DNA of 34,651 nucleotides. Source: Candidatus Woesearchaeota archaeon (GTDB taxonomy: Archaea; Nanobdellota; Nanobdellia; Woesearchaeales; JACJVW01). This document shows, piece by piece, positions 1 to 34,651 of this stretch. Both the position numbers and the translations under genes were made by a program. Under the pieces are notes generated by a model. The model made no database searches, was not told the DNA's origin, and saw only the letters and a list, made by a program, of their open reading frames with translations. Position 1 is the first letter of the stretch, and the number at the start of each line of letters is the position of its first letter. The stretch is taken from contig JAWOGQ010000032.1 in assembly GCA_046496745.1 (NCBI GenBank), forward strand, positions 1-34,651, given 5' to 3'.

Positions 1-143
1 AGGCGCATCACAAGGCGTGGAGGTGAGAGTTTCAAATGCATCTCTTCTTCATAATCAGAGGGGATCGCAGTATATGGTATGCCAAGCTTCTCCAGGATCT
101 CTTTTCTTCGTGGGGATGATGATGCAAGGATTATCGGGTGCAT
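1..143 (-). CDS. maf: Maf-family nucleoside triphosphate pyrophosphatase, N-terminal part (runs off window)
   Basis: Manual translation from ATG at 143 gives MHPIILASSSPRRKEILEKLGIPYTAIPSDYEEEM..., the Maf IILASxSPRR signature. TATA-like TTTTAAAA lies ~23 nt upstream. Not in the ORF track. Confidence 0.92.
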   Translation of the reverse strand, partial: MHPIILASSSPRRKEILEKLGIPYTAIPSDYEEEMHLKLSPPRLVMR

Positions 144-188
144 GTTTATGAAAAGTTGGTTCTTGTTTTAAAATCTATTGATTATAGA

Positions 189-323
189 GAGTTTTTCGAG
201 GAAATAAGCATCATCGAAGGCCAATCAGCCACCCTATATAAGGTGAAGTCCCTTACGGGGATGTCACCTTTTTTTAAAAAGGAATTCAGGCCGAAGTCGA
301 TGCCGGAATTATTCGAAAAACTC
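189..323 (-). mobile_element. MITE copy 1 (135 bp), opposite orientation to copies 2 and 3
   Basis: TIRs GAGTTTTTCGA...TCGAAAAACTC. Perfect 9-bp direct repeat GATTATAGA at 180-188 and 324-332. Reverse complement aligns end to end with 7517-7659 and 13148-13283. Confidence 0.93.
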
Positions 324-366
324 GATTATAGAAAGATAGTTAAATCACTTGATTCCTGTCACTCCT

Positions 367-1590
367 ATGAGTTTGTCAATCAAAGATGTATTGCTTAATG
401 GAGAGACGACTAACATTCTTATTGAAGGGACAAAAATTACTCATATAGGTGAGTTCAGGGATGCAGAAGAAGTAATAGATGCGAAGGGCATGGCAGCAAT
501 CCCTCCTTTCATAAATGGTCATACTCATGCTGCAATGACCTTGTTAAGGGGATTTGCAGAGGATCTTGCGCTTGCGGACTGGCTTAAGGATCATATCTGG
601 CCATTGGAAAACCAGTTGACTGAAGAGGATGTTTATGTCGGTGCAAGGCTTGCATGCCTTGAGATGATAAAGACAGGCACCACTTTCTTTTGTGATATGT
701 ATTGGCATAGTCAGGGGACGATCAGGGCTGTGAATGAGATGGGAATAAGGGCTGCTGTTTCAGCTGTATTTATAGATTTTTTTGACAAGGATACTGCAAA
801 GGAGCAGATTGAAAAAAACAAGGAATTCCTTGTTCAGACTAATGATCGGGTAACTATCATGCTCGGGCCGCATTCGGTCTATACTGTCTCAGAGGAAAGC
901 CTCAAGTGGATTGCAGGTTTTGCAAGAGAGAAAGGGCTTCTTATCCATATCCATCTGTCAGAAACAGAAAAGGAGGTGGCAGAATGTGTTGCTGAACATG
1001 GTGTGAGACCTGTACATTACCTTGATGATATCGGTTTTCTCGGAGATAATGTCTTGCTGTCACACTGCATATGGGTTGATGATTCTGAGATTGAAATACT
1101 AAAGAAAAGGGGATGCAGCATCGTGCATAATCCTGTCTCTAACATGAAGCTTTCTTCAGGCGTACTTCCTTATGAGAAACTTAAAGGGCTTCGCATGATG
1201 CTTGGGACAGACGGGTGCGCATCAAACAATAATCTTGACATGATTGAGGAGATGAAATGCGCAGGTCTATTGCAGAAATTTGCTACAGGTAATCCTCAGT
1301 CACTTCCTGCCAGAGAGATTCTCAGGATGGCAGGGGATGGCAGTTTTTTCGGGCTGGACACAGGCCTTGAGGTTGGCTCGCTTGCAGACCTTTTACTGGT
1401 TGACCTATCGCATCATTCTCTTGTGCCAGGGCATGATCTCAAATCGAATCTTGTCTATTCAGCAAGGAGTGAATGTATCGATACCACTATCTGCAATGGA
1501 CGTGTGCTCATGCGGGGCCGTGTTGTTGAAGGAGAAAAAGAGATAGTTGATGCTGCAGAAAAGACAGCTGCAAGGCTGGTTCAGGGATAG
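367..1590 (+). CDS. mtaD: Amidohydrolase, 5'-methylthioadenosine/S-adenosylhomocysteine (5'-deoxyadenosine) deaminase-like
   Basis: Motifs NGHTHAAM (HxH), HIHLSET, HNPVSNMKL, GTDG.ASNN, G.LADL. Start moved to ATG 367 (MSLSIKD), downstream of GAAAGATAGTTAAAT. Exact substrate is inferred. Confidence 0.85.
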   Translation: MSLSIKDVLLNGETTNILIEGTKITHIGEFRDAEEVIDAKGMAAIPPFINGHTHAAMTLLRGFAEDLALADWLKDHIWPLENQLTEEDVYVGARLACLEMIKTGTTFFCDMYWHSQGTIRAVNEMGIRAAVSAVFIDFFDKDTAKEQIEKNKEFLVQTNDRVTIMLGPHSVYTVSEESLKWIAGFAREKGLLIHIHLSETEKEVAECVAEHGVRPVHYLDDIGFLGDNVLLSHCIWVDDSEIEILKKRGCSIVHNPVSNMKLSSGVLPYEKLKGLRMMLGTDGCASNNNLDMIEEMKCAGLLQKFATGNPQSLPAREILRMAGDGSFFGLDTGLEVGSLADLLLVDLSHHSLVPGHDLKSNLVYSARSECIDTTICNGRVLMRGRVVEGEKEIVDAAEKTAARLVQG

Positions 1591-1595
1591 GATAC

Positions 1596-1604
1596 TTTTA
1601 TAAA
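1596..1604 (+). promoter_or_regulatory. TATA box for a leaderless aRF1 transcript
   Basis: TTTTATAAA ends 22 nt before ATG 1627; no Shine-Dalgarno. Confidence 0.6.
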
Positions 1605-1626
1605 CAATACCTTTTTCTCTAATATC

Positions 1627-2727
1627 ATGTCTCTTACTTCAAAAGAACAAAGGGAGCTGAAGAAATTCGTGCAGGAACTGGAGAATTTCAAAGGCAGAAA
1701 CACTGAGCTTGTGACAGTCTATATTCCATCAGGTTATGATATAAATAAGATCCTTACACATCTTTCACAGGAGCAGGGGACTGCTACAAACATAAAATCC
1801 ACTGCTACACGTAAGAATGTGATCGATGCACTGGAAAGAATGATACAGCATCTGAAGCTTTTCAAGCAGACACCTCCGAATGGCTTAGCATGTTTTTCAG
1901 GGAATGTTGCTGAAAGGGAAGGACAGTCAGATGTCAAGGTGTGGTCTATTGAGCCTCCTGTGGCTCTGAACACAAGGATATATCGTTGTGATAAGCAGTT
2001 CCTTCTTGATATCCTGCGTGAGATGCTTGATGTCAAGGAGATGTACGGCCTGGTTGTGATGGATCGGCGTGATGCTGATGTTGCTTATCTCAAGGGAAAA
2101 AGCATAGTGGAAGTATCAAATGCAAGTTCCAATGTCCCCGGAAAGACAAAGGCAGGTGGACAGTCTGCTGCGCGTTACGGAAGGATAAGGGAGGATGCTG
2201 CAAAGGAATTCTACAAGAAGGTTTCAGAGCTGATGAAGGATGCTTTCCTTGGGAATGATGATGTGAAGGGAATAATCGTAGGAGGACCTGGGCCTACTAA
2301 GTATGAGCTTGTTGAAAGCGGTTTTATCACAGGAAATGTGAAAGATAAGATCATCGCTATAAAGGATTTATCATATACTGGACCTTTCGGATTGCAGGAA
2401 CTTGTCGAGAGAAGTGATGATGTTCTTGCAAACGAGGAGATAATACAAGAGAAAAAATTGATGGCCCGTTTTTTTGAGCTTTTGAACAAGCAGCCAGGAT
2501 TGGTATCCTATGGTTATGAGCAATGCAAGAAACTTCTTACTATGGGTGCTGTTGATAAGCTTCTTGTATCTGATGTTGTTGATGATTCGACATATGATGA
2601 GCTGGCGACACTTGCTGAACAACTTGGTTCGGAAGTCATAATTGTATCTACAGAGACAAGGGAGGGTGTCCAGTTACGTGATATCGGCAAGATCGCTGCG
2701 ATCCTGCGGTATGAGGCTGATCTGTGA
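1627..2727 (+). CDS. prf1: Archaeal peptide chain release factor aRF1
   Basis: NIKS, YRCDKQF (YxCxxxF) and GGQS motifs; C-terminal IAAILRY. Confidence 0.97.
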   Translation: MSLTSKEQRELKKFVQELENFKGRNTELVTVYIPSGYDINKILTHLSQEQGTATNIKSTATRKNVIDALERMIQHLKLFKQTPPNGLACFSGNVAEREGQSDVKVWSIEPPVALNTRIYRCDKQFLLDILREMLDVKEMYGLVVMDRRDADVAYLKGKSIVEVSNASSNVPGKTKAGGQSAARYGRIREDAAKEFYKKVSELMKDAFLGNDDVKGIIVGGPGPTKYELVESGFITGNVKDKIIAIKDLSYTGPFGLQELVERSDDVLANEEIIQEKKLMARFFELLNKQPGLVSYGYEQCKKLLTMGAVDKLLVSDVVDDSTYDELATLAEQLGSEVIIVSTETREGVQLRDIGKIAAILRYEADL

Positions 2728-3356
2728 TGCCTGAGGATGCTTATGTATGCTTATTCGGGAGTGAACCGCCATATACCTTTGAGGTGACTTATTCTAATCG
2801 GTTCAAGCCTTTCAATGCAAGGGTCGAGAAAAGAGCAAAACATATCTGTTTTAAGCTGAGCAGGAAATGGGATGGTATAGACCCAGACATAAAGAAAGGG
2901 CTTTACCAGGAGTTGCTGGCAAAACTGTTTAGTGTGGCTGATGATACAAGATACATGGAGCTTTACCGTATATTCGTCCATAACATGCATATCGCTGCCG
3001 ATCGGATCGAAAGCGATCCTTACCTTGTAGAATCCTTCAACAGGGTCAATGAGCGCTATTTCTCTTTTGATATCGAAATGCCTAATCTCTTGTTTGGGAA
3101 GAAAACCAAACGCACATTGGGTTCATACAATTTCCATGCAGATACTCTCACTATAAGCAGTGTGCTTAAGGATGGACCTCAGGAGTTTGTGGATTATGTC
3201 ATGTATCATGAGCTTCTCCATAAATGGCTTAAGTTTGATTACACAAAAAGGAAGGCCAGGCACCATACCTCTGAGTTCAAGAGACTGGAACAACAGTTTG
3301 AGGATTATGAGGGTGTGGAGAAACGCCTGAAAAGATTTCTTAACGGGAGATCCTGA
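2727..3356 (+). CDS. Zincin metalloprotease-like protein (SprT/YgjP-DUF45-like)
   Basis: DYVMYHELLH (HExxH) followed by HHTSEF; LGSY upstream; TGATG stop/start overlap with aRF1. Confidence 0.75.
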   Translation: MPEDAYVCLFGSEPPYTFEVTYSNRFKPFNARVEKRAKHICFKLSRKWDGIDPDIKKGLYQELLAKLFSVADDTRYMELYRIFVHNMHIAADRIESDPYLVESFNRVNERYFSFDIEMPNLLFGKKTKRTLGSYNFHADTLTISSVLKDGPQEFVDYVMYHELLHKWLKFDYTKRKARHHTSEFKRLEQQFEDYEGVEKRLKRFLNGRS

Positions 3357-6300
3357 TCATCCTGAAATTTGCGTTCTTCCATGCTGTGTAGAATAATATC
3401 TTCTTTACTCTCCTGTTCTTGATGTTGTTGAGGTAGTCGTGATAGATTATGTCCCTGTCGTTGTATCCTGTTATTATAACGTTGTTCCTTACATACCTGT
3501 TCTCCTGTTGAGGGTCCTGTGCAAGGATCTGTGCTATTATGACTCCTTTTTTCATCTCTTTTTTCAGCTGTTCTATTGTCATCTCTCTTTTCTTGTATCT
3601 GGCGCCTCTCTTGATTGTCTTTTTCAACAGGTCAAGGTCGTGATGATTCTTGCTGTACTTGACATTGTCTGAGATCTCAACAGTATTGTTGAGATTTGTG
3701 CTTGCGTATGCCATGCGGATAAGGCTGTTGTTTTTTGTGGCAGGTATATCTCTTACTTTCTCCAGGAGAATCTTTTTCTTGAGCCACTTATGGACGTGCA
3801 TGTGCGCGGAAAGAAGGGTCAAGAGCAGGCTTTTCTCGTATGTTATGTTTGTTATCTTTATGAACGGGACTTTAAGGTGCTTGCTTTTTATCTTTTTCAG
3901 GAAAGGGTTTATCGCTTTGTTCAGACTATTGGAAAAAGAACTGATCTTCTCTTTTCCAGTCTGGATGCGTTCTTTGATGGTGTCTCCAAGATAGTATATG
4001 AACTCGTTTTGTCTTGCCCTTCTTTTTATGTCATCCAATAGAAGGTACCAGTACGTGAGTGCCTTGTCAACAATGTTCACATATGCGCTCTGGTTTATTG
4101 TTCCTGCTTTTATCCTTCTTACTTCATATGCGTAGCCGTAGTGGCCTCCGAAAACACCTATTATCGCAACCAGTATTATCATGATGAGGAAAGGCCATAA
4201 CCTGAATTCACTCTCTCTCTTGATCTCACCAGGTTTCTCGATACTTGTATCCACGGGTTCATCCTCTCTTCTTATTATGTTGGTGTCATCTGAACTTTCT
4301 TCTTCTTCCTCGGATATGCAGTCCTTGGTGTGAAACTCTTCTGTTGTGCCTCCCTGGAGGCTTAACCTGTATTGGCCTTTCTCCTTTGGTGTGAAGGTAA
4401 CCAGGCCTTCACTGTCAGTCATAAGAGACATCACTTCTTCATAGGTGTTATTGATTACCCTCTCTACTGTGATATCCTCCTCTTCCAAGGCGCCGCAAGC
4501 CTCCATCCCGTCGATGATAAGGCCCTGGGTCTCGCATGTAGCCCTTGGGACAAGCTTTACTGCCTTTATTGTCATGCTGTCTTCAAGGCAATTCCTGGGA
4601 TAGATTATGATTGCTGATGATTCGCTGTCATCGCAGATTCCGCAATCCGTTCTGCAGGTTTCACAGCTTTCAATATCATTGCATACATCATCTCCGCAAT
4701 AGTTTACATGTATAGTTATCTCCATCCAGTTGCTTAATCCGTACTCGTCTGTGATGGTTATGTTGATCCTGTGTGTCCCACGCTGGTCTGCTGAGGGATA
4801 GCTTCGTATGATCCCGTTATTGCTTATCTGGAATGCTGAAGAGTTTGTCCTGAAACTGATCTGGTCTCCGTCATAATCTGTGGCGTTTATGGTGAGGTTG
4901 AACTGCTCGTAATTATAGGCTTCATATTCTGTCTTATCCACATTGAAGAACGGAGGGTCGTTCACATCGATGATGTTGAAGGTCACGGTCTGGGTTACGT
5001 TATGCACCTGGTCTGATACTGTGAAAATCACGGGGACCTCTCCGCTCACAGTGGGTCCAGGGGTCCAGGAGACTGTCGCAAGAGTATTGTTGATCTTTGT
5101 TATCGAGATATTGTTGTTATCGCTTGTAAAGCTAAGCTGGTCATTGTCCACATCTGATGCTGTTATGTTGAAACGTACTTCTTCTCTTTGTTCAAGAGTC
5201 ATATCCGGGATAGGGTCGAATTCAGGAGGTGTCACTGTGAATGTGATTGTCTCTGAGAATTCCCTGACTTGTTGCCAGCCATGAATGTCCTCTGCATTGA
5301 TGCTGAAATTGACTGTCTGGTTAGCATGGTCTCCCCAGGAACCTGTTATGTTGAATGTGAATTCCTGTCCACCTTGCAGGTCTCCTGTTCCAGGGGTCAT
5401 TTCTACAGGCCCTTCCCATCCTGTGTCCCAGAGGTTGTATCTTATTGTTGGTGCATCGTCTTGTAGAGGGGATGTGTCCTGGAGTGTTACAGTTATCTGC
5501 ATGTCGCCAGTAGAGTAGAGGTTCAGGTTTGTCCATGAGGTTGATACGAAGCTTGGAGGAAGGGTATCTATTATTATCCAGTCAGAGCTTGCATTGCCTA
5601 TGTTTCCTGCTGAATCCTCTCCCCATACATAAACAGACACGTTTCCCTGGGTGAAGACACTCATCTGGGTTTCTGTCCCTGTTTCGACAAACCCCTGGGT
5701 TGTCATCTGGTTGTTTGATGTGTTATAGTAATAACGGGATATGTTTGAGATGTCATTGAAGCCTGACCATGATATGTCAAGGAGTGTTGATGTTGCATAC
5801 GTTGAACCATTCTCGATAGAGACGCTTGCGCTCTGAGGCGAGGGAGGGGTGGTATCATAATAAAGCACATGTGGTGTATCTTCGCTTAGCACCCCGTTCA
5901 TGGTGTTGTTGCACTGGAAATAGAATGTGTTCTCACCTTCCTGGTAGAAGGGGATGTCTGCAGAATGGGTCTGTGTACCTGTGGTGTCCATGCTGTTCTT
6001 TGCATCAAAAGGTGTGTTGTTTGCTGTAGCATACCTGCATTCTGCCGGAAGGGTGGTTTCAAAGCTGATTGTCTGGTCGGTATTGAACCATCCGGTAGGT
6101 GTTATGTTCTGTATCGATACCGACCCCTCGTTGACCCTGAAGGTACGGGTCTCTGATTCTGTGACAAGTGTGGGTGTTAAAAAAGGATCATGTATCTGGA
6201 CCTTCCAGTAATACGTGTCATCAGTAAGGGCCTGGGCGCTTGTCAGGGTGTGGTTCTCCTCTGAATTGGTTATGTTTATCTCCGGGCTTGAGAAATCCGG

Positions 6301-6816
6301 GTCATTGTCTATTATAAGCCTGTGGATGGCAGTACTTCCCTGGTCATAGGAAAAATCCCATATGAACTGGGTCATGTTTGGCTGGATGCTGTCGTTTCCC
6401 GGTGAATGCAAGCGGATGACATATTCCATATCCAAAGCGATGGGTGCGTCGAAAGCTGAAGGTGTAGGTGAAGGGGGTGGATGTATTGTCACGTTTTCAG
6501 GCAAAGCCTGGGTCGTAACAGGGGGATTTGCCCATGCGCGGGAACGGATGATATAATCTGCGTCATCAGGCACAGTCTGGCTGAATGTAATTATTGTCAT
6601 GCCCCATGTTGCATTTATGACTGTTGAGTTCTGGGTCCTGCTCTCGATAAGGGTACCGTTTGGATAGAACAGTTCAGCCTGTACCTCTGCATCCCCTCCT
6701 CCATGGCCTGTGGTGTTGACCATCGCGTTTATTGTTGCAGGAGCTCCAGCTGCAGCTAGGGAGAAGATGCTTAACATGAGCATCAGTACAAGTCCTTTTA
6801 TTGCAGGGTGTCCCAT
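3340..6816 (-). CDS. 1,158-aa single-pass surface protein: Ig/cadherin-like ectodomain, Cys-rich module, TM helix, cytoplasmic C39-like domain
   Basis: Signal peptide; DTTPP/DTLPP Ig linkers; cadherin-like ASDVDND, DVNDPP, ATDYDGD; CGDDVCNDIESCETCRTDCGIC; TM LWPFLIMIILVAIIGVFGG; basic tail with LKVP...VIITGYN...IIYHD...AW. Confidence 0.85.
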   Translation of the reverse strand: MGHPAIKGLVLMLMLSIFSLAAAGAPATINAMVNTTGHGGGDAEVQAELFYPNGTLIESRTQNSTVINATWGMTIITFSQTVPDDADYIIRSRAWANPPVTTQALPENVTIHPPPSPTPSAFDAPIALDMEYVIRLHSPGNDSIQPNMTQFIWDFSYDQGSTAIHRLIIDNDPDFSSPEINITNSEENHTLTSAQALTDDTYYWKVQIHDPFLTPTLVTESETRTFRVNEGSVSIQNITPTGWFNTDQTISFETTLPAECRYATANNTPFDAKNSMDTTGTQTHSADIPFYQEGENTFYFQCNNTMNGVLSEDTPHVLYYDTTPPSPQSASVSIENGSTYATSTLLDISWSGFNDISNISRYYYNTSNNQMTTQGFVETGTETQMSVFTQGNVSVYVWGEDSAGNIGNASSDWIIIDTLPPSFVSTSWTNLNLYSTGDMQITVTLQDTSPLQDDAPTIRYNLWDTGWEGPVEMTPGTGDLQGGQEFTFNITGSWGDHANQTVNFSINAEDIHGWQQVREFSETITFTVTPPEFDPIPDMTLEQREEVRFNITASDVDNDQLSFTSDNNNISITKINNTLATVSWTPGPTVSGEVPVIFTVSDQVHNVTQTVTFNIIDVNDPPFFNVDKTEYEAYNYEQFNLTINATDYDGDQISFRTNSSAFQISNNGIIRSYPSADQRGTHRINITITDEYGLSNWMEITIHVNYCGDDVCNDIESCETCRTDCGICDDSESSAIIIYPRNCLEDSMTIKAVKLVPRATCETQGLIIDGMEACGALEEEDITVERVINNTYEEVMSLMTDSEGLVTFTPKEKGQYRLSLQGGTTEEFHTKDCISEEEEESSDDTNIIRREDEPVDTSIEKPGEIKRESEFRLWPFLIMIILVAIIGVFGGHYGYAYEVRRIKAGTINQSAYVNIVDKALTYWYLLLDDIKRRARQNEFIYYLGDTIKERIQTGKEKISSFSNSLNKAINPFLKKIKSKHLKVPFIKITNITYEKSLLLTLLSAHMHVHKWLKKKILLEKVRDIPATKNNSLIRMAYASTNLNNTVEISDNVKYSKNHHDLDLLKKTIKRGARYKKREMTIEQLKKEMKKGVIIAQILAQDPQQENRYVRNNVIITGYNDRDIIYHDYLNNIKNRRVKKILFYTAWKNANFRMIRISR

Positions 6817-7361
6817 AGTCTTAGGCTGAGTTCTTTTGTAAGCTTGTTCTCTTCCACAGCATGGAGGTCTATAATTGTCTGTATAGGTGAGGTGATATTT
6901 TTGGTTATGATGATGCTTTTTGGTTCCTTGTGAAGGATGATTTTTGTCTGGCCAGGGTCAAGACGGTTCAGGGTTGTTATGATGTTGGGGTTTGCGTAGG
7001 CGTGAAGCTCGTCAGCAATCTCGAATCCCTGGATCTCTTCCAGGGCGCTGTGCAGGCAGAGGGTAGCTTCTTTTTTCAGGATCTTTCTGGCTTCTTCCTT
7101 TGTGCAGTTGATCTCGATTGTACGGTCTTCTTCAATTACATGCTGGTCAGCAATGTGCCTTATGAGTTTGTTTGGGGCGATGAGAAGGTATCGGCCTGTC
7201 TCTCTTTTTGCAATGCCTTTTTGGATGAGCCATTTTGTTATGGTATTGACCCTTCCAATCGATACCTTGCTTTTTTCTGATATAGTGCTCTGGGTGAAAG
7301 AAGGGGTCTGTAAAATAGCATCAAGGATCATCAAGGTCTTTTTGCTGGTGAGTCTTTTCAT
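6798..7361 (-). CDS. Winged-helix DNA-binding protein, AbiEi-like architecture
   Basis: N-terminal wHTH (TQSTISEKSKVSIGRVNTITKWL); C-terminal TSPIQTIIDL resembles AbiEi-type C-domains; overlaps the downstream start by 19 nt. Confidence 0.7.
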   Translation of the reverse strand: MKRLTSKKTLMILDAILQTPSFTQSTISEKSKVSIGRVNTITKWLIQKGIAKRETGRYLLIAPNKLIRHIADQHVIEEDRTIEINCTKEEARKILKKEATLCLHSALEEIQGFEIADELHAYANPNIITTLNRLDPGQTKIILHKEPKSIIITKNITSPIQTIIDLHAVEENKLTKELSLRLWDTLQ

Positions 7362-7516
7362 TTATTCATGAAATTTTCACTTTTTTATAGTTTTTTTAGT
7401 TTTTCCTAAGTTATTTGTTTTTATAATATTAATTTAGTTTTTTGTTTATTTACCTGGATTATACTGCTTTTTTCTTTTTTATTGAAAAGAGAATTTAAAA
7501 TTCTTTCGTTTTCTTG

Positions 7517-7659
7517 GAGTTTTTCGAATAATTCCGGCATCGACTTCGGCCTGATTTCTTTTTTAAAAAGAGGTGACATCCCCGTAAGGGACTTCCCCCT
7601 TTCACCTTATATAGAGATACTAATCGGCCTTCGATGATGCTTATTTTTTCGAAAAACTC
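7517..7659 (+). mobile_element. MITE copy 2 (143 bp)
   Basis: Same TIRs. Perfect 9-bp TSD GTTTTCTTG at 7508-7516 and 7660-7668. Overlaps the 3' end of the regulator gene. Confidence 0.93.
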
Positions 7660-8273
7660 GTTTTCTTGCCTTTATACAGGACTTTCTTTTCAAAAGGGCA
7701 TTCTTTCAGAAAATCACTCAGGCCTCTTGTTACCTGGGAGTCCCAGTTGCTTAGAAGGAGTTCCACCTCATCGATGGGGATATTGGTCTTCAGGGCGATC
7801 TCATGCGTTGTGAAGTATTTGTCGGGGTTGTTGTCCAGGAAATCGATAATTTTCTTGGTCTTTTTGGAGTCGACCCAGAGGCCCTGGAAGAAGCGCTGCA
7901 GCCTGGATTTTTGTGGGCTGTTGCGTGTTATGCAAAGGACGTTTGATTTGATTATCCTTTGCTTGTTTCCTTCATAGATGACCTTGGTCTCGATGAGACC
8001 TGCTTCCTCCAGCCGTTTCAGGTTCTCATGAATGGTGGAGGAGGAATGGCCGATCTCTTTTTTCAGGGAGGTGGCATTGTGATTATCGTTTCCTGAGAGT
8101 GTTATCAGTATCTTGCGGGGGATATCCTGGGTCCAGCTTTTTTCTATCTGGTATTTGGTCTCTGAGGGGATTGTGGTGGGAAGAATCTCTATTATCTTTT
8201 TTGTGCGCTGGTGATAATATACGCAGATTTCCATGGACGGTTTTCTTTGGATTTCATATATTAATCTTTCCAT
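7641..8273 (-). CDS. ArsR-like winged-helix transcriptional regulator, probably with a second HTH
   Basis: RKILITL...ATSLKKEIGHSSSTIHENLKRLEEAGLI; second helix pair TTHEIALKTNIPIDEVELLL; divergent from the fla operon. Confidence 0.8.
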   Translation of the reverse strand: MERLIYEIQRKPSMEICVYYHQRTKKIIEILPTTIPSETKYQIEKSWTQDIPRKILITLSGNDNHNATSLKKEIGHSSSTIHENLKRLEEAGLIETKVIYEGNKQRIIKSNVLCITRNSPQKSRLQRFFQGLWVDSKKTKKIIDFLDNNPDKYFTTHEIALKTNIPIDEVELLLSNWDSQVTRGLSDFLKECPFEKKVLYKGKKTSFSKK

Positions 8274-8317
8274 TTTTCGGTAATACCGAAAAACTGAAAA
8301 ACCGAAATATTTATATA
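8273..8317 (+). promoter_or_regulatory. Operator-like palindrome plus BRE/TATA of the fla operon
   Basis: TTTTTCGGTA-A-TACCGAAAAA at 8273-8293; ACCGAAATA-TTTATATA at 8301-8317. Confidence 0.65.
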
Positions 8318-8388
8318 TATTTTAGTAGGGGAATACATATATAGCAGATTACATAAAGCACTCTTAATATACAAGAGGGTATACTAAA

Positions 8389-8850
8389 ATGGGTTTTGGA
8401 ACTATCGCTGCAAATATCATAATGTTTATCTCGGTATTGATACTTTCGACTGCCGTGCTTGGTGTTTTCAAATCAACCATAGACAGTTCGGTCGGTTCTT
8501 TCCAGTCGCGTTCTGATGAGATATCCAATTCGATAAGGACAGATATCACTATACAAAGTGCAGTCTATGACAATGTGAGCGATGAGATTGTTGTCACGCT
8601 GAAGAATACTGGTGAGACTGTGCTTGACCCTCAATATATGGATGTCTATGTTGATGGTTTCTTTATCCCCAGGAATGCTGCAAACCGGACAGTCCGTGTC
8701 CTTCCGTCAACCGATACCCGTAATTCAGGGCTTTTTGACCCGCGGGAAGTAGTTGAGATCGTAGTAGGACAGGAGCTTGATGAGAGCCATCATTATGTGG
8801 CTGTGGCTACCCAGTACGGGACAAGGACAGAGGAATTGATAACCCAGTAA
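8389..8850 (+). CDS. Archaellum accessory/stator protein, FlaF/FlaG (ArlF/ArlG) family
   Basis: N-terminal TM MGFGTIAANIIMFI; RTDITI, LKNTG, VYVDG, VATQYG; directly upstream of flaH. F versus G cannot be resolved by eye. Confidence 0.8.
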   Translation: MGFGTIAANIIMFISVLILSTAVLGVFKSTIDSSVGSFQSRSDEISNSIRTDITIQSAVYDNVSDEIVVTLKNTGETVLDPQYMDVYVDGFFIPRNAANRTVRVLPSTDTRNSGLFDPREVVEIVVGQELDESHHYVAVATQYGTRTEELITQ

Positions 8851-8851
8851 A

Positions 8852-9595
8852 ATGGTCTTAAACCAGGAATATCTAGAGGAGAAGGAAAGGGAAGCGCACG
8901 CGTATTACCATGATATAAACCTGCAGCGTGATGAGCTTTCCATGAATCTTGGAGGGGGTATTCCGAAAAAATCACTTATGCTTGCCGTGGGAGAGGATGG
9001 GGCTGGTAAAAGTATACTTGCCCAACGCTTGTTGTATAGTTTTGTGCGTAACAAGGCTACGGTGAGTTATATCAGTTCTGAGCTAAATACCATCTCTTTT
9101 GTTGAGCAGATGGAGTCAATGGATTATGATATCAAGTATGACCTTCTGAATGGAAGGGTCCTGTTCATACCCATGTTTCCTGTCATGGGAAGTACTACGC
9201 CTTCGAATGATTTCATGACCAGGCTTTTGAAGACAAAGGAGATATTTGAGAAGGATATCATAATCTTTGATACCTTGTCTTTTCTGATGATAAGGAATAA
9301 TATCACCCAGGATGAATGCTATAACCTTATCAACATGCTCAAACGGATGACATCCCTTGGGAAGACCATACTTTTCATGGTGGACCCGAACCATCTTAAT
9401 GATACGATGCTTTCACTTTTGAAGTCTGTGTCTGATATATTTGTCAATCTCGCGATCCGTTCTTTTGCAGGAAATGTGGTTAGGGTTATAAATATCGTCA
9501 GGTTCAAGAGGCCACAGGGTGAGTTCCAGGCAAATATACCATTCAGGGTTGAGCCAGGAAAAGGACTTGCAATAGAGATCGCAAGCCTTGATTAA
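8852..9595 (+). CDS. flaH: Archaellum RecA/KaiC-like ATP-binding protein FlaH (ArlH)
   Basis: Walker A GEDGAGKS, Walker B IIIFDTLS, C-terminal FRVEPGKGLAIEIAS; adjacent to flaI. Confidence 0.92.
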   Translation: MVLNQEYLEEKEREAHAYYHDINLQRDELSMNLGGGIPKKSLMLAVGEDGAGKSILAQRLLYSFVRNKATVSYISSELNTISFVEQMESMDYDIKYDLLNGRVLFIPMFPVMGSTTPSNDFMTRLLKTKEIFEKDIIIFDTLSFLMIRNNITQDECYNLINMLKRMTSLGKTILFMVDPNHLNDTMLSLLKSVSDIFVNLAIRSFAGNVVRVINIVRFKRPQGEFQANIPFRVEPGKGLAIEIASLD

Positions 9596-9608
9596 AAAGA
9601 GGTAGAAC

Positions 9609-11273
9609 ATGCGCGGAAAGATAACTGAAGAGCAAAAGACTTTTGAGAGCGCACAGAGGAATTATCCTCATTTCCGGAAATATGTACAGGAGATAACAGC
9701 TTCACTTGGAACTCCTAATTATTATCTGGATTTCGATTTTTTCAAGTATTATCGTGAAGAGTTCATGAACCAGATCGATAAGGAAGGGGCTAATCTTATC
9801 TATCCGGTGGATGACCTATTGTTTATCCATATCCTCAAATTCCCTGGAGAGGCATATCAATACATAGTGATTGAGCCTGAACTTGATGATGAGAGCAAAA
9901 GGCTGTATGAAAAGGTTCTTGATAAGATGATAGATCTTGCATCACAGTTGCCTACCCCTGATCATACTACTGATATAAAACCTGTTCTCATGGAGTTGCT
10001 TGATAAGTGTGTCGAACCCGGAAGGCCAAAACGGCTGGTTGGAGTGAATCTTGGTTCAAAGCTTCCTGTCACGCAGGACCAGTACAGGATGCTCAAGTAT
10101 CATCTCCTGAGGGAGCGTGTTGGGTATTCAAAGCTTGAGCCGCTTTTCAAGGACCCTTACCTGGAAGATATCCATTGTGTGGGTGTGGGCAATCTTGCTG
10201 CTGTCCACAAGATTTTCGGCGTAGTGAGGATGAGCCTGAAGTTTCCGACAGATGTTGAGCTTGATAAGTATATCCTGGACGCTTCCGAGCGTGTGGAGAG
10301 GCCGGTGAGTGACAGCAGGCCTGTGGTAGACGCGATAATGCCAGACGGGTCCAGGGTTAACTATATCTATGGCCGGGAGATCTCCCGGGAAGGTTCAAGT
10401 TTCACCATAAGGAAATTCGCGGATGTGCCTGTGAGCATAGCTGATATCGTCTATTATCAAACCCTCACCCCAAAGATTGCAGCGTACCTCTGGCTATGCC
10501 TGGAGAATGGGATGAACTGCTTTGTCTGCGGAGAGACTGCTTCGGGTAAGACGACTACGCTTAATGCGATGAGCGCGTTCATAAAGCCTGATGCAAAGAT
10601 CTATACTGTAGAGAACACTGCAGAGGTGACAATGCCTCATGACATATGGCAGCATCTTGTGACGCGTGAGGCTGGAAAGGATTCTGATGTGACTTTGTTC
10701 ACTCTGCTTATTGCAGCCCTGAGGTCGCGTCCGAATTACATAATAGTTGGTGAGATAAGGGGTGAAGAGGGAAATATCGCTTTCCAGGCAATGCAGACAG
10801 GGCACCCATGCCTTTCCACATTCCACGCCGGTTCTGTGCACTCTATGATCCAGCGTCTTACAGGACATCCTATCAATGTTCCTATCGCCTTTATCGATAA
10901 CCTGAATGTGGTTCTTATCCAGCAGGCAGTTACTGTGAACAACAGGCTGGTCAGGCGTGTTACTTCCATCTCAGAGATTGAGAGGTATTATGATGCGGAG
11001 AATAAGGTCATAACCCGGAAGGTGTTCCTCTGGGATTCAAAGAAGGATGAACATAGGTTTACTGGTTATTACAACAGTTATATCCTGGAAAAGAAGATTG
11101 CGTCGCAATTGGGATACCAGGACCCAAAGGAAATATACGAGGAGCTTGAGCTTCGGGAGAAGATAATCCAGAAGATTGTAGATCGGAAGATCCTCAATTA
11201 TTACAAGGTGTTTGACATCATCAAGAAATTTTCGATAGGTGGTGTGGAGTCTCTACCGTTCGAGCTTGATTGA
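9609..11273 (+). CDS. flaI: Archaellum motor ATPase FlaI (ArlI)
   Basis: DPYLEDI, FTIRKF, GETASGKTT, RPNYIIVGEIRG, AMQTGH, STFHA. Confidence 0.95.
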   Translation: MRGKITEEQKTFESAQRNYPHFRKYVQEITASLGTPNYYLDFDFFKYYREEFMNQIDKEGANLIYPVDDLLFIHILKFPGEAYQYIVIEPELDDESKRLYEKVLDKMIDLASQLPTPDHTTDIKPVLMELLDKCVEPGRPKRLVGVNLGSKLPVTQDQYRMLKYHLLRERVGYSKLEPLFKDPYLEDIHCVGVGNLAAVHKIFGVVRMSLKFPTDVELDKYILDASERVERPVSDSRPVVDAIMPDGSRVNYIYGREISREGSSFTIRKFADVPVSIADIVYYQTLTPKIAAYLWLCLENGMNCFVCGETASGKTTTLNAMSAFIKPDAKIYTVENTAEVTMPHDIWQHLVTREAGKDSDVTLFTLLIAALRSRPNYIIVGEIRGEEGNIAFQAMQTGHPCLSTFHAGSVHSMIQRLTGHPINVPIAFIDNLNVVLIQQAVTVNNRLVRRVTSISEIERYYDAENKVITRKVFLWDSKKDEHRFTGYYNSYILEKKIASQLGYQDPKEIYEELELREKIIQKIVDRKILNYYKVFDIIKKFSIGGVESLPFELD

Positions 11274-11275
11274 TA

Positions 11276-12946
11276 ATGGAGAGATACATAAAGAGGGCGG
11301 GATTCAAGTCCATCAGTCAATTCGCAGTCAAGGTAGTCATGCCTCTGCTTATACTCTCGCTTGTACTTTTTTTCTCTATCCTTCTTTTCCTTCCACTACC
11401 CTTTTATGCTGCATATGTTTTCTTGTTCCTTGGTTTTACAGCAATATTCATGGTACCTTACATGCTTTATGAGCGGAAGCGTATCAATATAAACGAAAAC
11501 ATCCATCTTTTCATAACATATTGCGGAACAATCTCAACAATCGACCTTGACCGTAAGACTTTTTTCAGCAAAATCGCAGAGAATGATGATTACGGAGAGA
11601 TCTCAAAGCTATCAAACAAGATCCTGTACTTTGCTAAGGCATGGAACCTGGGATTTGCACAGACCGCAAGGAAGATGGGAAGGTTCTCGGCCTCAAGAAT
11701 ATTTGCTGATTTCCTGGACAGGTTTGCTGCAGCCCTTGATTTCGGGCAGGAGCTGGAGACCTTCATGCGTGATGAACAGAGTGCTGTGCTTGATGATTAT
11801 TCTACAATGTACAAGGAATCTCTCAATAATATTGGCATGTTAAGGGAGGCATTTATCGCAGTCACAATATCTCTTGCTTTTGGCATAAGCACTGCGTTGC
11901 TCCTTCCTTTACTGATGGGCGTCTCCATTGTTGTTGCGATACAGTGGTCTTTACTTATACTGTTCTTTATTGATATGTGCCTGCTAGTCTTCGTGAATGT
12001 ATTCATCCCTAATGATGATTTATGCCATAACATGAAGGTTAAGGATGCGGGTACACGGAAGCTTCATAAATGGAGCATGATACTTATCCCAATCTCTCTC
12101 AATATTGCGGCCTTCCTTTTTTTCATGGGGTGGTTCACTTTTCTATTCAATATTGCCATTGCAATAACCCCTTTGATGTATCTTGGTTTCCTTGCAGTGC
12201 AGGTTGAAAATACAGTATTCAAGAGGGACAAGGAATTTCCTTCATTCATAAGAGCGCTTGGGGCGACAATCTATGCAAGACAGGGTGGAGTCCCTTCGAG
12301 TCTTGAGGCTTTGCAGGTGCATGATTTCGGGATACTGCAGGATATCGTGAGCAATCTTTACAAGCGCCTGAAGATAGGTTCTGATAAGCTCAAGAGCTGG
12401 TATTATTTTGCGGGTGAGTCTGGTTCAAAGCTCATAAGCCGTTTTGTGACAATATTCCATGAGTCAATATATCTTGGAGGGCATGCTCAGAAGATTGGTG
12501 AGATGATAAGCGATAATTTCCAGGATCTCTTGTCTTTGAGAAAATTGAGGCAGCAACAGGCATCGTCTTTGAAAGGGGCTTTGTATGGGGCTCTCATAGG
12601 GTTTATCGCTACTATCTATATCTCTGTTTCAATCACAAATCTTCTTACTCAGATGTTCTCTGAAGCATGGGGGGATACACTTTCCCAGGGTTCCATGTCG
12701 GGGCTTATATCATCAATCATACCAAGCATGCCTGAGGTCGATACAGCCCGCCTGAGCCTTTATCTTGGTCTTACAGTGCTCTTGCATTCATTTGTGTCTT
12801 CCCTTGTAATCAAGATAGTGGATGGTGGGAACAGGTTTGCAATGCTTTTTGATTTCATTGCCATGGTCTGGATAGGAGCTGTGCTTTCCTGGCTGGTGCC
12901 ATTGATAGCATCAAACATGTTTGCTGGCAGTATGGGTCTTGGTTAA
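11276..12946 (+). CDS. flaJ: Archaellum platform membrane protein FlaJ (ArlJ)
   Basis: Polytopic ~556-aa protein with two GspF-like cytoplasmic domains (FADFLDRFA; RDKEFPSFIRALG); follows flaI. Confidence 0.92.
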   Translation: MERYIKRAGFKSISQFAVKVVMPLLILSLVLFFSILLFLPLPFYAAYVFLFLGFTAIFMVPYMLYERKRININENIHLFITYCGTISTIDLDRKTFFSKIAENDDYGEISKLSNKILYFAKAWNLGFAQTARKMGRFSASRIFADFLDRFAAALDFGQELETFMRDEQSAVLDDYSTMYKESLNNIGMLREAFIAVTISLAFGISTALLLPLLMGVSIVVAIQWSLLILFFIDMCLLVFVNVFIPNDDLCHNMKVKDAGTRKLHKWSMILIPISLNIAAFLFFMGWFTFLFNIAIAITPLMYLGFLAVQVENTVFKRDKEFPSFIRALGATIYARQGGVPSSLEALQVHDFGILQDIVSNLYKRLKIGSDKLKSWYYFAGESGSKLISRFVTIFHESIYLGGHAQKIGEMISDNFQDLLSLRKLRQQQASSLKGALYGALIGFIATIYISVSITNLLTQMFSEAWGDTLSQGSMSGLISSIIPSMPEVDTARLSLYLGLTVLLHSFVSSLVIKIVDGGNRFAMLFDFIAMVWIGAVLSWLVPLIASNMFAGSMGLG

Positions 12947-12959
12947 ACCTGAGAAAAGG

Positions 12960-13048
12960 TGGGCCCGCGGAGATTTGAACTCCGGACCACTCGATCTCTG
13001 ATGAAAGCATTATCAGTCGAGCACTCCACCAGGCTAAGCTACGGGCCC
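12960..13048 (-). tRNA. tRNA-Ile(GAT) with a 15-nt intron at position 37/38 (12996-13010)
   Basis: Acceptor GGGCCCG/CGGGCCC-A; anticodon arm CTCGA-CTGATA^A-TCGAG; T-loop GTTCAAATC; intron ATGCTTTCATCAGAG forms a bulge-helix-bulge; upstream GAAAAC-TTTAAAAA. Confidence 0.95.
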
Positions 13049-13147
13049 TTGGAATTCAAAAATAGGGAGCGATTTTTAAAGTTTTCTTATTTTAGTTGTT
13101 ATATTATGTAAGCAAATCCATGTGATTAAGTCTGGATAAAAGCAATG

Positions 13148-13283
13148 GAGTTTTTCGAATAATTCCGGCATCGACCTGTTTTCTTTTTTAAAAAAGGTGA
13201 CACGTTGCACACAACACCTCCCCCTGTCAACTTATATAGGGTGGCTGATTGGCCTTCGATGATGCTTATTTCCTCGAAAACTC
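13148..13283 (+). mobile_element. MITE copy 3 (136 bp)
   Basis: Left TIR GAGTTTTTCGA; right TIR TCGAAAACTC (one A short). Perfect 9-bp TSD AAAGCAATG at 13139-13147 and 13284-13292. Confidence 0.92.
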
Positions 13284-13328
13284 AAAGCAATGGAAATGTT
13301 TATATATATATTATCTTGGAGAAGAAGC

Positions 13329-14084
13329 ATGGATCTTGCCATAATCTCACTGATTTTCAGGATACCGACAATATTTCTTGCTATCCTTATGGGTTATCTG
13401 GCTTATCAGTTATTCGTCCTGACAAAGGGTGCTACCAAGGGCTGGATGTATCTTTCGATCGGAGGTTTCTCTTTGTTCATGTGGGCTGCATCAATCGTGC
13501 TTTTTAGTGTTATTTTCCCTCATGAGACCCTCAGGTACTTGACTGGAGCTTTCTTTCTTTTCATGATGGCCATATTCCAGCCATTGGCTTATACAAAGCT
13601 TGCTGAATCTTTTCATGCCAGGCTTCCACGATGGTGGAATGTCCCAACTTTGCTTGCTCTCATAGGCTTGGTGGTATTCACGCTCATGGCTTATGGTAGC
13701 ATGGGCAGTTTTGGCTTGCAAAACTTCCTTACTGTTGCTCATTTCACTCTTGCAATATGCATGCTTTTTGCTTTGCTTCCAAGCTACAGGCTGATGAAGG
13801 AAACAAAGAAATCACCCTGGATATTCTCTTTCCTGTTCTGCCTGGTAGTGGCTCTTGGGATGAATGTAGGTCAATACTATAACAATTGCTGCAATGAGAC
13901 AAGCGAGTTCTCGGAAAATGAGGTATGCGCCTATGACCTGGATTATCTTGGTATCTATGAGGCTCCTTGCAATGCAGGTGTGCTTAGTGTTGCAAGGTTC
14001 TATCAATTGTTCCTGCTAGTTGGGATAATACTTGGAGATGTTGCTTTTTTCAAGCTCTGGCGCGGTCTCAAAGCATTTAAATAG
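13329..14084 (+). CDS. Hypothetical ~7-TM membrane protein with a Cys-rich loop
   Basis: About seven hydrophobic segments. Start set at ATG 13329 (MDLAII), downstream of TTTATATA at 13299. Confidence 0.75.
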   Translation: MDLAIISLIFRIPTIFLAILMGYLAYQLFVLTKGATKGWMYLSIGGFSLFMWAASIVLFSVIFPHETLRYLTGAFFLFMMAIFQPLAYTKLAESFHARLPRWWNVPTLLALIGLVVFTLMAYGSMGSFGLQNFLTVAHFTLAICMLFALLPSYRLMKETKKSPWIFSFLFCLVVALGMNVGQYYNNCCNETSEFSENEVCAYDLDYLGIYEAPCNAGVLSVARFYQLFLLVGIILGDVAFFKLWRGLKAFK

Positions 14085-14105
14085 TAATATCTTATTCACT
14101 TTCTC

Positions 14106-16739
14106 ATGGATCTCATAAATGTAGCACGGAAATGGCAAGAGCGCTGGGAAAAAGATTCAATATTCAAGGTAACAATTTCTGATAAACCAAAATACTATTG
14201 CCTGGAGATGTACCCTTATCCTTCAGGAAAACTTCACATGGGGCATGTGCGTAATTATTCTATAGGTGATTGTTTCGCGCGCTTCAAGCGCATGAAGGGT
14301 TTCAATGTATTGTATCCTATGGGATATGACTCATTCGGGCTCCCTGCGGAAAATGCAGCGATAAAGAATAATTCACATCCAAGGCCGTGGACGGAGAAGA
14401 CCTCTAAGGATATGATGGAGCAGCAAAAAAGGATGGGCCTCTCATATGACTGGGACCGGATGGTCACGAGTATTGATCCTGAATATCATAAATGGAACCA
14501 GTGGTTATTCATCCAGCTCTATAAGAAAGGGCTTGCTTACAGGAAAAAGGCACCTATCAACTGGTGCCCTAAGTGCGATACTGTTCTTGCGAACGAGCAG
14601 GTAGAGGACGGTAAATGCTGGAGATGTGATTCAGAGGTGGAAGAACGTCATCTTGAGCAATGGTTCCTTAAGATAACTGATTATGCCGAAGAATTGCTGC
14701 GTGATATTGATACCCTGGAGGGATGGCCTGAGAAAGTAAAGACGATGCAAAGGAACTGGATCGGAAAGAGCCATGGTACCAGTATCAATTTTGACATTGT
14801 TGATGTGGATGGAAATAAGATAGATTCTGTATCCACTTTCACTACGAGACCTGATACCCTGTATGGTGTCACATTCCTGGCTCTTGCACTTGATTTTCCC
14901 AGGATAAAGGAATGGAACAATTCTGAAGCAGTCCAGGATTTTATCAAGGAGCAGAAGAAAAGGAGCACTTACGAGCGGACAAGCGCGAAGGACAAGAAAG
15001 GGATCTTTCTTGGGGTCTATGCTATAAATCCTGTGACAGAAGAGAAATGTCCTGTCTATGTGACAGATTACGCTTTGATGGAGTACGGAACAGGTGCTGT
15101 CATGGGTGTGCCTGCACATGATCAAAGGGACTTTGAATTTGCAAAGAAGCATGATCTTCCTATAAGGATTGTTGTTCAGCCAGAGGAAGAATCCCTTGAG
15201 GAGGCTTATGTGGGAGATGGGCCTCTTGTGAATTCAGGAGAATTTGACGGGATGAACAATCGCGAGGCAATAGAGGCGATTTCTGAGCATCTTGAGGAAA
15301 AGGGCCTGGGTGAAAGGACAGTCCAGTACAAGTTACGTGACTGGCTTATCTCCAGGCAAAGATACTGGGGAACACCTATCCCTTTCGTATATTGCGATTC
15401 CTGTGGTCTTGTGCCTGATGAGAACCTTCCGGTAGAACTTCCGGAGGATGTAAAATTTACAGGGGAGGGTAATCCACTTGCTACAAGCCCAACATTCATG
15501 AATGCTGCCTGTCCTAATTGCGGGGGTAAGGCTCGCAGGGAAACAGATACGATGGATACTTTCATTGATAGCTCATGGTATTATTTCCGTTTCACGTCTC
15601 CTGGTGCGCAGGAGATGGTGGACAAGGAATCTGCGGATTACTGGATGCCTGTTGACCAGTATATAGGTGGGGTTGAGCATGCCATATTGCACCTGTTATA
15701 TGCAAGGTTCATAACCAAGTGCATGAGAGATCTTGGTCTTACTACAATCTCTGAGCCTTTCAAGCGCTTGCTTACTCAGGGGATGGTCCTGATGGATGGT
15801 GCTAAGATGAGCAAGTCACTGGGAAACGTGGTTGACCCAGAGGAATACCTTGCAAGATTCGGGCCTGATACGTGCAGGGTTTTCATCCTGTTTGCGGCAC
15901 TTCCTGAAAAGGAGCTTGACTGGAATGATAAGGGCGTTGAAGCTGCCCACAGGTTCCTGCAAAGAGTCATACGTCTTTCTGAAGAACCTGTGTATCATGA
16001 GGAAAGGACTGCTGATGACCATTATATACAGAGCATATTGAACCGGACCATAGCAAAAGTTACTGAATATATAGAGGATTTCAAGCTTAGCCTTGCTTTG
16101 GGTTCATTGATGGAGCTTGTTACAGAATTCACGAAGTACCGGGAAGGTTCGGTGAATAAGGATCTTTACTGGGAAGGTTTTGCAACCCTTATCCGTCTGC
16201 TTTCACCTTTCGCGCCACATGTGTGCGAAGAACTGAACGAGCAGATTGGAGGAGAGGGTTATATCTCAATGTCTGATTGGCCGAAGGTTGAGGAAAGCAG
16301 GATCGATCCTGTGGCAGAAGAGAAAGTGAAGCTGGCACGAACAGTCATGGCAGACATCTCTTCTGTGCTTGAGCTTGCAAAGCTGGATACACCTCAGGAG
16401 ATAATCCTTATTGTCAGTCCGGAATGGAAGTACGATCTTTTTGATAATGTGCGCATTGCCCTGGGTGAGACGCATAATGCGTCTGAGATCATGAAAAAGG
16501 TCATGATACCTGAATACGGCAAGGAGGTCGCAAAGATTGTTCCAAGGCTTGTCAAGGATCCAAGCAAGATCCCTGAAGTCGTCCTGGACCAGGCAAGCGA
16601 GGAAGAGATACTCATGACTCTTGTCCCGAGGATCACTTCACAATACAAAGCTAATGTTCAGGTGATAAGGGCAGAGGATTCCGGGGAGAACAAGGCAGGC
16701 CAGGCCCAACCTGGAAAACCAGCAATAATCGTCAAGTGA
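14106..16739 (+). CDS. leuS: Leucine--tRNA ligase
   Basis: [51 protein letters not shown]. Confidence 0.98.
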
Positions 16740-16758
16740 TTATTTTGTTAGAAAAGAG

Positions 16759-16831
16759 CGCCTCTGGGCAGACTCGAACTGCCGACCTCGCGGTTAACAG
16801 CCGCGCGCTCCACCTACTAAGCTACAGAGGC
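16759..16831 (-). tRNA. tRNA-Asn(GTT)
   Basis: Acceptor GCCTCTG/CAGAGGC-G; anticodon arm CGCGG-CTGTTAA-CCGCG; GTTCGAGTC; CCA not encoded; upstream GAAAGCTTTATAAA. Confidence 0.96.
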
Positions 16832-16914
16832 ATTGGATTTTTGGAGTTTCATTTGTTTTATAAAGCTTTCGTCTTGTTTCTGAATCACTGCATTTGAGTT
16901 CTTTTAATCCTTTT

Positions 16915-17175
16915 TTAAAGGGGTGTGGGGTTATCTTTGTTGTTAGAATTTATTTTGTATACCAATGTGTTTGGTCTGACAGGGGCTTTCCTGAGTACAC
17001 CTATAGCATCGCCGGCGCTTGCTGATTCGACCTCTTGCCGATCTTTTTGCATGCTTTCCACAGGTTCTTCATTTTCCTCTATCCTAAGGATATCTCCTTT
17101 CTTGAGAGGTGCGATCAGTTCTATTATCGCTATCCTATCGTTCCTGGTGGTCTCGATTACGCGTCCGATCTCCAT
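16915..17175 (-). CDS. Small beta-barrel protein (U32 C-terminal / EF-Tu domain II-like)
   Basis: Pattern IGRV...A.IEL..PLKKGD.L.I...VESMQ.DR..VESA.AGD.IG...VR.N..VYK. Confidence 0.7.
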   Translation of the reverse strand: MEIGRVIETTRNDRIAIIELIAPLKKGDILRIEENEEPVESMQKDRQEVESASAGDAIGVLRKAPVRPNTLVYKINSNNKDNPTPL

Positions 17176-17216
17176 CTTCCAAAACCTTTATATTCAAGGG
17201 TGGTTTGTTTGTATTT

Positions 17217-18245
17217 ATGTATTTAATCCTTATAATTCTGCTGGGGCTGTTGACAAGCTATACAGATATACGTTATGGGAAGATAAAAAACATTGTTCTT
17301 ATACTCTTTTTTGTGGCTGGATTAATCCTCAATCTTCAGTTGTCTTTTTCTTTTCTGTTGTCAGTCCTGATCTCTATAGTCATTGGTTATCTCTTGTGGG
17401 ACCTGGGTTTCTGGACCGCTGCAGACGGTAAGCTTTTCACTGTCTTCTCTGTCCTGGTTCCTTTGGGTCTCTATGCTGCTCATAGCCGTTATGCATTCTC
17501 TTCCTCAGTCAATATACTTATCAATACGTTTGTCCCTATGTTTGCATTCTTCCTTTTGTATTCCATCTCAAAGACACCTCTACTACAGATGAAGGTTATT
17601 GCAAAAAGGGTATTTGCACCAGGCCATTTGCTTAATATTTTCCTGAGTATCTTTGTCTTTGCTCTTGCTTCTGATCTCCTGCATTCTTATATCGGGATAA
17701 CCCTGGATTATTTTATCTCTCTTGTAGTTCTTTTTGTTATGTATTCTTTTGTGATGTGGCTTCCTTTTTCCAGAAAACAGAAGTTAGCTGGTCTTGTGGT
17801 GTTCCTGGCCCTTTCCTTGTTTACTATATCTATAATGGAATTTCTGGTATCGGTGTTTCTCTTTTTTGCTGCATTTGTCATATTCAGGGCTTTTGCGCTG
17901 GAGATGGGGTTCGACCACCTGACTGTGCCTGTGAGGATAGATGAACTCAGGCCGGGGATGGTGCTTGCTGACACTTTCTATGCTCACAAGGAAACAGTTG
18001 TTAAGCGAAGGGCTCTGTTCACTAGTTTCTTCTCTTATCTAAGGGAGAGGGGGCAGGAAAAATTCATAGACCCTTCATCTGAGGGTATCAAAAAAAAGGA
18101 CATACGAAAGCTCAAGGATCTTGCGAAAAAACATCCTACGCTGACTCATGTGAGGGTGCACCAGACAATACCTTTTGCACCTTTCCTTTTTGCAGGGGTG
18201 CTTCTTACAGTCTTTTTTGAAGGGAGTATGCTTGCTTTCCTTTGA
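17217..18245 (+). CDS. A24-family class III signal (prepilin/prearchaellin) peptidase, long EppA-like form
   Basis: SYTDIRYGKI (Asp1), WTAADGKLF (Asp2), ELRPGMVL, IPFAPFLFAG; many TMs. Start at ATG 17217, after CTTTATAT. Confidence 0.88.
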   Translation: MYLILIILLGLLTSYTDIRYGKIKNIVLILFFVAGLILNLQLSFSFLLSVLISIVIGYLLWDLGFWTAADGKLFTVFSVLVPLGLYAAHSRYAFSSSVNILINTFVPMFAFFLLYSISKTPLLQMKVIAKRVFAPGHLLNIFLSIFVFALASDLLHSYIGITLDYFISLVVLFVMYSFVMWLPFSRKQKLAGLVVFLALSLFTISIMEFLVSVFLFFAAFVIFRAFALEMGFDHLTVPVRIDELRPGMVLADTFYAHKETVVKRRALFTSFFSYLRERGQEKFIDPSSEGIKKKDIRKLKDLAKKHPTLTHVRVHQTIPFAPFLFAGVLLTVFFEGSMLAFL

Positions 18246-18333
18246 GAATCATTAATGTGTTTTATTAGCAAATTTTGATTACGTTTTTATTTTTTTATCA
18301 GAGATTGCATGAAACAATTATGGAAAACGCAAG

Positions 18334-18382
18334 TTTTATAAAGTACTATATTCAAGTAGTTCTGTAGGGTATTGGGAGGTGA
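18334..18382 (+). promoter_or_regulatory. TATA box and strong Shine-Dalgarno of the archaellin gene
   Basis: TTTTATAAA at 18334-18342; GGAGGTGA at 18375-18382, 4 nt before ATG 18387. Confidence 0.7.
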
Positions 18383-18386
18383 CATT

Positions 18387-18983
18387 ATGTTTACTAATAA
18401 AGGTGAAATGGGTATAGGTACTCTGATAATATTTATAGCATTACTACTAGTTGCAGCAGTTGCAGCAGGCGTACTTATACAGACATCAGGTTCTCTTCAG
18501 GAGAAAGCATTGACAACGGGCGATCAGGCTAAAAGCCAGATTGCAACTAACGCGAAAGTTGTGGAAGTCTCTGCAACGGATGGCAGGCAAGGCGGACTGC
18601 GATATTTCACACAGATCGTGAAACTTGCTCCTGGTTCTGAATCAATCAAGCTTGATCAGACAATCATCACGTTCAACACATTTGATAAGACCGCAACACT
18701 GCAGTATGTGAACGGAACAGCTGAGAATAATTGTTCAACCGGGTATTGCACTGTGAATGGGACAGGAAATTATACTGTCGAATACTTGCAGACCGGGTCA
18801 AATCATGTGCCAGGAAATCTTCAAAGGGGAGATGTGATCAAGATCTATTACGAGGCACCAAAGAATGTCACTGAATCAGAAGAGGTCAGGATCAATTTGA
18901 TTCCTAAAATCGGGACTTCAACTCTGACCAAGTTCGTGACTCCAGAAGTGATCTCAACAGAAAGGGTATATCTGTACCCATAA
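18387..18983 (+). CDS. flaB: Archaellin (archaeal flagellin)
   Basis: Class III signal MFTNKG/EMGIGTLIIFIALLLVAAVAAGVLIQTSGSLQEKA; KLAPGS..IKL; GD motif; several N-x-S/T sequons. Confidence 0.95.
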   Translation: MFTNKGEMGIGTLIIFIALLLVAAVAAGVLIQTSGSLQEKALTTGDQAKSQIATNAKVVEVSATDGRQGGLRYFTQIVKLAPGSESIKLDQTIITFNTFDKTATLQYVNGTAENNCSTGYCTVNGTGNYTVEYLQTGSNHVPGNLQRGDVIKIYYEAPKNVTESEEVRINLIPKIGTSTLTKFVTPEVISTERVYLYP

Positions 18984-18996
18984 AAGAGGTGTAATA

Positions 18997-19203
18997 ATGA
19001 CGCGTGTTCATTCGCATGTACTGGAGAAAGTAATCAGTCTGGTAATGTTCCTGTTCGGGCTTGGCGCAGTCTGGATCTTTGCGACTGCCTGGACGAAGGG
19101 CATGGATCCAGGAGAGCTTGCAATCATTGAGATCCTTTTGATCATAGTGCTTGCGATCCTTGCACAGACTGTTATCCTTATCAGGATATACGACAAGAAA
19201 TAA
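18997..19203 (+). CDS. Small two-TM hypothetical protein, probably co-transcribed with flaB
   Basis: SD GAGGTG; two hydrophobic helices; followed by a T-run. Confidence 0.7.
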   Translation: MTRVHSHVLEKVISLVMFLFGLGAVWIFATAWTKGMDPGELAIIEILLIIVLAILAQTVILIRIYDKK

Positions 19204-19233
19204 TTTTTTTTTATAATTAATAAAGAAAAAAAA
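19204..19233. terminator. Bidirectional oligo-T terminator between convergent genes
   Basis: T9 at 19204-19212 on +; A8 at 19226-19233 (T8 on -). Confidence 0.55.
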
Positions 19234-19240
19234 TTCTGAT

Positions 19241-19933
19241 TTATATCTCTACAAACACATAGTAGTCTCTTGTTCCTGCATCGCTTGTTGGAACCATGAC
19301 CTGGTAGTTTGCAGCAGCTCCGTTGAATGCATCAGTTCCCTGGCCGATAATTCCTGCATAGATCTTGTTGTCGTTGTTATCCCACAAGAGCATTGAGTTC
19401 CATGCATCGGTTTCGTCTGACTGTTTTGTCACAGCGGTGAAGGTATTGTCTGCAGTTACGCTGAATACGTCAGAGTTTATTGCTGGGTGTGTTCCTGTTA
19501 CGAAAGTGGAGGTCACGTTGTCGCTTCCTGATAGGGAAAGTGCTGTGTCTTCTTGTTCTGTTCTTTCAGGCATTGATGTACCTCCTGAGACAGATGCCCA
19601 GTCAATGGTTGTTGCGTTTGCGAAGTATATGTTTCCGCTTGTTGCATTTTCAATTGTTGTCCAGTTGTAAGCGGTTGCTCCTGCACCATCCTGGAGGGTG
19701 AAGGATGCTTTTACAGTTCCGTAGTAGATCTGCCAGTTGTCTGTCTGACTGTCCTGGGTTGCGTTGAGTTCAGTGTAGTATCCGCCGTCTGCTGTTGTAC
19801 TTGTTGCTGCAACTGTGGGTTCGGAGTTGTCACCTGTCCCTTCGCTGATTGAAGCTCCGTTCGGGTCTGCGTAGATGCAGCTTGCAAAGAGCGTCAGTAC
19901 AACGCATGCGATTAGCAATGGTTTATATCTCAT
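19241..19933 (-). CDS. Secreted acidic beta-rich hypothetical protein (230 aa)
   Basis: Signal peptide; SD GAGGTGA; rich in T/D/A/G/S; no TM anchor; ends YYVFVEI. Confidence 0.85.
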   Translation of the reverse strand: MRYKPLLIACVVLTLFASCIYADPNGASISEGTGDNSEPTVAATSTTADGGYYTELNATQDSQTDNWQIYYGTVKASFTLQDGAGATAYNWTTIENATSGNIYFANATTIDWASVSGGTSMPERTEQEDTALSLSGSDNVTSTFVTGTHPAINSDVFSVTADNTFTAVTKQSDETDAWNSMLLWDNNDNKIYAGIIGQGTDAFNGAAANYQVMVPTSDAGTRDYYVFVEI

Positions 19934-19999
19934 TTTTTCACCTCTAGTTAGTATGCCTATAGCTCTTTTAAGCTTTTAATCTACCTTTATGTATACTAA

Positions 20000-20019
20000 T
20001 ATATAAATATTTTGGTTTT
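20000..20019 (-). promoter_or_regulatory. BRE/TATA for the 230-aa gene
   Basis: AAAACCAAAATATTTATATA on the - strand. Confidence 0.6.
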
Positions 20020-20293
20020 GGGTACTAGGATTGATAAATTATATAGCTCCTGAGTCTGGATTCTGAATTTGGTTGTTTTTCTTTCTTCGACGGGGTTTTA
20101 TTTTTTCTTATTCTGTATAATTTCAGGAAATCTATTATTTTTTTCTTTTTTTTATTTTTTCAGGAAATATTATTGTGTTTCTCCCCGGTAAAATTTTTTT
20201 ATAATTTTCACTTGTTTCTTATGGCTTTAAATATATTTTAGAAAGTTATATAAAGGTGTTTTCTCATTTTTAATAAAACAGGACGGGACCATC

Positions 20294-20860
20294 TTGGAAC
20301 AGCAAAAAGAGTTAACATATTTGAATCCTTCTGAGGTCAGCACTTTATTAGATGGCATCCCGCGTACTCGTGACAAGGTTCTTTTGTCTTTGCTCTATGA
20401 GCTTGGCTGCAGTTTAAGGGAGCTTGTTAATATCCGTGTCCGGGATGTTTCCTTTGAGGAGCATGGCATTGCAATCCCTGGTTCTCATACAAAAAGGTGC
20501 GAGCGGTTCTGCCTTGTCTCTTCAAGGACCCTTGATCTTTTGCGAAGCTATCTTGACGAGGAGAATCTTCTTAAAAAGAGGCTTTCCTATATATTCTCGT
20601 CAAGCCATGGCGGCCATATGACTGTAAGAAGGATAACCCAGCTTATCCATAATATCCTGAACGATGCTGGTTTCGAAGACAGGGCAAACCCGCAGGTACT
20701 CAAGTATTCACATATAATAAACGCTTACCAGGCAAATGTGCCTATTTCAGCAATCCAGAAGCAAGTTGGACTTACAAAGCACCGGCTCGTATCAATCCTT
20801 CTTGAGGTTGATACTGAAGCGGGTATCGAGCATTACGAGAAATTTCTGGCGCATGAGTAA
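20294..20860 (+). CDS. Tyrosine recombinase (Xer/integrase) catalytic-fold protein, apparently inactive
   Basis: YLNPSEV..LL, RDKVLLSLLYELGCSLRELVNIRVRDV, TKRCER, YIF, MTVRRITQLI, NPQVLKYSH, IQKQVG. TTG start is uncertain. Confidence 0.85.
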   Translation: MEQQKELTYLNPSEVSTLLDGIPRTRDKVLLSLLYELGCSLRELVNIRVRDVSFEEHGIAIPGSHTKRCERFCLVSSRTLDLLRSYLDEENLLKKRLSYIFSSSHGGHMTVRRITQLIHNILNDAGFEDRANPQVLKYSHIINAYQANVPISAIQKQVGLTKHRLVSILLEVDTEAGIEHYEKFLAHE

Positions 20861-23800
20861 CATAGTAAAAAGAGGGATGGTGTATATCTTGTTCTTGCTA
20901 GTTGTTGCTCTAGTGCATGGGCAGGAGGTCTCTGTTGATCTTGATACTGGCTCTGGCTATGCGAAAGGTGATAGCGGGGATATCCTTGCATCAACCTCTA
21001 TCAATGGAATAAAGGTCTTGTCAATCCCGATGGAGCTTGAGGTCACATCTCCTGATGGGTTTGTTGAAAGATTCAACTTCAGCAACAAGTTTGATGGCAA
21101 TCAAAAACTGACTTATGAGTTTGAGCACTCCGGAGAGTATGTGATGGAGGCCATCGCAGAGGTCAGTGGTGTTGAGTATTCTGAGAAGAAGACAGTAGAG
21201 GTTGCAAAGCCTGCAATCGATTTCAATCTTTCAGTCGATACAGTCCTTTCAGGTGTCAAGGGAAATATAACACTGAACGGAGGAAAGGTTGATATCCTGC
21301 TTTTTGATCCATCTTCAAAACAGGTGACCCCTCTTTGTAATTTTGAATGCACTAATTGTTCTTTCTCTTGTGATACTGATTTCTCCAAACAGGCTTATAC
21401 ACTTATCGCAAAGGCGACAGTCAATGGGATCCAGTATATGAGGACTCAGCCTTTATACCTTTCAGACAAGGAGTACATGGGGGAATGTGCAGATGATCTT
21501 TCTGGAAAGGTCGGTTCCCAGGTGAGGTTTCCTTTCTCAGGTGACTCTTTTGAGATAATAGGCCCTAATCAATTCTATGAGAGGAGCGGGATGCCTTTCT
21601 TTACCCCGCCTCACGAGGGGTTGTATGATATCTTTGCAATAGGTGATGATATATGTCTTGCAAGGGTTAATGTTTCAAGGCAGGATGATACGCTTTATGT
21701 TGATGAGTTCCCTTTTGACCTGGTCTACCATCCGGAATACGGGACAGCTTTCATCCGCGCAAAAATAAATCTGACCAACCATTCAAAGGTCCAGTTCAGC
21801 GGACTGGAAGATCATATAGTAAGCGTTTTCGATCTTGATGCTGGAAAAGAGCTCGATCCATCAGCTATCGAACCTGAAGGAGAAGAGCTTTTGCTTGGTG
21901 TAGATCTGAAGCGTTATGGCGGAAAGACCTTGCTTGCAGAACCTTTTGATTATGAAAGGGATGAGAGGGATCATGGCGCTTTGATCTCTATCGCTTCCAA
22001 ATATTCTGACTTTTATATCCCTCTGGATGATCATGTCTATGATGTTTACTCTGAGACGTATGAGGATCCTGTGTTGTATGATGATTTTTTCATCGGCAAA
22101 CCTGATGATTATGTTGTTTCGGTTCTTGAGCCTCTGGAAGAGACCATGTCTTTTGGCAATGAGACCTATAATGTGAGCCTGGACTGCGATTCTTTTGTTG
22201 TAGAGTCTTCTGATCCTGGTGAGTTCTATGTGAACGGGAAAGCTAAAGGAATAGTCAATGATACCCTTCAGGTTGAAGGGTGCGGTGACATGGTGCTTCG
22301 TTACGAGGGTGAGGCTTTTGATATTATGATTGATCGTAATATCACGGTTCAAGCTGACCTTCCTGATTACACGATAGTTGGAAACCAATCATTCTCATTT
22401 GAGGTTAGCCCTGAAGCTGACAGTTATAGTTATCGGATTCTAGATCTTTCAGGCAATGAGCATGATCTTGGAGAGAGCAATGTGTCAAGCAAGAATCTTG
22501 ACTTGCCTGCTGGAAGTTGGTATCTGCAGACAATGCTGCATTATGGTGAGAAGAACCGTTCATTTATCGAGAGCATCGATGTCTATGAAGGTGATAGTTT
22601 CTTCTTTGGCCCAGGGAAGAATGTCTCTATTACATCTGGAGAGACTGCTCTTCTGAAACACAGTCTTGTCAATGAGCTTTCTGCAGCAAGGAGTTTCAGG
22701 ATAAAGGTTCCTGAGGAGGTTACAGCTTTTATTGATGACGGGGATGACATGCGGGAACTTGAGTATGATGGAAGCTACCTGACCGGAGAGCTTGAGCCTT
22801 ATGAGAAACGCATAATCTTTTTTGAGATAACTCCTGTGAATGACACCTCTTTTAATATAGAAGTTTCATCGGAAGAACAGAGTGTGGAGAGGACCGACAG
22901 GGTTTTCATAGAATCATATCGTGATCTTTTTGCTGATCTTGATCTCTACCAACTCACCTTCGAGAACGGGACGATAGTAAGCAGGATAAGGAACAATAAT
23001 GACCGGGCAGAGAGTTTTGACCTGGAATTGAACATATTCGGTTCTTCTAATATAACACTAAAAGCGAATGCCACAGTACCTGCTGATTCAGAGATCACAA
23101 TCGAAAAGGATATCTTCATGAAACGTGGTCTTGTGAAGGCAGGGCTAATGGATGGAAAAGTGCCTTTCCATGACACTGACCTTTCAAATAATAATCGTTC
23201 ACTGGTATTTGGGAAGCCAGACATACCTTCAGCAGATTTTGTATACCGCATACCTGTATCTGAAAGGGAAGGGAGAGAACAGTATGATTACATGGTAAGG
23301 GTCAATCTTGATCCTTCAGGTATCGATCTTTCAAGCATAGGTTTTGTTTATCTTGACCATGAAGAGAGCTTCCTTTCAAAAAGCCCATCTTTTAGGGTTC
23401 TTGATACAAGGCCTTTCTCCCTGATATTCCCAATATCAAGGCTTCCTGCCAACAGGGAGAATACTGTATATCTTTACTACAATCACAGCGATACCCAGGA
23501 TACTGAATCTTTCATGAAGGAACATAACAGCAAGGTTGAATGGGATTCAGAATCATTCATCGACAATACTGATACCAATACGATCGGAAGGTGGGTCCCT
23601 GATTACGGTGTTTCAGGCTATCATGGGATGGATTACCTGCATGACCTTGACATGGGGAAGGGTGAGAAGTTTGTAGTCTATCCATTTGATTACAAGGAAG
23701 CAGGTTATGAGTTATATTATCATAGTCCTGTGGATTCGAGCTTTTCAAGGTCAACTAAATGCACTGTGAATCACAAGCATGGTACGGATACATTCAGTAT

Positions 23801-26800
23801 AGACCAGACAAGGGATGATGTGAGTTACCTCGGGATGTATGATCTTGATGAGGATAGCAGCCTTGTCATCCATAATACCCAGACAAAAGGGGTTGTTGTT
23901 GCTGATGCTTTCAGGCTGATAAGGATCGATCATCTTGCGCAGCCGGAACTTGAAACCTGGGATGGTCCCAGCAACATGACACTTTACAGGACACTTTCTA
24001 ACACTTCCTTTGCCAGGGTGAATGTAAGGGAATACATGGAAGGCAATCTTTCTTTTGAAGCAAAGGGGCTTTTGTATGAGTTTGATGATCCTTATCTTAA
24101 CCTGACGCTAGAGGACTATTTCGGGAAGATTATTGTTGAGGGGCATAATACTTCCCTTACAATCTATGTCAGCAAGAATCGTGAGACCAAAAGCAAGGTG
24201 GTCTCTGACATTGAGATCGGAAAGCCGGTCAAATGGCGTGTTCCTTTGGATGGTTCTGCTGCCATCCCAAATGATGTCGAAAACATTAGTTCTGATGATG
24301 TCGTAATCTCTGTTGATGGGAAAGATATCAGTGTTTCAGAGTTCAGGGACCTGAAGAAAGCAAAGCGACTGAAAGGTAAGCTTAAGGATATGAAAGGTCT
24401 TGGAAAATCCTTTGCAAGGTCAAAGGTTAAGTCAGAGATAGAGGAACTTGAGAGAAACTTGCCAAATGTCAACATCACCAAAAATCTGACTGTGAGATCT
24501 GACTCTCTTGAGTTTGTCGAGTATACAACCTCTGCTCCTAAGCTGAAGAAGCTTGAGGATAAAGAAGCATTGAGCAGGGTCAAAGTATATTCTAATGTTT
24601 CAATGCATTATCATAATATCACATCATATACAGACATTCCCGCCACTGCTGTGAAACCCAGGCTTTATCACGTGATAGAAGGTAAACGCCATGACATCAC
24701 CAATGATGACCGTTATAATGTGACCTTCTATGACACGGATGGCGATGATCTGTATGATCATGTGCGCTGGATCGTTCCCCAGCTTTCGGAACAATATTTC
24801 GAAGTAGGTGTCGCAACCATCAACACTAATAAATCATTATATCATCCAGGTGAGACTGCCAGGATAATGGCAGCGGTTCTTGACAATGAGGGTTATCTTG
24901 TCTCTGACGCAGATGTTCATATCAGGGTCACTGACCCGTATAATTCAACTGTCACCTTCTCAGATGTTACAGAGGTGTCTCAAGGAATATATGCAGTCAA
25001 TTATGATACCACGTATCCTGGTGACCATGAGATATCTGTCCATGCGAATGCTTCAGGTGTCAATAATTCCATGTATTCGATGTTCAAGGTAAAAGAAGAT
25101 TATGAGTTTGATATAATAAGGGATGTACCAATGGCAACAGACCCATGGAAAGGCTCATTCAGATCAGAGATAACAATCTATTCAACATCAAATGAAACAT
25201 TCAGCTTTATCGAGCGTTTGCCTGAAAACCTTTCACTGACTGAAGCTAAAGGGGCAGACATATCACAGAACGGAACATACCTTGAATGGTCAAATCTTAC
25301 AAATGGTTCAGTCGTAGAATATTATGCCCGGCCTCCGCTTGTTGCGCCTGATGTCTATGAGCTTGGTCCGGCACAGGTGAGATATGGGAATGTTACATTT
25401 GAAGAGGCACGTCCATGGTATCTTGCAATTGACCCGCTTGAACCTCAGGTCAAGTATTGCACCAGCATAACCACCACAGGTACAGCAACAAATGACAATA
25501 CAGGAACCTGTGCCCAGGTCAATGCAAGTGATGATGTCAACCCTGCAGGAGGGGATAACGCGCTTGAAGCAGACAGTGATGGGGGTAATGCAGTAGCTGT
25601 TGTCACTTTTGACAGCAATAGCAATCCTTACTATCCGGTTGTTGATGCTAAGCTTACCATGGAATGGGCTGTAGAAGATACAGGAGGTAATACCTGTGCT
25701 ATTGATATCAACAATGGTTCAGGATGGCATAACATACATAATGACTGTACTGGCCATGGTGGAACCGCGACATCTGACATTGTTGCAAGCTATGATGTAT
25801 CAGCCCACATTCCAAACGGGGAGGTTGCTAATGGGTTTCAGGTAAGGCTGACCTATGCTGCAAGTGCTGATGGCGCTGGATGGGATCCTGACACCACTGA
25901 TGAATTGTATTTTGATCATGTGATGCTTGACCTTAACCTGACCAGTCCTCCTGGATACAGTATCTGGGGCCTTAATGTCTCAAATGGTGATGATGTTGTC
26001 AGGGGAGAGAATATCCTTGCTTATGCTTACTGGAACTATACTGACGGTATCTCTGATGCATTGCTTGAGCATGACGGGTCGGGTTCATATACCAATTATA
26101 CCATACCTTCACCATATACCGCTGACTGGACTAATTATACGATGGATACTTCAAACACAACACGTTTTGCTGGTGTTGGCAGAGTAACCGTCAGTTCCAT
26201 ACATGCGCGTGATGTTGATGGATACAAGGCAACAAGCCCTTCAAAATATTTCTATCTCTATGGTTATTCAAATATCTCAGAATCAACCCTGAGCTCTGCG
26301 GTAGTCAATGAGAGTGAATCCGCAACCTTCTCATGCAGGGTCCTGGACAATGATCTTGGAACTCCTATCCTGGATTATACAGTATATTTCTATAAGGAAG
26401 GGGTGTACATGACAAGTGTGAAGACAGACTCAACAGGATGGGCTGATTATACTGATAGCTACGATACACCAGGAACATCTGGCCTTTCATGTTCTATCTC
26501 AGATTCGGGATATTACATCGCAAATGCCAATGAGTCAAGTACATCCATAACTGTGCATGATCATTCAGTGCCAAGCATAGACCTTCTAAGTCCGGATGAC
26601 AATGTACAGGATATTGATGGGAATATCACATTCGTATTCAATGTTAGCGATGAATGGTCAGGGATCGATAATTGTTCACTTGTGATAAATGGAAGCGTCA
26701 ATCATACCGGTCCAGCATCAGAGGTCGGCAATAATAGCATCGACACAATGCTTCCCTTTGGTGTATGGGAATGGAACATAAATTGTACAGACGATTCTGT

Positions 26801-29800
26801 CAATAATAATGAGGGCAGCTCGGAGAAACGTATAATCAACGTCGCACCTGATACAACCCCTCCTTCGATAGACCACCAGGAACCGCCTGATGGTGTTGAT
26901 ACCGGACGAAATGTTACCCTGATATTCAATGCAACAGATGAATTAAGCAATGTAAGTTCCTGTACCCTTATCTTTGATGGTATAGAAAACCAGACGGAAA
27001 GCTCCATTGTTGATGGTGAATGGATATCGATGAATCTTACAAACCTTGATTCAGGAATCCATACCTGGAGGGTAAACTGTTCAGATGATTCTCCTGCAGA
27101 GAACTGGGACAGGAGTTCCACCTGGACATTCAATGTTGGAGAGGACAAGAGCCCTCCTGATATAACCCTTTACTCCCCTGAGAATGATTCAATCGATACA
27201 GATGGGAATGTGTCTTTCATATACAATGCATCAGATTTCATGTCAGACGTTGCCAGTTGTTCCCTCTATATCAATGGAAGCCTTAACCAGACCAGTACAT
27301 CAATCAATGATTCGACACAGTCTTTCTTCATACCTGATATGGCTGAAGGGGACTGGTACTATTTCATCAATTGCACTGATAACTCTGCCAACAGCAACAC
27401 AGGAAAGAGTGAAGTCAGGTACTTTACAGTTGACTATGATTTCCTTGAACCTGATGTGACACTTATTGATCCTTTGAACTACTTCTCCACTGTAACAGGA
27501 GATATAACTTTCACATACAATGTCACTGATGAGAGCTCTATAGATAGTTGTTCACTCATAATAGATGGAATGATTAACAAGACTGATGATACTATCAGCA
27601 AGAATTCGGAGCAGACATTCTCGCTTACTGGTCTTTCTGATGGAAACTACACCTGGGCAGTCAACTGTACTGATGCAAGCGATGGAATGTATACAGGCGG
27701 GTCAGAAACAAGGAATTTCTCAGTGGGTCCTGATGAAGAAGGGCCGGTCATAACTCTTTTCGCCCCAATCAATGATTCGGTTGATACTGATGGATCTGTC
27801 TCTTTCACTTACAAGGTTGTTGATGCGACATCAGGAATAGACAGCTGTAAGCTTTATGTGGATGGGACAATTGAGGATACTGATACCTCTGTACTGGAGG
27901 ATGAGGAACAATCGCTGAGCGCAACACTTGGTGATGGGATGTATGACTGGAATATCAATTGCACTGATGATTCACCACAGAAGAATATGGGTAGTAGTGA
28001 AGTAAGGATTCTTAATGTCTCCATAACATATGAGACAGATTATTCTATCACCATGGATGACCATTATGTCTCGCAGGGTGAATACATGCAGGCGGATGTG
28101 TATCTTGAGGATGGCCTTGGTTCATCAATAACCGGAGCTGATGCGTATGGCTATATCATCCGTAATCCTGGTGTGGATAACCAGACTTTACCTTGGACAA
28201 ACAGTTCATTCCCATTAAGAAAAGAGATACCATTAACTAATACTGGGGGAGAAGGGATACAAAATGCTCCTGTTAGCCTTACTCTTGATACTGCATCAAT
28301 AATTGCGGCAGGTGACATGGATGCTGCCTGTAATGACCTGCGGTTTGGTGATCAGGGCAATTATGAACTTGATTATTATTTCTGGGATGCTGATACAGGT
28401 TGTGATGACCCGGCTTCACCTGTCCTTGTCAAGGTGAAAAGGGTCTGGCCTTCTGCAACAAACAGGATAGGTATGTATTATGGCAATGCAGCTGCAAGCA
28501 GCTCTGAAAACAGGGATGCATTTCCTGTGGTGGATAATTTCGATGATGGTGACACTTTTGCAAGCAATTACTGGGGAACAGTCTATTCCAATGCTGATGA
28601 TGAATGGGAAATATCTGGAGCCTCTGCATATGATGGTGGTAATGCTGCAAGATCACAGATATACGATGAAGCAGGTTCTTCTCGCGATTCATCCTTTGGA
28701 AAGGAGATCGAAGTCACAGCAAATTCAACCCTCCATTGGCACTGGCGTGTCAGCAGTGGTAACGCGCAATTGACATTCTATCTTGATGGTACTGCAGTTG
28801 ATACGACAACAAGCACCACTTATGTTGCGGGAAGCCAGGCAATAACTCCTGGAACCCATACTATAAGATGGGAATTCAACCATCCAGGTGATGGTGCTGG
28901 CTGGGCTCCTACAACTTACAGTGGTTTTGCTGACCAGATATACCTTGTATCAGACAATATAGTCCAGGGTACTACTACATCAGAATCAGAATTCGTGGAG
29001 ACCCTCGTAAAGCAAACTACTGATTCAAATGGCAGGGCAACTCTTGCATGGGATACAAGGGGTTTTGCTGCAGGAGATTATTCAATAACAGGCTATGGCT
29101 CAAAGGGTTCTTACTGGGAAGATAATGGATTTTTCAATTTCAGGCTCGGACCTGATATCGAAAGCCCATGGTATACAGAATGGGGGCTTAACATAAGTGA
29201 TGGGGACATTGTTGTCAGGAATGAGAAGGTGAAGGCTTATTCATACTGGCATGATCTTGTCAACCTGAGCTCTGGACTGATCCAGCATACTGGAGAGGGA
29301 ACTGAAAATAATTACAGCATTGCAATCGATAAGGACAGGTCAGCATGGGCCAATTATACTCTTGATACAGCAAGTCCGCAGTTCACCACATTAGGAAGAG
29401 TCAATGTGACAACAATACATGTGAATGATTCTTCTGATAACTGGAACAAGACCAGCCCTGTGAAATATTTCAGGCTTTTTTCGACGTCTGAGTTGAATGA
29501 TTCAGCACTTAATATGACTGCGGTCTCTGAAGGGAATTATTTTAATGCAAGCTGTCATGTACGTGATGAGTTTGACAATACATCAATACAAGGATATAAT
29601 GTTAGTTTCTATCTTGATGGGAACTACAAAGGAGAGGCAGTGACAGATGCAACAGGGTGGGCAGAACTATCAATCCAGGCTACCTCTGTAGGGGATAACA
29701 CACCTGTATTATGCAAGATCATCGACCAGCCTGGGATAAACTATTATAGCGGTGAACCTTATAATCTGACAACTTATATTGATGTGACGGATATGGTTCC

Positions 29801-32800
29801 ACCGAATGTCACAGCATATAACCCTGGGAATGATTCACTCAAGACTGTCCCTAATATTGCAATGGGCTTTCATGTCTATGATGCAGGTGAGCTTGATTCA
29901 TGTGAACTTTATGGTAACTGGAGCGGATGGCATCTGAACCAGACGATGAGCAACCCTGAAAACGGAGGTTTTCCTAACATAAATTATTTTTCAGCAATAA
30001 CACTTCTCTCCGGGAATTATTCCTGGTATGTAACATGTAATGACACTAATGGAAACAGGGGAACAAGCAAGAATTTCACTTTTGATGTTTATCTTGTTGC
30101 GCCAACCATAACATTATTGCATCCTCCGGCAGATCATATAGGAGAACCGGGAGATTATGATTTTAATTATACAGTGTCACAACCTGATGATGAGGTAGGG
30201 ATAGATAACTGTTCTCTTTATATCGATGGTGTACTTAACCAGACAGATTACATGATACCTAAAGATATAGAGCAGAGTTTTAGTGTAAATGATCTTGATT
30301 ATGGGGAATATGAATGGAGGGTAGAATGTTCTGCAAACAATACCCTTGATGGTGCGAAACAACGAAACCTTTACCTCTATGACCTTAATATCACAGGACC
30401 TCTGAATGATACCAAGGTTGACAGGGATAATATCTCTGGATATCCGGATTCAATAAAACTTGTTGCAGAAGAGCTTTCAGGTTCAAATGATACAGAAGTG
30501 ATATTCAAGGCAAACATGACAGACCCTGCACTGGGAGAGGTAGTGCTTGGTTCAAACTTCACAAGCAGTGGTGTTGCGGAGTTAAATCTCAACCCGAACA
30601 GTTCTATCCTTGCAGGGAATTATACCTGGTGGGCTGAATTCGCGGACGGAAAGAGAAGCCTGGACCAGCGAAGGTTCTCAGTATATGGTGGGGTCAATCT
30701 GAGATTTGAGAATCCTGTCCTTGATCCTGATCCAGTATATGAATATAATGATAATGTTACCATAAATGTCTCAGCTGATTCGATTGGAGACGAGACTGAA
30801 AACCAGCTTATCAACTCGTATGGCCTGGCGATAGATGCAAACCTATCCAATGATGAGAATCATTACTCTGCCCTGGGCTATGCAGGTTCAGTCTTTACAG
30901 GAAGTGTCAATACTACTATACTGAAAAAGCATGGAGAGTGGAATGTATCGATGTTGCCTTCCCTTCCAAGCAGGTATCTTGTTGTTAATTCAACCGAAAG
31001 CAGGACATTCTTCCTGAATGTTACTGGTTATGGTATTCCTGCCATATCCCTGAATTATCCCCCTGACAATACAAATGTCACTACAACCAGCATAGATTTC
31101 AACTGGACTGCAAATGATTCTGTTGAAGATATCGTATCTTGTAACCTGACAATAAACGGAACCGTGAATGCTTCTAATATAACATCGAACAGCAGCATAC
31201 CAAAGGTATACAAGGTTTCAGGGTTCTCACCCGGCACATATGACTGGAATGTTACCTGTTGGGATATTGCGGGCAATGTGAACACATCTGCGACATACAA
31301 TTTTACAGTCCCTGACTCTTCTTCAGACCTGGTTCTTACTCACCAGGATGTTGCAAGGGTATACAGGGTGATCAATTTTACTGCAAATTATACCAATGCA
31401 GATGCTGAAGGGATTGACGGGAACTGCTCAATCAATTTCTCTGATGGTATCACTGCAAATCTCACTTTCAACACTACAGGAAACGATGCTTACAGTTATT
31501 CCAGGATTTTTAATTCAACAGGAACATATATCTGGAATGTGGATTGCAATCATTCATTCTATGCTGCACAGTCAGAGACTGATTCCATATTTATCAATAG
31601 AAGCTTTAGCGATGTGGTTGCTCCTGTAAACGGTACCAAAGTGGATCGTGATGGAAGCCATGCGGATAGTGATACTATAACCATAATCTCACATATACCC
31701 GGAGATCCTCAAGGGGTGAACATGACATTCTTCCTGAAGCAGAATCAGCCCTTCTCAAAAGAGCCTGTCATGATAGGTCATAATGTAACTGATATGAACG
31801 GGAATGCCACCCTTACTTATGATCCGCCTAGCTCTTTGTATGCAGGTAATTATACGATATTCTCCAATTCAACATACACTGACAACAGGTCTGTAAGGGA
31901 CAGTTTTGTCATAGGGTCCCTTGACCTTGAGATCTTATCATATCCTGAGGCATCTTATGAGCATAACAGTACGGTGCCAATCCATGTCAATATCACCTCT
32001 GGACATGAGAACTATTCAGAGCTCTATTATAACTACTCGATGGATGAGGATCTTTTGGCTTTCATGGAGGCAACAACAATAAAGAATGATTCATTTGACA
32101 TATTTCTTATGAATGAATGGAATTCATCCATATTCATCAATGTCAGTGATGAGAAGGGAACATGGAACCTGACTGTTAACCATAGCTCCTCGTATTTCTA
32201 TCCGGTTTCAGACAGCAGGACAGTCAATATAACTGCATATCTTACCAATATCAGTATATGGGACCAGTATGATGCGAAGGGAGGCTTTGTCGATCCTTAT
32301 GTATATGAGAACCTTGCTTTTTATGCCAACTATACTGATTCAAGCGGAGTATTCCTGAGTTCTGCGAACTGCAATTTCTCTTTTGATGACGGGACTTCGT
32401 TTATGGGAAGCGAGGGAGCGGTCTATGAGTACCTTACAAAGCAGTTCACTGAACCGGGCAGCCATTCATGGAATGTCACCTGTAACCTTACAGAGTATGA
32501 AGCTGCAACAAGCTCTACAAGCATCAGGGTGTATCCTAAGACAAATGTATCGCTTGCTTATAATGTCACATCTGTGGCAGATAACAGGTATGATATATCG
32601 ATCCTTATAACTAACCAGGCATACCCTGAGACCATCAATGCATATGATTATGTTCCGCCTGGATTCGAGGATCATAGTTATAGTTATGGGCCTAATGAGA
32701 CGTATCCTGTCAATGGAGGGAATGCGACGAAGTTCAATATCTCGGTTGTTGCATCTGAACACATAGATTACAGTGTCAACGGGTCAGGAGATTACAGTCC

Positions 32801-32828
32801 ATCATGGCTTTACATGTTCGCTAGCTGA
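20853..32828 (+). CDS. Giant (~3,990 aa) secreted multi-domain surface protein/adhesin
   Basis: Uninterrupted ORF. ATG 20853 begins a signal peptide (MSNIVKRGMVYILFLLVVALVHG). Contains Ig-like repeats, DUF2341-like, golvesin/CBM-like and MG2-like segments and dense N-x-S/T sequons. Confidence 0.92.
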   Translation: MSNIVKRGMVYILFLLVVALVHGQEVSVDLDTGSGYAKGDSGDILASTSINGIKVLSIPMELEVTSPDGFVERFNFSNKFDGNQKLTYEFEHSGEYVMEAIAEVSGVEYSEKKTVEVAKPAIDFNLSVDTVLSGVKGNITLNGGKVDILLFDPSSKQVTPLCNFECTNCSFSCDTDFSKQAYTLIAKATVNGIQYMRTQPLYLSDKEYMGECADDLSGKVGSQVRFPFSGDSFEIIGPNQFYERSGMPFFTPPHEGLYDIFAIGDDICLARVNVSRQDDTLYVDEFPFDLVYHPEYGTAFIRAKINLTNHSKVQFSGLEDHIVSVFDLDAGKELDPSAIEPEGEELLLGVDLKRYGGKTLLAEPFDYERDERDHGALISIASKYSDFYIPLDDHVYDVYSETYEDPVLYDDFFIGKPDDYVVSVLEPLEETMSFGNETYNVSLDCDSFVVESSDPGEFYVNGKAKGIVNDTLQVEGCGDMVLRYEGEAFDIMIDRNITVQADLPDYTIVGNQSFSFEVSPEADSYSYRILDLSGNEHDLGESNVSSKNLDLPAGSWYLQTMLHYGEKNRSFIESIDVYEGDSFFFGPGKNVSITSGETALLKHSLVNELSAARSFRIKVPEEVTAFIDDGDDMRELEYDGSYLTGELEPYEKRIIFFEITPVNDTSFNIEVSSEEQSVERTDRVFIESYRDLFADLDLYQLTFENGTIVSRIRNNNDRAESFDLELNIFGSSNITLKANATVPADSEITIEKDIFMKRGLVKAGLMDGKVPFHDTDLSNNNRSLVFGKPDIPSADFVYRIPVSEREGREQYDYMVRVNLDPSGIDLSSIGFVYLDHEESFLSKSPSFRVLDTRPFSLIFPISRLPANRENTVYLYYNHSDTQDTESFMKEHNSKVEWDSESFIDNTDTNTIGRWVPDYGVSGYHGMDYLHDLDMGKGEKFVVYPFDYKEAGYELYYHSPVDSSFSRSTKCTVNHKHGTDTFSIDQTRDDVSYLGMYDLDEDSSLVIHNTQTKGVVVADAFRLIRIDHLAQPELETWDGPSNMTLYRTLSNTSFARVNVREYMEGNLSFEAKGLLYEFDDPYLNLTLEDYFGKIIVEGHNTSLTIYVSKNRETKSKVVSDIEIGKPVKWRVPLDGSAAIPNDVENISSDDVVISVDGKDISVSEFRDLKKAKRLKGKLKDMKGLGKSFARSKVKSEIEELERNLPNVNITKNLTVRSDSLEFVEYTTSAPKLKKLEDKEALSRVKVYSNVSMHYHNITSYTDIPATAVKPRLYHVIEGKRHDITNDDRYNVTFYDTDGDDLYDHVRWIVPQLSEQYFEVGVATINTNKSLYHPGETARIMAAVLDNEGYLVSDADVHIRVTDPYNSTVTFSDVTEVSQGIYAVNYDTTYPGDHEISVHANASGVNNSMYSMFKVKEDYEFDIIRDVPMATDPWKGSFRSEITIYSTSNETFSFIERLPENLSLTEAKGADISQNGTYLEWSNLTNGSVVEYYARPPLVAPDVYELGPAQVRYGNVTFEEARPWYLAIDPLEPQVKYCTSITTTGTATNDNTGTCAQVNASDDVNPAGGDNALEADSDGGNAVAVVTFDSNSNPYYPVVDAKLTMEWAVEDTGGNTCAIDINNGSGWHNIHNDCTGHGGTATSDIVASYDVSAHIPNGEVANGFQVRLTYAASADGAGWDPDTTDELYFDHVMLDLNLTSPPGYSIWGLNVSNGDDVVRGENILAYAYWNYTDGISDALLEHDGSGSYTNYTIPSPYTADWTNYTMDTSNTTRFAGVGRVTVSSIHARDVDGYKATSPSKYFYLYGYSNISESTLSSAVVNESESATFSCRVLDNDLGTPILDYTVYFYKEGVYMTSVKTDSTGWADYTDSYDTPGTSGLSCSISDSGYYIANANESSTSITVHDHSVPSIDLLSPDDNVQDIDGNITFVFNVSDEWSGIDNCSLVINGSVNHTGPASEVGNNSIDTMLPFGVWEWNINCTDDSVNNNEGSSEKRIINVAPDTTPPSIDHQEPPDGVDTGRNVTLIFNATDELSNVSSCTLIFDGIENQTESSIVDGEWISMNLTNLDSGIHTWRVNCSDDSPAENWDRSSTWTFNVGEDKSPPDITLYSPENDSIDTDGNVSFIYNASDFMSDVASCSLYINGSLNQTSTSINDSTQSFFIPDMAEGDWYYFINCTDNSANSNTGKSEVRYFTVDYDFLEPDVTLIDPLNYFSTVTGDITFTYNVTDESSIDSCSLIIDGMINKTDDTISKNSEQTFSLTGLSDGNYTWAVNCTDASDGMYTGGSETRNFSVGPDEEGPVITLFAPINDSVDTDGSVSFTYKVVDATSGIDSCKLYVDGTIEDTDTSVLEDEEQSLSATLGDGMYDWNINCTDDSPQKNMGSSEVRILNVSITYETDYSITMDDHYVSQGEYMQADVYLEDGLGSSITGADAYGYIIRNPGVDNQTLPWTNSSFPLRKEIPLTNTGGEGIQNAPVSLTLDTASIIAAGDMDAACNDLRFGDQGNYELDYYFWDADTGCDDPASPVLVKVKRVWPSATNRIGMYYGNAAASSSENRDAFPVVDNFDDGDTFASNYWGTVYSNADDEWEISGASAYDGGNAARSQIYDEAGSSRDSSFGKEIEVTANSTLHWHWRVSSGNAQLTFYLDGTAVDTTTSTTYVAGSQAITPGTHTIRWEFNHPGDGAGWAPTTYSGFADQIYLVSDNIVQGTTTSESEFVETLVKQTTDSNGRATLAWDTRGFAAGDYSITGYGSKGSYWEDNGFFNFRLGPDIESPWYTEWGLNISDGDIVVRNEKVKAYSYWHDLVNLSSGLIQHTGEGTENNYSIAIDKDRSAWANYTLDTASPQFTTLGRVNVTTIHVNDSSDNWNKTSPVKYFRLFSTSELNDSALNMTAVSEGNYFNASCHVRDEFDNTSIQGYNVSFYLDGNYKGEAVTDATGWAELSIQATSVGDNTPVLCKIIDQPGINYYSGEPYNLTTYIDVTDMVPPNVTAYNPGNDSLKTVPNIAMGFHVYDAGELDSCELYGNWSGWHLNQTMSNPENGGFPNINYFSAITLLSGNYSWYVTCNDTNGNRGTSKNFTFDVYLVAPTITLLHPPADHIGEPGDYDFNYTVSQPDDEVGIDNCSLYIDGVLNQTDYMIPKDIEQSFSVNDLDYGEYEWRVECSANNTLDGAKQRNLYLYDLNITGPLNDTKVDRDNISGYPDSIKLVAEELSGSNDTEVIFKANMTDPALGEVVLGSNFTSSGVAELNLNPNSSILAGNYTWWAEFADGKRSLDQRRFSVYGGVNLRFENPVLDPDPVYEYNDNVTINVSADSIGDETENQLINSYGLAIDANLSNDENHYSALGYAGSVFTGSVNTTILKKHGEWNVSMLPSLPSRYLVVNSTESRTFFLNVTGYGIPAISLNYPPDNTNVTTTSIDFNWTANDSVEDIVSCNLTINGTVNASNITSNSSIPKVYKVSGFSPGTYDWNVTCWDIAGNVNTSATYNFTVPDSSSDLVLTHQDVARVYRVINFTANYTNADAEGIDGNCSINFSDGITANLTFNTTGNDAYSYSRIFNSTGTYIWNVDCNHSFYAAQSETDSIFINRSFSDVVAPVNGTKVDRDGSHADSDTITIISHIPGDPQGVNMTFFLKQNQPFSKEPVMIGHNVTDMNGNATLTYDPPSSLYAGNYTIFSNSTYTDNRSVRDSFVIGSLDLEILSYPEASYEHNSTVPIHVNITSGHENYSELYYNYSMDEDLLAFMEATTIKNDSFDIFLMNEWNSSIFINVSDEKGTWNLTVNHSSSYFYPVSDSRTVNITAYLTNISIWDQYDAKGGFVDPYVYENLAFYANYTDSSGVFLSSANCNFSFDDGTSFMGSEGAVYEYLTKQFTEPGSHSWNVTCNLTEYEAATSSTSIRVYPKTNVSLAYNVTSVADNRYDISILITNQAYPETINAYDYVPPGFEDHSYSYGPNETYPVNGGNATKFNISVVASEHIDYSVNGSGDYSPSWLYMFAS
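26556..28020 (+). repeat. Five tandem ~98-aa Ig-like coding repeats, each with two Cys
   Basis: Recurring D..P.I.L..P....G.V.F.YN..D..S.I.SC.L.I.G...W.INCTD in the translation; diverged at DNA level. Confidence 0.85.
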
Positions 32829-34308
32829 TAAGAAGGAAGATTATAAGACCTAAAGCTGCTAGTTCGTAAGTCAGGTACACCATCTTCTCATTATATCTTT
32901 TCTTATTTATCAGGTAGAAAACAAAGCTTCCAAGTATTATGGATCCGATAAGAATAAGTCTCTCTTTGATAAGAAGGTTGAGCATTAATGCTGAAAAGAA
33001 GAATAAGGTTCCAATGATGAGCTTGCCTTTTCTCAGGCCGAAAATGGTGGGTATCGTCCTGATTCCTGCTTTCTTGTCTCCCTTGTAATCCTTTATATCT
33101 ATGAAGTTTGATGCTGATGTTACCATCAATACAACAATCGGGATTATCTCTGCTGGAAATTCCCTCATCGAAAGCCTTACGATGATGAAACCTATTATCA
33201 TGAGGATTATGGAATTGATACCTATAACTGACTTGGAAAGGAAAGGAACTCTCTTGAACCTTATTGGGGGCATTGAATACAGGTAGTAGTTGCCGATGAA
33301 TACTGCTATGAGGAATACTATCTTGGGGCTTACTGCTGCTGCTATCAGAAGGGATGCTGCAAGGGAGAGCCAGCCTATTGCCTGGTATGTATGTGGGGGG
33401 ATATCTCCTTTGACATGGGGCCTTTTGGAGTTTGTTATCCTGTCTATCTCATAATCCTCCCTGTTGTTGGTTATGATGGAAAAGATTATACCAAACACAA
33501 GGCTCAGAGGGACCAGGAGGAAATCAAGCAGGTTGTCTTCTGTATATATCTGTAGTCCATCTCTTGCAAGGACTATTCCCAGGATGAAGAAAAGAAGGTA
33601 GTGGATGATGCTCAGGTAGCGCAGGTCTTTTAGGATTGCAACAAGGTAGTTGCGATGAGTCATGGATGTGATCAGGATTGTTAGTATGAAGGAAAGGATT
33701 ATGAAGAACTTGATGAAATCGATGTCATTGGTTGCGGTTGGCAGATTGAATAGCTTGTTGAGGCCTTTTAATGCAAACGGAGTTGAAGCCCAGGCAAAGA
33801 TCCAGCAATATTCAAGGAAGACATATCCTATGCTTTTCAGGAGGTGTCCTGTCTTTGAATAGAGATAATAGAGACTACCCAGCAGTACAAGCCCTACTTC
33901 TATACGGATCCCTGGAGTTGCTCCCATCCCTGGATATTCACCAAAGAAAGTTATGAAGGATGTGAAAAGGTCATGGTACTCAGGGAGGAGATAGGTCATG
34001 TTGATGCCTGCACCTTTGCTTAGCAGAAGGTCAATCAATGGGACAATTATGAGTATGGCAAAACCCGGGAGAATGACTCTTGCTGTCCTTTCAATGGATT
34101 CTCTGGTTGCATAGGAGAAGAGTATCAGGAGTCCAAGCATGAGAACTATGTAACTTGATGTATAGTGCAGGACCCTTACCAGGAAAAGGGGGGTATTGTC
34201 AGAGAATAGTTCAAGGAATGTACGAAGGGCAATTATTGCGATGAATGTTATGATGTAATTGAGAAGACTTGTATTATTTTCCTGAAGCCTTTGTATGATA
34301 TGTTTCAT
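32821..34308 (-). CDS. UbiA-family prenyltransferase with an N-terminal multi-TM extension
   Basis: NNREDYEIDRITNSKRP, YLYSMPPIRFKR and DIKDYKGDKKAGIRTIP in the C-terminal half; ~225 extra hydrophobic N-terminal residues. Confidence 0.85.
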   Translation of the reverse strand: MKHIIQRLQENNTSLLNYIITFIAIIALRTFLELFSDNTPLFLVRVLHYTSSYIVLMLGLLILFSYATRESIERTARVILPGFAILIIVPLIDLLLSKGAGINMTYLLPEYHDLFTSFITFFGEYPGMGATPGIRIEVGLVLLGSLYYLYSKTGHLLKSIGYVFLEYCWIFAWASTPFALKGLNKLFNLPTATNDIDFIKFFIILSFILTILITSMTHRNYLVAILKDLRYLSIIHYLLFFILGIVLARDGLQIYTEDNLLDFLLVPLSLVFGIIFSIITNNREDYEIDRITNSKRPHVKGDIPPHTYQAIGWLSLAASLLIAAAVSPKIVFLIAVFIGNYYLYSMPPIRFKRVPFLSKSVIGINSIILMIIGFIIVRLSMREFPAEIIPIVVLMVTSASNFIDIKDYKGDKKAGIRTIPTIFGLRKGKLIIGTLFFFSALMLNLLIKERLILIGSIILGSFVFYLINKKRYNEKMVYLTYELAALGLIIFLLIS

Positions 34309-34430
34309 GTGCTTAATCAGAGAGGCATAATTTAAATAATTATTGTCCTTTACGCAATATATATTTTATATGTCTTCCCTTCTATAGTAGTGACAAATGT
34401 TTTTATAACTAGTATGCAGGATACTGCCTG

Positions 34431-34651
34431 ATGATCAGGACCATACTGCTTTTGTTGCTTATCAGTTCAGTCTGGGCAATAAAGGTATTTCCTGAGGATA
34501 AGGAACTTGATTCTTATGAGGGTGAGCAGACTCATGTGATAACTTACCTGAATGACGGGCCAAAGGCGGAGAATATTGTCCTGGAGATAAGTGATGATAC
34601 GGATTATCTGGAAGATCATGTGAATATCGAGCCATACCAGTTTGTGCTTGA
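34431..34651 (+). CDS. Secreted hypothetical protein, N-terminal part (runs off window)
   Basis: Manual translation MIRTILLLLLISSVWA/IKVFPEDKELDSYEGEQ..., open to the window end; TTTTATAA ~23 nt upstream. Confidence 0.7.
   Translation, partial: MIRTILLLLLISSVWAIKVFPEDKELDSYEGEQTHVITYLNDGPKAENIVLEISDDTDYLEDHVNIEPYQFVL

Follow-up and report, generated by a model that had tools for sequence, protein, structure and literature searches.

The window, the whole 34,651-nt stretch of DNA analysed here, comes from a 1.33-Mb Woesearchaeota-type archaeal MAG (DPANN; coded G000) and contains three copies of a MITE family whose insertions lie next to promoters. Taken as a whole, our data are best explained by a MITE that is mobilized in trans by an approximately 1.0-kb IS with GAGTTTTTCGAATAA ends and whose insertions lie at promoters, a reading to which we give a probability of roughly 80%. 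The promoter-adjacent placement is the new result; the MITE itself is of an ordinary kind, found in little-studied DPANN/Woesearchaeota hosts.

The three copies are located at positions 189-323 (copy 1, 135 bp, with its canonical orientation on the minus strand), 7517-7659 (copy 2, 143 bp, plus strand), and 13148-13283 (copy 3, 136 bp, plus strand). Each is enclosed by its own perfect 9-bp TSD: GATTATAGA for copy 1 (180-188 and 324-332), GTTTTCTTG for copy 2 (7508-7516 and 7660-7668), and AAAGCAATG for copy 3 (13139-13147 and 13284-13292). The copies can be aligned end to end with a mean column identity of 86%, in agreement with the initial annotation, which had been made from the window alone and had placed three alignable copies with perfect duplications at these positions. 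Its 11-bp terminal inverted repeat was accurate for the window, where the ends read GAGTTTTTCGA / TCGAAAAACTC except that the right TIR of copy 3 is one A short (TCGAAAACTC); however, most copies have a perfect TIR of 12 bp (GAGTTTTTCGAA) that extends imperfectly to about 34 bp. With at most one mismatch, the 11-mer occurs six times in the window against 0.42 expected, and none of 100 shuffles reached six. Copy 3 belongs to a subfamily with a GTTG-CACA-CAAC inner hairpin, and its left junction is spanned by a contig from an independent study (run X3). At the copy 1 locus, an allelic contig (C67) carries a variant MITE copy at the same site.

Each window copy faces at least one promoter directly outside a TSD. 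Copy 1 lies between two divergent promoters. The left one (166-179, minus strand) consists of a BRE-like AATAGA (179-174) and a TATA-like TTTTAAAA (173-166) and drives a Maf-like gene on the minus strand (Pfam Maf, E = 2.7e-9), the ATG of which (143-141) is 45 nt from the element. The right one (333-346, plus strand; BRE-like AAGATA and TATA-like GTTAAATC) drives an amidohydrolase gene on the plus strand (Amidohydro_1, E = 7.5e-65), with its ATG (367) at a distance of 43 nt. Directly outside the left TSD of copy 2, a minus-strand motif at 7494-7507, composed of a BRE-like GAAAGA (7507-7502) and a TATA-like ATTTTAAA (7501-7494), faces a wHTH gene (6798-7361, minus strand) and is also conserved in the sister genome G001, where the site is empty. 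On the other side of copy 2, an HTH gene (7641-8273, minus strand) takes its final codons and its stop (7641-7643) from the right end of the element and the right TSD. Beyond the right TSD of copy 3, a promoter at 13293-13306 (plus strand; BRE-like GAAATG and TATA TTTATATA) serves an ORF at 13329-14084 (plus strand), the ATG of which is 45 nt from the MITE end; this promoter is already there at the empty site in G001. An ATG inside the copy 3 TSD was rejected as the gene start in favor of the ATG at 13329, because the promoter comes after the TSD and the 45-nt spacing fits the genome-wide spacing. The intergenic region that holds copy 3 is bordered by a tRNA gene (12960-13048, minus strand; Rfam tRNA, 54 bits), and in another genome, G002, it contains a separate, independent MITE insertion.

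A BLASTN search with the three window copies against the 1.33-Mb genome revealed 50 loci, 49 of which have GAGTTTTTCGA(A) at both ends; after the removal of three contig-end or allelic duplicates, 46 unique loci with both ends remained, corresponding to about 35 copies per Mb. The copies are 132-185 bp long and contain no ORF, in keeping with the earlier description of a non-autonomous, high-copy element. Tabulation of the TSDs, a check that the initial annotation had proposed along with the copy count, gave a 9-bp duplication with at most two mismatches at 34 of the 46 loci compared with 2 of 315 shifted controls. Among these loci, 24 duplications were perfect (25 after correction of a boundary in contig C100), seven had one mismatch, and three had two. 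At first count 12 of the 46 copies lacked a TSD, one of them owing to a boundary error; two or three of these copies fit only after a shift made by eye. The duplications differ locus by locus, with no relation among the 9-bp targets.

Each copy is an imperfect palindrome from end to end. Folded as RNA, copy 2 forms an end-to-end hairpin (z = -6.0), and the z values for four folds were -6.0, -6.05, -5.3, and -2.7. Two versions of the inner hairpin occur, TCCC..GGGA and GTTG..CAAC, with full compensation in both. Direct reading also showed runs of T5-T6 at both MITE ends, and the central motif of the MITE was seen in an unrelated palindromic element of two further genomes, G037 and G038. No Rfam family matched any of the three window copies. 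The assignment of these repeats to a MITE family is well supported: they are short and without coding capacity, have TIRs and TSDs of constant length, are missing from orthologous sites, and share their ends with an IS.

In G001 (contig C23), the element is absent at all three window loci. The copy 3 site there consists of one AAATCAATG, with both flanks aligning to it, and the copy 2 site is a single 9-mer in G002 and free of the MITE in G001. The window insertions are younger than the split from G001. The earlier suggestion of recent transposition stands to this extent; however, the median pairwise identity among the MITE copies is 80%, and the search for empty sites, which succeeded in G001, yielded no empty allele in the contigs of four public runs (X1, X2, X3, and X5) over window positions 1-14500, where contigs drop rare variants, break at MITE copies, and contain no joint that skips a copy.

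The partner IS is about 1.0 kb long (mostly 1002-1039 bp, range 974-1039 bp), has the same 15-bp TIR as the MITE, makes 9-bp TSDs, and encodes one DDE transposase of about 315 aa. The initial annotation had predicted a mover of this type, a DDE transposase producing 9-bp TSDs, and had noted no transposase in the window; tblastn and hmmsearch found neither a transposase of the partner family nor a full-length IS in the window or anywhere in the G000 assembly, and none was found in G002. The proposed search for a transposase gene bounded by the same TIR thus succeeded in relatives, but not in G000 itself. Other families of the archaeal order to which G000 belongs have complete ISs, and in G001 the IS was seen as unassembled ends. 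The 15-bp TIR of the MITE is identical in the G001 long element and in the complete 1.0-kb ISs of G188 and of loci L051-L053; one of them (G188, contig C103, 1-1027) is bounded by this TIR on both sides and has a frame of 320 codons. Seven type A and three type B contig ends in G001 all begin with GAGTTTTTCGAATAA. The G001 element has an unassembled interior and is tied to the transposase by the resemblance between its ends and those of the complete ISs in G188 and G231. Six IS insertions have 9-bp TSDs: GGTTCAGAC, common to the starts of G001 contigs C43 and C72; ATGTCACCC, common to G188 contigs C11 and C25; TGTTGGTAA, at a 1004-bp copy (L052); and CTTCTAATA, CAAAAAACC, and TGTAAATTC. The IS copies L091, L100, and L104 have perfect 9-bp TSDs. 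The transposase frame is without a stop inside the element in 16 of 25 IS copies. The MITE resembles the IS over 18 nt on the left and 11-12 nt on the right, and their interiors have nothing in common.

In metagenome contigs, 3 of 17 IS flank pairs matched with at most one mismatch, a low value that is probably due to chimeric assembly across the repeat. An exact 29-mer of G001 end A had no match in the metagenome contigs, and a tblastn search of plasmids with the transposase was negative at E values up to 1. A candidate IS end in G002 (contig C40, GATTTTTTCGAATAAT) was rejected; the adjoining ORFs encode a PHP-like protein, a TP_methylase, and eIF-1A, with no transposase among them. The transposase of the partner IS is the most likely mover of the MITE.

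The transposase appears to be an IS4/IS5-like DDE enzyme on the fringe of the IS5 family, with all scores under the curated cut-offs. The representative P0001 matched Pfam DDE_Tnp_1 with an E value of 1e-3 (19.3 bits versus a gathering cut-off of 23), and 20 of 120 relatives among the matches listed have a precomputed PF01609 match. NCBIfam IS5_2, which we take to be the model for the IS903 group, was the commonest match, with 17 of 34 family members (best E value within the family, 5.3e-11); it also ranked first for 31 of 34 distant relatives, with a maximum of 88.8 bits that is below the equivalog cut-off of 140. The residues D123, D197, and E255 are invariant across 34 sequences, and the positions of this predicted DDE triad in an AlphaFold model (pLDDT 85) with an RNase H-like fold are strand 1, the segment after strand 4, and the helix that comes next. 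The best Foldseek matches of the model were DDE transposases, namely ISCth4 (TMq 0.41) and Tn5 (TMq 0.46-0.49); at this TMq, the match with ISCth4, a member of the IS256 family, appears to reflect the generic DDE fold. A profile search of the transposase against PDB sequences gave no match, and a PF01609 scan of G000 found nothing. Of the families that the initial annotation had named, IS4/IS5 is consistent with these matches; IS256/Mutator-like elements are not, since PF00872 (Transposase_mut, IS256) was detected in none of three genomes (G000 and its sisters) and the partner matches DDE_Tnp_1 models.

The arrangement around the window copies extends to the genome as a whole. A TATA-like motif begins at +15 to +19 on at least one side of 37 of the 46 insertions, compared with 9.0% of random intergenic sites and 1.6% of random sites genome-wide; the regular expression for TATA is loose, and "intergenic" denotes positions outside ORFs of at least 100 aa. 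The pattern RAAA-NN-TTTAWATA, which corresponds to an archaeal BRE/TATA, begins right behind the TSD, and the pooled flank consensus is R10 A11 A12 A13 NN T16 T17 T18 W W A21 W A23. Per flank, TATA was present in 45% versus 4.3%, and given RAAA in 69% versus 8.9%; A13 was found in 40 of 41 promoter-side flanks versus 22 of 50 on the other side. The called start codon was 44-47 nt away on 12 of 32 gene-facing sides (exactly 45 nt on eight), and TATA-like motifs genome-wide peak at -30 to -28 from ATGs. No such pattern was found at 9 of the 46 insertions. This placement was absent from the initial annotation. The idea, formed by eye, that the MITE donates its own TATA box and a Shine-Dalgarno-like GAGGTGA to its neighbors was not favored; orientation to the facing promoter is random, and a resident promoter is present at empty sites.

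The transposition machinery itself probably picks the promoter-adjacent position, beyond any selection that keeps insertions there. In the proposed mechanism, the DDE transposase of the GAGTTTTTCGAATAA-ended IS would act on the MITE ends and make 9-bp staggered cuts in a target directly upstream of the BRE/TATA, so that the TATA comes to lie 16-19 nt from the element end, with either end facing it, and the start codon of the leaderless gene about 45 nt from that end. The site might be selected through an IS903-like RAA(A) preference by the cut together with recognition of the TATA region or of DNA bent by TBP/TFB. Insertion just outside the BRE would spare both the promoter and the upstream gene, and, with ORFs taking up about 92% of the genome, such sites could serve as a safe haven. 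More tentatively, the transposase may read the archaeal core promoter, as sequence or as bent DNA bound by TBP/TFB, with the 9-bp stagger ending at the upstream edge of the BRE.

It is possible, although we consider it unlikely, that the same IS-family MITE inserts nearly at random and that selection alone leaves survivors just outside promoters. ORFs of at least 100 aa cover 92% of the G000 genome, and post-insertion selection in so compact a genome may contribute. Many copies abut gene 3' ends: about ten have a neighboring ORF that either extends up to 19 nt into the element or stops no more than 6 nt from it, and copy 2 has taken the place of a gene's final codons. The pattern is also weak in G002 (5 of 23 MITE ends) and at the genome_contigs loci (1 of 7 ends), and absent from the approximately 200-bp elements of G075 (0 of 6 ends). 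However, selection of this kind would set a one-sided limit, yet the TATA start peaks sharply (+16 in 21 flanks, +17 in 6, and +18 in 9; +16 to +19 in 39 of 91 flanks). Uniform choice inside each insertion's own intergenic region would give 6.5 promoter-adjacent insertions of 46 compared with the 37 observed, a count reached in none of 200,000 simulations, and where at least 60 alternative sites were available (33 regions), the count was 26 versus 2.0 expected. Some promoter-adjacent insertions have 130-1,280 nt unused on the opposite side. In addition, ends of full-length ISs from three further families of the order and from metagenome contigs keep to this spacing. The pattern was present at 2 of 3 ends in G188, 3 of 6 in G249, 6 of 9 in G231, 5 of 12 in G001, and 22 of 47 in metagenome contigs; about half of the IS ends showing the pattern fits one promoter per insertion.

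The identity of the mover and the nature of the repeat itself bear on the same reading. It is improbable that a different transposase moves the MITE, either another DDE_Tnp_1 enzyme such as those encoded on contigs C7 and C65 of G001 or that of an unassembled element whose 11-bp ends are the same, and that the ends are common to the MITE and the IS only by descent. The A2-family enzyme is assembled in none of the three genomes of the genus and the right end of the MITE matches the IS over just 11-12 nt, as such an explanation would allow; however, the other DDE_Tnp_1 loci of G001 have no GAGTTTTTCGA ends (at most two mismatches) at plausible positions, and the G001 long element combines the identical 15-bp TIR with a 9-bp TSD and promoter-adjacent placement. 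Still less probable, and in our view very much so, is a host regulatory or structural element (a REP-like terminator or an insulator) or a small-RNA gene that is kept for its function and spread by recombination. The strong hairpin (z down to -6.05), its compensated inner versions, the T5-T6 runs, and the recurrence of the central motif in G037 and G038 would suit such an element, but its spread by recombination is at odds with locus-specific 9-bp duplications, empty orthologous sites, ends common to a transposase-bearing IS, the lack of an Rfam match, and a random orientation to the promoter (14 right, 19 left, and 4 both). The MITE may nevertheless have a domesticated side function.

The placement is the striking feature: it holds for about four-fifths of the MITE copies and about half of the parent IS ends in several lineages, with the TSD touching the BRE of a leaderless gene. 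If the transposase selects the site, this would show how an element can reach about 35 copies per Mb in a genome of 1.3 Mb while leaving genes unbroken, and it would be a testable instance of a simple DDE enzyme recognizing promoters. It would also provide promoter annotation for free in unculturable organisms. If the core promoter itself is what the transposase reads, MITE copies would be natural markers of active promoters in uncultured DPANN genomes, and the element would be the first archaeal promoter-directed DNA transposon described and a prokaryotic counterpart of safe-haven targeting of the Ty3/TFIIIB type. If selection alone is responsible, the MITE family would instead be a precise map of the dispensable intergenic bases in such genomes.

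MITEs in general are short, multicopy, hairpin-forming, and mostly intergenic elements without an ORF that have TSDs and share TIRs with ISs (PMC10969869, PMC11602168). The portions of these two papers drawn on here describe no fixed-distance promoter placement, and the parts of the wider literature searched contained no description of an archaeal IS or MITE with promoter targeting. In the portion of the census concerned (PMC11602168), MITE density in DPANN/Woesearchaeota is noted in bulk only, with one Woesearchaea genome at 105 MITEs per Mb, and the present family may be among those counted. In the features listed above, the present family resembles the SM elements of Sulfolobus, the MITEs of Halobacterium and Haloquadratum, the Correia elements of Neisseria, and MITEEc1 of E. 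coli.

IS903, a DDE element, is about 1.0 kb long and has a single ORF, which encodes a transposase of about 310 aa; the partner IS is similar to it in length, in its single ORF, in transposase size, and in its 9-bp TSD. According to Table 1 of PMC2577343, IS903 generates 9-bp TSDs with the target preference WTTYA-N9-TRAAW. Compared with that entry, both elements have A-rich bases outside the TSD, R10 A11 A12 A13 here and TRAAW in IS903, although the register here is shifted by one base; the target signal here is one-sided and includes a TATA box at a distance of 6 nt from the TSD, whereas that of IS903 is a short palindrome. The present element also differs from IS903/IS5 in its TIR sequence, in its DPANN archaeal hosts, in profile scores of at most 88.8 bits versus the 140-bit equivalog cut-off, and in the transposase frames (16 of 25) that run to the element end with no stop.

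Targeting of this type is familiar from other systems. IS1397 and ISKpn1 target intergenic REP/BIME repeats and, like the present element, are confined to short intergenic signals; however, a host repeat is recognized there, whereas here the signal would be a generic promoter architecture with unrelated 9-bp targets. Among retroelements, yeast Ty3 uses TFIIIB to insert at Pol III start sites, Dictyostelium TRE5-A inserts upstream of tRNA genes, and S. pombe Tf1 inserts at Pol II promoters, and archaeal TBP and TFB are homologues of TBP and Brf1/TFIIB. The likeness is an analogy only, since those elements are LTR or non-LTR retroelements and ours are a DNA transposon and its MITE, but the outcome appears similar: insertion at a short, fixed distance from a core promoter, with the genes of a dense genome spared.

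The window contains three copies of the MITE, at 189-323 (reversed), 7517-7659 and 13148-13283, which align end to end and are each flanked by their own perfect 9-bp TSD (GATTATAGA, GTTTTCTTG and AAAGCAATG, respectively), as the initial annotation had described; their mean column identity is 86%. The termini reported there, GAGTTTTTCGA and TCGAAAAACTC, bound every end except the right end of copy 3, which is one A short. The terminal 11-mer (up to one mismatch) was found six times in the window, where 0.42 occurrences were expected, and 0 of 100 shuffles gave six or more. All three copies are promoter-adjacent: copy 1 lies between divergent promoters, 45 nt from a Maf-like gene and 43 nt from an amidohydrolase gene; copy 2 abuts a BRE/TATA at 7494-7507 and supplants the final codons of an HTH gene; and copy 3 ends 45 nt upstream of the ATG at 13329. 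The minus-strand tRNA gene at 12960-13048 probably contains an intron, because its Rfam match covers 89 nt whereas the model has 71 positions; the adjoining intergenic region received separate MITE insertions in the window's own genome (G000) and in its congener G002.

The window is contig C93 of the G000 assembly, which comprises 1.33 Mb in 107 contigs and is 96% complete as judged from marker genes. A BLASTN search of this assembly with the three window copies detected 50 loci, of which 49 retained both termini and one, on C79, was truncated. Removal of three non-independent loci (C9 and C69, contig ends that repeat the flanks of other copies, and C67) gave 46 loci; C49 and C50 have one flank in common, yet each was counted. 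The 9-bp TSD was perfect in 24 of the 46 (25 with the C100 boundary corrected), had one mismatch in seven and two in three, and was more degenerate or had too short a flank in 12. Thus 34 of 46 had at most two mismatches, compared with 2 of 315 control comparisons of the left 9-mer with right-flank 9-mers offset by 12-30 nt, and the proposal of a high-copy element was borne out.

The copies are 132-185 bp long, with a median pairwise identity of 80% (maximum, 97%), and are built as mosaics from a small set of alternative modules, a pattern suggestive of recombination among copies or of several source elements. Folded as single strands, they formed an end-to-end hairpin (z scores of -6.0, -6.05, -5.3 and -2.7 in four folds), and no Rfam family matched them. 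The inner hairpins in G000 are of two types, TCCC..GGGA and GTTG..CAAC, whose stems are fully compensated; the copy at C81:115-299 has both types and, in addition, a third palindromic insert of ~40 nt. The central motif CATCCCCGTAAGGGAC.TCCCCCT was also found inside a second palindromic MITE-like element, bounded by other termini, in hosts from two other families of the order (G037:C6 and G038:C54). The inner hairpin module appears to be common to unrelated elements. C67:2608-3328 is a second haplotype of window positions 1-713 (95% identical) with a variant MITE at the copy-1 site; nearly all differences fall in the MITE and in the 40-nt promoter region to its right, the coding parts being almost identical. 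This may reflect strain variation or mis-threading of the assembly through the repeat.

Thirty-three of the 46 copies overlapped no ORF of at least 100 aa, while such ORFs occupy 92% of the genome. In 12 of 32 cases the element end lay 44-47 nt from the start of the gene facing away, and in eight of these the distance was exactly 45 nt. Pooling all 91 flanks, numbered outward so that the TSD occupies positions 1-9, gave the consensus R10 A11 A12 A13 N N T16 T17 T18 W W A21 W A23, which corresponds to the archaeal BRE plus TATA box. Across 1,139 long ORFs of G000, TATA-like motifs peaked at -30 to -28 from the first ATG, where they start in most of these ORFs. This indicates that the genes are mostly leaderless, and the value matches the spacing at the insertions (45 - 15 = 30). 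With a permissive TATA pattern, and gene starts and intergenic space set by simple ORF rules, 37 of the 46 insertions had a TATA-like start at +15 to +19 on at least one side, compared with 9.0% of random intergenic and 1.6% of random genome sites. TATA was present in 45% of flanks (null, 4.3%), RAAA in 32% (null, 2.7%), and TATA given RAAA in 69% (null, 8.9%). Uniform draws within each copy's own intergenic region predicted 6.5 promoter-adjacent insertions instead of 37; among the 33 regions that offered 60 or more alternative sites, 26 insertions were promoter-adjacent against 2.0 expected, a number reached in 0 of 200,000 simulations. The promoter lay to the right in 14 of the 37, to the left in 19 and on both sides in four, and the flank opposite the promoter had almost no signal.

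Full-length copies were confined to the genus, namely G000, the sister genome G001 (six matches) and G002 (18 matches); searches of 38 further relatives yielded short partial matches at most. At each of the three window loci the element is missing from the syntenic contig G001:C23, which supplies the empty sites that had been sought. At the copy-3 locus, left flank plus TSD and TSD plus right flank align onto a single AAATCAATG; at the copy-1 locus G001 has a single TATAGA; and at the copy-2 locus, which corresponds to window 7508-7516, a lone 9-mer (GATTTTTTG) is present in G002, and G001:C23 has 18 nt at ~14554-14571, GGTTTATTTTACTTTTTG, which may be a decayed double TSD from excision or an unrelated 9-nt indel. 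G002 has an independent MITE ~60 nt from the copy-3 site (TSD TGTGACTTC/TGTGACGTC). Since the promoters exist at the empty sites in G001, they are target DNA and not cargo. With all three sites empty in G001, the window insertions are younger than the split from that genome, and the suggestion of recent transposition holds to that extent; ongoing movement left no sign in the contigs of four public runs, which break at the window copies and never skip one. The left junction of copy 3 is spanned by a contig from another study. All data in the analysis come from MAGs and contigs, assemblies that are interrupted, or may be chimeric, at the repeat studied here.

Beyond the MITEs, the termini were not found in G000 except as an 18-bp remnant. 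At C29:13278-13313, outside the window, 18 bp of the left element end (GAGTTTTTCGAATAATTC) lie between two copies of GACATTTAG, followed by AAAACA TTTAAATA. This stub is a TSD-flanked remnant at a canonical promoter-adjacent site, and could have arisen by deletion or be the footprint of an excision.

No partner transposase was matched in G000 by tblastn or profile search, and PF01609 matches within the genus occurred only in G001, at loci without MITE-type ends. Ten contig ends in G001 begin with GAGTTTTTCGAATAA and then diverge from the MITE in two ways (end A, seven; end B, three); the starts of C43 and C72 have the 9-bp GGTTCAGAC in common and are thus the two sides of a single insertion. 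At G001:C3:1-366, a copy of the long element (end A) has inserted beside the region encoding the C-terminus of another DDE_Tnp_1 transposase, and here too TTTAAAT lies at +16. A 15-mer scan across 401 genomes of the order gave several matches in four further genomes (G188, G249, G231 and G075). The transposase gene bounded by the same TIR was found in G188, not in G000: G188:C103:1-1027 is a complete element with a TIR at both ends, its left end like end B and its right end like end A. Complete IS copies were mostly 1002-1039 bp (range, 974-1039). Perfect 9-bp TSDs flanked six insertions (L052, L091, L100, L104, and the C11/C25 pair of G188 and C43/C72 pair of G001); on metagenome contigs, flank pairs agreed (up to one mismatch) in just 3 of 17, which we take as putative chimeric assembly across the repeat. 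In G075, of a third family of the order, ~200-bp elements with the same terminal 15-mer lie at C27:25758-25966 and C43:9811-10017.

The G188 element encodes one protein of ~319 aa (P0001/P0002). It had 140 relatives in a set of 5.8 billion proteins, none informatively named and most on 1.0-1.5 kb contigs, and only 117 cluster representatives among 1.84 billion matched at E ≤1e-3. Pfam DDE_Tnp_1 scored 19.3 bits, below its cut-off of 23. NCBIfam IS5_2 was the commonest match within the family (17 of 34 members; best E, 5.3e-11) and the top model in 31 of 34 more distant relatives, with at most 88.8 bits against a cut-off of 140. D123, D197 and E255 are invariant, and the predicted structure (pLDDT 85.4) has an RNase H-like core whose best PDB matches are DDE transposases (ISCth4; Tn5, TMq 0.46-0.49). 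On this transposase evidence, the IS length and the 9-bp TSDs, the partner is best described as a divergent IS5-like element that resembles IS903 in size and TSD; its family scores fall below curated cut-offs, and its identity is drawn from relatives, the element interior being unassembled within the genus. The DDE assignment of the initial annotation is consistent with this partner; IS256, which it had also named, was rejected, as none of the genus's three genomes has PF00872. In 16 of 25 IS copies with the right end located (among L050, L052, L053 and metagenome loci L092-L112), the transposase frame (at least 300 codons) reads through the right TIR and stops 5-227 nt into flanking DNA, so that the insertion site sets the C-terminus.

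TATA-like starts at +15 to +19 were also found at 2 of 3 ends in G188, 3 of 6 in G249, 6 of 9 in G231, 5 of 12 in G001 (10 IS and two MITE ends), 22 of 47 on metagenome contigs with IS copies, 5 of 23 at G002 MITEs, 1 of 7 at genome_contigs loci and 0 of 6 at the ~200-bp G075 elements. One promoter per insertion would give about half of the ends. Among metagenome insertions with both flanks, 7 of 14 had the pattern on at least one side. Because parent IS ends in several lineages share it, promoter-adjacent placement is a property of the transposition system, with clear exceptions.

Beyond the observed elements, TSDs, empty sites, common ends and promoter-adjacent placement, we infer that the MITE is mobilised in trans by the IS5-like transposase, by cut-and-paste or copy-out with a 9-bp stagger, and that the promoter-adjacent site would be actively chosen. 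Selection alone could instead set the placement, and selection must also act since genes are spared; however, it does not predict so sharp a peak when hundreds of other non-coding positions are free. Within active choice, RAAA at the cut may reflect an inherited preference for certain flanking bases that happen to occur in the BRE, because IS903, with its 9-bp TSDs, favours WTTYA-N9-TRAAW (PMC2577343, Table 1). The additional TATA signal, confined to one side and at a fixed distance of 6 nt, calls for more than this preference, and could come from direct reading of the TATA region or from recognition of TBP/TFB-bent DNA.

As a MITE, the element is of a known kind, in a DPANN archaeon. A bulk census includes a MITE-dense Woesearchaea genome (PMC11602168), and its supplements may contain the present family. 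A review of prokaryotic MITEs gives few archaeal cases, and a term search of it returned no TATA or target-site preference (PMC10969869). The titles and selected passages of the literature searched held nothing relevant on promoter-directed IS or MITE insertion in archaea. IS903 is the best-studied IS with 9-bp TSDs. The partner IS is like it in size and TSD. Ty3, TRE5-A and Tf1 use safe-haven targeting in compact eukaryotic genomes; the fixed BRE placement of the MITE and its parent IS, which are not members of those families, would work in an analogous way.

Follow-up and report, generated by a model that had tools for sequence, protein, structure and literature searches.

The stretch of DNA analysed here (the window) is the entire contig C93, 34,651 nt in length, from a draft archaeal genome (G000) of 1.33 Mb in 107 contigs, with 42.7% G+C and rated as 96% complete. 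The archaeal content of the window includes aRF1, two archaellins, proteins similar to FlaH, FlaI and FlaJ, and an archaeal prepilin-peptidase domain. Within it are three copies of a MITE of 130-155 nt, each lying between 9-bp direct duplications. An earlier note on this DNA had placed a TATA-like box 6-7 nt beyond the duplication, four boxes in all for the three copies, and each copy and each box was found where it had been described. In what follows the flanks are read outward from each end of the MITE, and offsets are counted from the first duplicated base.

Copy 3 (13148-13283, plus strand) is 136 nt long, with the ends GAGTTTTTCGAA...TCGAAAACTC. The duplications flanking it, AAAGCAATG at 13139-13147 and 13284-13292, have no mismatch between left and right. 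Beyond the right duplication there is a promoter module on the plus strand (13293-13306), consisting of a BRE-like GAAA, a spacer TG and the TATA box TTTATATA at 13299-13306. The ATG of a leaderless gene (13329-14084, plus strand) is 30 nt from the first T of the box, which is the modal spacing genome-wide, and the right duplication (13284-13292) occupies promoter positions -45 to -37 of this gene. A tRNA gene (12960-13048, minus strand; Rfam tRNA, 54 bits) has the promoter box GAAAAC-TTTAAAAA at about 13073-13087 on the minus strand, and no MITE is inserted there.

Copy 1 (189-323, minus strand; 135 nt) lies between 9-bp duplications of GATTATAGA (180-188 and 324-332) and has a box on both sides. 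On one side the maf promoter box (166-179, minus strand) reads AATAGA followed by TTTTAAAA (173-166); the ATG of maf (Maf family) at 143 on the minus strand is 30 nt from the box, at offset 45, and this box is in the frame common to the insertions described below. On the other side the box of an amidohydrolase gene (333-347, plus strand) reads AAGATAG followed by TTAAATCA (340-347). Here the ATG is at 367, i.e. offset 43, which is 2 nt outside the common frame.

Copy 2 (7517-7659, plus strand; 143 nt) is flanked by 9-bp duplications of GTTTTCTTG (7508-7516 and 7660-7668). Its box (7492-7507, minus strand) is GAAA-GA-ATTTTAAAT, i.e. GAAAGAA-TTTTAAAT (about 7501-7492), and faces a wHTH gene (6798-7361, minus strand) at about 135 nt from the ATG at 7361. 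The right end of copy 2 supplies the final codons and the stop of another wHTH ORF (7641-8273, minus strand).

The MITE family and its relatives in the genus

BLAST with the three window copies identified 50 MITE loci in the genome, of 76-100% identity and 116-185 nt. The size between the ends is about 130-185 nt, too short for a transposase gene. The ends are GAGTTTTTCGAA...TTCGAAAAACTC, with the form 5'-GAG...CTC-3'; the outermost 12 nt of these terminal inverted repeats are the same at both ends, and imperfect pairing extends to about 35-40 nt. Target duplications were scored in 47 of the 50 copies, two having lost one recognisable end and one being at a contig edge. At unshifted ends 25 of the 47 have perfect 9-bp duplications and a further eight have duplications with a single mismatch. 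The duplicated 9-mers differ between sites and have no common sequence: individual positions carry at most 0.3 bit, with the exception of the last base adjoining the BRE, and the only trend is a weak bias towards A. The repeat is a classical MITE, being short, with inverted repeats, 9-bp duplications and dispersed copies.

Full-length copies are confined to the genus, i.e. G000 and the congeners G001 and G002. Nine genomes were matched among 41 relatives (G000 included), and the six others have short matches only, of 21-66 nt. Of 401 genomes of the order, four have the pattern of the MITE ends, one with a single match and the others belonging to the genus itself.

The MITE is polymorphic for presence and absence, with copies in G001 and G002 as well as orthologous sites that are empty in the congeners. 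Contigs G001:C23 and G002:C19 are syntenic with positions 1-14500 of the window, at 71-91% identity. The site of copy 3 is empty in G001, where a single 9-mer AAATCAATG is followed by caaatgTTTATATC and by an ATG at the same distance. Similarly, the site of copy 2 is empty in G002, with a single 9-mer GATTTTTTG between conserved flanks. Copy 1 is absent from the orthologous place in G001, although there are 27 extra nt there and the site is not clean. Since the empty sites already have the promoter, the promoters are older than the insertions. We considered whether the copy-2 site of G001 might carry an excision footprint, and rejected this; there are 18 nt in place of the 9 expected, with weak likeness to two duplications.

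We also sought the transposase that would have mobilised these elements. Models of ISLre2 (NF033529 and PF06782) gave no match in G000-G002, a weak blank given that the controls also matched nowhere, and the models of IS256 (PF00872) and ISKra4 (NF033572) likewise matched nothing in these three genomes. Matches to DDE_Tnp_1, rve and DDE_3 occur only in G001 or G002, and none has MITE ends. In G000, pairs of MITE ends separated by 300-4000 nt either enclose ordinary genes or belong to two distinct MITEs. Self-BLAST of G000 revealed no IS-like multicopy repeat, only strain overlaps together with a 1.4-kb repeat that has no long ORFs. The 21-nt end of the MITE had no match in metagenome contigs and three in genome contigs, of which one is the contig of G001 and the other two fall by chance in coding DNA of bacteria. 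A degenerate pattern of the ends gave at least 119 single chance matches in metagenomes, and none of the 80 loci listed has homology to the MITE. Neither G000-G002 nor the set of 401 genomes from the order yielded an autonomous partner with MITE ends, and nor did two scans of metagenomes; the drafts are incomplete. Four of the 301 genomes of the order that were searched have elements of ISKra4 type. The one complete copy examined, that of G026, was rejected as a potential parent; it makes a 9-bp duplication, but its ends (GGGTGCATG...) are unrelated and the offset has no box.

Position of the insertions relative to the BRE and TATA box

The flanks were searched with a TATA consensus fixed beforehand (TTTAWATA, with at most one mismatch). 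Among 91 non-redundant flanks the consensus is found 23 times at offset 15 and eight times at offset 17, the latter being the TATATA register, while the remaining offsets between 0 and 51 have 0-3 occurrences each. Offset 15 places the box 6 nt past the duplication. The controls were crude non-coding positions of the same genome. With at most one mismatch 23/47 insertions have the box at this offset, compared with 1417/129458 controls (1.1%, p = 1e-32). An exact match is present in 9/47 insertions and 212/129458 controls (0.16%, p = 1e-16), and allowing two mismatches the figures are 31/47 and 6624/129458 (5.1%, p = 6e-29).

A weight matrix that covers the BRE as well was built from positions -37 to -23 of 211 promoters with no MITE nearby, a site being taken to pass if it scored above the tenth percentile of the training set. 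At the exact frame adjoining the duplication 41 of 46 insertions in G000 pass, compared with 1741/45592 controls (3.8%, p = 8e-53); one strain-duplicate row, C67, is left out of this count. The pass is on the left only in 23 insertions, on the right only in 15 and on both sides in three, and five have the motif at the exact frame on neither side. Note that one or two rows related by descent or strain duplication were removed, depending on the count, and that the rest are not fully independent.

The MITE is found in both orientations relative to the promoter, with the left end proximal in 23 cases and the right end in 17 (p = 0.43).

A sequence logo was made from 38 sites aligned on the duplication only, omitting two redundant rows and the sites that lack a TATA-like box at offsets 13-17. 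It reads C (53%), R (95%), A (68%), A (76%), A (100%), NN, TTTAWAWA, and further on there is A (79%) at offset 45 and G (61%) at offset 47, corresponding to a start codon. The AAA block we take to be the BRE, from the positions of BRE and TATA box in archaeal promoters. There is no mirror motif on the far side of the duplication in the 38-site logo, so the signal is one-sided. In leaderless genes the ATG is 36 nt past the duplication, and at offset 43-47 an ATG that begins an ORF of 50 aa or more is present in 19/38 of the box-side flanks, compared with 5/38 of the opposite flanks; these five are divergent promoter pairs. By the same criterion 567 of 20000 random non-coding positions have such an ATG (2.8%). 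In several of the remaining box-side flanks there is a GGAGG or GGTGA together with an ATG (offset 55-59); these belong to short-leadered genes. The insertion is therefore anchored to the BRE and TATA box and not to the ATG.

The same arrangement is found in promoters that have no MITE. In 1205 crude genes the TATA consensus occurs 153 times at -30 from the ATG, with 48 at -31, 27 at -29 and 55 at -28, while outside -32 to -27 there are at most 19 genes at any offset. This sharp peak indicates that genes of this genome are as a rule transcribed without a leader, from a TATA box at -30 to -23. In archaeal promoters the start of transcription is expected some 23-27 nt beyond the box. Leaderless transcripts with such a TATA spacing are also described for some other archaea, in the part of PMC4983044 relevant here. 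The 211 MITE-free promoters have the same logo in the same frame as the targets, with a BRE that is somewhat weaker. In promoter coordinates the duplication covers -45 to -37, the BRE-like RAAA -36 to -33 and the TATA box -30 to -23, and the gap of 6-7 nt between duplication and TATA box is itself conserved as RAAA plus 2 nt, matching the native BRE. The target consensus is tighter than that of generic promoters at -33 and -36; an A is found at -33 in 38/38 targets, compared with 70% of the 211 generic promoters (about 148; p = 8e-6). By both motif and geometry the boxes beside the MITEs can be firmly assigned as putative promoters belonging to the genome itself.

Might the box instead belong to the MITE, or might the MITE create or bring the promoter? 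The copies do have an internal T6A5 tract that scores as BRE/TATA-like in both directions. However, the box is outside the duplication and on either side of the element (23:17), its sequence varies from site to site, and the same spacing between box and ATG is found at empty orthologous sites and in the 211 promoters that have no MITE. We regard a promoter carried by the element as scarcely credible.

A further explanation for the pattern is that insertion was random or AT-biased, followed by selection for those copies that spared genes and promoters. About 88% of the genome is coding (by crude gene calls), so that most random insertions would be lost, and the intergenic DNA that remains is AT-rich. 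Yet any position upstream of the BRE would be expected to suffice for survival, whereas a single offset is used (23 occurrences against 0-3 elsewhere, and 41/46 against 3.8% in the matrix count). Moreover, in 5/38 insertions the MITE cuts the 3' end of an upstream ORF of 80 aa or more, and in five cases, one of which is also among the cut ORFs, a long upstream ORF stops 0-5 nt before the MITE. Even insertions that damage the preceding gene at its 3' end hold to the frame, showing that the position follows the promoter and not the avoidance of genes. Selection among random insertions is thus very unlikely to account for the data.

The congeners show the same preference. Among 16 unique full copies in G001 and G002, 8/16 pass the matrix at the exact frame (p = 4e-8) and 10/16 do so within 2 nt. 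G002 has a MITE of its own (G002:C19:20093-20228) in the intergenic region of copy 3, inserted upstream of the tRNA box GAAAAC-TTTAAAAA at the same offset. Three copies in G002 (L024, L025 and L026) have perfect duplications with no box at all; either the offset rule is not absolute, or a subfamily behaves differently.

In a draft assembly false junctions might be created by repeats at contig ends or by mixtures of strains. Self-BLAST of G000 does reveal overlaps between contig ends at 92-98% identity, and a few copies, on C9, C49 and C88, have chimeric flanks without duplications. Most copies, however, are inside contigs and have perfect duplications, the pattern recurs in two other genomes, and both boundaries of copy 3 are crossed by contigs from two independent DNA runs. 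An artefact of assembly or binning is exceedingly improbable as the source of the pattern. In contigs from four DNA runs there is no joint that skips a MITE, but the contigs break at the repeat and are thus silent on polymorphism. No RNA run was found to contain the region.

The proposal of the earlier note that insertion is targeted to promoters at a fixed offset is thus borne out by the genome-wide alignment of flanks (41/46 against 3.8% of controls), by the congeners and by the empty sites. So too is its suggestion that position is conserved and not the sequence of the duplication, the 9-mers being unrelated while the BRE/TATA frame is fixed across the genome. The caveats attached to it are largely removed: the sample has grown from three to about 46, and AT-richness is covered by the positional profile and the non-coding controls. 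As for survivor bias, it could not produce single-base precision.

Reading of the target

We consider it very probable that the MITE is a non-autonomous DNA transposon whose integration, with a stagger of 9 bp, takes place at a single fixed point of the promoter. The proximal joint would be made between -37 and -36, just where the BRE begins on its upstream side and 6 bp short of the TATA box. With this geometry the insertion should leave the core promoter intact, from BRE and TATA box to the start, and the duplication would restore positions -45 to -37 on the promoter side. DNA further upstream would be pushed off by about 145 bp, and this sometimes includes the last codons of the preceding gene.

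The choice of target suggests that some component recognises the BRE/TATA module on one of its sides and sets the active sites next to it. A transpososome of two-fold symmetry that reads its target directly usually prefers palindromic sites with the duplication at their centre. Where the determinant lies on one side only and at a fixed distance, this is the mark of a separate reader, such as TnsD in Tn7 or TFIIIB in Ty3.

The reader could, as the earlier note proposed, be the host's own initiation complex, with the transposase docking on a promoter bound by TBP and TFB and integrating at its upstream edge. TBP is encoded in G000. TFB is encoded in the relatives G001-G003, and searches of the G000 assembly that included tblastn gave no match to it; this absence is most likely a gap in the assembly. 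Alternatively a DNA-binding module of the transposase itself might read C-RAAA-NN-TTTAWAWA without any host factor, in the manner of TnsD at attTn7. The occupancy of sites grows with the motif score (about 1%, 2.5% and 4%), and at equal motif strength 5/98 sites without a downstream gene start are occupied, compared with 15/363 with one, so strong sites are used as often where there is no gene start, which would be expected of direct reading. TBP and TFB are also able to bind cryptic boxes, however, so sites that have no gene are compatible with them too. One copy in G001 is nested within the remnant of a dead transposase gene, 6 nt from TTTAAATG, where there is no AAA block as BRE, and this again points to direct reading, as does the single-base precision seen in 41/46 insertions. 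The tighter consensus of the targets at -33 and -36 could mean that these bases are read specifically.

Against this, the target logo mirrors the degeneracy of the native promoters position by position, in the W positions, the free spacer and the BRE, and a symmetric transpososome that read the sequence itself would usually give a palindromic target where the signal is strictly one-sided. We favour docking on the TBP/TFB-bound promoter, to which we would assign close to an even chance; reading by the transposase itself is a serious contender, at somewhat below even. The extra stringency of the targets falls on positions of the BRE, and we have counted this for the version with a host factor.

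Comparison with other elements that target promoters

The closest bacterial precedent, already cited in the earlier note, is as it was given there, with insertion at a fixed distance upstream of promoters; for the TnGBS and ISLre2 elements the published study (PMC3942029) gives this distance as 15-17 bp upstream of the -35 box. The same source places the TnGBS ICEs and ISLre2 in p-MULT 3, with Mutator-like DDE transposases of Firmicutes that act at sigma-A promoters with a 3-bp spread; they make direct repeats of 8-9 bp and have inverted repeats of 18-39 bp that end in C (PMC3942029, in part). The core promoter is left intact, and a host transcription-initiation factor has been proposed as the guide (PMC3942029, in the sections drawn on). 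The MITE resembles these elements in the length of the duplication, the length of the repeats, the terminal base and the targeting upstream of promoters. It differs in using archaeal promoters with BRE and TATA box, in being joined at the edge of the BRE and in having a modal frame of a single base.

TnGBS and ISLre2 insert in one orientation, whereas the MITE does so in both. According to the relevant portion of PMC3942029, orientation in the p-MULT elements is fixed where the repeats are asymmetric and free where they are nearly perfect. The ISKra4 group (p-MULT 4) and ISLbu1, which insert upstream of promoters, have nearly perfect inverted repeats and use both orientations (same source, in part), and the MITE is like them in combining identical 12-nt tips with a free orientation (23:17). 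A signature motif of the p-MULT transposases, between domains N1 and N2, has been linked to promoter targeting (PMC3942029, in part). Membership of the MITE in the p-MULT families is not shown, these being defined by their transposase, which no family model matched in G000-G002. ISH6 (p-MULT 2, mostly archaeal) is described in the portion of PMC3942029 considered here as preferring AT-rich targets, with a suggested bias to promoters. It duplicates its AT-rich target (AANATNTT, 8 bp), whereas the motif at the MITE is outside the duplication and on one side of it.

There are parallels also in eukaryotes. Ty3 of yeast and TRE5-A of Dictyostelium integrate at a fixed distance from promoters by way of TFIIIB, which contains TBP and in which Brf1 is a relative of TFB and TFIIB. 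The likeness extends to the targeting of tRNA genes, in that one tRNA promoter was hit by the MITE in G002. Ty3 and TRE5-A differ in being eukaryotic retroelements with integrases, in using only Pol III genes, and in that contact with the initiation factor has been demonstrated. In Tn7, TnsD recognises attTn7 from one side of the insertion point at a fixed distance, and the recognised gene is spared. Unlike the MITE, Tn7 uses only one site in each genome and inserts there in one orientation; it duplicates 5 bp and works through a machinery of several proteins.

Insertion upstream of promoters as a safe haven is known in bacteria (TnGBS, ISLre2 and the ISKra4 group) and in eukaryotes (Ty3, TRE5-A and Tf1). 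We rate the present case as adding the Archaea to these, with a frame that is sharper than in the bacterial cases. In the openly searchable full-text literature, including a 2024 review of MITEs (PMC10969869), we found no report of an archaeal transposon or MITE inserted at a fixed distance from a BRE and TATA box. The same solution to targeting would exist around three different transcription machineries, and in this uncultured lineage sequence data alone suffice to reveal the rule.

For a genome that has no transcriptome, the flanks provide about 40 independent, motif-free pointers to promoters and to true start codons. The mode of insertion also suggests a gene-sparing tool for integration in archaeal genetics. 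Once the transposase has been recovered, there would be a system in which to ask how an element of DDE type reads a promoter of the TBP/TFB kind. If docking on TBP and TFB is correct, this would be the first transposition in Archaea to be guided by the initiation complex, parallel to Ty3 with TFIIIB and to the proposed but unproven role of the sigma-A holoenzyme for TnGBS. The MITEs would then be a natural record, to a single base, of where TBP and TFB are positioned in an uncultured archaeon of small genome.

Orthologous sites of copy 2

The second MITE copy of the window (7517-7659, forward strand) lies at the end of a gene. An open reading frame encoding a wHTH/MarR-like protein (7641-8273, reverse strand) terminates within the element, and its original C-terminal codons and stop were replaced through the insertion. 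At the same site the window has the arrangement duplication-MITE-duplication, and the congeneric genome G002 has a single 9-mer. The other congener, G001, has 18 T-rich nucleotides, GGTTTATTTTACTTTTTG, at the locus orthologous to window 7508-7668 (L040, on contig C23). These 18 nucleotides may be an excision footprint that retains both duplications, although the likeness is weak.

Copy 1 and the mixture of strains

The draft genome to which the window belongs (G000) is a mixture of strains, since many of its contig ends overlap at 92-98% identity. One further overlap involves the window itself, where positions 1-713 match 2608-3328 of contig C67 at 95% identity. The MITE of contig C67 shares its site and orientation with copy 1 (189-323, reverse strand), but it is a different variant; it is 143 nt in length and resembles copy 2 (99%) more closely than copy 1 (87%). 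Either two strains are present and their copies have undergone conversion, or one promoter pair has been struck twice independently.

A segment of 1.4 kb is present in three copies in the same draft (C35:11321-12753, C72:1-1433 and C60:1-1447), at 72-94% identity. The single copy inspected, that of C35, lacks a long open reading frame. The segment is not an IS; possible identities are an RNA gene and a region in which strains are mixed.

The host and other genes

The order as sampled comprises at least 136 families, with genomes of 0.6-2.7 Mb, and in this it seems to resemble a small-genome (DPANN-type) order. MCR alpha has no match in G000. The gene for TBP is located on contig C77 of this genome. 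No TFB gene was found in the assembly, neither with the Pfam TFIIB model (0 matches) nor in a tblastn search with the congeneric TFB (0 matches). One TFB gene, encoding 310-335 aa, is present in each of G001, G002 and the relative G003, and G001 has two extra TFB-like genes of ~270 aa. The missing TFB is probably an assembly gap.

Within the window, Rfam identifies a tRNA gene at 12960-13048 on the reverse strand (54 bits), though it is missing from the ARAGORN output. At 89 nt, it probably has either an intron or an extended variable arm. On the forward strand, crude gene calls give an open reading frame of ~4030 codons (20736-32828) that contains 35-nt repeats (family D1).

Related elements and the interior of the MITE

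One archaeon of the order carries a complete ISKra4-family IS of 1738 bp (L043, G026:C184, 925-2662), with 26-nt inverted repeats and the 9-bp duplication CGTACCCAC. The account of this family in PMC3942029 draws mainly on bacteria. At the locus L178 (G001:C3:1-480) a MITE end adjoins a 5′-truncated DDE_Tnp_1 transposase reading frame beginning MDRGYD; here the MITE has landed in a different, unrelated IS, at a point 6 nt from TTTAAATG. The element of ~155 nt at L058 (G002:C14:3557-3712) has the tips of the MITE and an unrelated interior, and is a second MITE family with the same ends. It also adjoins GAAATT-ATTAAAAA.

The MITE itself contains an internal T6A5 tract, ~30-45 nt from its left end (e.g. 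window 7553-7569). No nested insertion adjoining this tract was seen in the MITE copies. Nearly all of 48 copies give the score of a native BRE/TATA for this tract on each strand, and the MITE may carry a weak, bidirectional promoter at this position.

What the first reader, a model, noticed from the sequence alone, without database searches (positions are those of the whole stretch)
20294..20860. Catalytically dead Xer-like protein coupled to a giant surface-protein gene
Seen: the fold signature is intact but catalytic positions are replaced. GxRxxE reads GCSLRE, HxLRH reads QVLKY, LGH reads VGL, and no Tyr occupies the expected nucleophile position (RLVSILL). There is no N-terminal core-binding domain. 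The ORF is intact and overlaps the giant gene's ATG by 8 nt (ATGAGTAA). Established: tyrosine recombinases need R-K-H-R-H/W-Y. Inference: a pseudo-recombinase exapted as a DNA-binding regulator or partner of a costly 12-kb surface gene; a candidate undescribed module.
Basis: partly seen in the sequence, partly recalled or inferred. Interest (0 to 1): 0.78.

Follow-up and report, generated by a model that had tools for sequence, protein, structure and literature searches.

The report
Dead recombinase heading giant surface-protein gene
A small archaeal protein that keeps the fold of a DNA-cutting recombinase but has lost every cutting residue is conserved as the first gene of an operon with a giant secreted surface protein, and most likely acts as that operon's private DNA-binding regulator.

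Summary
ORF 20294-20860 (188 aa) is a catalytic-domain-only member of the tyrosine-recombinase family (PF00589, E 1e-14). All six active-site positions are replaced (S40, C69, Q134, K137, L160, L169), there is no core-binding domain, and its stop overlaps the ATG of a 3991-aa secreted-protein gene by 8 nt.

It is not decay. The same degenerate site is conserved in a clade found only in the window's own order (Woesearchaeales-like DPANN archaea) among about 800 genomes sampled. Non-synonymous change is far below saturated synonymous change.

The linkage is conserved. Of 29 single-domain members, 17 are directly followed by an ORF of 1000 aa or more, and 3 more are cut by contig ends. Of 8 tandem-domain members, 7 are followed this way. 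None of 24 canonical-site relatives is.

In 17 of 35 relatives' upstream regions a dyad with recombinase core-site geometry (AGTTTC-N17-20-GAAACT) lies at the promoter. The window's own lineage lacks it.

In this genome the other giant genes are headed by small AbrB-type or HTH genes in the same position.

Best reading: an exapted pseudo-recombinase acting as an operon-specific DNA-binding regulator (confidence 0.55). I found no description in the literature I searched. It is a new variant of a known kind; the known example is MrpR.

The parts
20294..20860 (+). Pseudo-recombinase gene: 188 aa, catalytic domain of the tyrosine-recombinase fold only, all six catalytic positions replaced (S40, C69, Q134, K137, L160, L169)
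20853..20860 (+). 8-nt overlap ATGAGTAA: start of the giant gene lies inside the last codons and stop of the pseudo-recombinase gene (translational coupling). Relatives mostly have a 4-nt ATGA-type overlap.
20853..32828 (+). Giant gene, 3991 aa. It has an N-terminal hydrophobic signal (MSNIVKRG|MVYILFLLVVALV), then a conserved Ig-like plus Cys-rich N-terminal module shared with 16 other module-linked giants, then Ig-like, Golvesin_C, DUF2341 and Filamin-type repeats.
20246..20254 (+). TATA-like box TATATAAAG about 40 nt before the TTG start, conserved in the two closest relatives. Probable promoter of the two-gene operon (inferred).
20280..20287 (+). AGGACGGG, a Shine-Dalgarno-like stretch 7 nt before the TTG, conserved as AGGTCGG in the closest relative
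20098..20168 (.). Two 37-nt direct-repeat units, each ending in the small palindrome TTTCAGGAAAT. Not conserved in the two closest relatives and unexplained. A candidate lineage-specific operator only.
20213..20246 (.). TGTTTC-N22-GAAAGT, a weak, wider-spaced likeness of the dyad found in other lineages. It abuts the TATA-like box and is not significant on its own.
   Evidence: 1 match; 20% of shuffles do as well

Best explanation
The 188-aa product is an exapted pseudo-recombinase. It derives from the archaeal Xer/integrase catalytic domain, has lost the core-binding domain and all catalytic residues, and can no longer cut DNA. It is kept under selection as the first, translationally coupled gene of an operon whose second gene encodes a giant secreted surface protein.

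Most likely it binds DNA as a dimer at or next to the operon's own promoter and sets the expression of the costly giant gene (autoregulation; the sign is unknown).

Shown: fold, dead site, conservation, conserved gene coupling, and the promoter-proximal dyad in relatives. Inferred: DNA binding, dimerisation and the regulatory role.
For: 1. Fold and dead site.

2. Selection. Degenerate-site residues are conserved over 8 and over 36 homologues. Against the closest relative pN is 0.25 and pS is 0.83, which is saturated.

3. One clade. 28 single-domain degenerate forms lie on one side of a branch (SH-aLRT 79, quick tree), and the subclades follow GTDB families.

4. Coupling, single-domain forms. 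There are 29 loci (the window plus 28; one of them, L086, is from the unpublished genome G184).
- In 17 the adjacent downstream ORF is 1000 aa or more, starting at -125 to +25 nt by the scripts' first-start rule and at -14 to +25 nt from the start codon nearest the stop.
- 3 more are cut by contig ends, at 430, 596 and 715 aa or more.
- In 1 the giant is the second gene.
- The other 8 have ORFs of 213-231 aa (5, secreted), 382 aa and 469 aa, or none.

5. Coupling, tandem forms. 7 of 8 are followed by 1049-2428 aa secreted proteins.

6. Controls. None of 7 short canonical-site forms and none of 17 full-length XerA-like genes has an adjacent large ORF. For the 17, the nearest same-strand ORF of 100 aa or more starts at least 186 nt away and is at most 468 aa.

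7. Dyad. AGTTTC-N17-20-GAAACT has 11-12-bp inverted arms and a 6-8-bp centre, which is recombinase core-site geometry.
- With at most 1 mismatch it lies within 200 nt upstream in 17 of 35 degenerate-form windows.
- It is in 0 of 23 canonical windows and 8 of 885 other ORF windows, and 6 of those 8 share the intergenic region with a module.
- Exact sites in five whole genomes number 4, and 3 of them are at module promoters.

8. Same slot, other folds. In this genome the other two frames over 4000 aa and a 1158-aa surface ORF in the window are each headed by an overlapping small gene for a DNA-binding fold: MazE/AbrB, tandem sigma70-r4 HTH and wHTH. In relatives, 7 of 7 full-length AbrB-type hits and most of 13 HTH-type hits are likewise followed by ORFs of 771 to 5408 aa.

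9. Charge. The family is basic, with median pI 9.5 and net charge +9 over 36 members.

10. Precedent. MrpR is a recombinase-fold protein without recombinase activity that acts as a DNA-binding repressor (PMC10516654; abstract and section 27 read).
Against: - No DNA binding was tested.
- The window's own lineage (window, G002, G003) has no copy of the dyad, and the whole G000 assembly has no exact site.
- The dyad was found in the same windows in which its enrichment was then counted (post hoc). Exact sites are no more frequent genome-wide than a reversed-pattern control, 4 against 3. Only their location is special.
- Related loci are kin, not independent samples.
- The window's copy is not basic: pI 6.8, net charge -1.
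- A catalytic domain without the core-binding clamp would be expected to bind DNA more weakly than a full recombinase (general knowledge).
- 8 of 29 single-domain members are not next to a giant gene. 7 of those 8 are in one GTDB family, f67. There, 5 are coupled to a small secreted protein of 213-231 aa, so the partner is a secreted protein and not strictly a giant one.
- The gene pair diverges much faster than its flank: 63-66% against 96% identity with the closest relative. That would also fit a protein-protein partnership.
Confidence: 0.55

Rival explanations
1. Protein partner rather than DNA binder. The small protein binds the nascent or pre-secretory giant protein, or its secretion or assembly machinery, as a chaperone, pilot or assembly factor. 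The recombinase fold would be only a scaffold.
For: - Tight translational coupling.
- The pair evolves together and much faster than the flanking flagellin-like gene, 63-66% against 96% identity.
- The window's copy is near-neutral in charge.
- In family f67 the partner changes to a small secreted protein while the coupling stays.
Against: - The partner carries an N-terminal signal and acts outside the cell, while the small protein has no signal.
- The family is basic overall.
- A dyad sits at the promoters of many relatives.
- Unrelated leader genes in the same slot all have DNA-binding folds.
Confidence: 0.15
2. DNA binder with an architectural rather than a classical regulatory role. It would mark or hold the 5' end of a 12-19-kb gene, for example to keep transcription processive, to shield it from silencing, or to manage supercoiling where transcription, translation and secretion are coupled. 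It would do this without cutting DNA.
For: - The fold is shared with type IB topoisomerases (general knowledge).
- The association is with very long, co-translationally secreted genes.
- Arg II and the hairpin Arg are retained in most members (R137 in most, R71 nearly invariant).
Against: - No evidence for any site inside the genes.
- The dyad is at the promoter.
- f67 members are coupled to genes of only 213-231 aa.
Confidence: 0.15
3. Accessory, non-catalytic subunit of a real recombination reaction. It would pair with an active XerA or integrase to invert or excise DNA and so phase-vary the surface gene.
For: - The dyad has core-site geometry, and some loci carry 2-3 copies (L060, L086, L088, L114).
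- Inactive Int(C) fragments can assist an exogenous integrase (PMC8371274, passages read).
Against: - No long inverted or direct repeats flank the promoter or gene in the window.
- No dyad in the window's lineage.
- No canonical PF00589 or XerA gene was found in this 96%-complete assembly.
- RNA-library contigs showed no joints (weak).
Confidence: 0.07
4. Relic: a decaying integrase fragment, for example the int(C) half of a 'suicidal' SSV-type integrase or the integrase of an island at tRNA-Asn, with no function of its own.
For: - Catalytic-domain-only size.
- tRNA-Asn lies 3.4 kb upstream at 16758-16831.
- Int(C) fragments are known in archaea (PMC8371274).
Against: - The frame is intact and the length conserved across more than 10 GTDB families.
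- The substituted residues are conserved, and pN is far below pS.
- No att-like repeat.
- G+C is flat at 0.39-0.50.
- Int(C) halves keep the catalytic residues, and this protein has none.
Confidence: 0.03

Closest known systems
Archaeal XerA (solved: T. acidophilum 5hxy, P. abyssi 4a8e)
   Same: Closest sequence and fold. NCBIfam XerA E 1e-26, phmmer E 5e-9 to 4a8e, Foldseek E 3e-9 and TM 0.76-0.79 to 5hxy. The dyad upstream of relatives has the 11-6/8-11 layout of Xer-type core sites (the layout of dif and lox sites is general knowledge).
   Different: No core-binding domain and none of R-K-H-R-H-Y. The score is far below the family cut-off (94 against 220 bits). It sits in an operon with a surface-protein gene, which 17 of 17 canonical XerA-like genes do not.
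MrpR (YopR), master repressor of B. subtilis prophage SPbeta (PDB 8A0A; PMC10516654); related SroF of phage phi3T (PDB 9rgl)
   Same: A tyrosine-recombinase fold that has lost recombinase activity and serves as a sequence-specific DNA-binding repressor (abstract and section 27). 9rgl is among the Foldseek hits at rank 31. The collection's precomputed Pfam list gives MrpR_C_cat (PF22823) for the window protein and two relatives.
   Different: MrpR has both CB and CAT domains (320 aa), keeps Lys and Tyr (Table 3), is a monomer in solution, and is phage-borne and bacterial. This protein is CAT-only at 188 aa, has lost all six residues, and is archaeal, chromosomal and coupled to a giant surface gene. 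My own scans did not find PF22823 (at E<=1; at E<=10).
Int(C) fragments of 'suicidal' SSV-type archaeal integrases (review PMC8371274)
   Same: Archaeal, catalytic-domain-only products of the integrase family (passages read).
   Different: Int(C) fragments arise by integration, keep the catalytic residues, and pair with an int(N) half and att sites. None of that is seen here. The review has no occurrence of DPANN or Woesearchae.
Crypton-derived domesticated genes of eukaryotes (PMC3212892) and streptococcal 'XerD-like' proteins
   Same: Further cases in which a tyrosine-recombinase domain is kept after domestication. For Crypton I saw only the search listing and the start of the abstract. The streptococcal case is recalled and comes from no call.
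   Different: Different domains of life, different architectures and different gene contexts. Neither is linked to surface-protein operons, as far as I recall.
Giant surface proteins of DPANN archaea (SPEARE-type proteins of Nanohaloarchaeota; PMC10266531, PMC11001535)
   Same: Very large, membrane-anchored or secreted, Ig-domain-rich proteins in small-genome archaea, thought to mediate host contact (passages read).
   Different: Those papers describe a VirB4-like ATPase domain and a downstream AAA+ ATPase. 'integrase' and 'recombinase' do not occur in PMC10266531, and in PMC11001535 each occurs once, in an unrelated context. The giant here shows no such ATPase domain in Pfam.

Membership tests
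Tyrosine recombinase / Phage_integrase superfamily (PF00589) | Homology to, and the fold of, the catalytic domain | tested here: met
   PF00589 E 1.1e-14, 55 bits against a cut-off of 27.1. Foldseek to XerA E 3e-9, TM 0.76-0.79.
Tyrosine recombinase / Phage_integrase superfamily (PF00589) | Catalytic residues Arg I, Lys, His II, Arg II, His/Trp III and the Tyr nucleophile | tested here: not met
   The six positions read S40, C69, Q134, K137, L160 and L169. Y181 is also Tyr in canonical rows, so it is not the nucleophile.
Tyrosine recombinase / Phage_integrase superfamily (PF00589) | N-terminal core-binding (SAM-like) domain that clamps DNA | tested here: not met
   The protein starts at XerA model position 91 of 263. 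Upstream is AT-rich intergenic DNA with no ORF. No longer or fused relatives were found.
Archaeal XerA (NF040815, equivalog) | Score at or above the curated cut-off | tested here: not met
   94 bits against a cut-off of 220.
MrpR-like pseudo-recombinase repressors (PF22823 MrpR_C_cat) | Match to the MrpR catalytic-like domain model | tested here: inconclusive
   PF22823 is listed among the precomputed Pfam hits for the window protein. It was not found by hmmscan at E<=1 or by the genome search at E<=10.
MrpR-like pseudo-recombinase repressors (PF22823 MrpR_C_cat) | Recombinase fold with lost activity, and specific DNA binding to a repeated operator | not testable with these tools
   Loss of the catalytic residues is shown. 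A candidate operator dyad is present in 17 of 35 relatives' upstream windows but not in the window's own. Binding needs a bench test.
Int(C) half of a suicidal SSV-type integrase | Retained catalytic residues, a matching int(N) half, att repeats at element borders | tested here: not met
   Catalytic residues are absent. There is no att-like repeat, no other PF00589 match in the genome, and G+C is flat.

The most novel reading that the evidence does not exclude
Woesearchaeales-type DPANN archaea follow an undescribed operon rule. Nearly every giant secreted surface-protein gene is headed by its own small, translationally coupled DNA-binding protein, and at least four unrelated folds have been recruited to that slot: AbrB/MazE, tandem sigma70-r4 HTH, winged HTH, and a pseudo-recombinase clade that arose once from Xer/integrase.

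The pseudo-recombinase still recognises a recombinase-type core site (11-12-bp inverted arms around 6-8 bp). That site now serves as a promoter operator, which would make this a recombination site and its enzyme converted together into a transcription switch for host-contact proteins.
Probability: 0.45. Interest if true: 0.8.

Novelty: new variant of a known kind. Interest (0 to 1): 0.68.

Why it matters
DPANN archaea have tiny genomes, yet they spend about 1% of their DNA on single surface-protein genes thought to mediate attachment to hosts. How these genes are controlled is unknown.

A conserved private DNA-binding partner gives a concrete handle:
- a defined protein;
- in many lineages, a defined 29-31-bp site;
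- a simple prediction that can be tested by EMSA or reporter assay.

It is also a clean natural case of an enzyme becoming a regulator. The recombinase catalytic domain loses its clamp domain and all chemistry, while apparently keeping the dimer-on-dyad way of reading DNA.

For annotation, these genes are currently named 'tyrosine-type recombinase/integrase' or 'XerD' (source names; automatic cluster names). That wrongly suggests mobile DNA next to giant genes.

Tried and rejected
Complex and structure predictions that did not run
- Complex prediction (homodimer, alignment A3) never ran. Dimerisation is therefore inferred only from the tandem-domain relatives and the dyad.
- A second structure prediction, of the tandem form (alignment A5), was not accepted.

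Searches that found nothing
- The metagenome-contig scan found no relatives. Genome contigs returned only two named MAG records, a Nanobdellota and a Ca. Woesearchaeota archaeon, both with the gene.
- A 'longer' search for fused forms found none. The tool itself calls this weak evidence.

Upstream comparison
- The alignment of the window with its two closest relatives shows a conserved TATA-like box and an SD-like stretch. It shows no shared operator.
- The 37-nt direct repeats of the window are not conserved there.
- A relaxed dyad search in the window's lineage gave one insignificant match.

RNA
- Contigs of four metatranscriptome libraries from one study were laid on 17000-33500.
- They cover the flagellin-like gene and the divergent 230-aa gene, with depth up to about 28.
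- Over the giant gene there are only scattered low-depth pieces.
- The bin holding the pseudo-recombinase gene has depth 1.1 in one library.
- No listed contig bridges the junction.
- DNA carry-over cannot be excluded, so this shows neither expression nor silence of the operon.

Other checks
- Rfam found only two tRNAs in the window.
- Small secreted partners of 213-231 aa show no similarity to the giants.
- C39 and H140 are invariant, and I considered a new Cys-His site. H at that column also occurs in canonical-site rows, and C39 replaces a core Leu of XerA. I could not measure distances in the model, so this was dropped.

Full report
WHAT IS THERE

The window comes from a 1.33-Mb, 107-contig assembly that is 96% complete. 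Its nearest named relatives are MAGs labelled Nanobdellota and Candidatus Woesearchaeota.

ORF 20294-20860 (+) is intact, starts with TTG and encodes 188 aa. Its TAA stop overlaps by 8 nt (ATGAGTAA) the ATG at 20853 of an ORF that runs to 32828 (3991 aa).

The giant product starts with a hydrophobic signal. It carries Ig-like, Golvesin_C, DUF2341, Filamin and MG2-type domains. About 40 nt upstream of the TTG lies TATATAAAG, followed by AGGACGGG. Both are conserved in the two closest relatives.

The protein belongs to PF00589 (E 1.1e-14, above the cut-off). It aligns only to the catalytic half of XerA, at model positions 91-257 of 263, and scores 94 bits against a 220-bit cut-off.

The alignment to solved XerA and a profile alignment with 150 other family members place these residues at the six catalytic positions:
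- Arg I: S40
- Lys: C69
- His II: Q134
- Arg II: K137
- His III: L160
- Tyr nucleophile: L169

It is therefore a structural residue of the C-terminal helix.

An AlphaFold model built on 8 sequences is confident (pLDDT 85.8, pTM 0.82). It matches XerA, XerH, Cre and other recombinases, and also the phage phi3T repressor SroF.

IT IS A CONSERVED FAMILY, NOT DECAY

- Seven close homologues of 181-222 aa keep the same substitutions. PQVLKYSH, L169 and Y181 are invariant.
- The exhaustive search found 443 proteins at E<=1e-10. Many are short single-domain forms and many are forms of about 300-370 aa with two tandem degenerate domains.
- Over 36 short degenerate forms, C39, R113, Q116, H140, G159 and Y181 are invariant. 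R26, R71, Y138 and R164 are nearly so.
- More distant members keep Arg II (Q-x-x-R-Y), while the window's lineage has Lys there.
- Against the closest relative the gene shows pN 0.25 with pS 0.83, which is saturated.
- In 401 genomes of the same GTDB order, 44 had a match at E<=1e-18.
- In 401 genomes sampled across the phylum, every short degenerate form lay in the same order. All 'same class' hits were canonical-size frames of 269-328 aa.
- A quick ML tree puts the 28 single-domain degenerate forms on one side of a branch (SH-aLRT 79, weak). Subclades largely follow GTDB families.
- In this assembly the gene is the only PF00589 or XerA-like match. The assembly is fragmented, so this does not show that a real XerA is absent.

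THE LINKAGE IS CONSERVED AND SPECIFIC

I fetched up to 20 kb around every short or tandem hit. I scored the ORF directly downstream on the same strand.

Single-domain degenerate forms: 29 loci, the window included. One locus, L086, is from the unpublished genome G184.
- 17 are followed by an ORF of 1000 aa or more. Sizes run from 1493 to at least 6278 aa, and nine run off the fetched stretch or contig. By the scripts' first-start rule the start offsets are -125 to +25 nt; taking the start codon nearest the stop, they are -14 to +25 nt.
- 3 more have open frames of at least 430, 596 and 715 aa, cut by the contig end.
- 1 has a 326-aa gene and then an ORF of at least 1572 aa.
- The remaining 8 are followed by a secreted protein of 213-231 aa (5 loci), by 382 aa, by 469 aa, or by nothing.
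- Seven of those 8 belong to one GTDB family, f67.
- Without L086 the count is 16 of 28.

Tandem forms: 7 of 8 are followed by 1049-2428 aa.

Of the 33 adjacent downstream ORFs of 200 aa or more whose N-termini I printed (26, 7), all but two (L066, L114) show a hydrophobic stretch near the N-terminus (read by eye; no predictor was run). Seventeen giants share a homologous N-terminal module, Ig-like followed by a Cys-rich motif.

Controls from the same searches:
- 0 of 7 short forms with an intact R..H-R-H-H-Y site has an adjacent ORF.
- 0 of 17 full-length XerA-like genes has one. The nearest same-strand ORF of 100 aa or more starts at least 186 nt away and is at most 468 aa.

For scale, G000 has 22 stop-to-stop frames of 900 aa or more among 2643 frames of 100 aa or more. 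One member, L070, has lost only Arg I and is already coupled to a 1540-aa secreted protein. It branches at the base of the clade.

EVIDENCE ON MECHANISM

(a) A dyad at the promoter. An inverted-repeat scan of the upstream regions surfaced a recurring dyad, AGTTTC-N17-20-GAAACT. In full it has 11-12-bp arms around a 6-8-bp AT-rich centre, for 29-31 bp in total. One example is AGTTTCGTAAT-AATAATT-ATTGCGAAACT. This is the layout of Xer and Cre-type core sites (general knowledge).
- With at most 1 mismatch it occurs within 200 nt upstream of 17 of 35 degenerate-form genes, in 10 GTDB families (16 of 34 without L086).
- It occurs upstream of 0 of 23 canonical-site genes.
- It occurs upstream of 8 of 885 other ORFs of 150 aa or more, and 6 of those 8 share the intergenic region with a module (a narrower setting gave 14/35, 0/23 and 5/886).
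- It usually lies 34-116 nt before the start codon and abuts TATA-like sequence.
- Exact sites in five whole genomes number four, and three of them are at module promoters. The reversed-pattern control gave three sites.

Caveats: the motif was derived from the same windows, the loci are kin, and the window's own lineage has no such dyad.

(b) The same slot holds other DNA-binding folds.
- The other two frames over 4000 aa in G000 are each preceded, with a 4-nt overlap, by a small gene. One is a 96-aa MazE/AbrB-type protein. The other is a 163-aa protein with two sigma70-region-4 HTH units.
- In the window itself, a 187-aa winged-HTH gene (6798-7361, minus strand) overlaps a 1158-aa Ig/cadherin-domain ORF.
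- In relatives, 7 of 7 full-length AbrB-type hits are followed by ORFs of 3636-5408 aa, one of them open-ended at 3874 aa or more.
- 11 of 13 fetched HTH-type hits are directly followed by ORFs of 771-4413 aa; one more has a 1134-aa ORF after a 263-aa one, and one contig was too short.

(c) The family is basic, with median pI 9.5. The window's copy is not, at pI 6.8.

(d) Tandem-domain relatives imply that two domains act together. This fits a dimer on a dyad, but it is an inference. The complex prediction could not be run.

COMPARISON WITH WHAT IS KNOWN

The fold and its nearest sequences are archaeal XerA, but three defining features fail: the catalytic residues, the core-binding domain and the family score.

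The closest functional precedent is MrpR of prophage SPbeta. It has a recombinase fold without activity and acts as a repressor on a repeated element (PMC10516654; abstract and section 27 read). MrpR keeps both domains, Lys and Tyr, and is phage-borne.

Int(C) halves of suicidal archaeal integrases are catalytic-domain-only, but they are products of integration with intact residues (PMC8371274, passages).

Catalytic-domain-only PF00589 proteins of about 176-197 aa are common in viruses and bacteria, so the size alone is not unusual. One Atlas cluster of 103 members is mostly Nanobdellota and is automatically named a recombinase.

NOVELTY

Nine literature searches (and the listing they returned) found no paper that links an integrase-like gene, or any leader DNA-binding gene, to giant genes in DPANN archaea.
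- The giant-gene preprint 10.1101/2023.11.21.568195 has no occurrence of integrase, recombinase or DPANN.
- The two nanohaloarchaeal papers draw no link between an integrase or recombinase gene and the giant genes in the passages shown.
- The archaeal tyrosine-recombinase review has no occurrence of DPANN or Woesearchae.

The library holds open-access papers and preprints only, and I read no supplements, so a prior mention elsewhere cannot be excluded.

I rate the finding a new variant of a known kind: a pseudo-recombinase used as a DNA binder, in a new architecture, a new domain of life and a new, conserved gene partnership.

VERDICT

Confidence is 0.55 for an operon-specific DNA-binding regulator. 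Interest is 0.68.

Noticed in passing
window 3340-7361 (- strand): A 187-aa winged-HTH (HTH_24/MarR/TrmB-like) gene at 6798-7361 overlaps by 19 nt a 1158-aa ORF at 3340-6816. That ORF has a signal peptide and Big_9/Cadherin-like domains. It is a second 'small DNA-binding gene plus large surface gene' pair in the same window.
   Followed up: partly
G000 contigs C45 and C78 (loci L092, L093) and loci L120-L139 of relatives: The other two frames over 4000 aa in this genome are each headed, with a 4-nt overlap, by a small DNA-binding gene: MazE/AbrB type (96 aa) and tandem sigma70-r4 HTH (163 aa).

In relatives, 7 of 7 full-length AbrB-type hits precede ORFs of 3636-5408 aa. 11 of 13 HTH-type hits directly precede ORFs of 771-4413 aa. 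The HTH family reaches 8 copies per genome.
   Followed up: partly
window 17109-19933 and 20853-20925: Directly upstream lie a prepilin-type peptidase (A24; 17109-18245), an Arch_flagellin-family gene (18372-18983) and a divergent 230-aa secreted protein (19241-19933). ORFs of matching size and order lie upstream in the two closest relatives (not checked for homology). The giant's N-terminus (..KRG then a hydrophobic stretch) resembles a class III (pilin-type) signal in the window and in its closest relative (G002), but not in other lineages. The giant may therefore be processed like a pilin. This is an untested idea.
   Followed up: no
window 8389-12946: An archaellum or type-IV-pilus-like cluster: flagellin-family gene, KaiC/FlaH-like ATPase, FlaI-type T2SSE ATPase and FlaJ-type T2SSF membrane protein.
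   Followed up: no
window 12960-13048 (- strand): Rfam finds a second tRNA here (54 bits, 89 nt) that ARAGORN did not report. It may carry an intron.
   Followed up: no
whole assembly G000: No canonical XerA or other PF00589 gene was found in this 96%-complete but fragmented assembly. The dead copy is the only family member seen. The congeneric G001 and G002 do have canonical-size copies.
   Followed up: partly
window 18372-32828 compared with locus L022: Against the closest relative, the pseudo-recombinase (63% identity) and the giant's first 1200 codons (66%) are far more diverged than the neighbouring flagellin-like gene (96%). The two-gene module evolves fast or has been exchanged as a unit.
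   Followed up: no
loci L067 (686-1730), L113-L119: Relatives of about 300-370 aa carry two tandem degenerate catalytic-like domains. 7 of 8 are directly followed by secreted proteins of 1049-2428 aa. One contig (L067) carries a tandem module and a single-domain module 3 kb apart.
   Followed up: partly
loci L063, L064, L073, L074, L095 (GTDB family f67): In one family the pseudo-recombinase gene is coupled, by a 4-nt overlap or a 1-nt gap, to a conserved secreted protein of 213-231 aa of unknown family (53-60% identity among four of them) instead of a giant. It shows no similarity to the giants.
   Followed up: partly
window 18400-19970: Contigs from four RNA libraries of one study cover the flagellin-like gene and the divergent 230-aa gene at the highest depth in the region. 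They give nothing over 17000-18100 and only scattered low-depth pieces over the giant gene.
   Followed up: no
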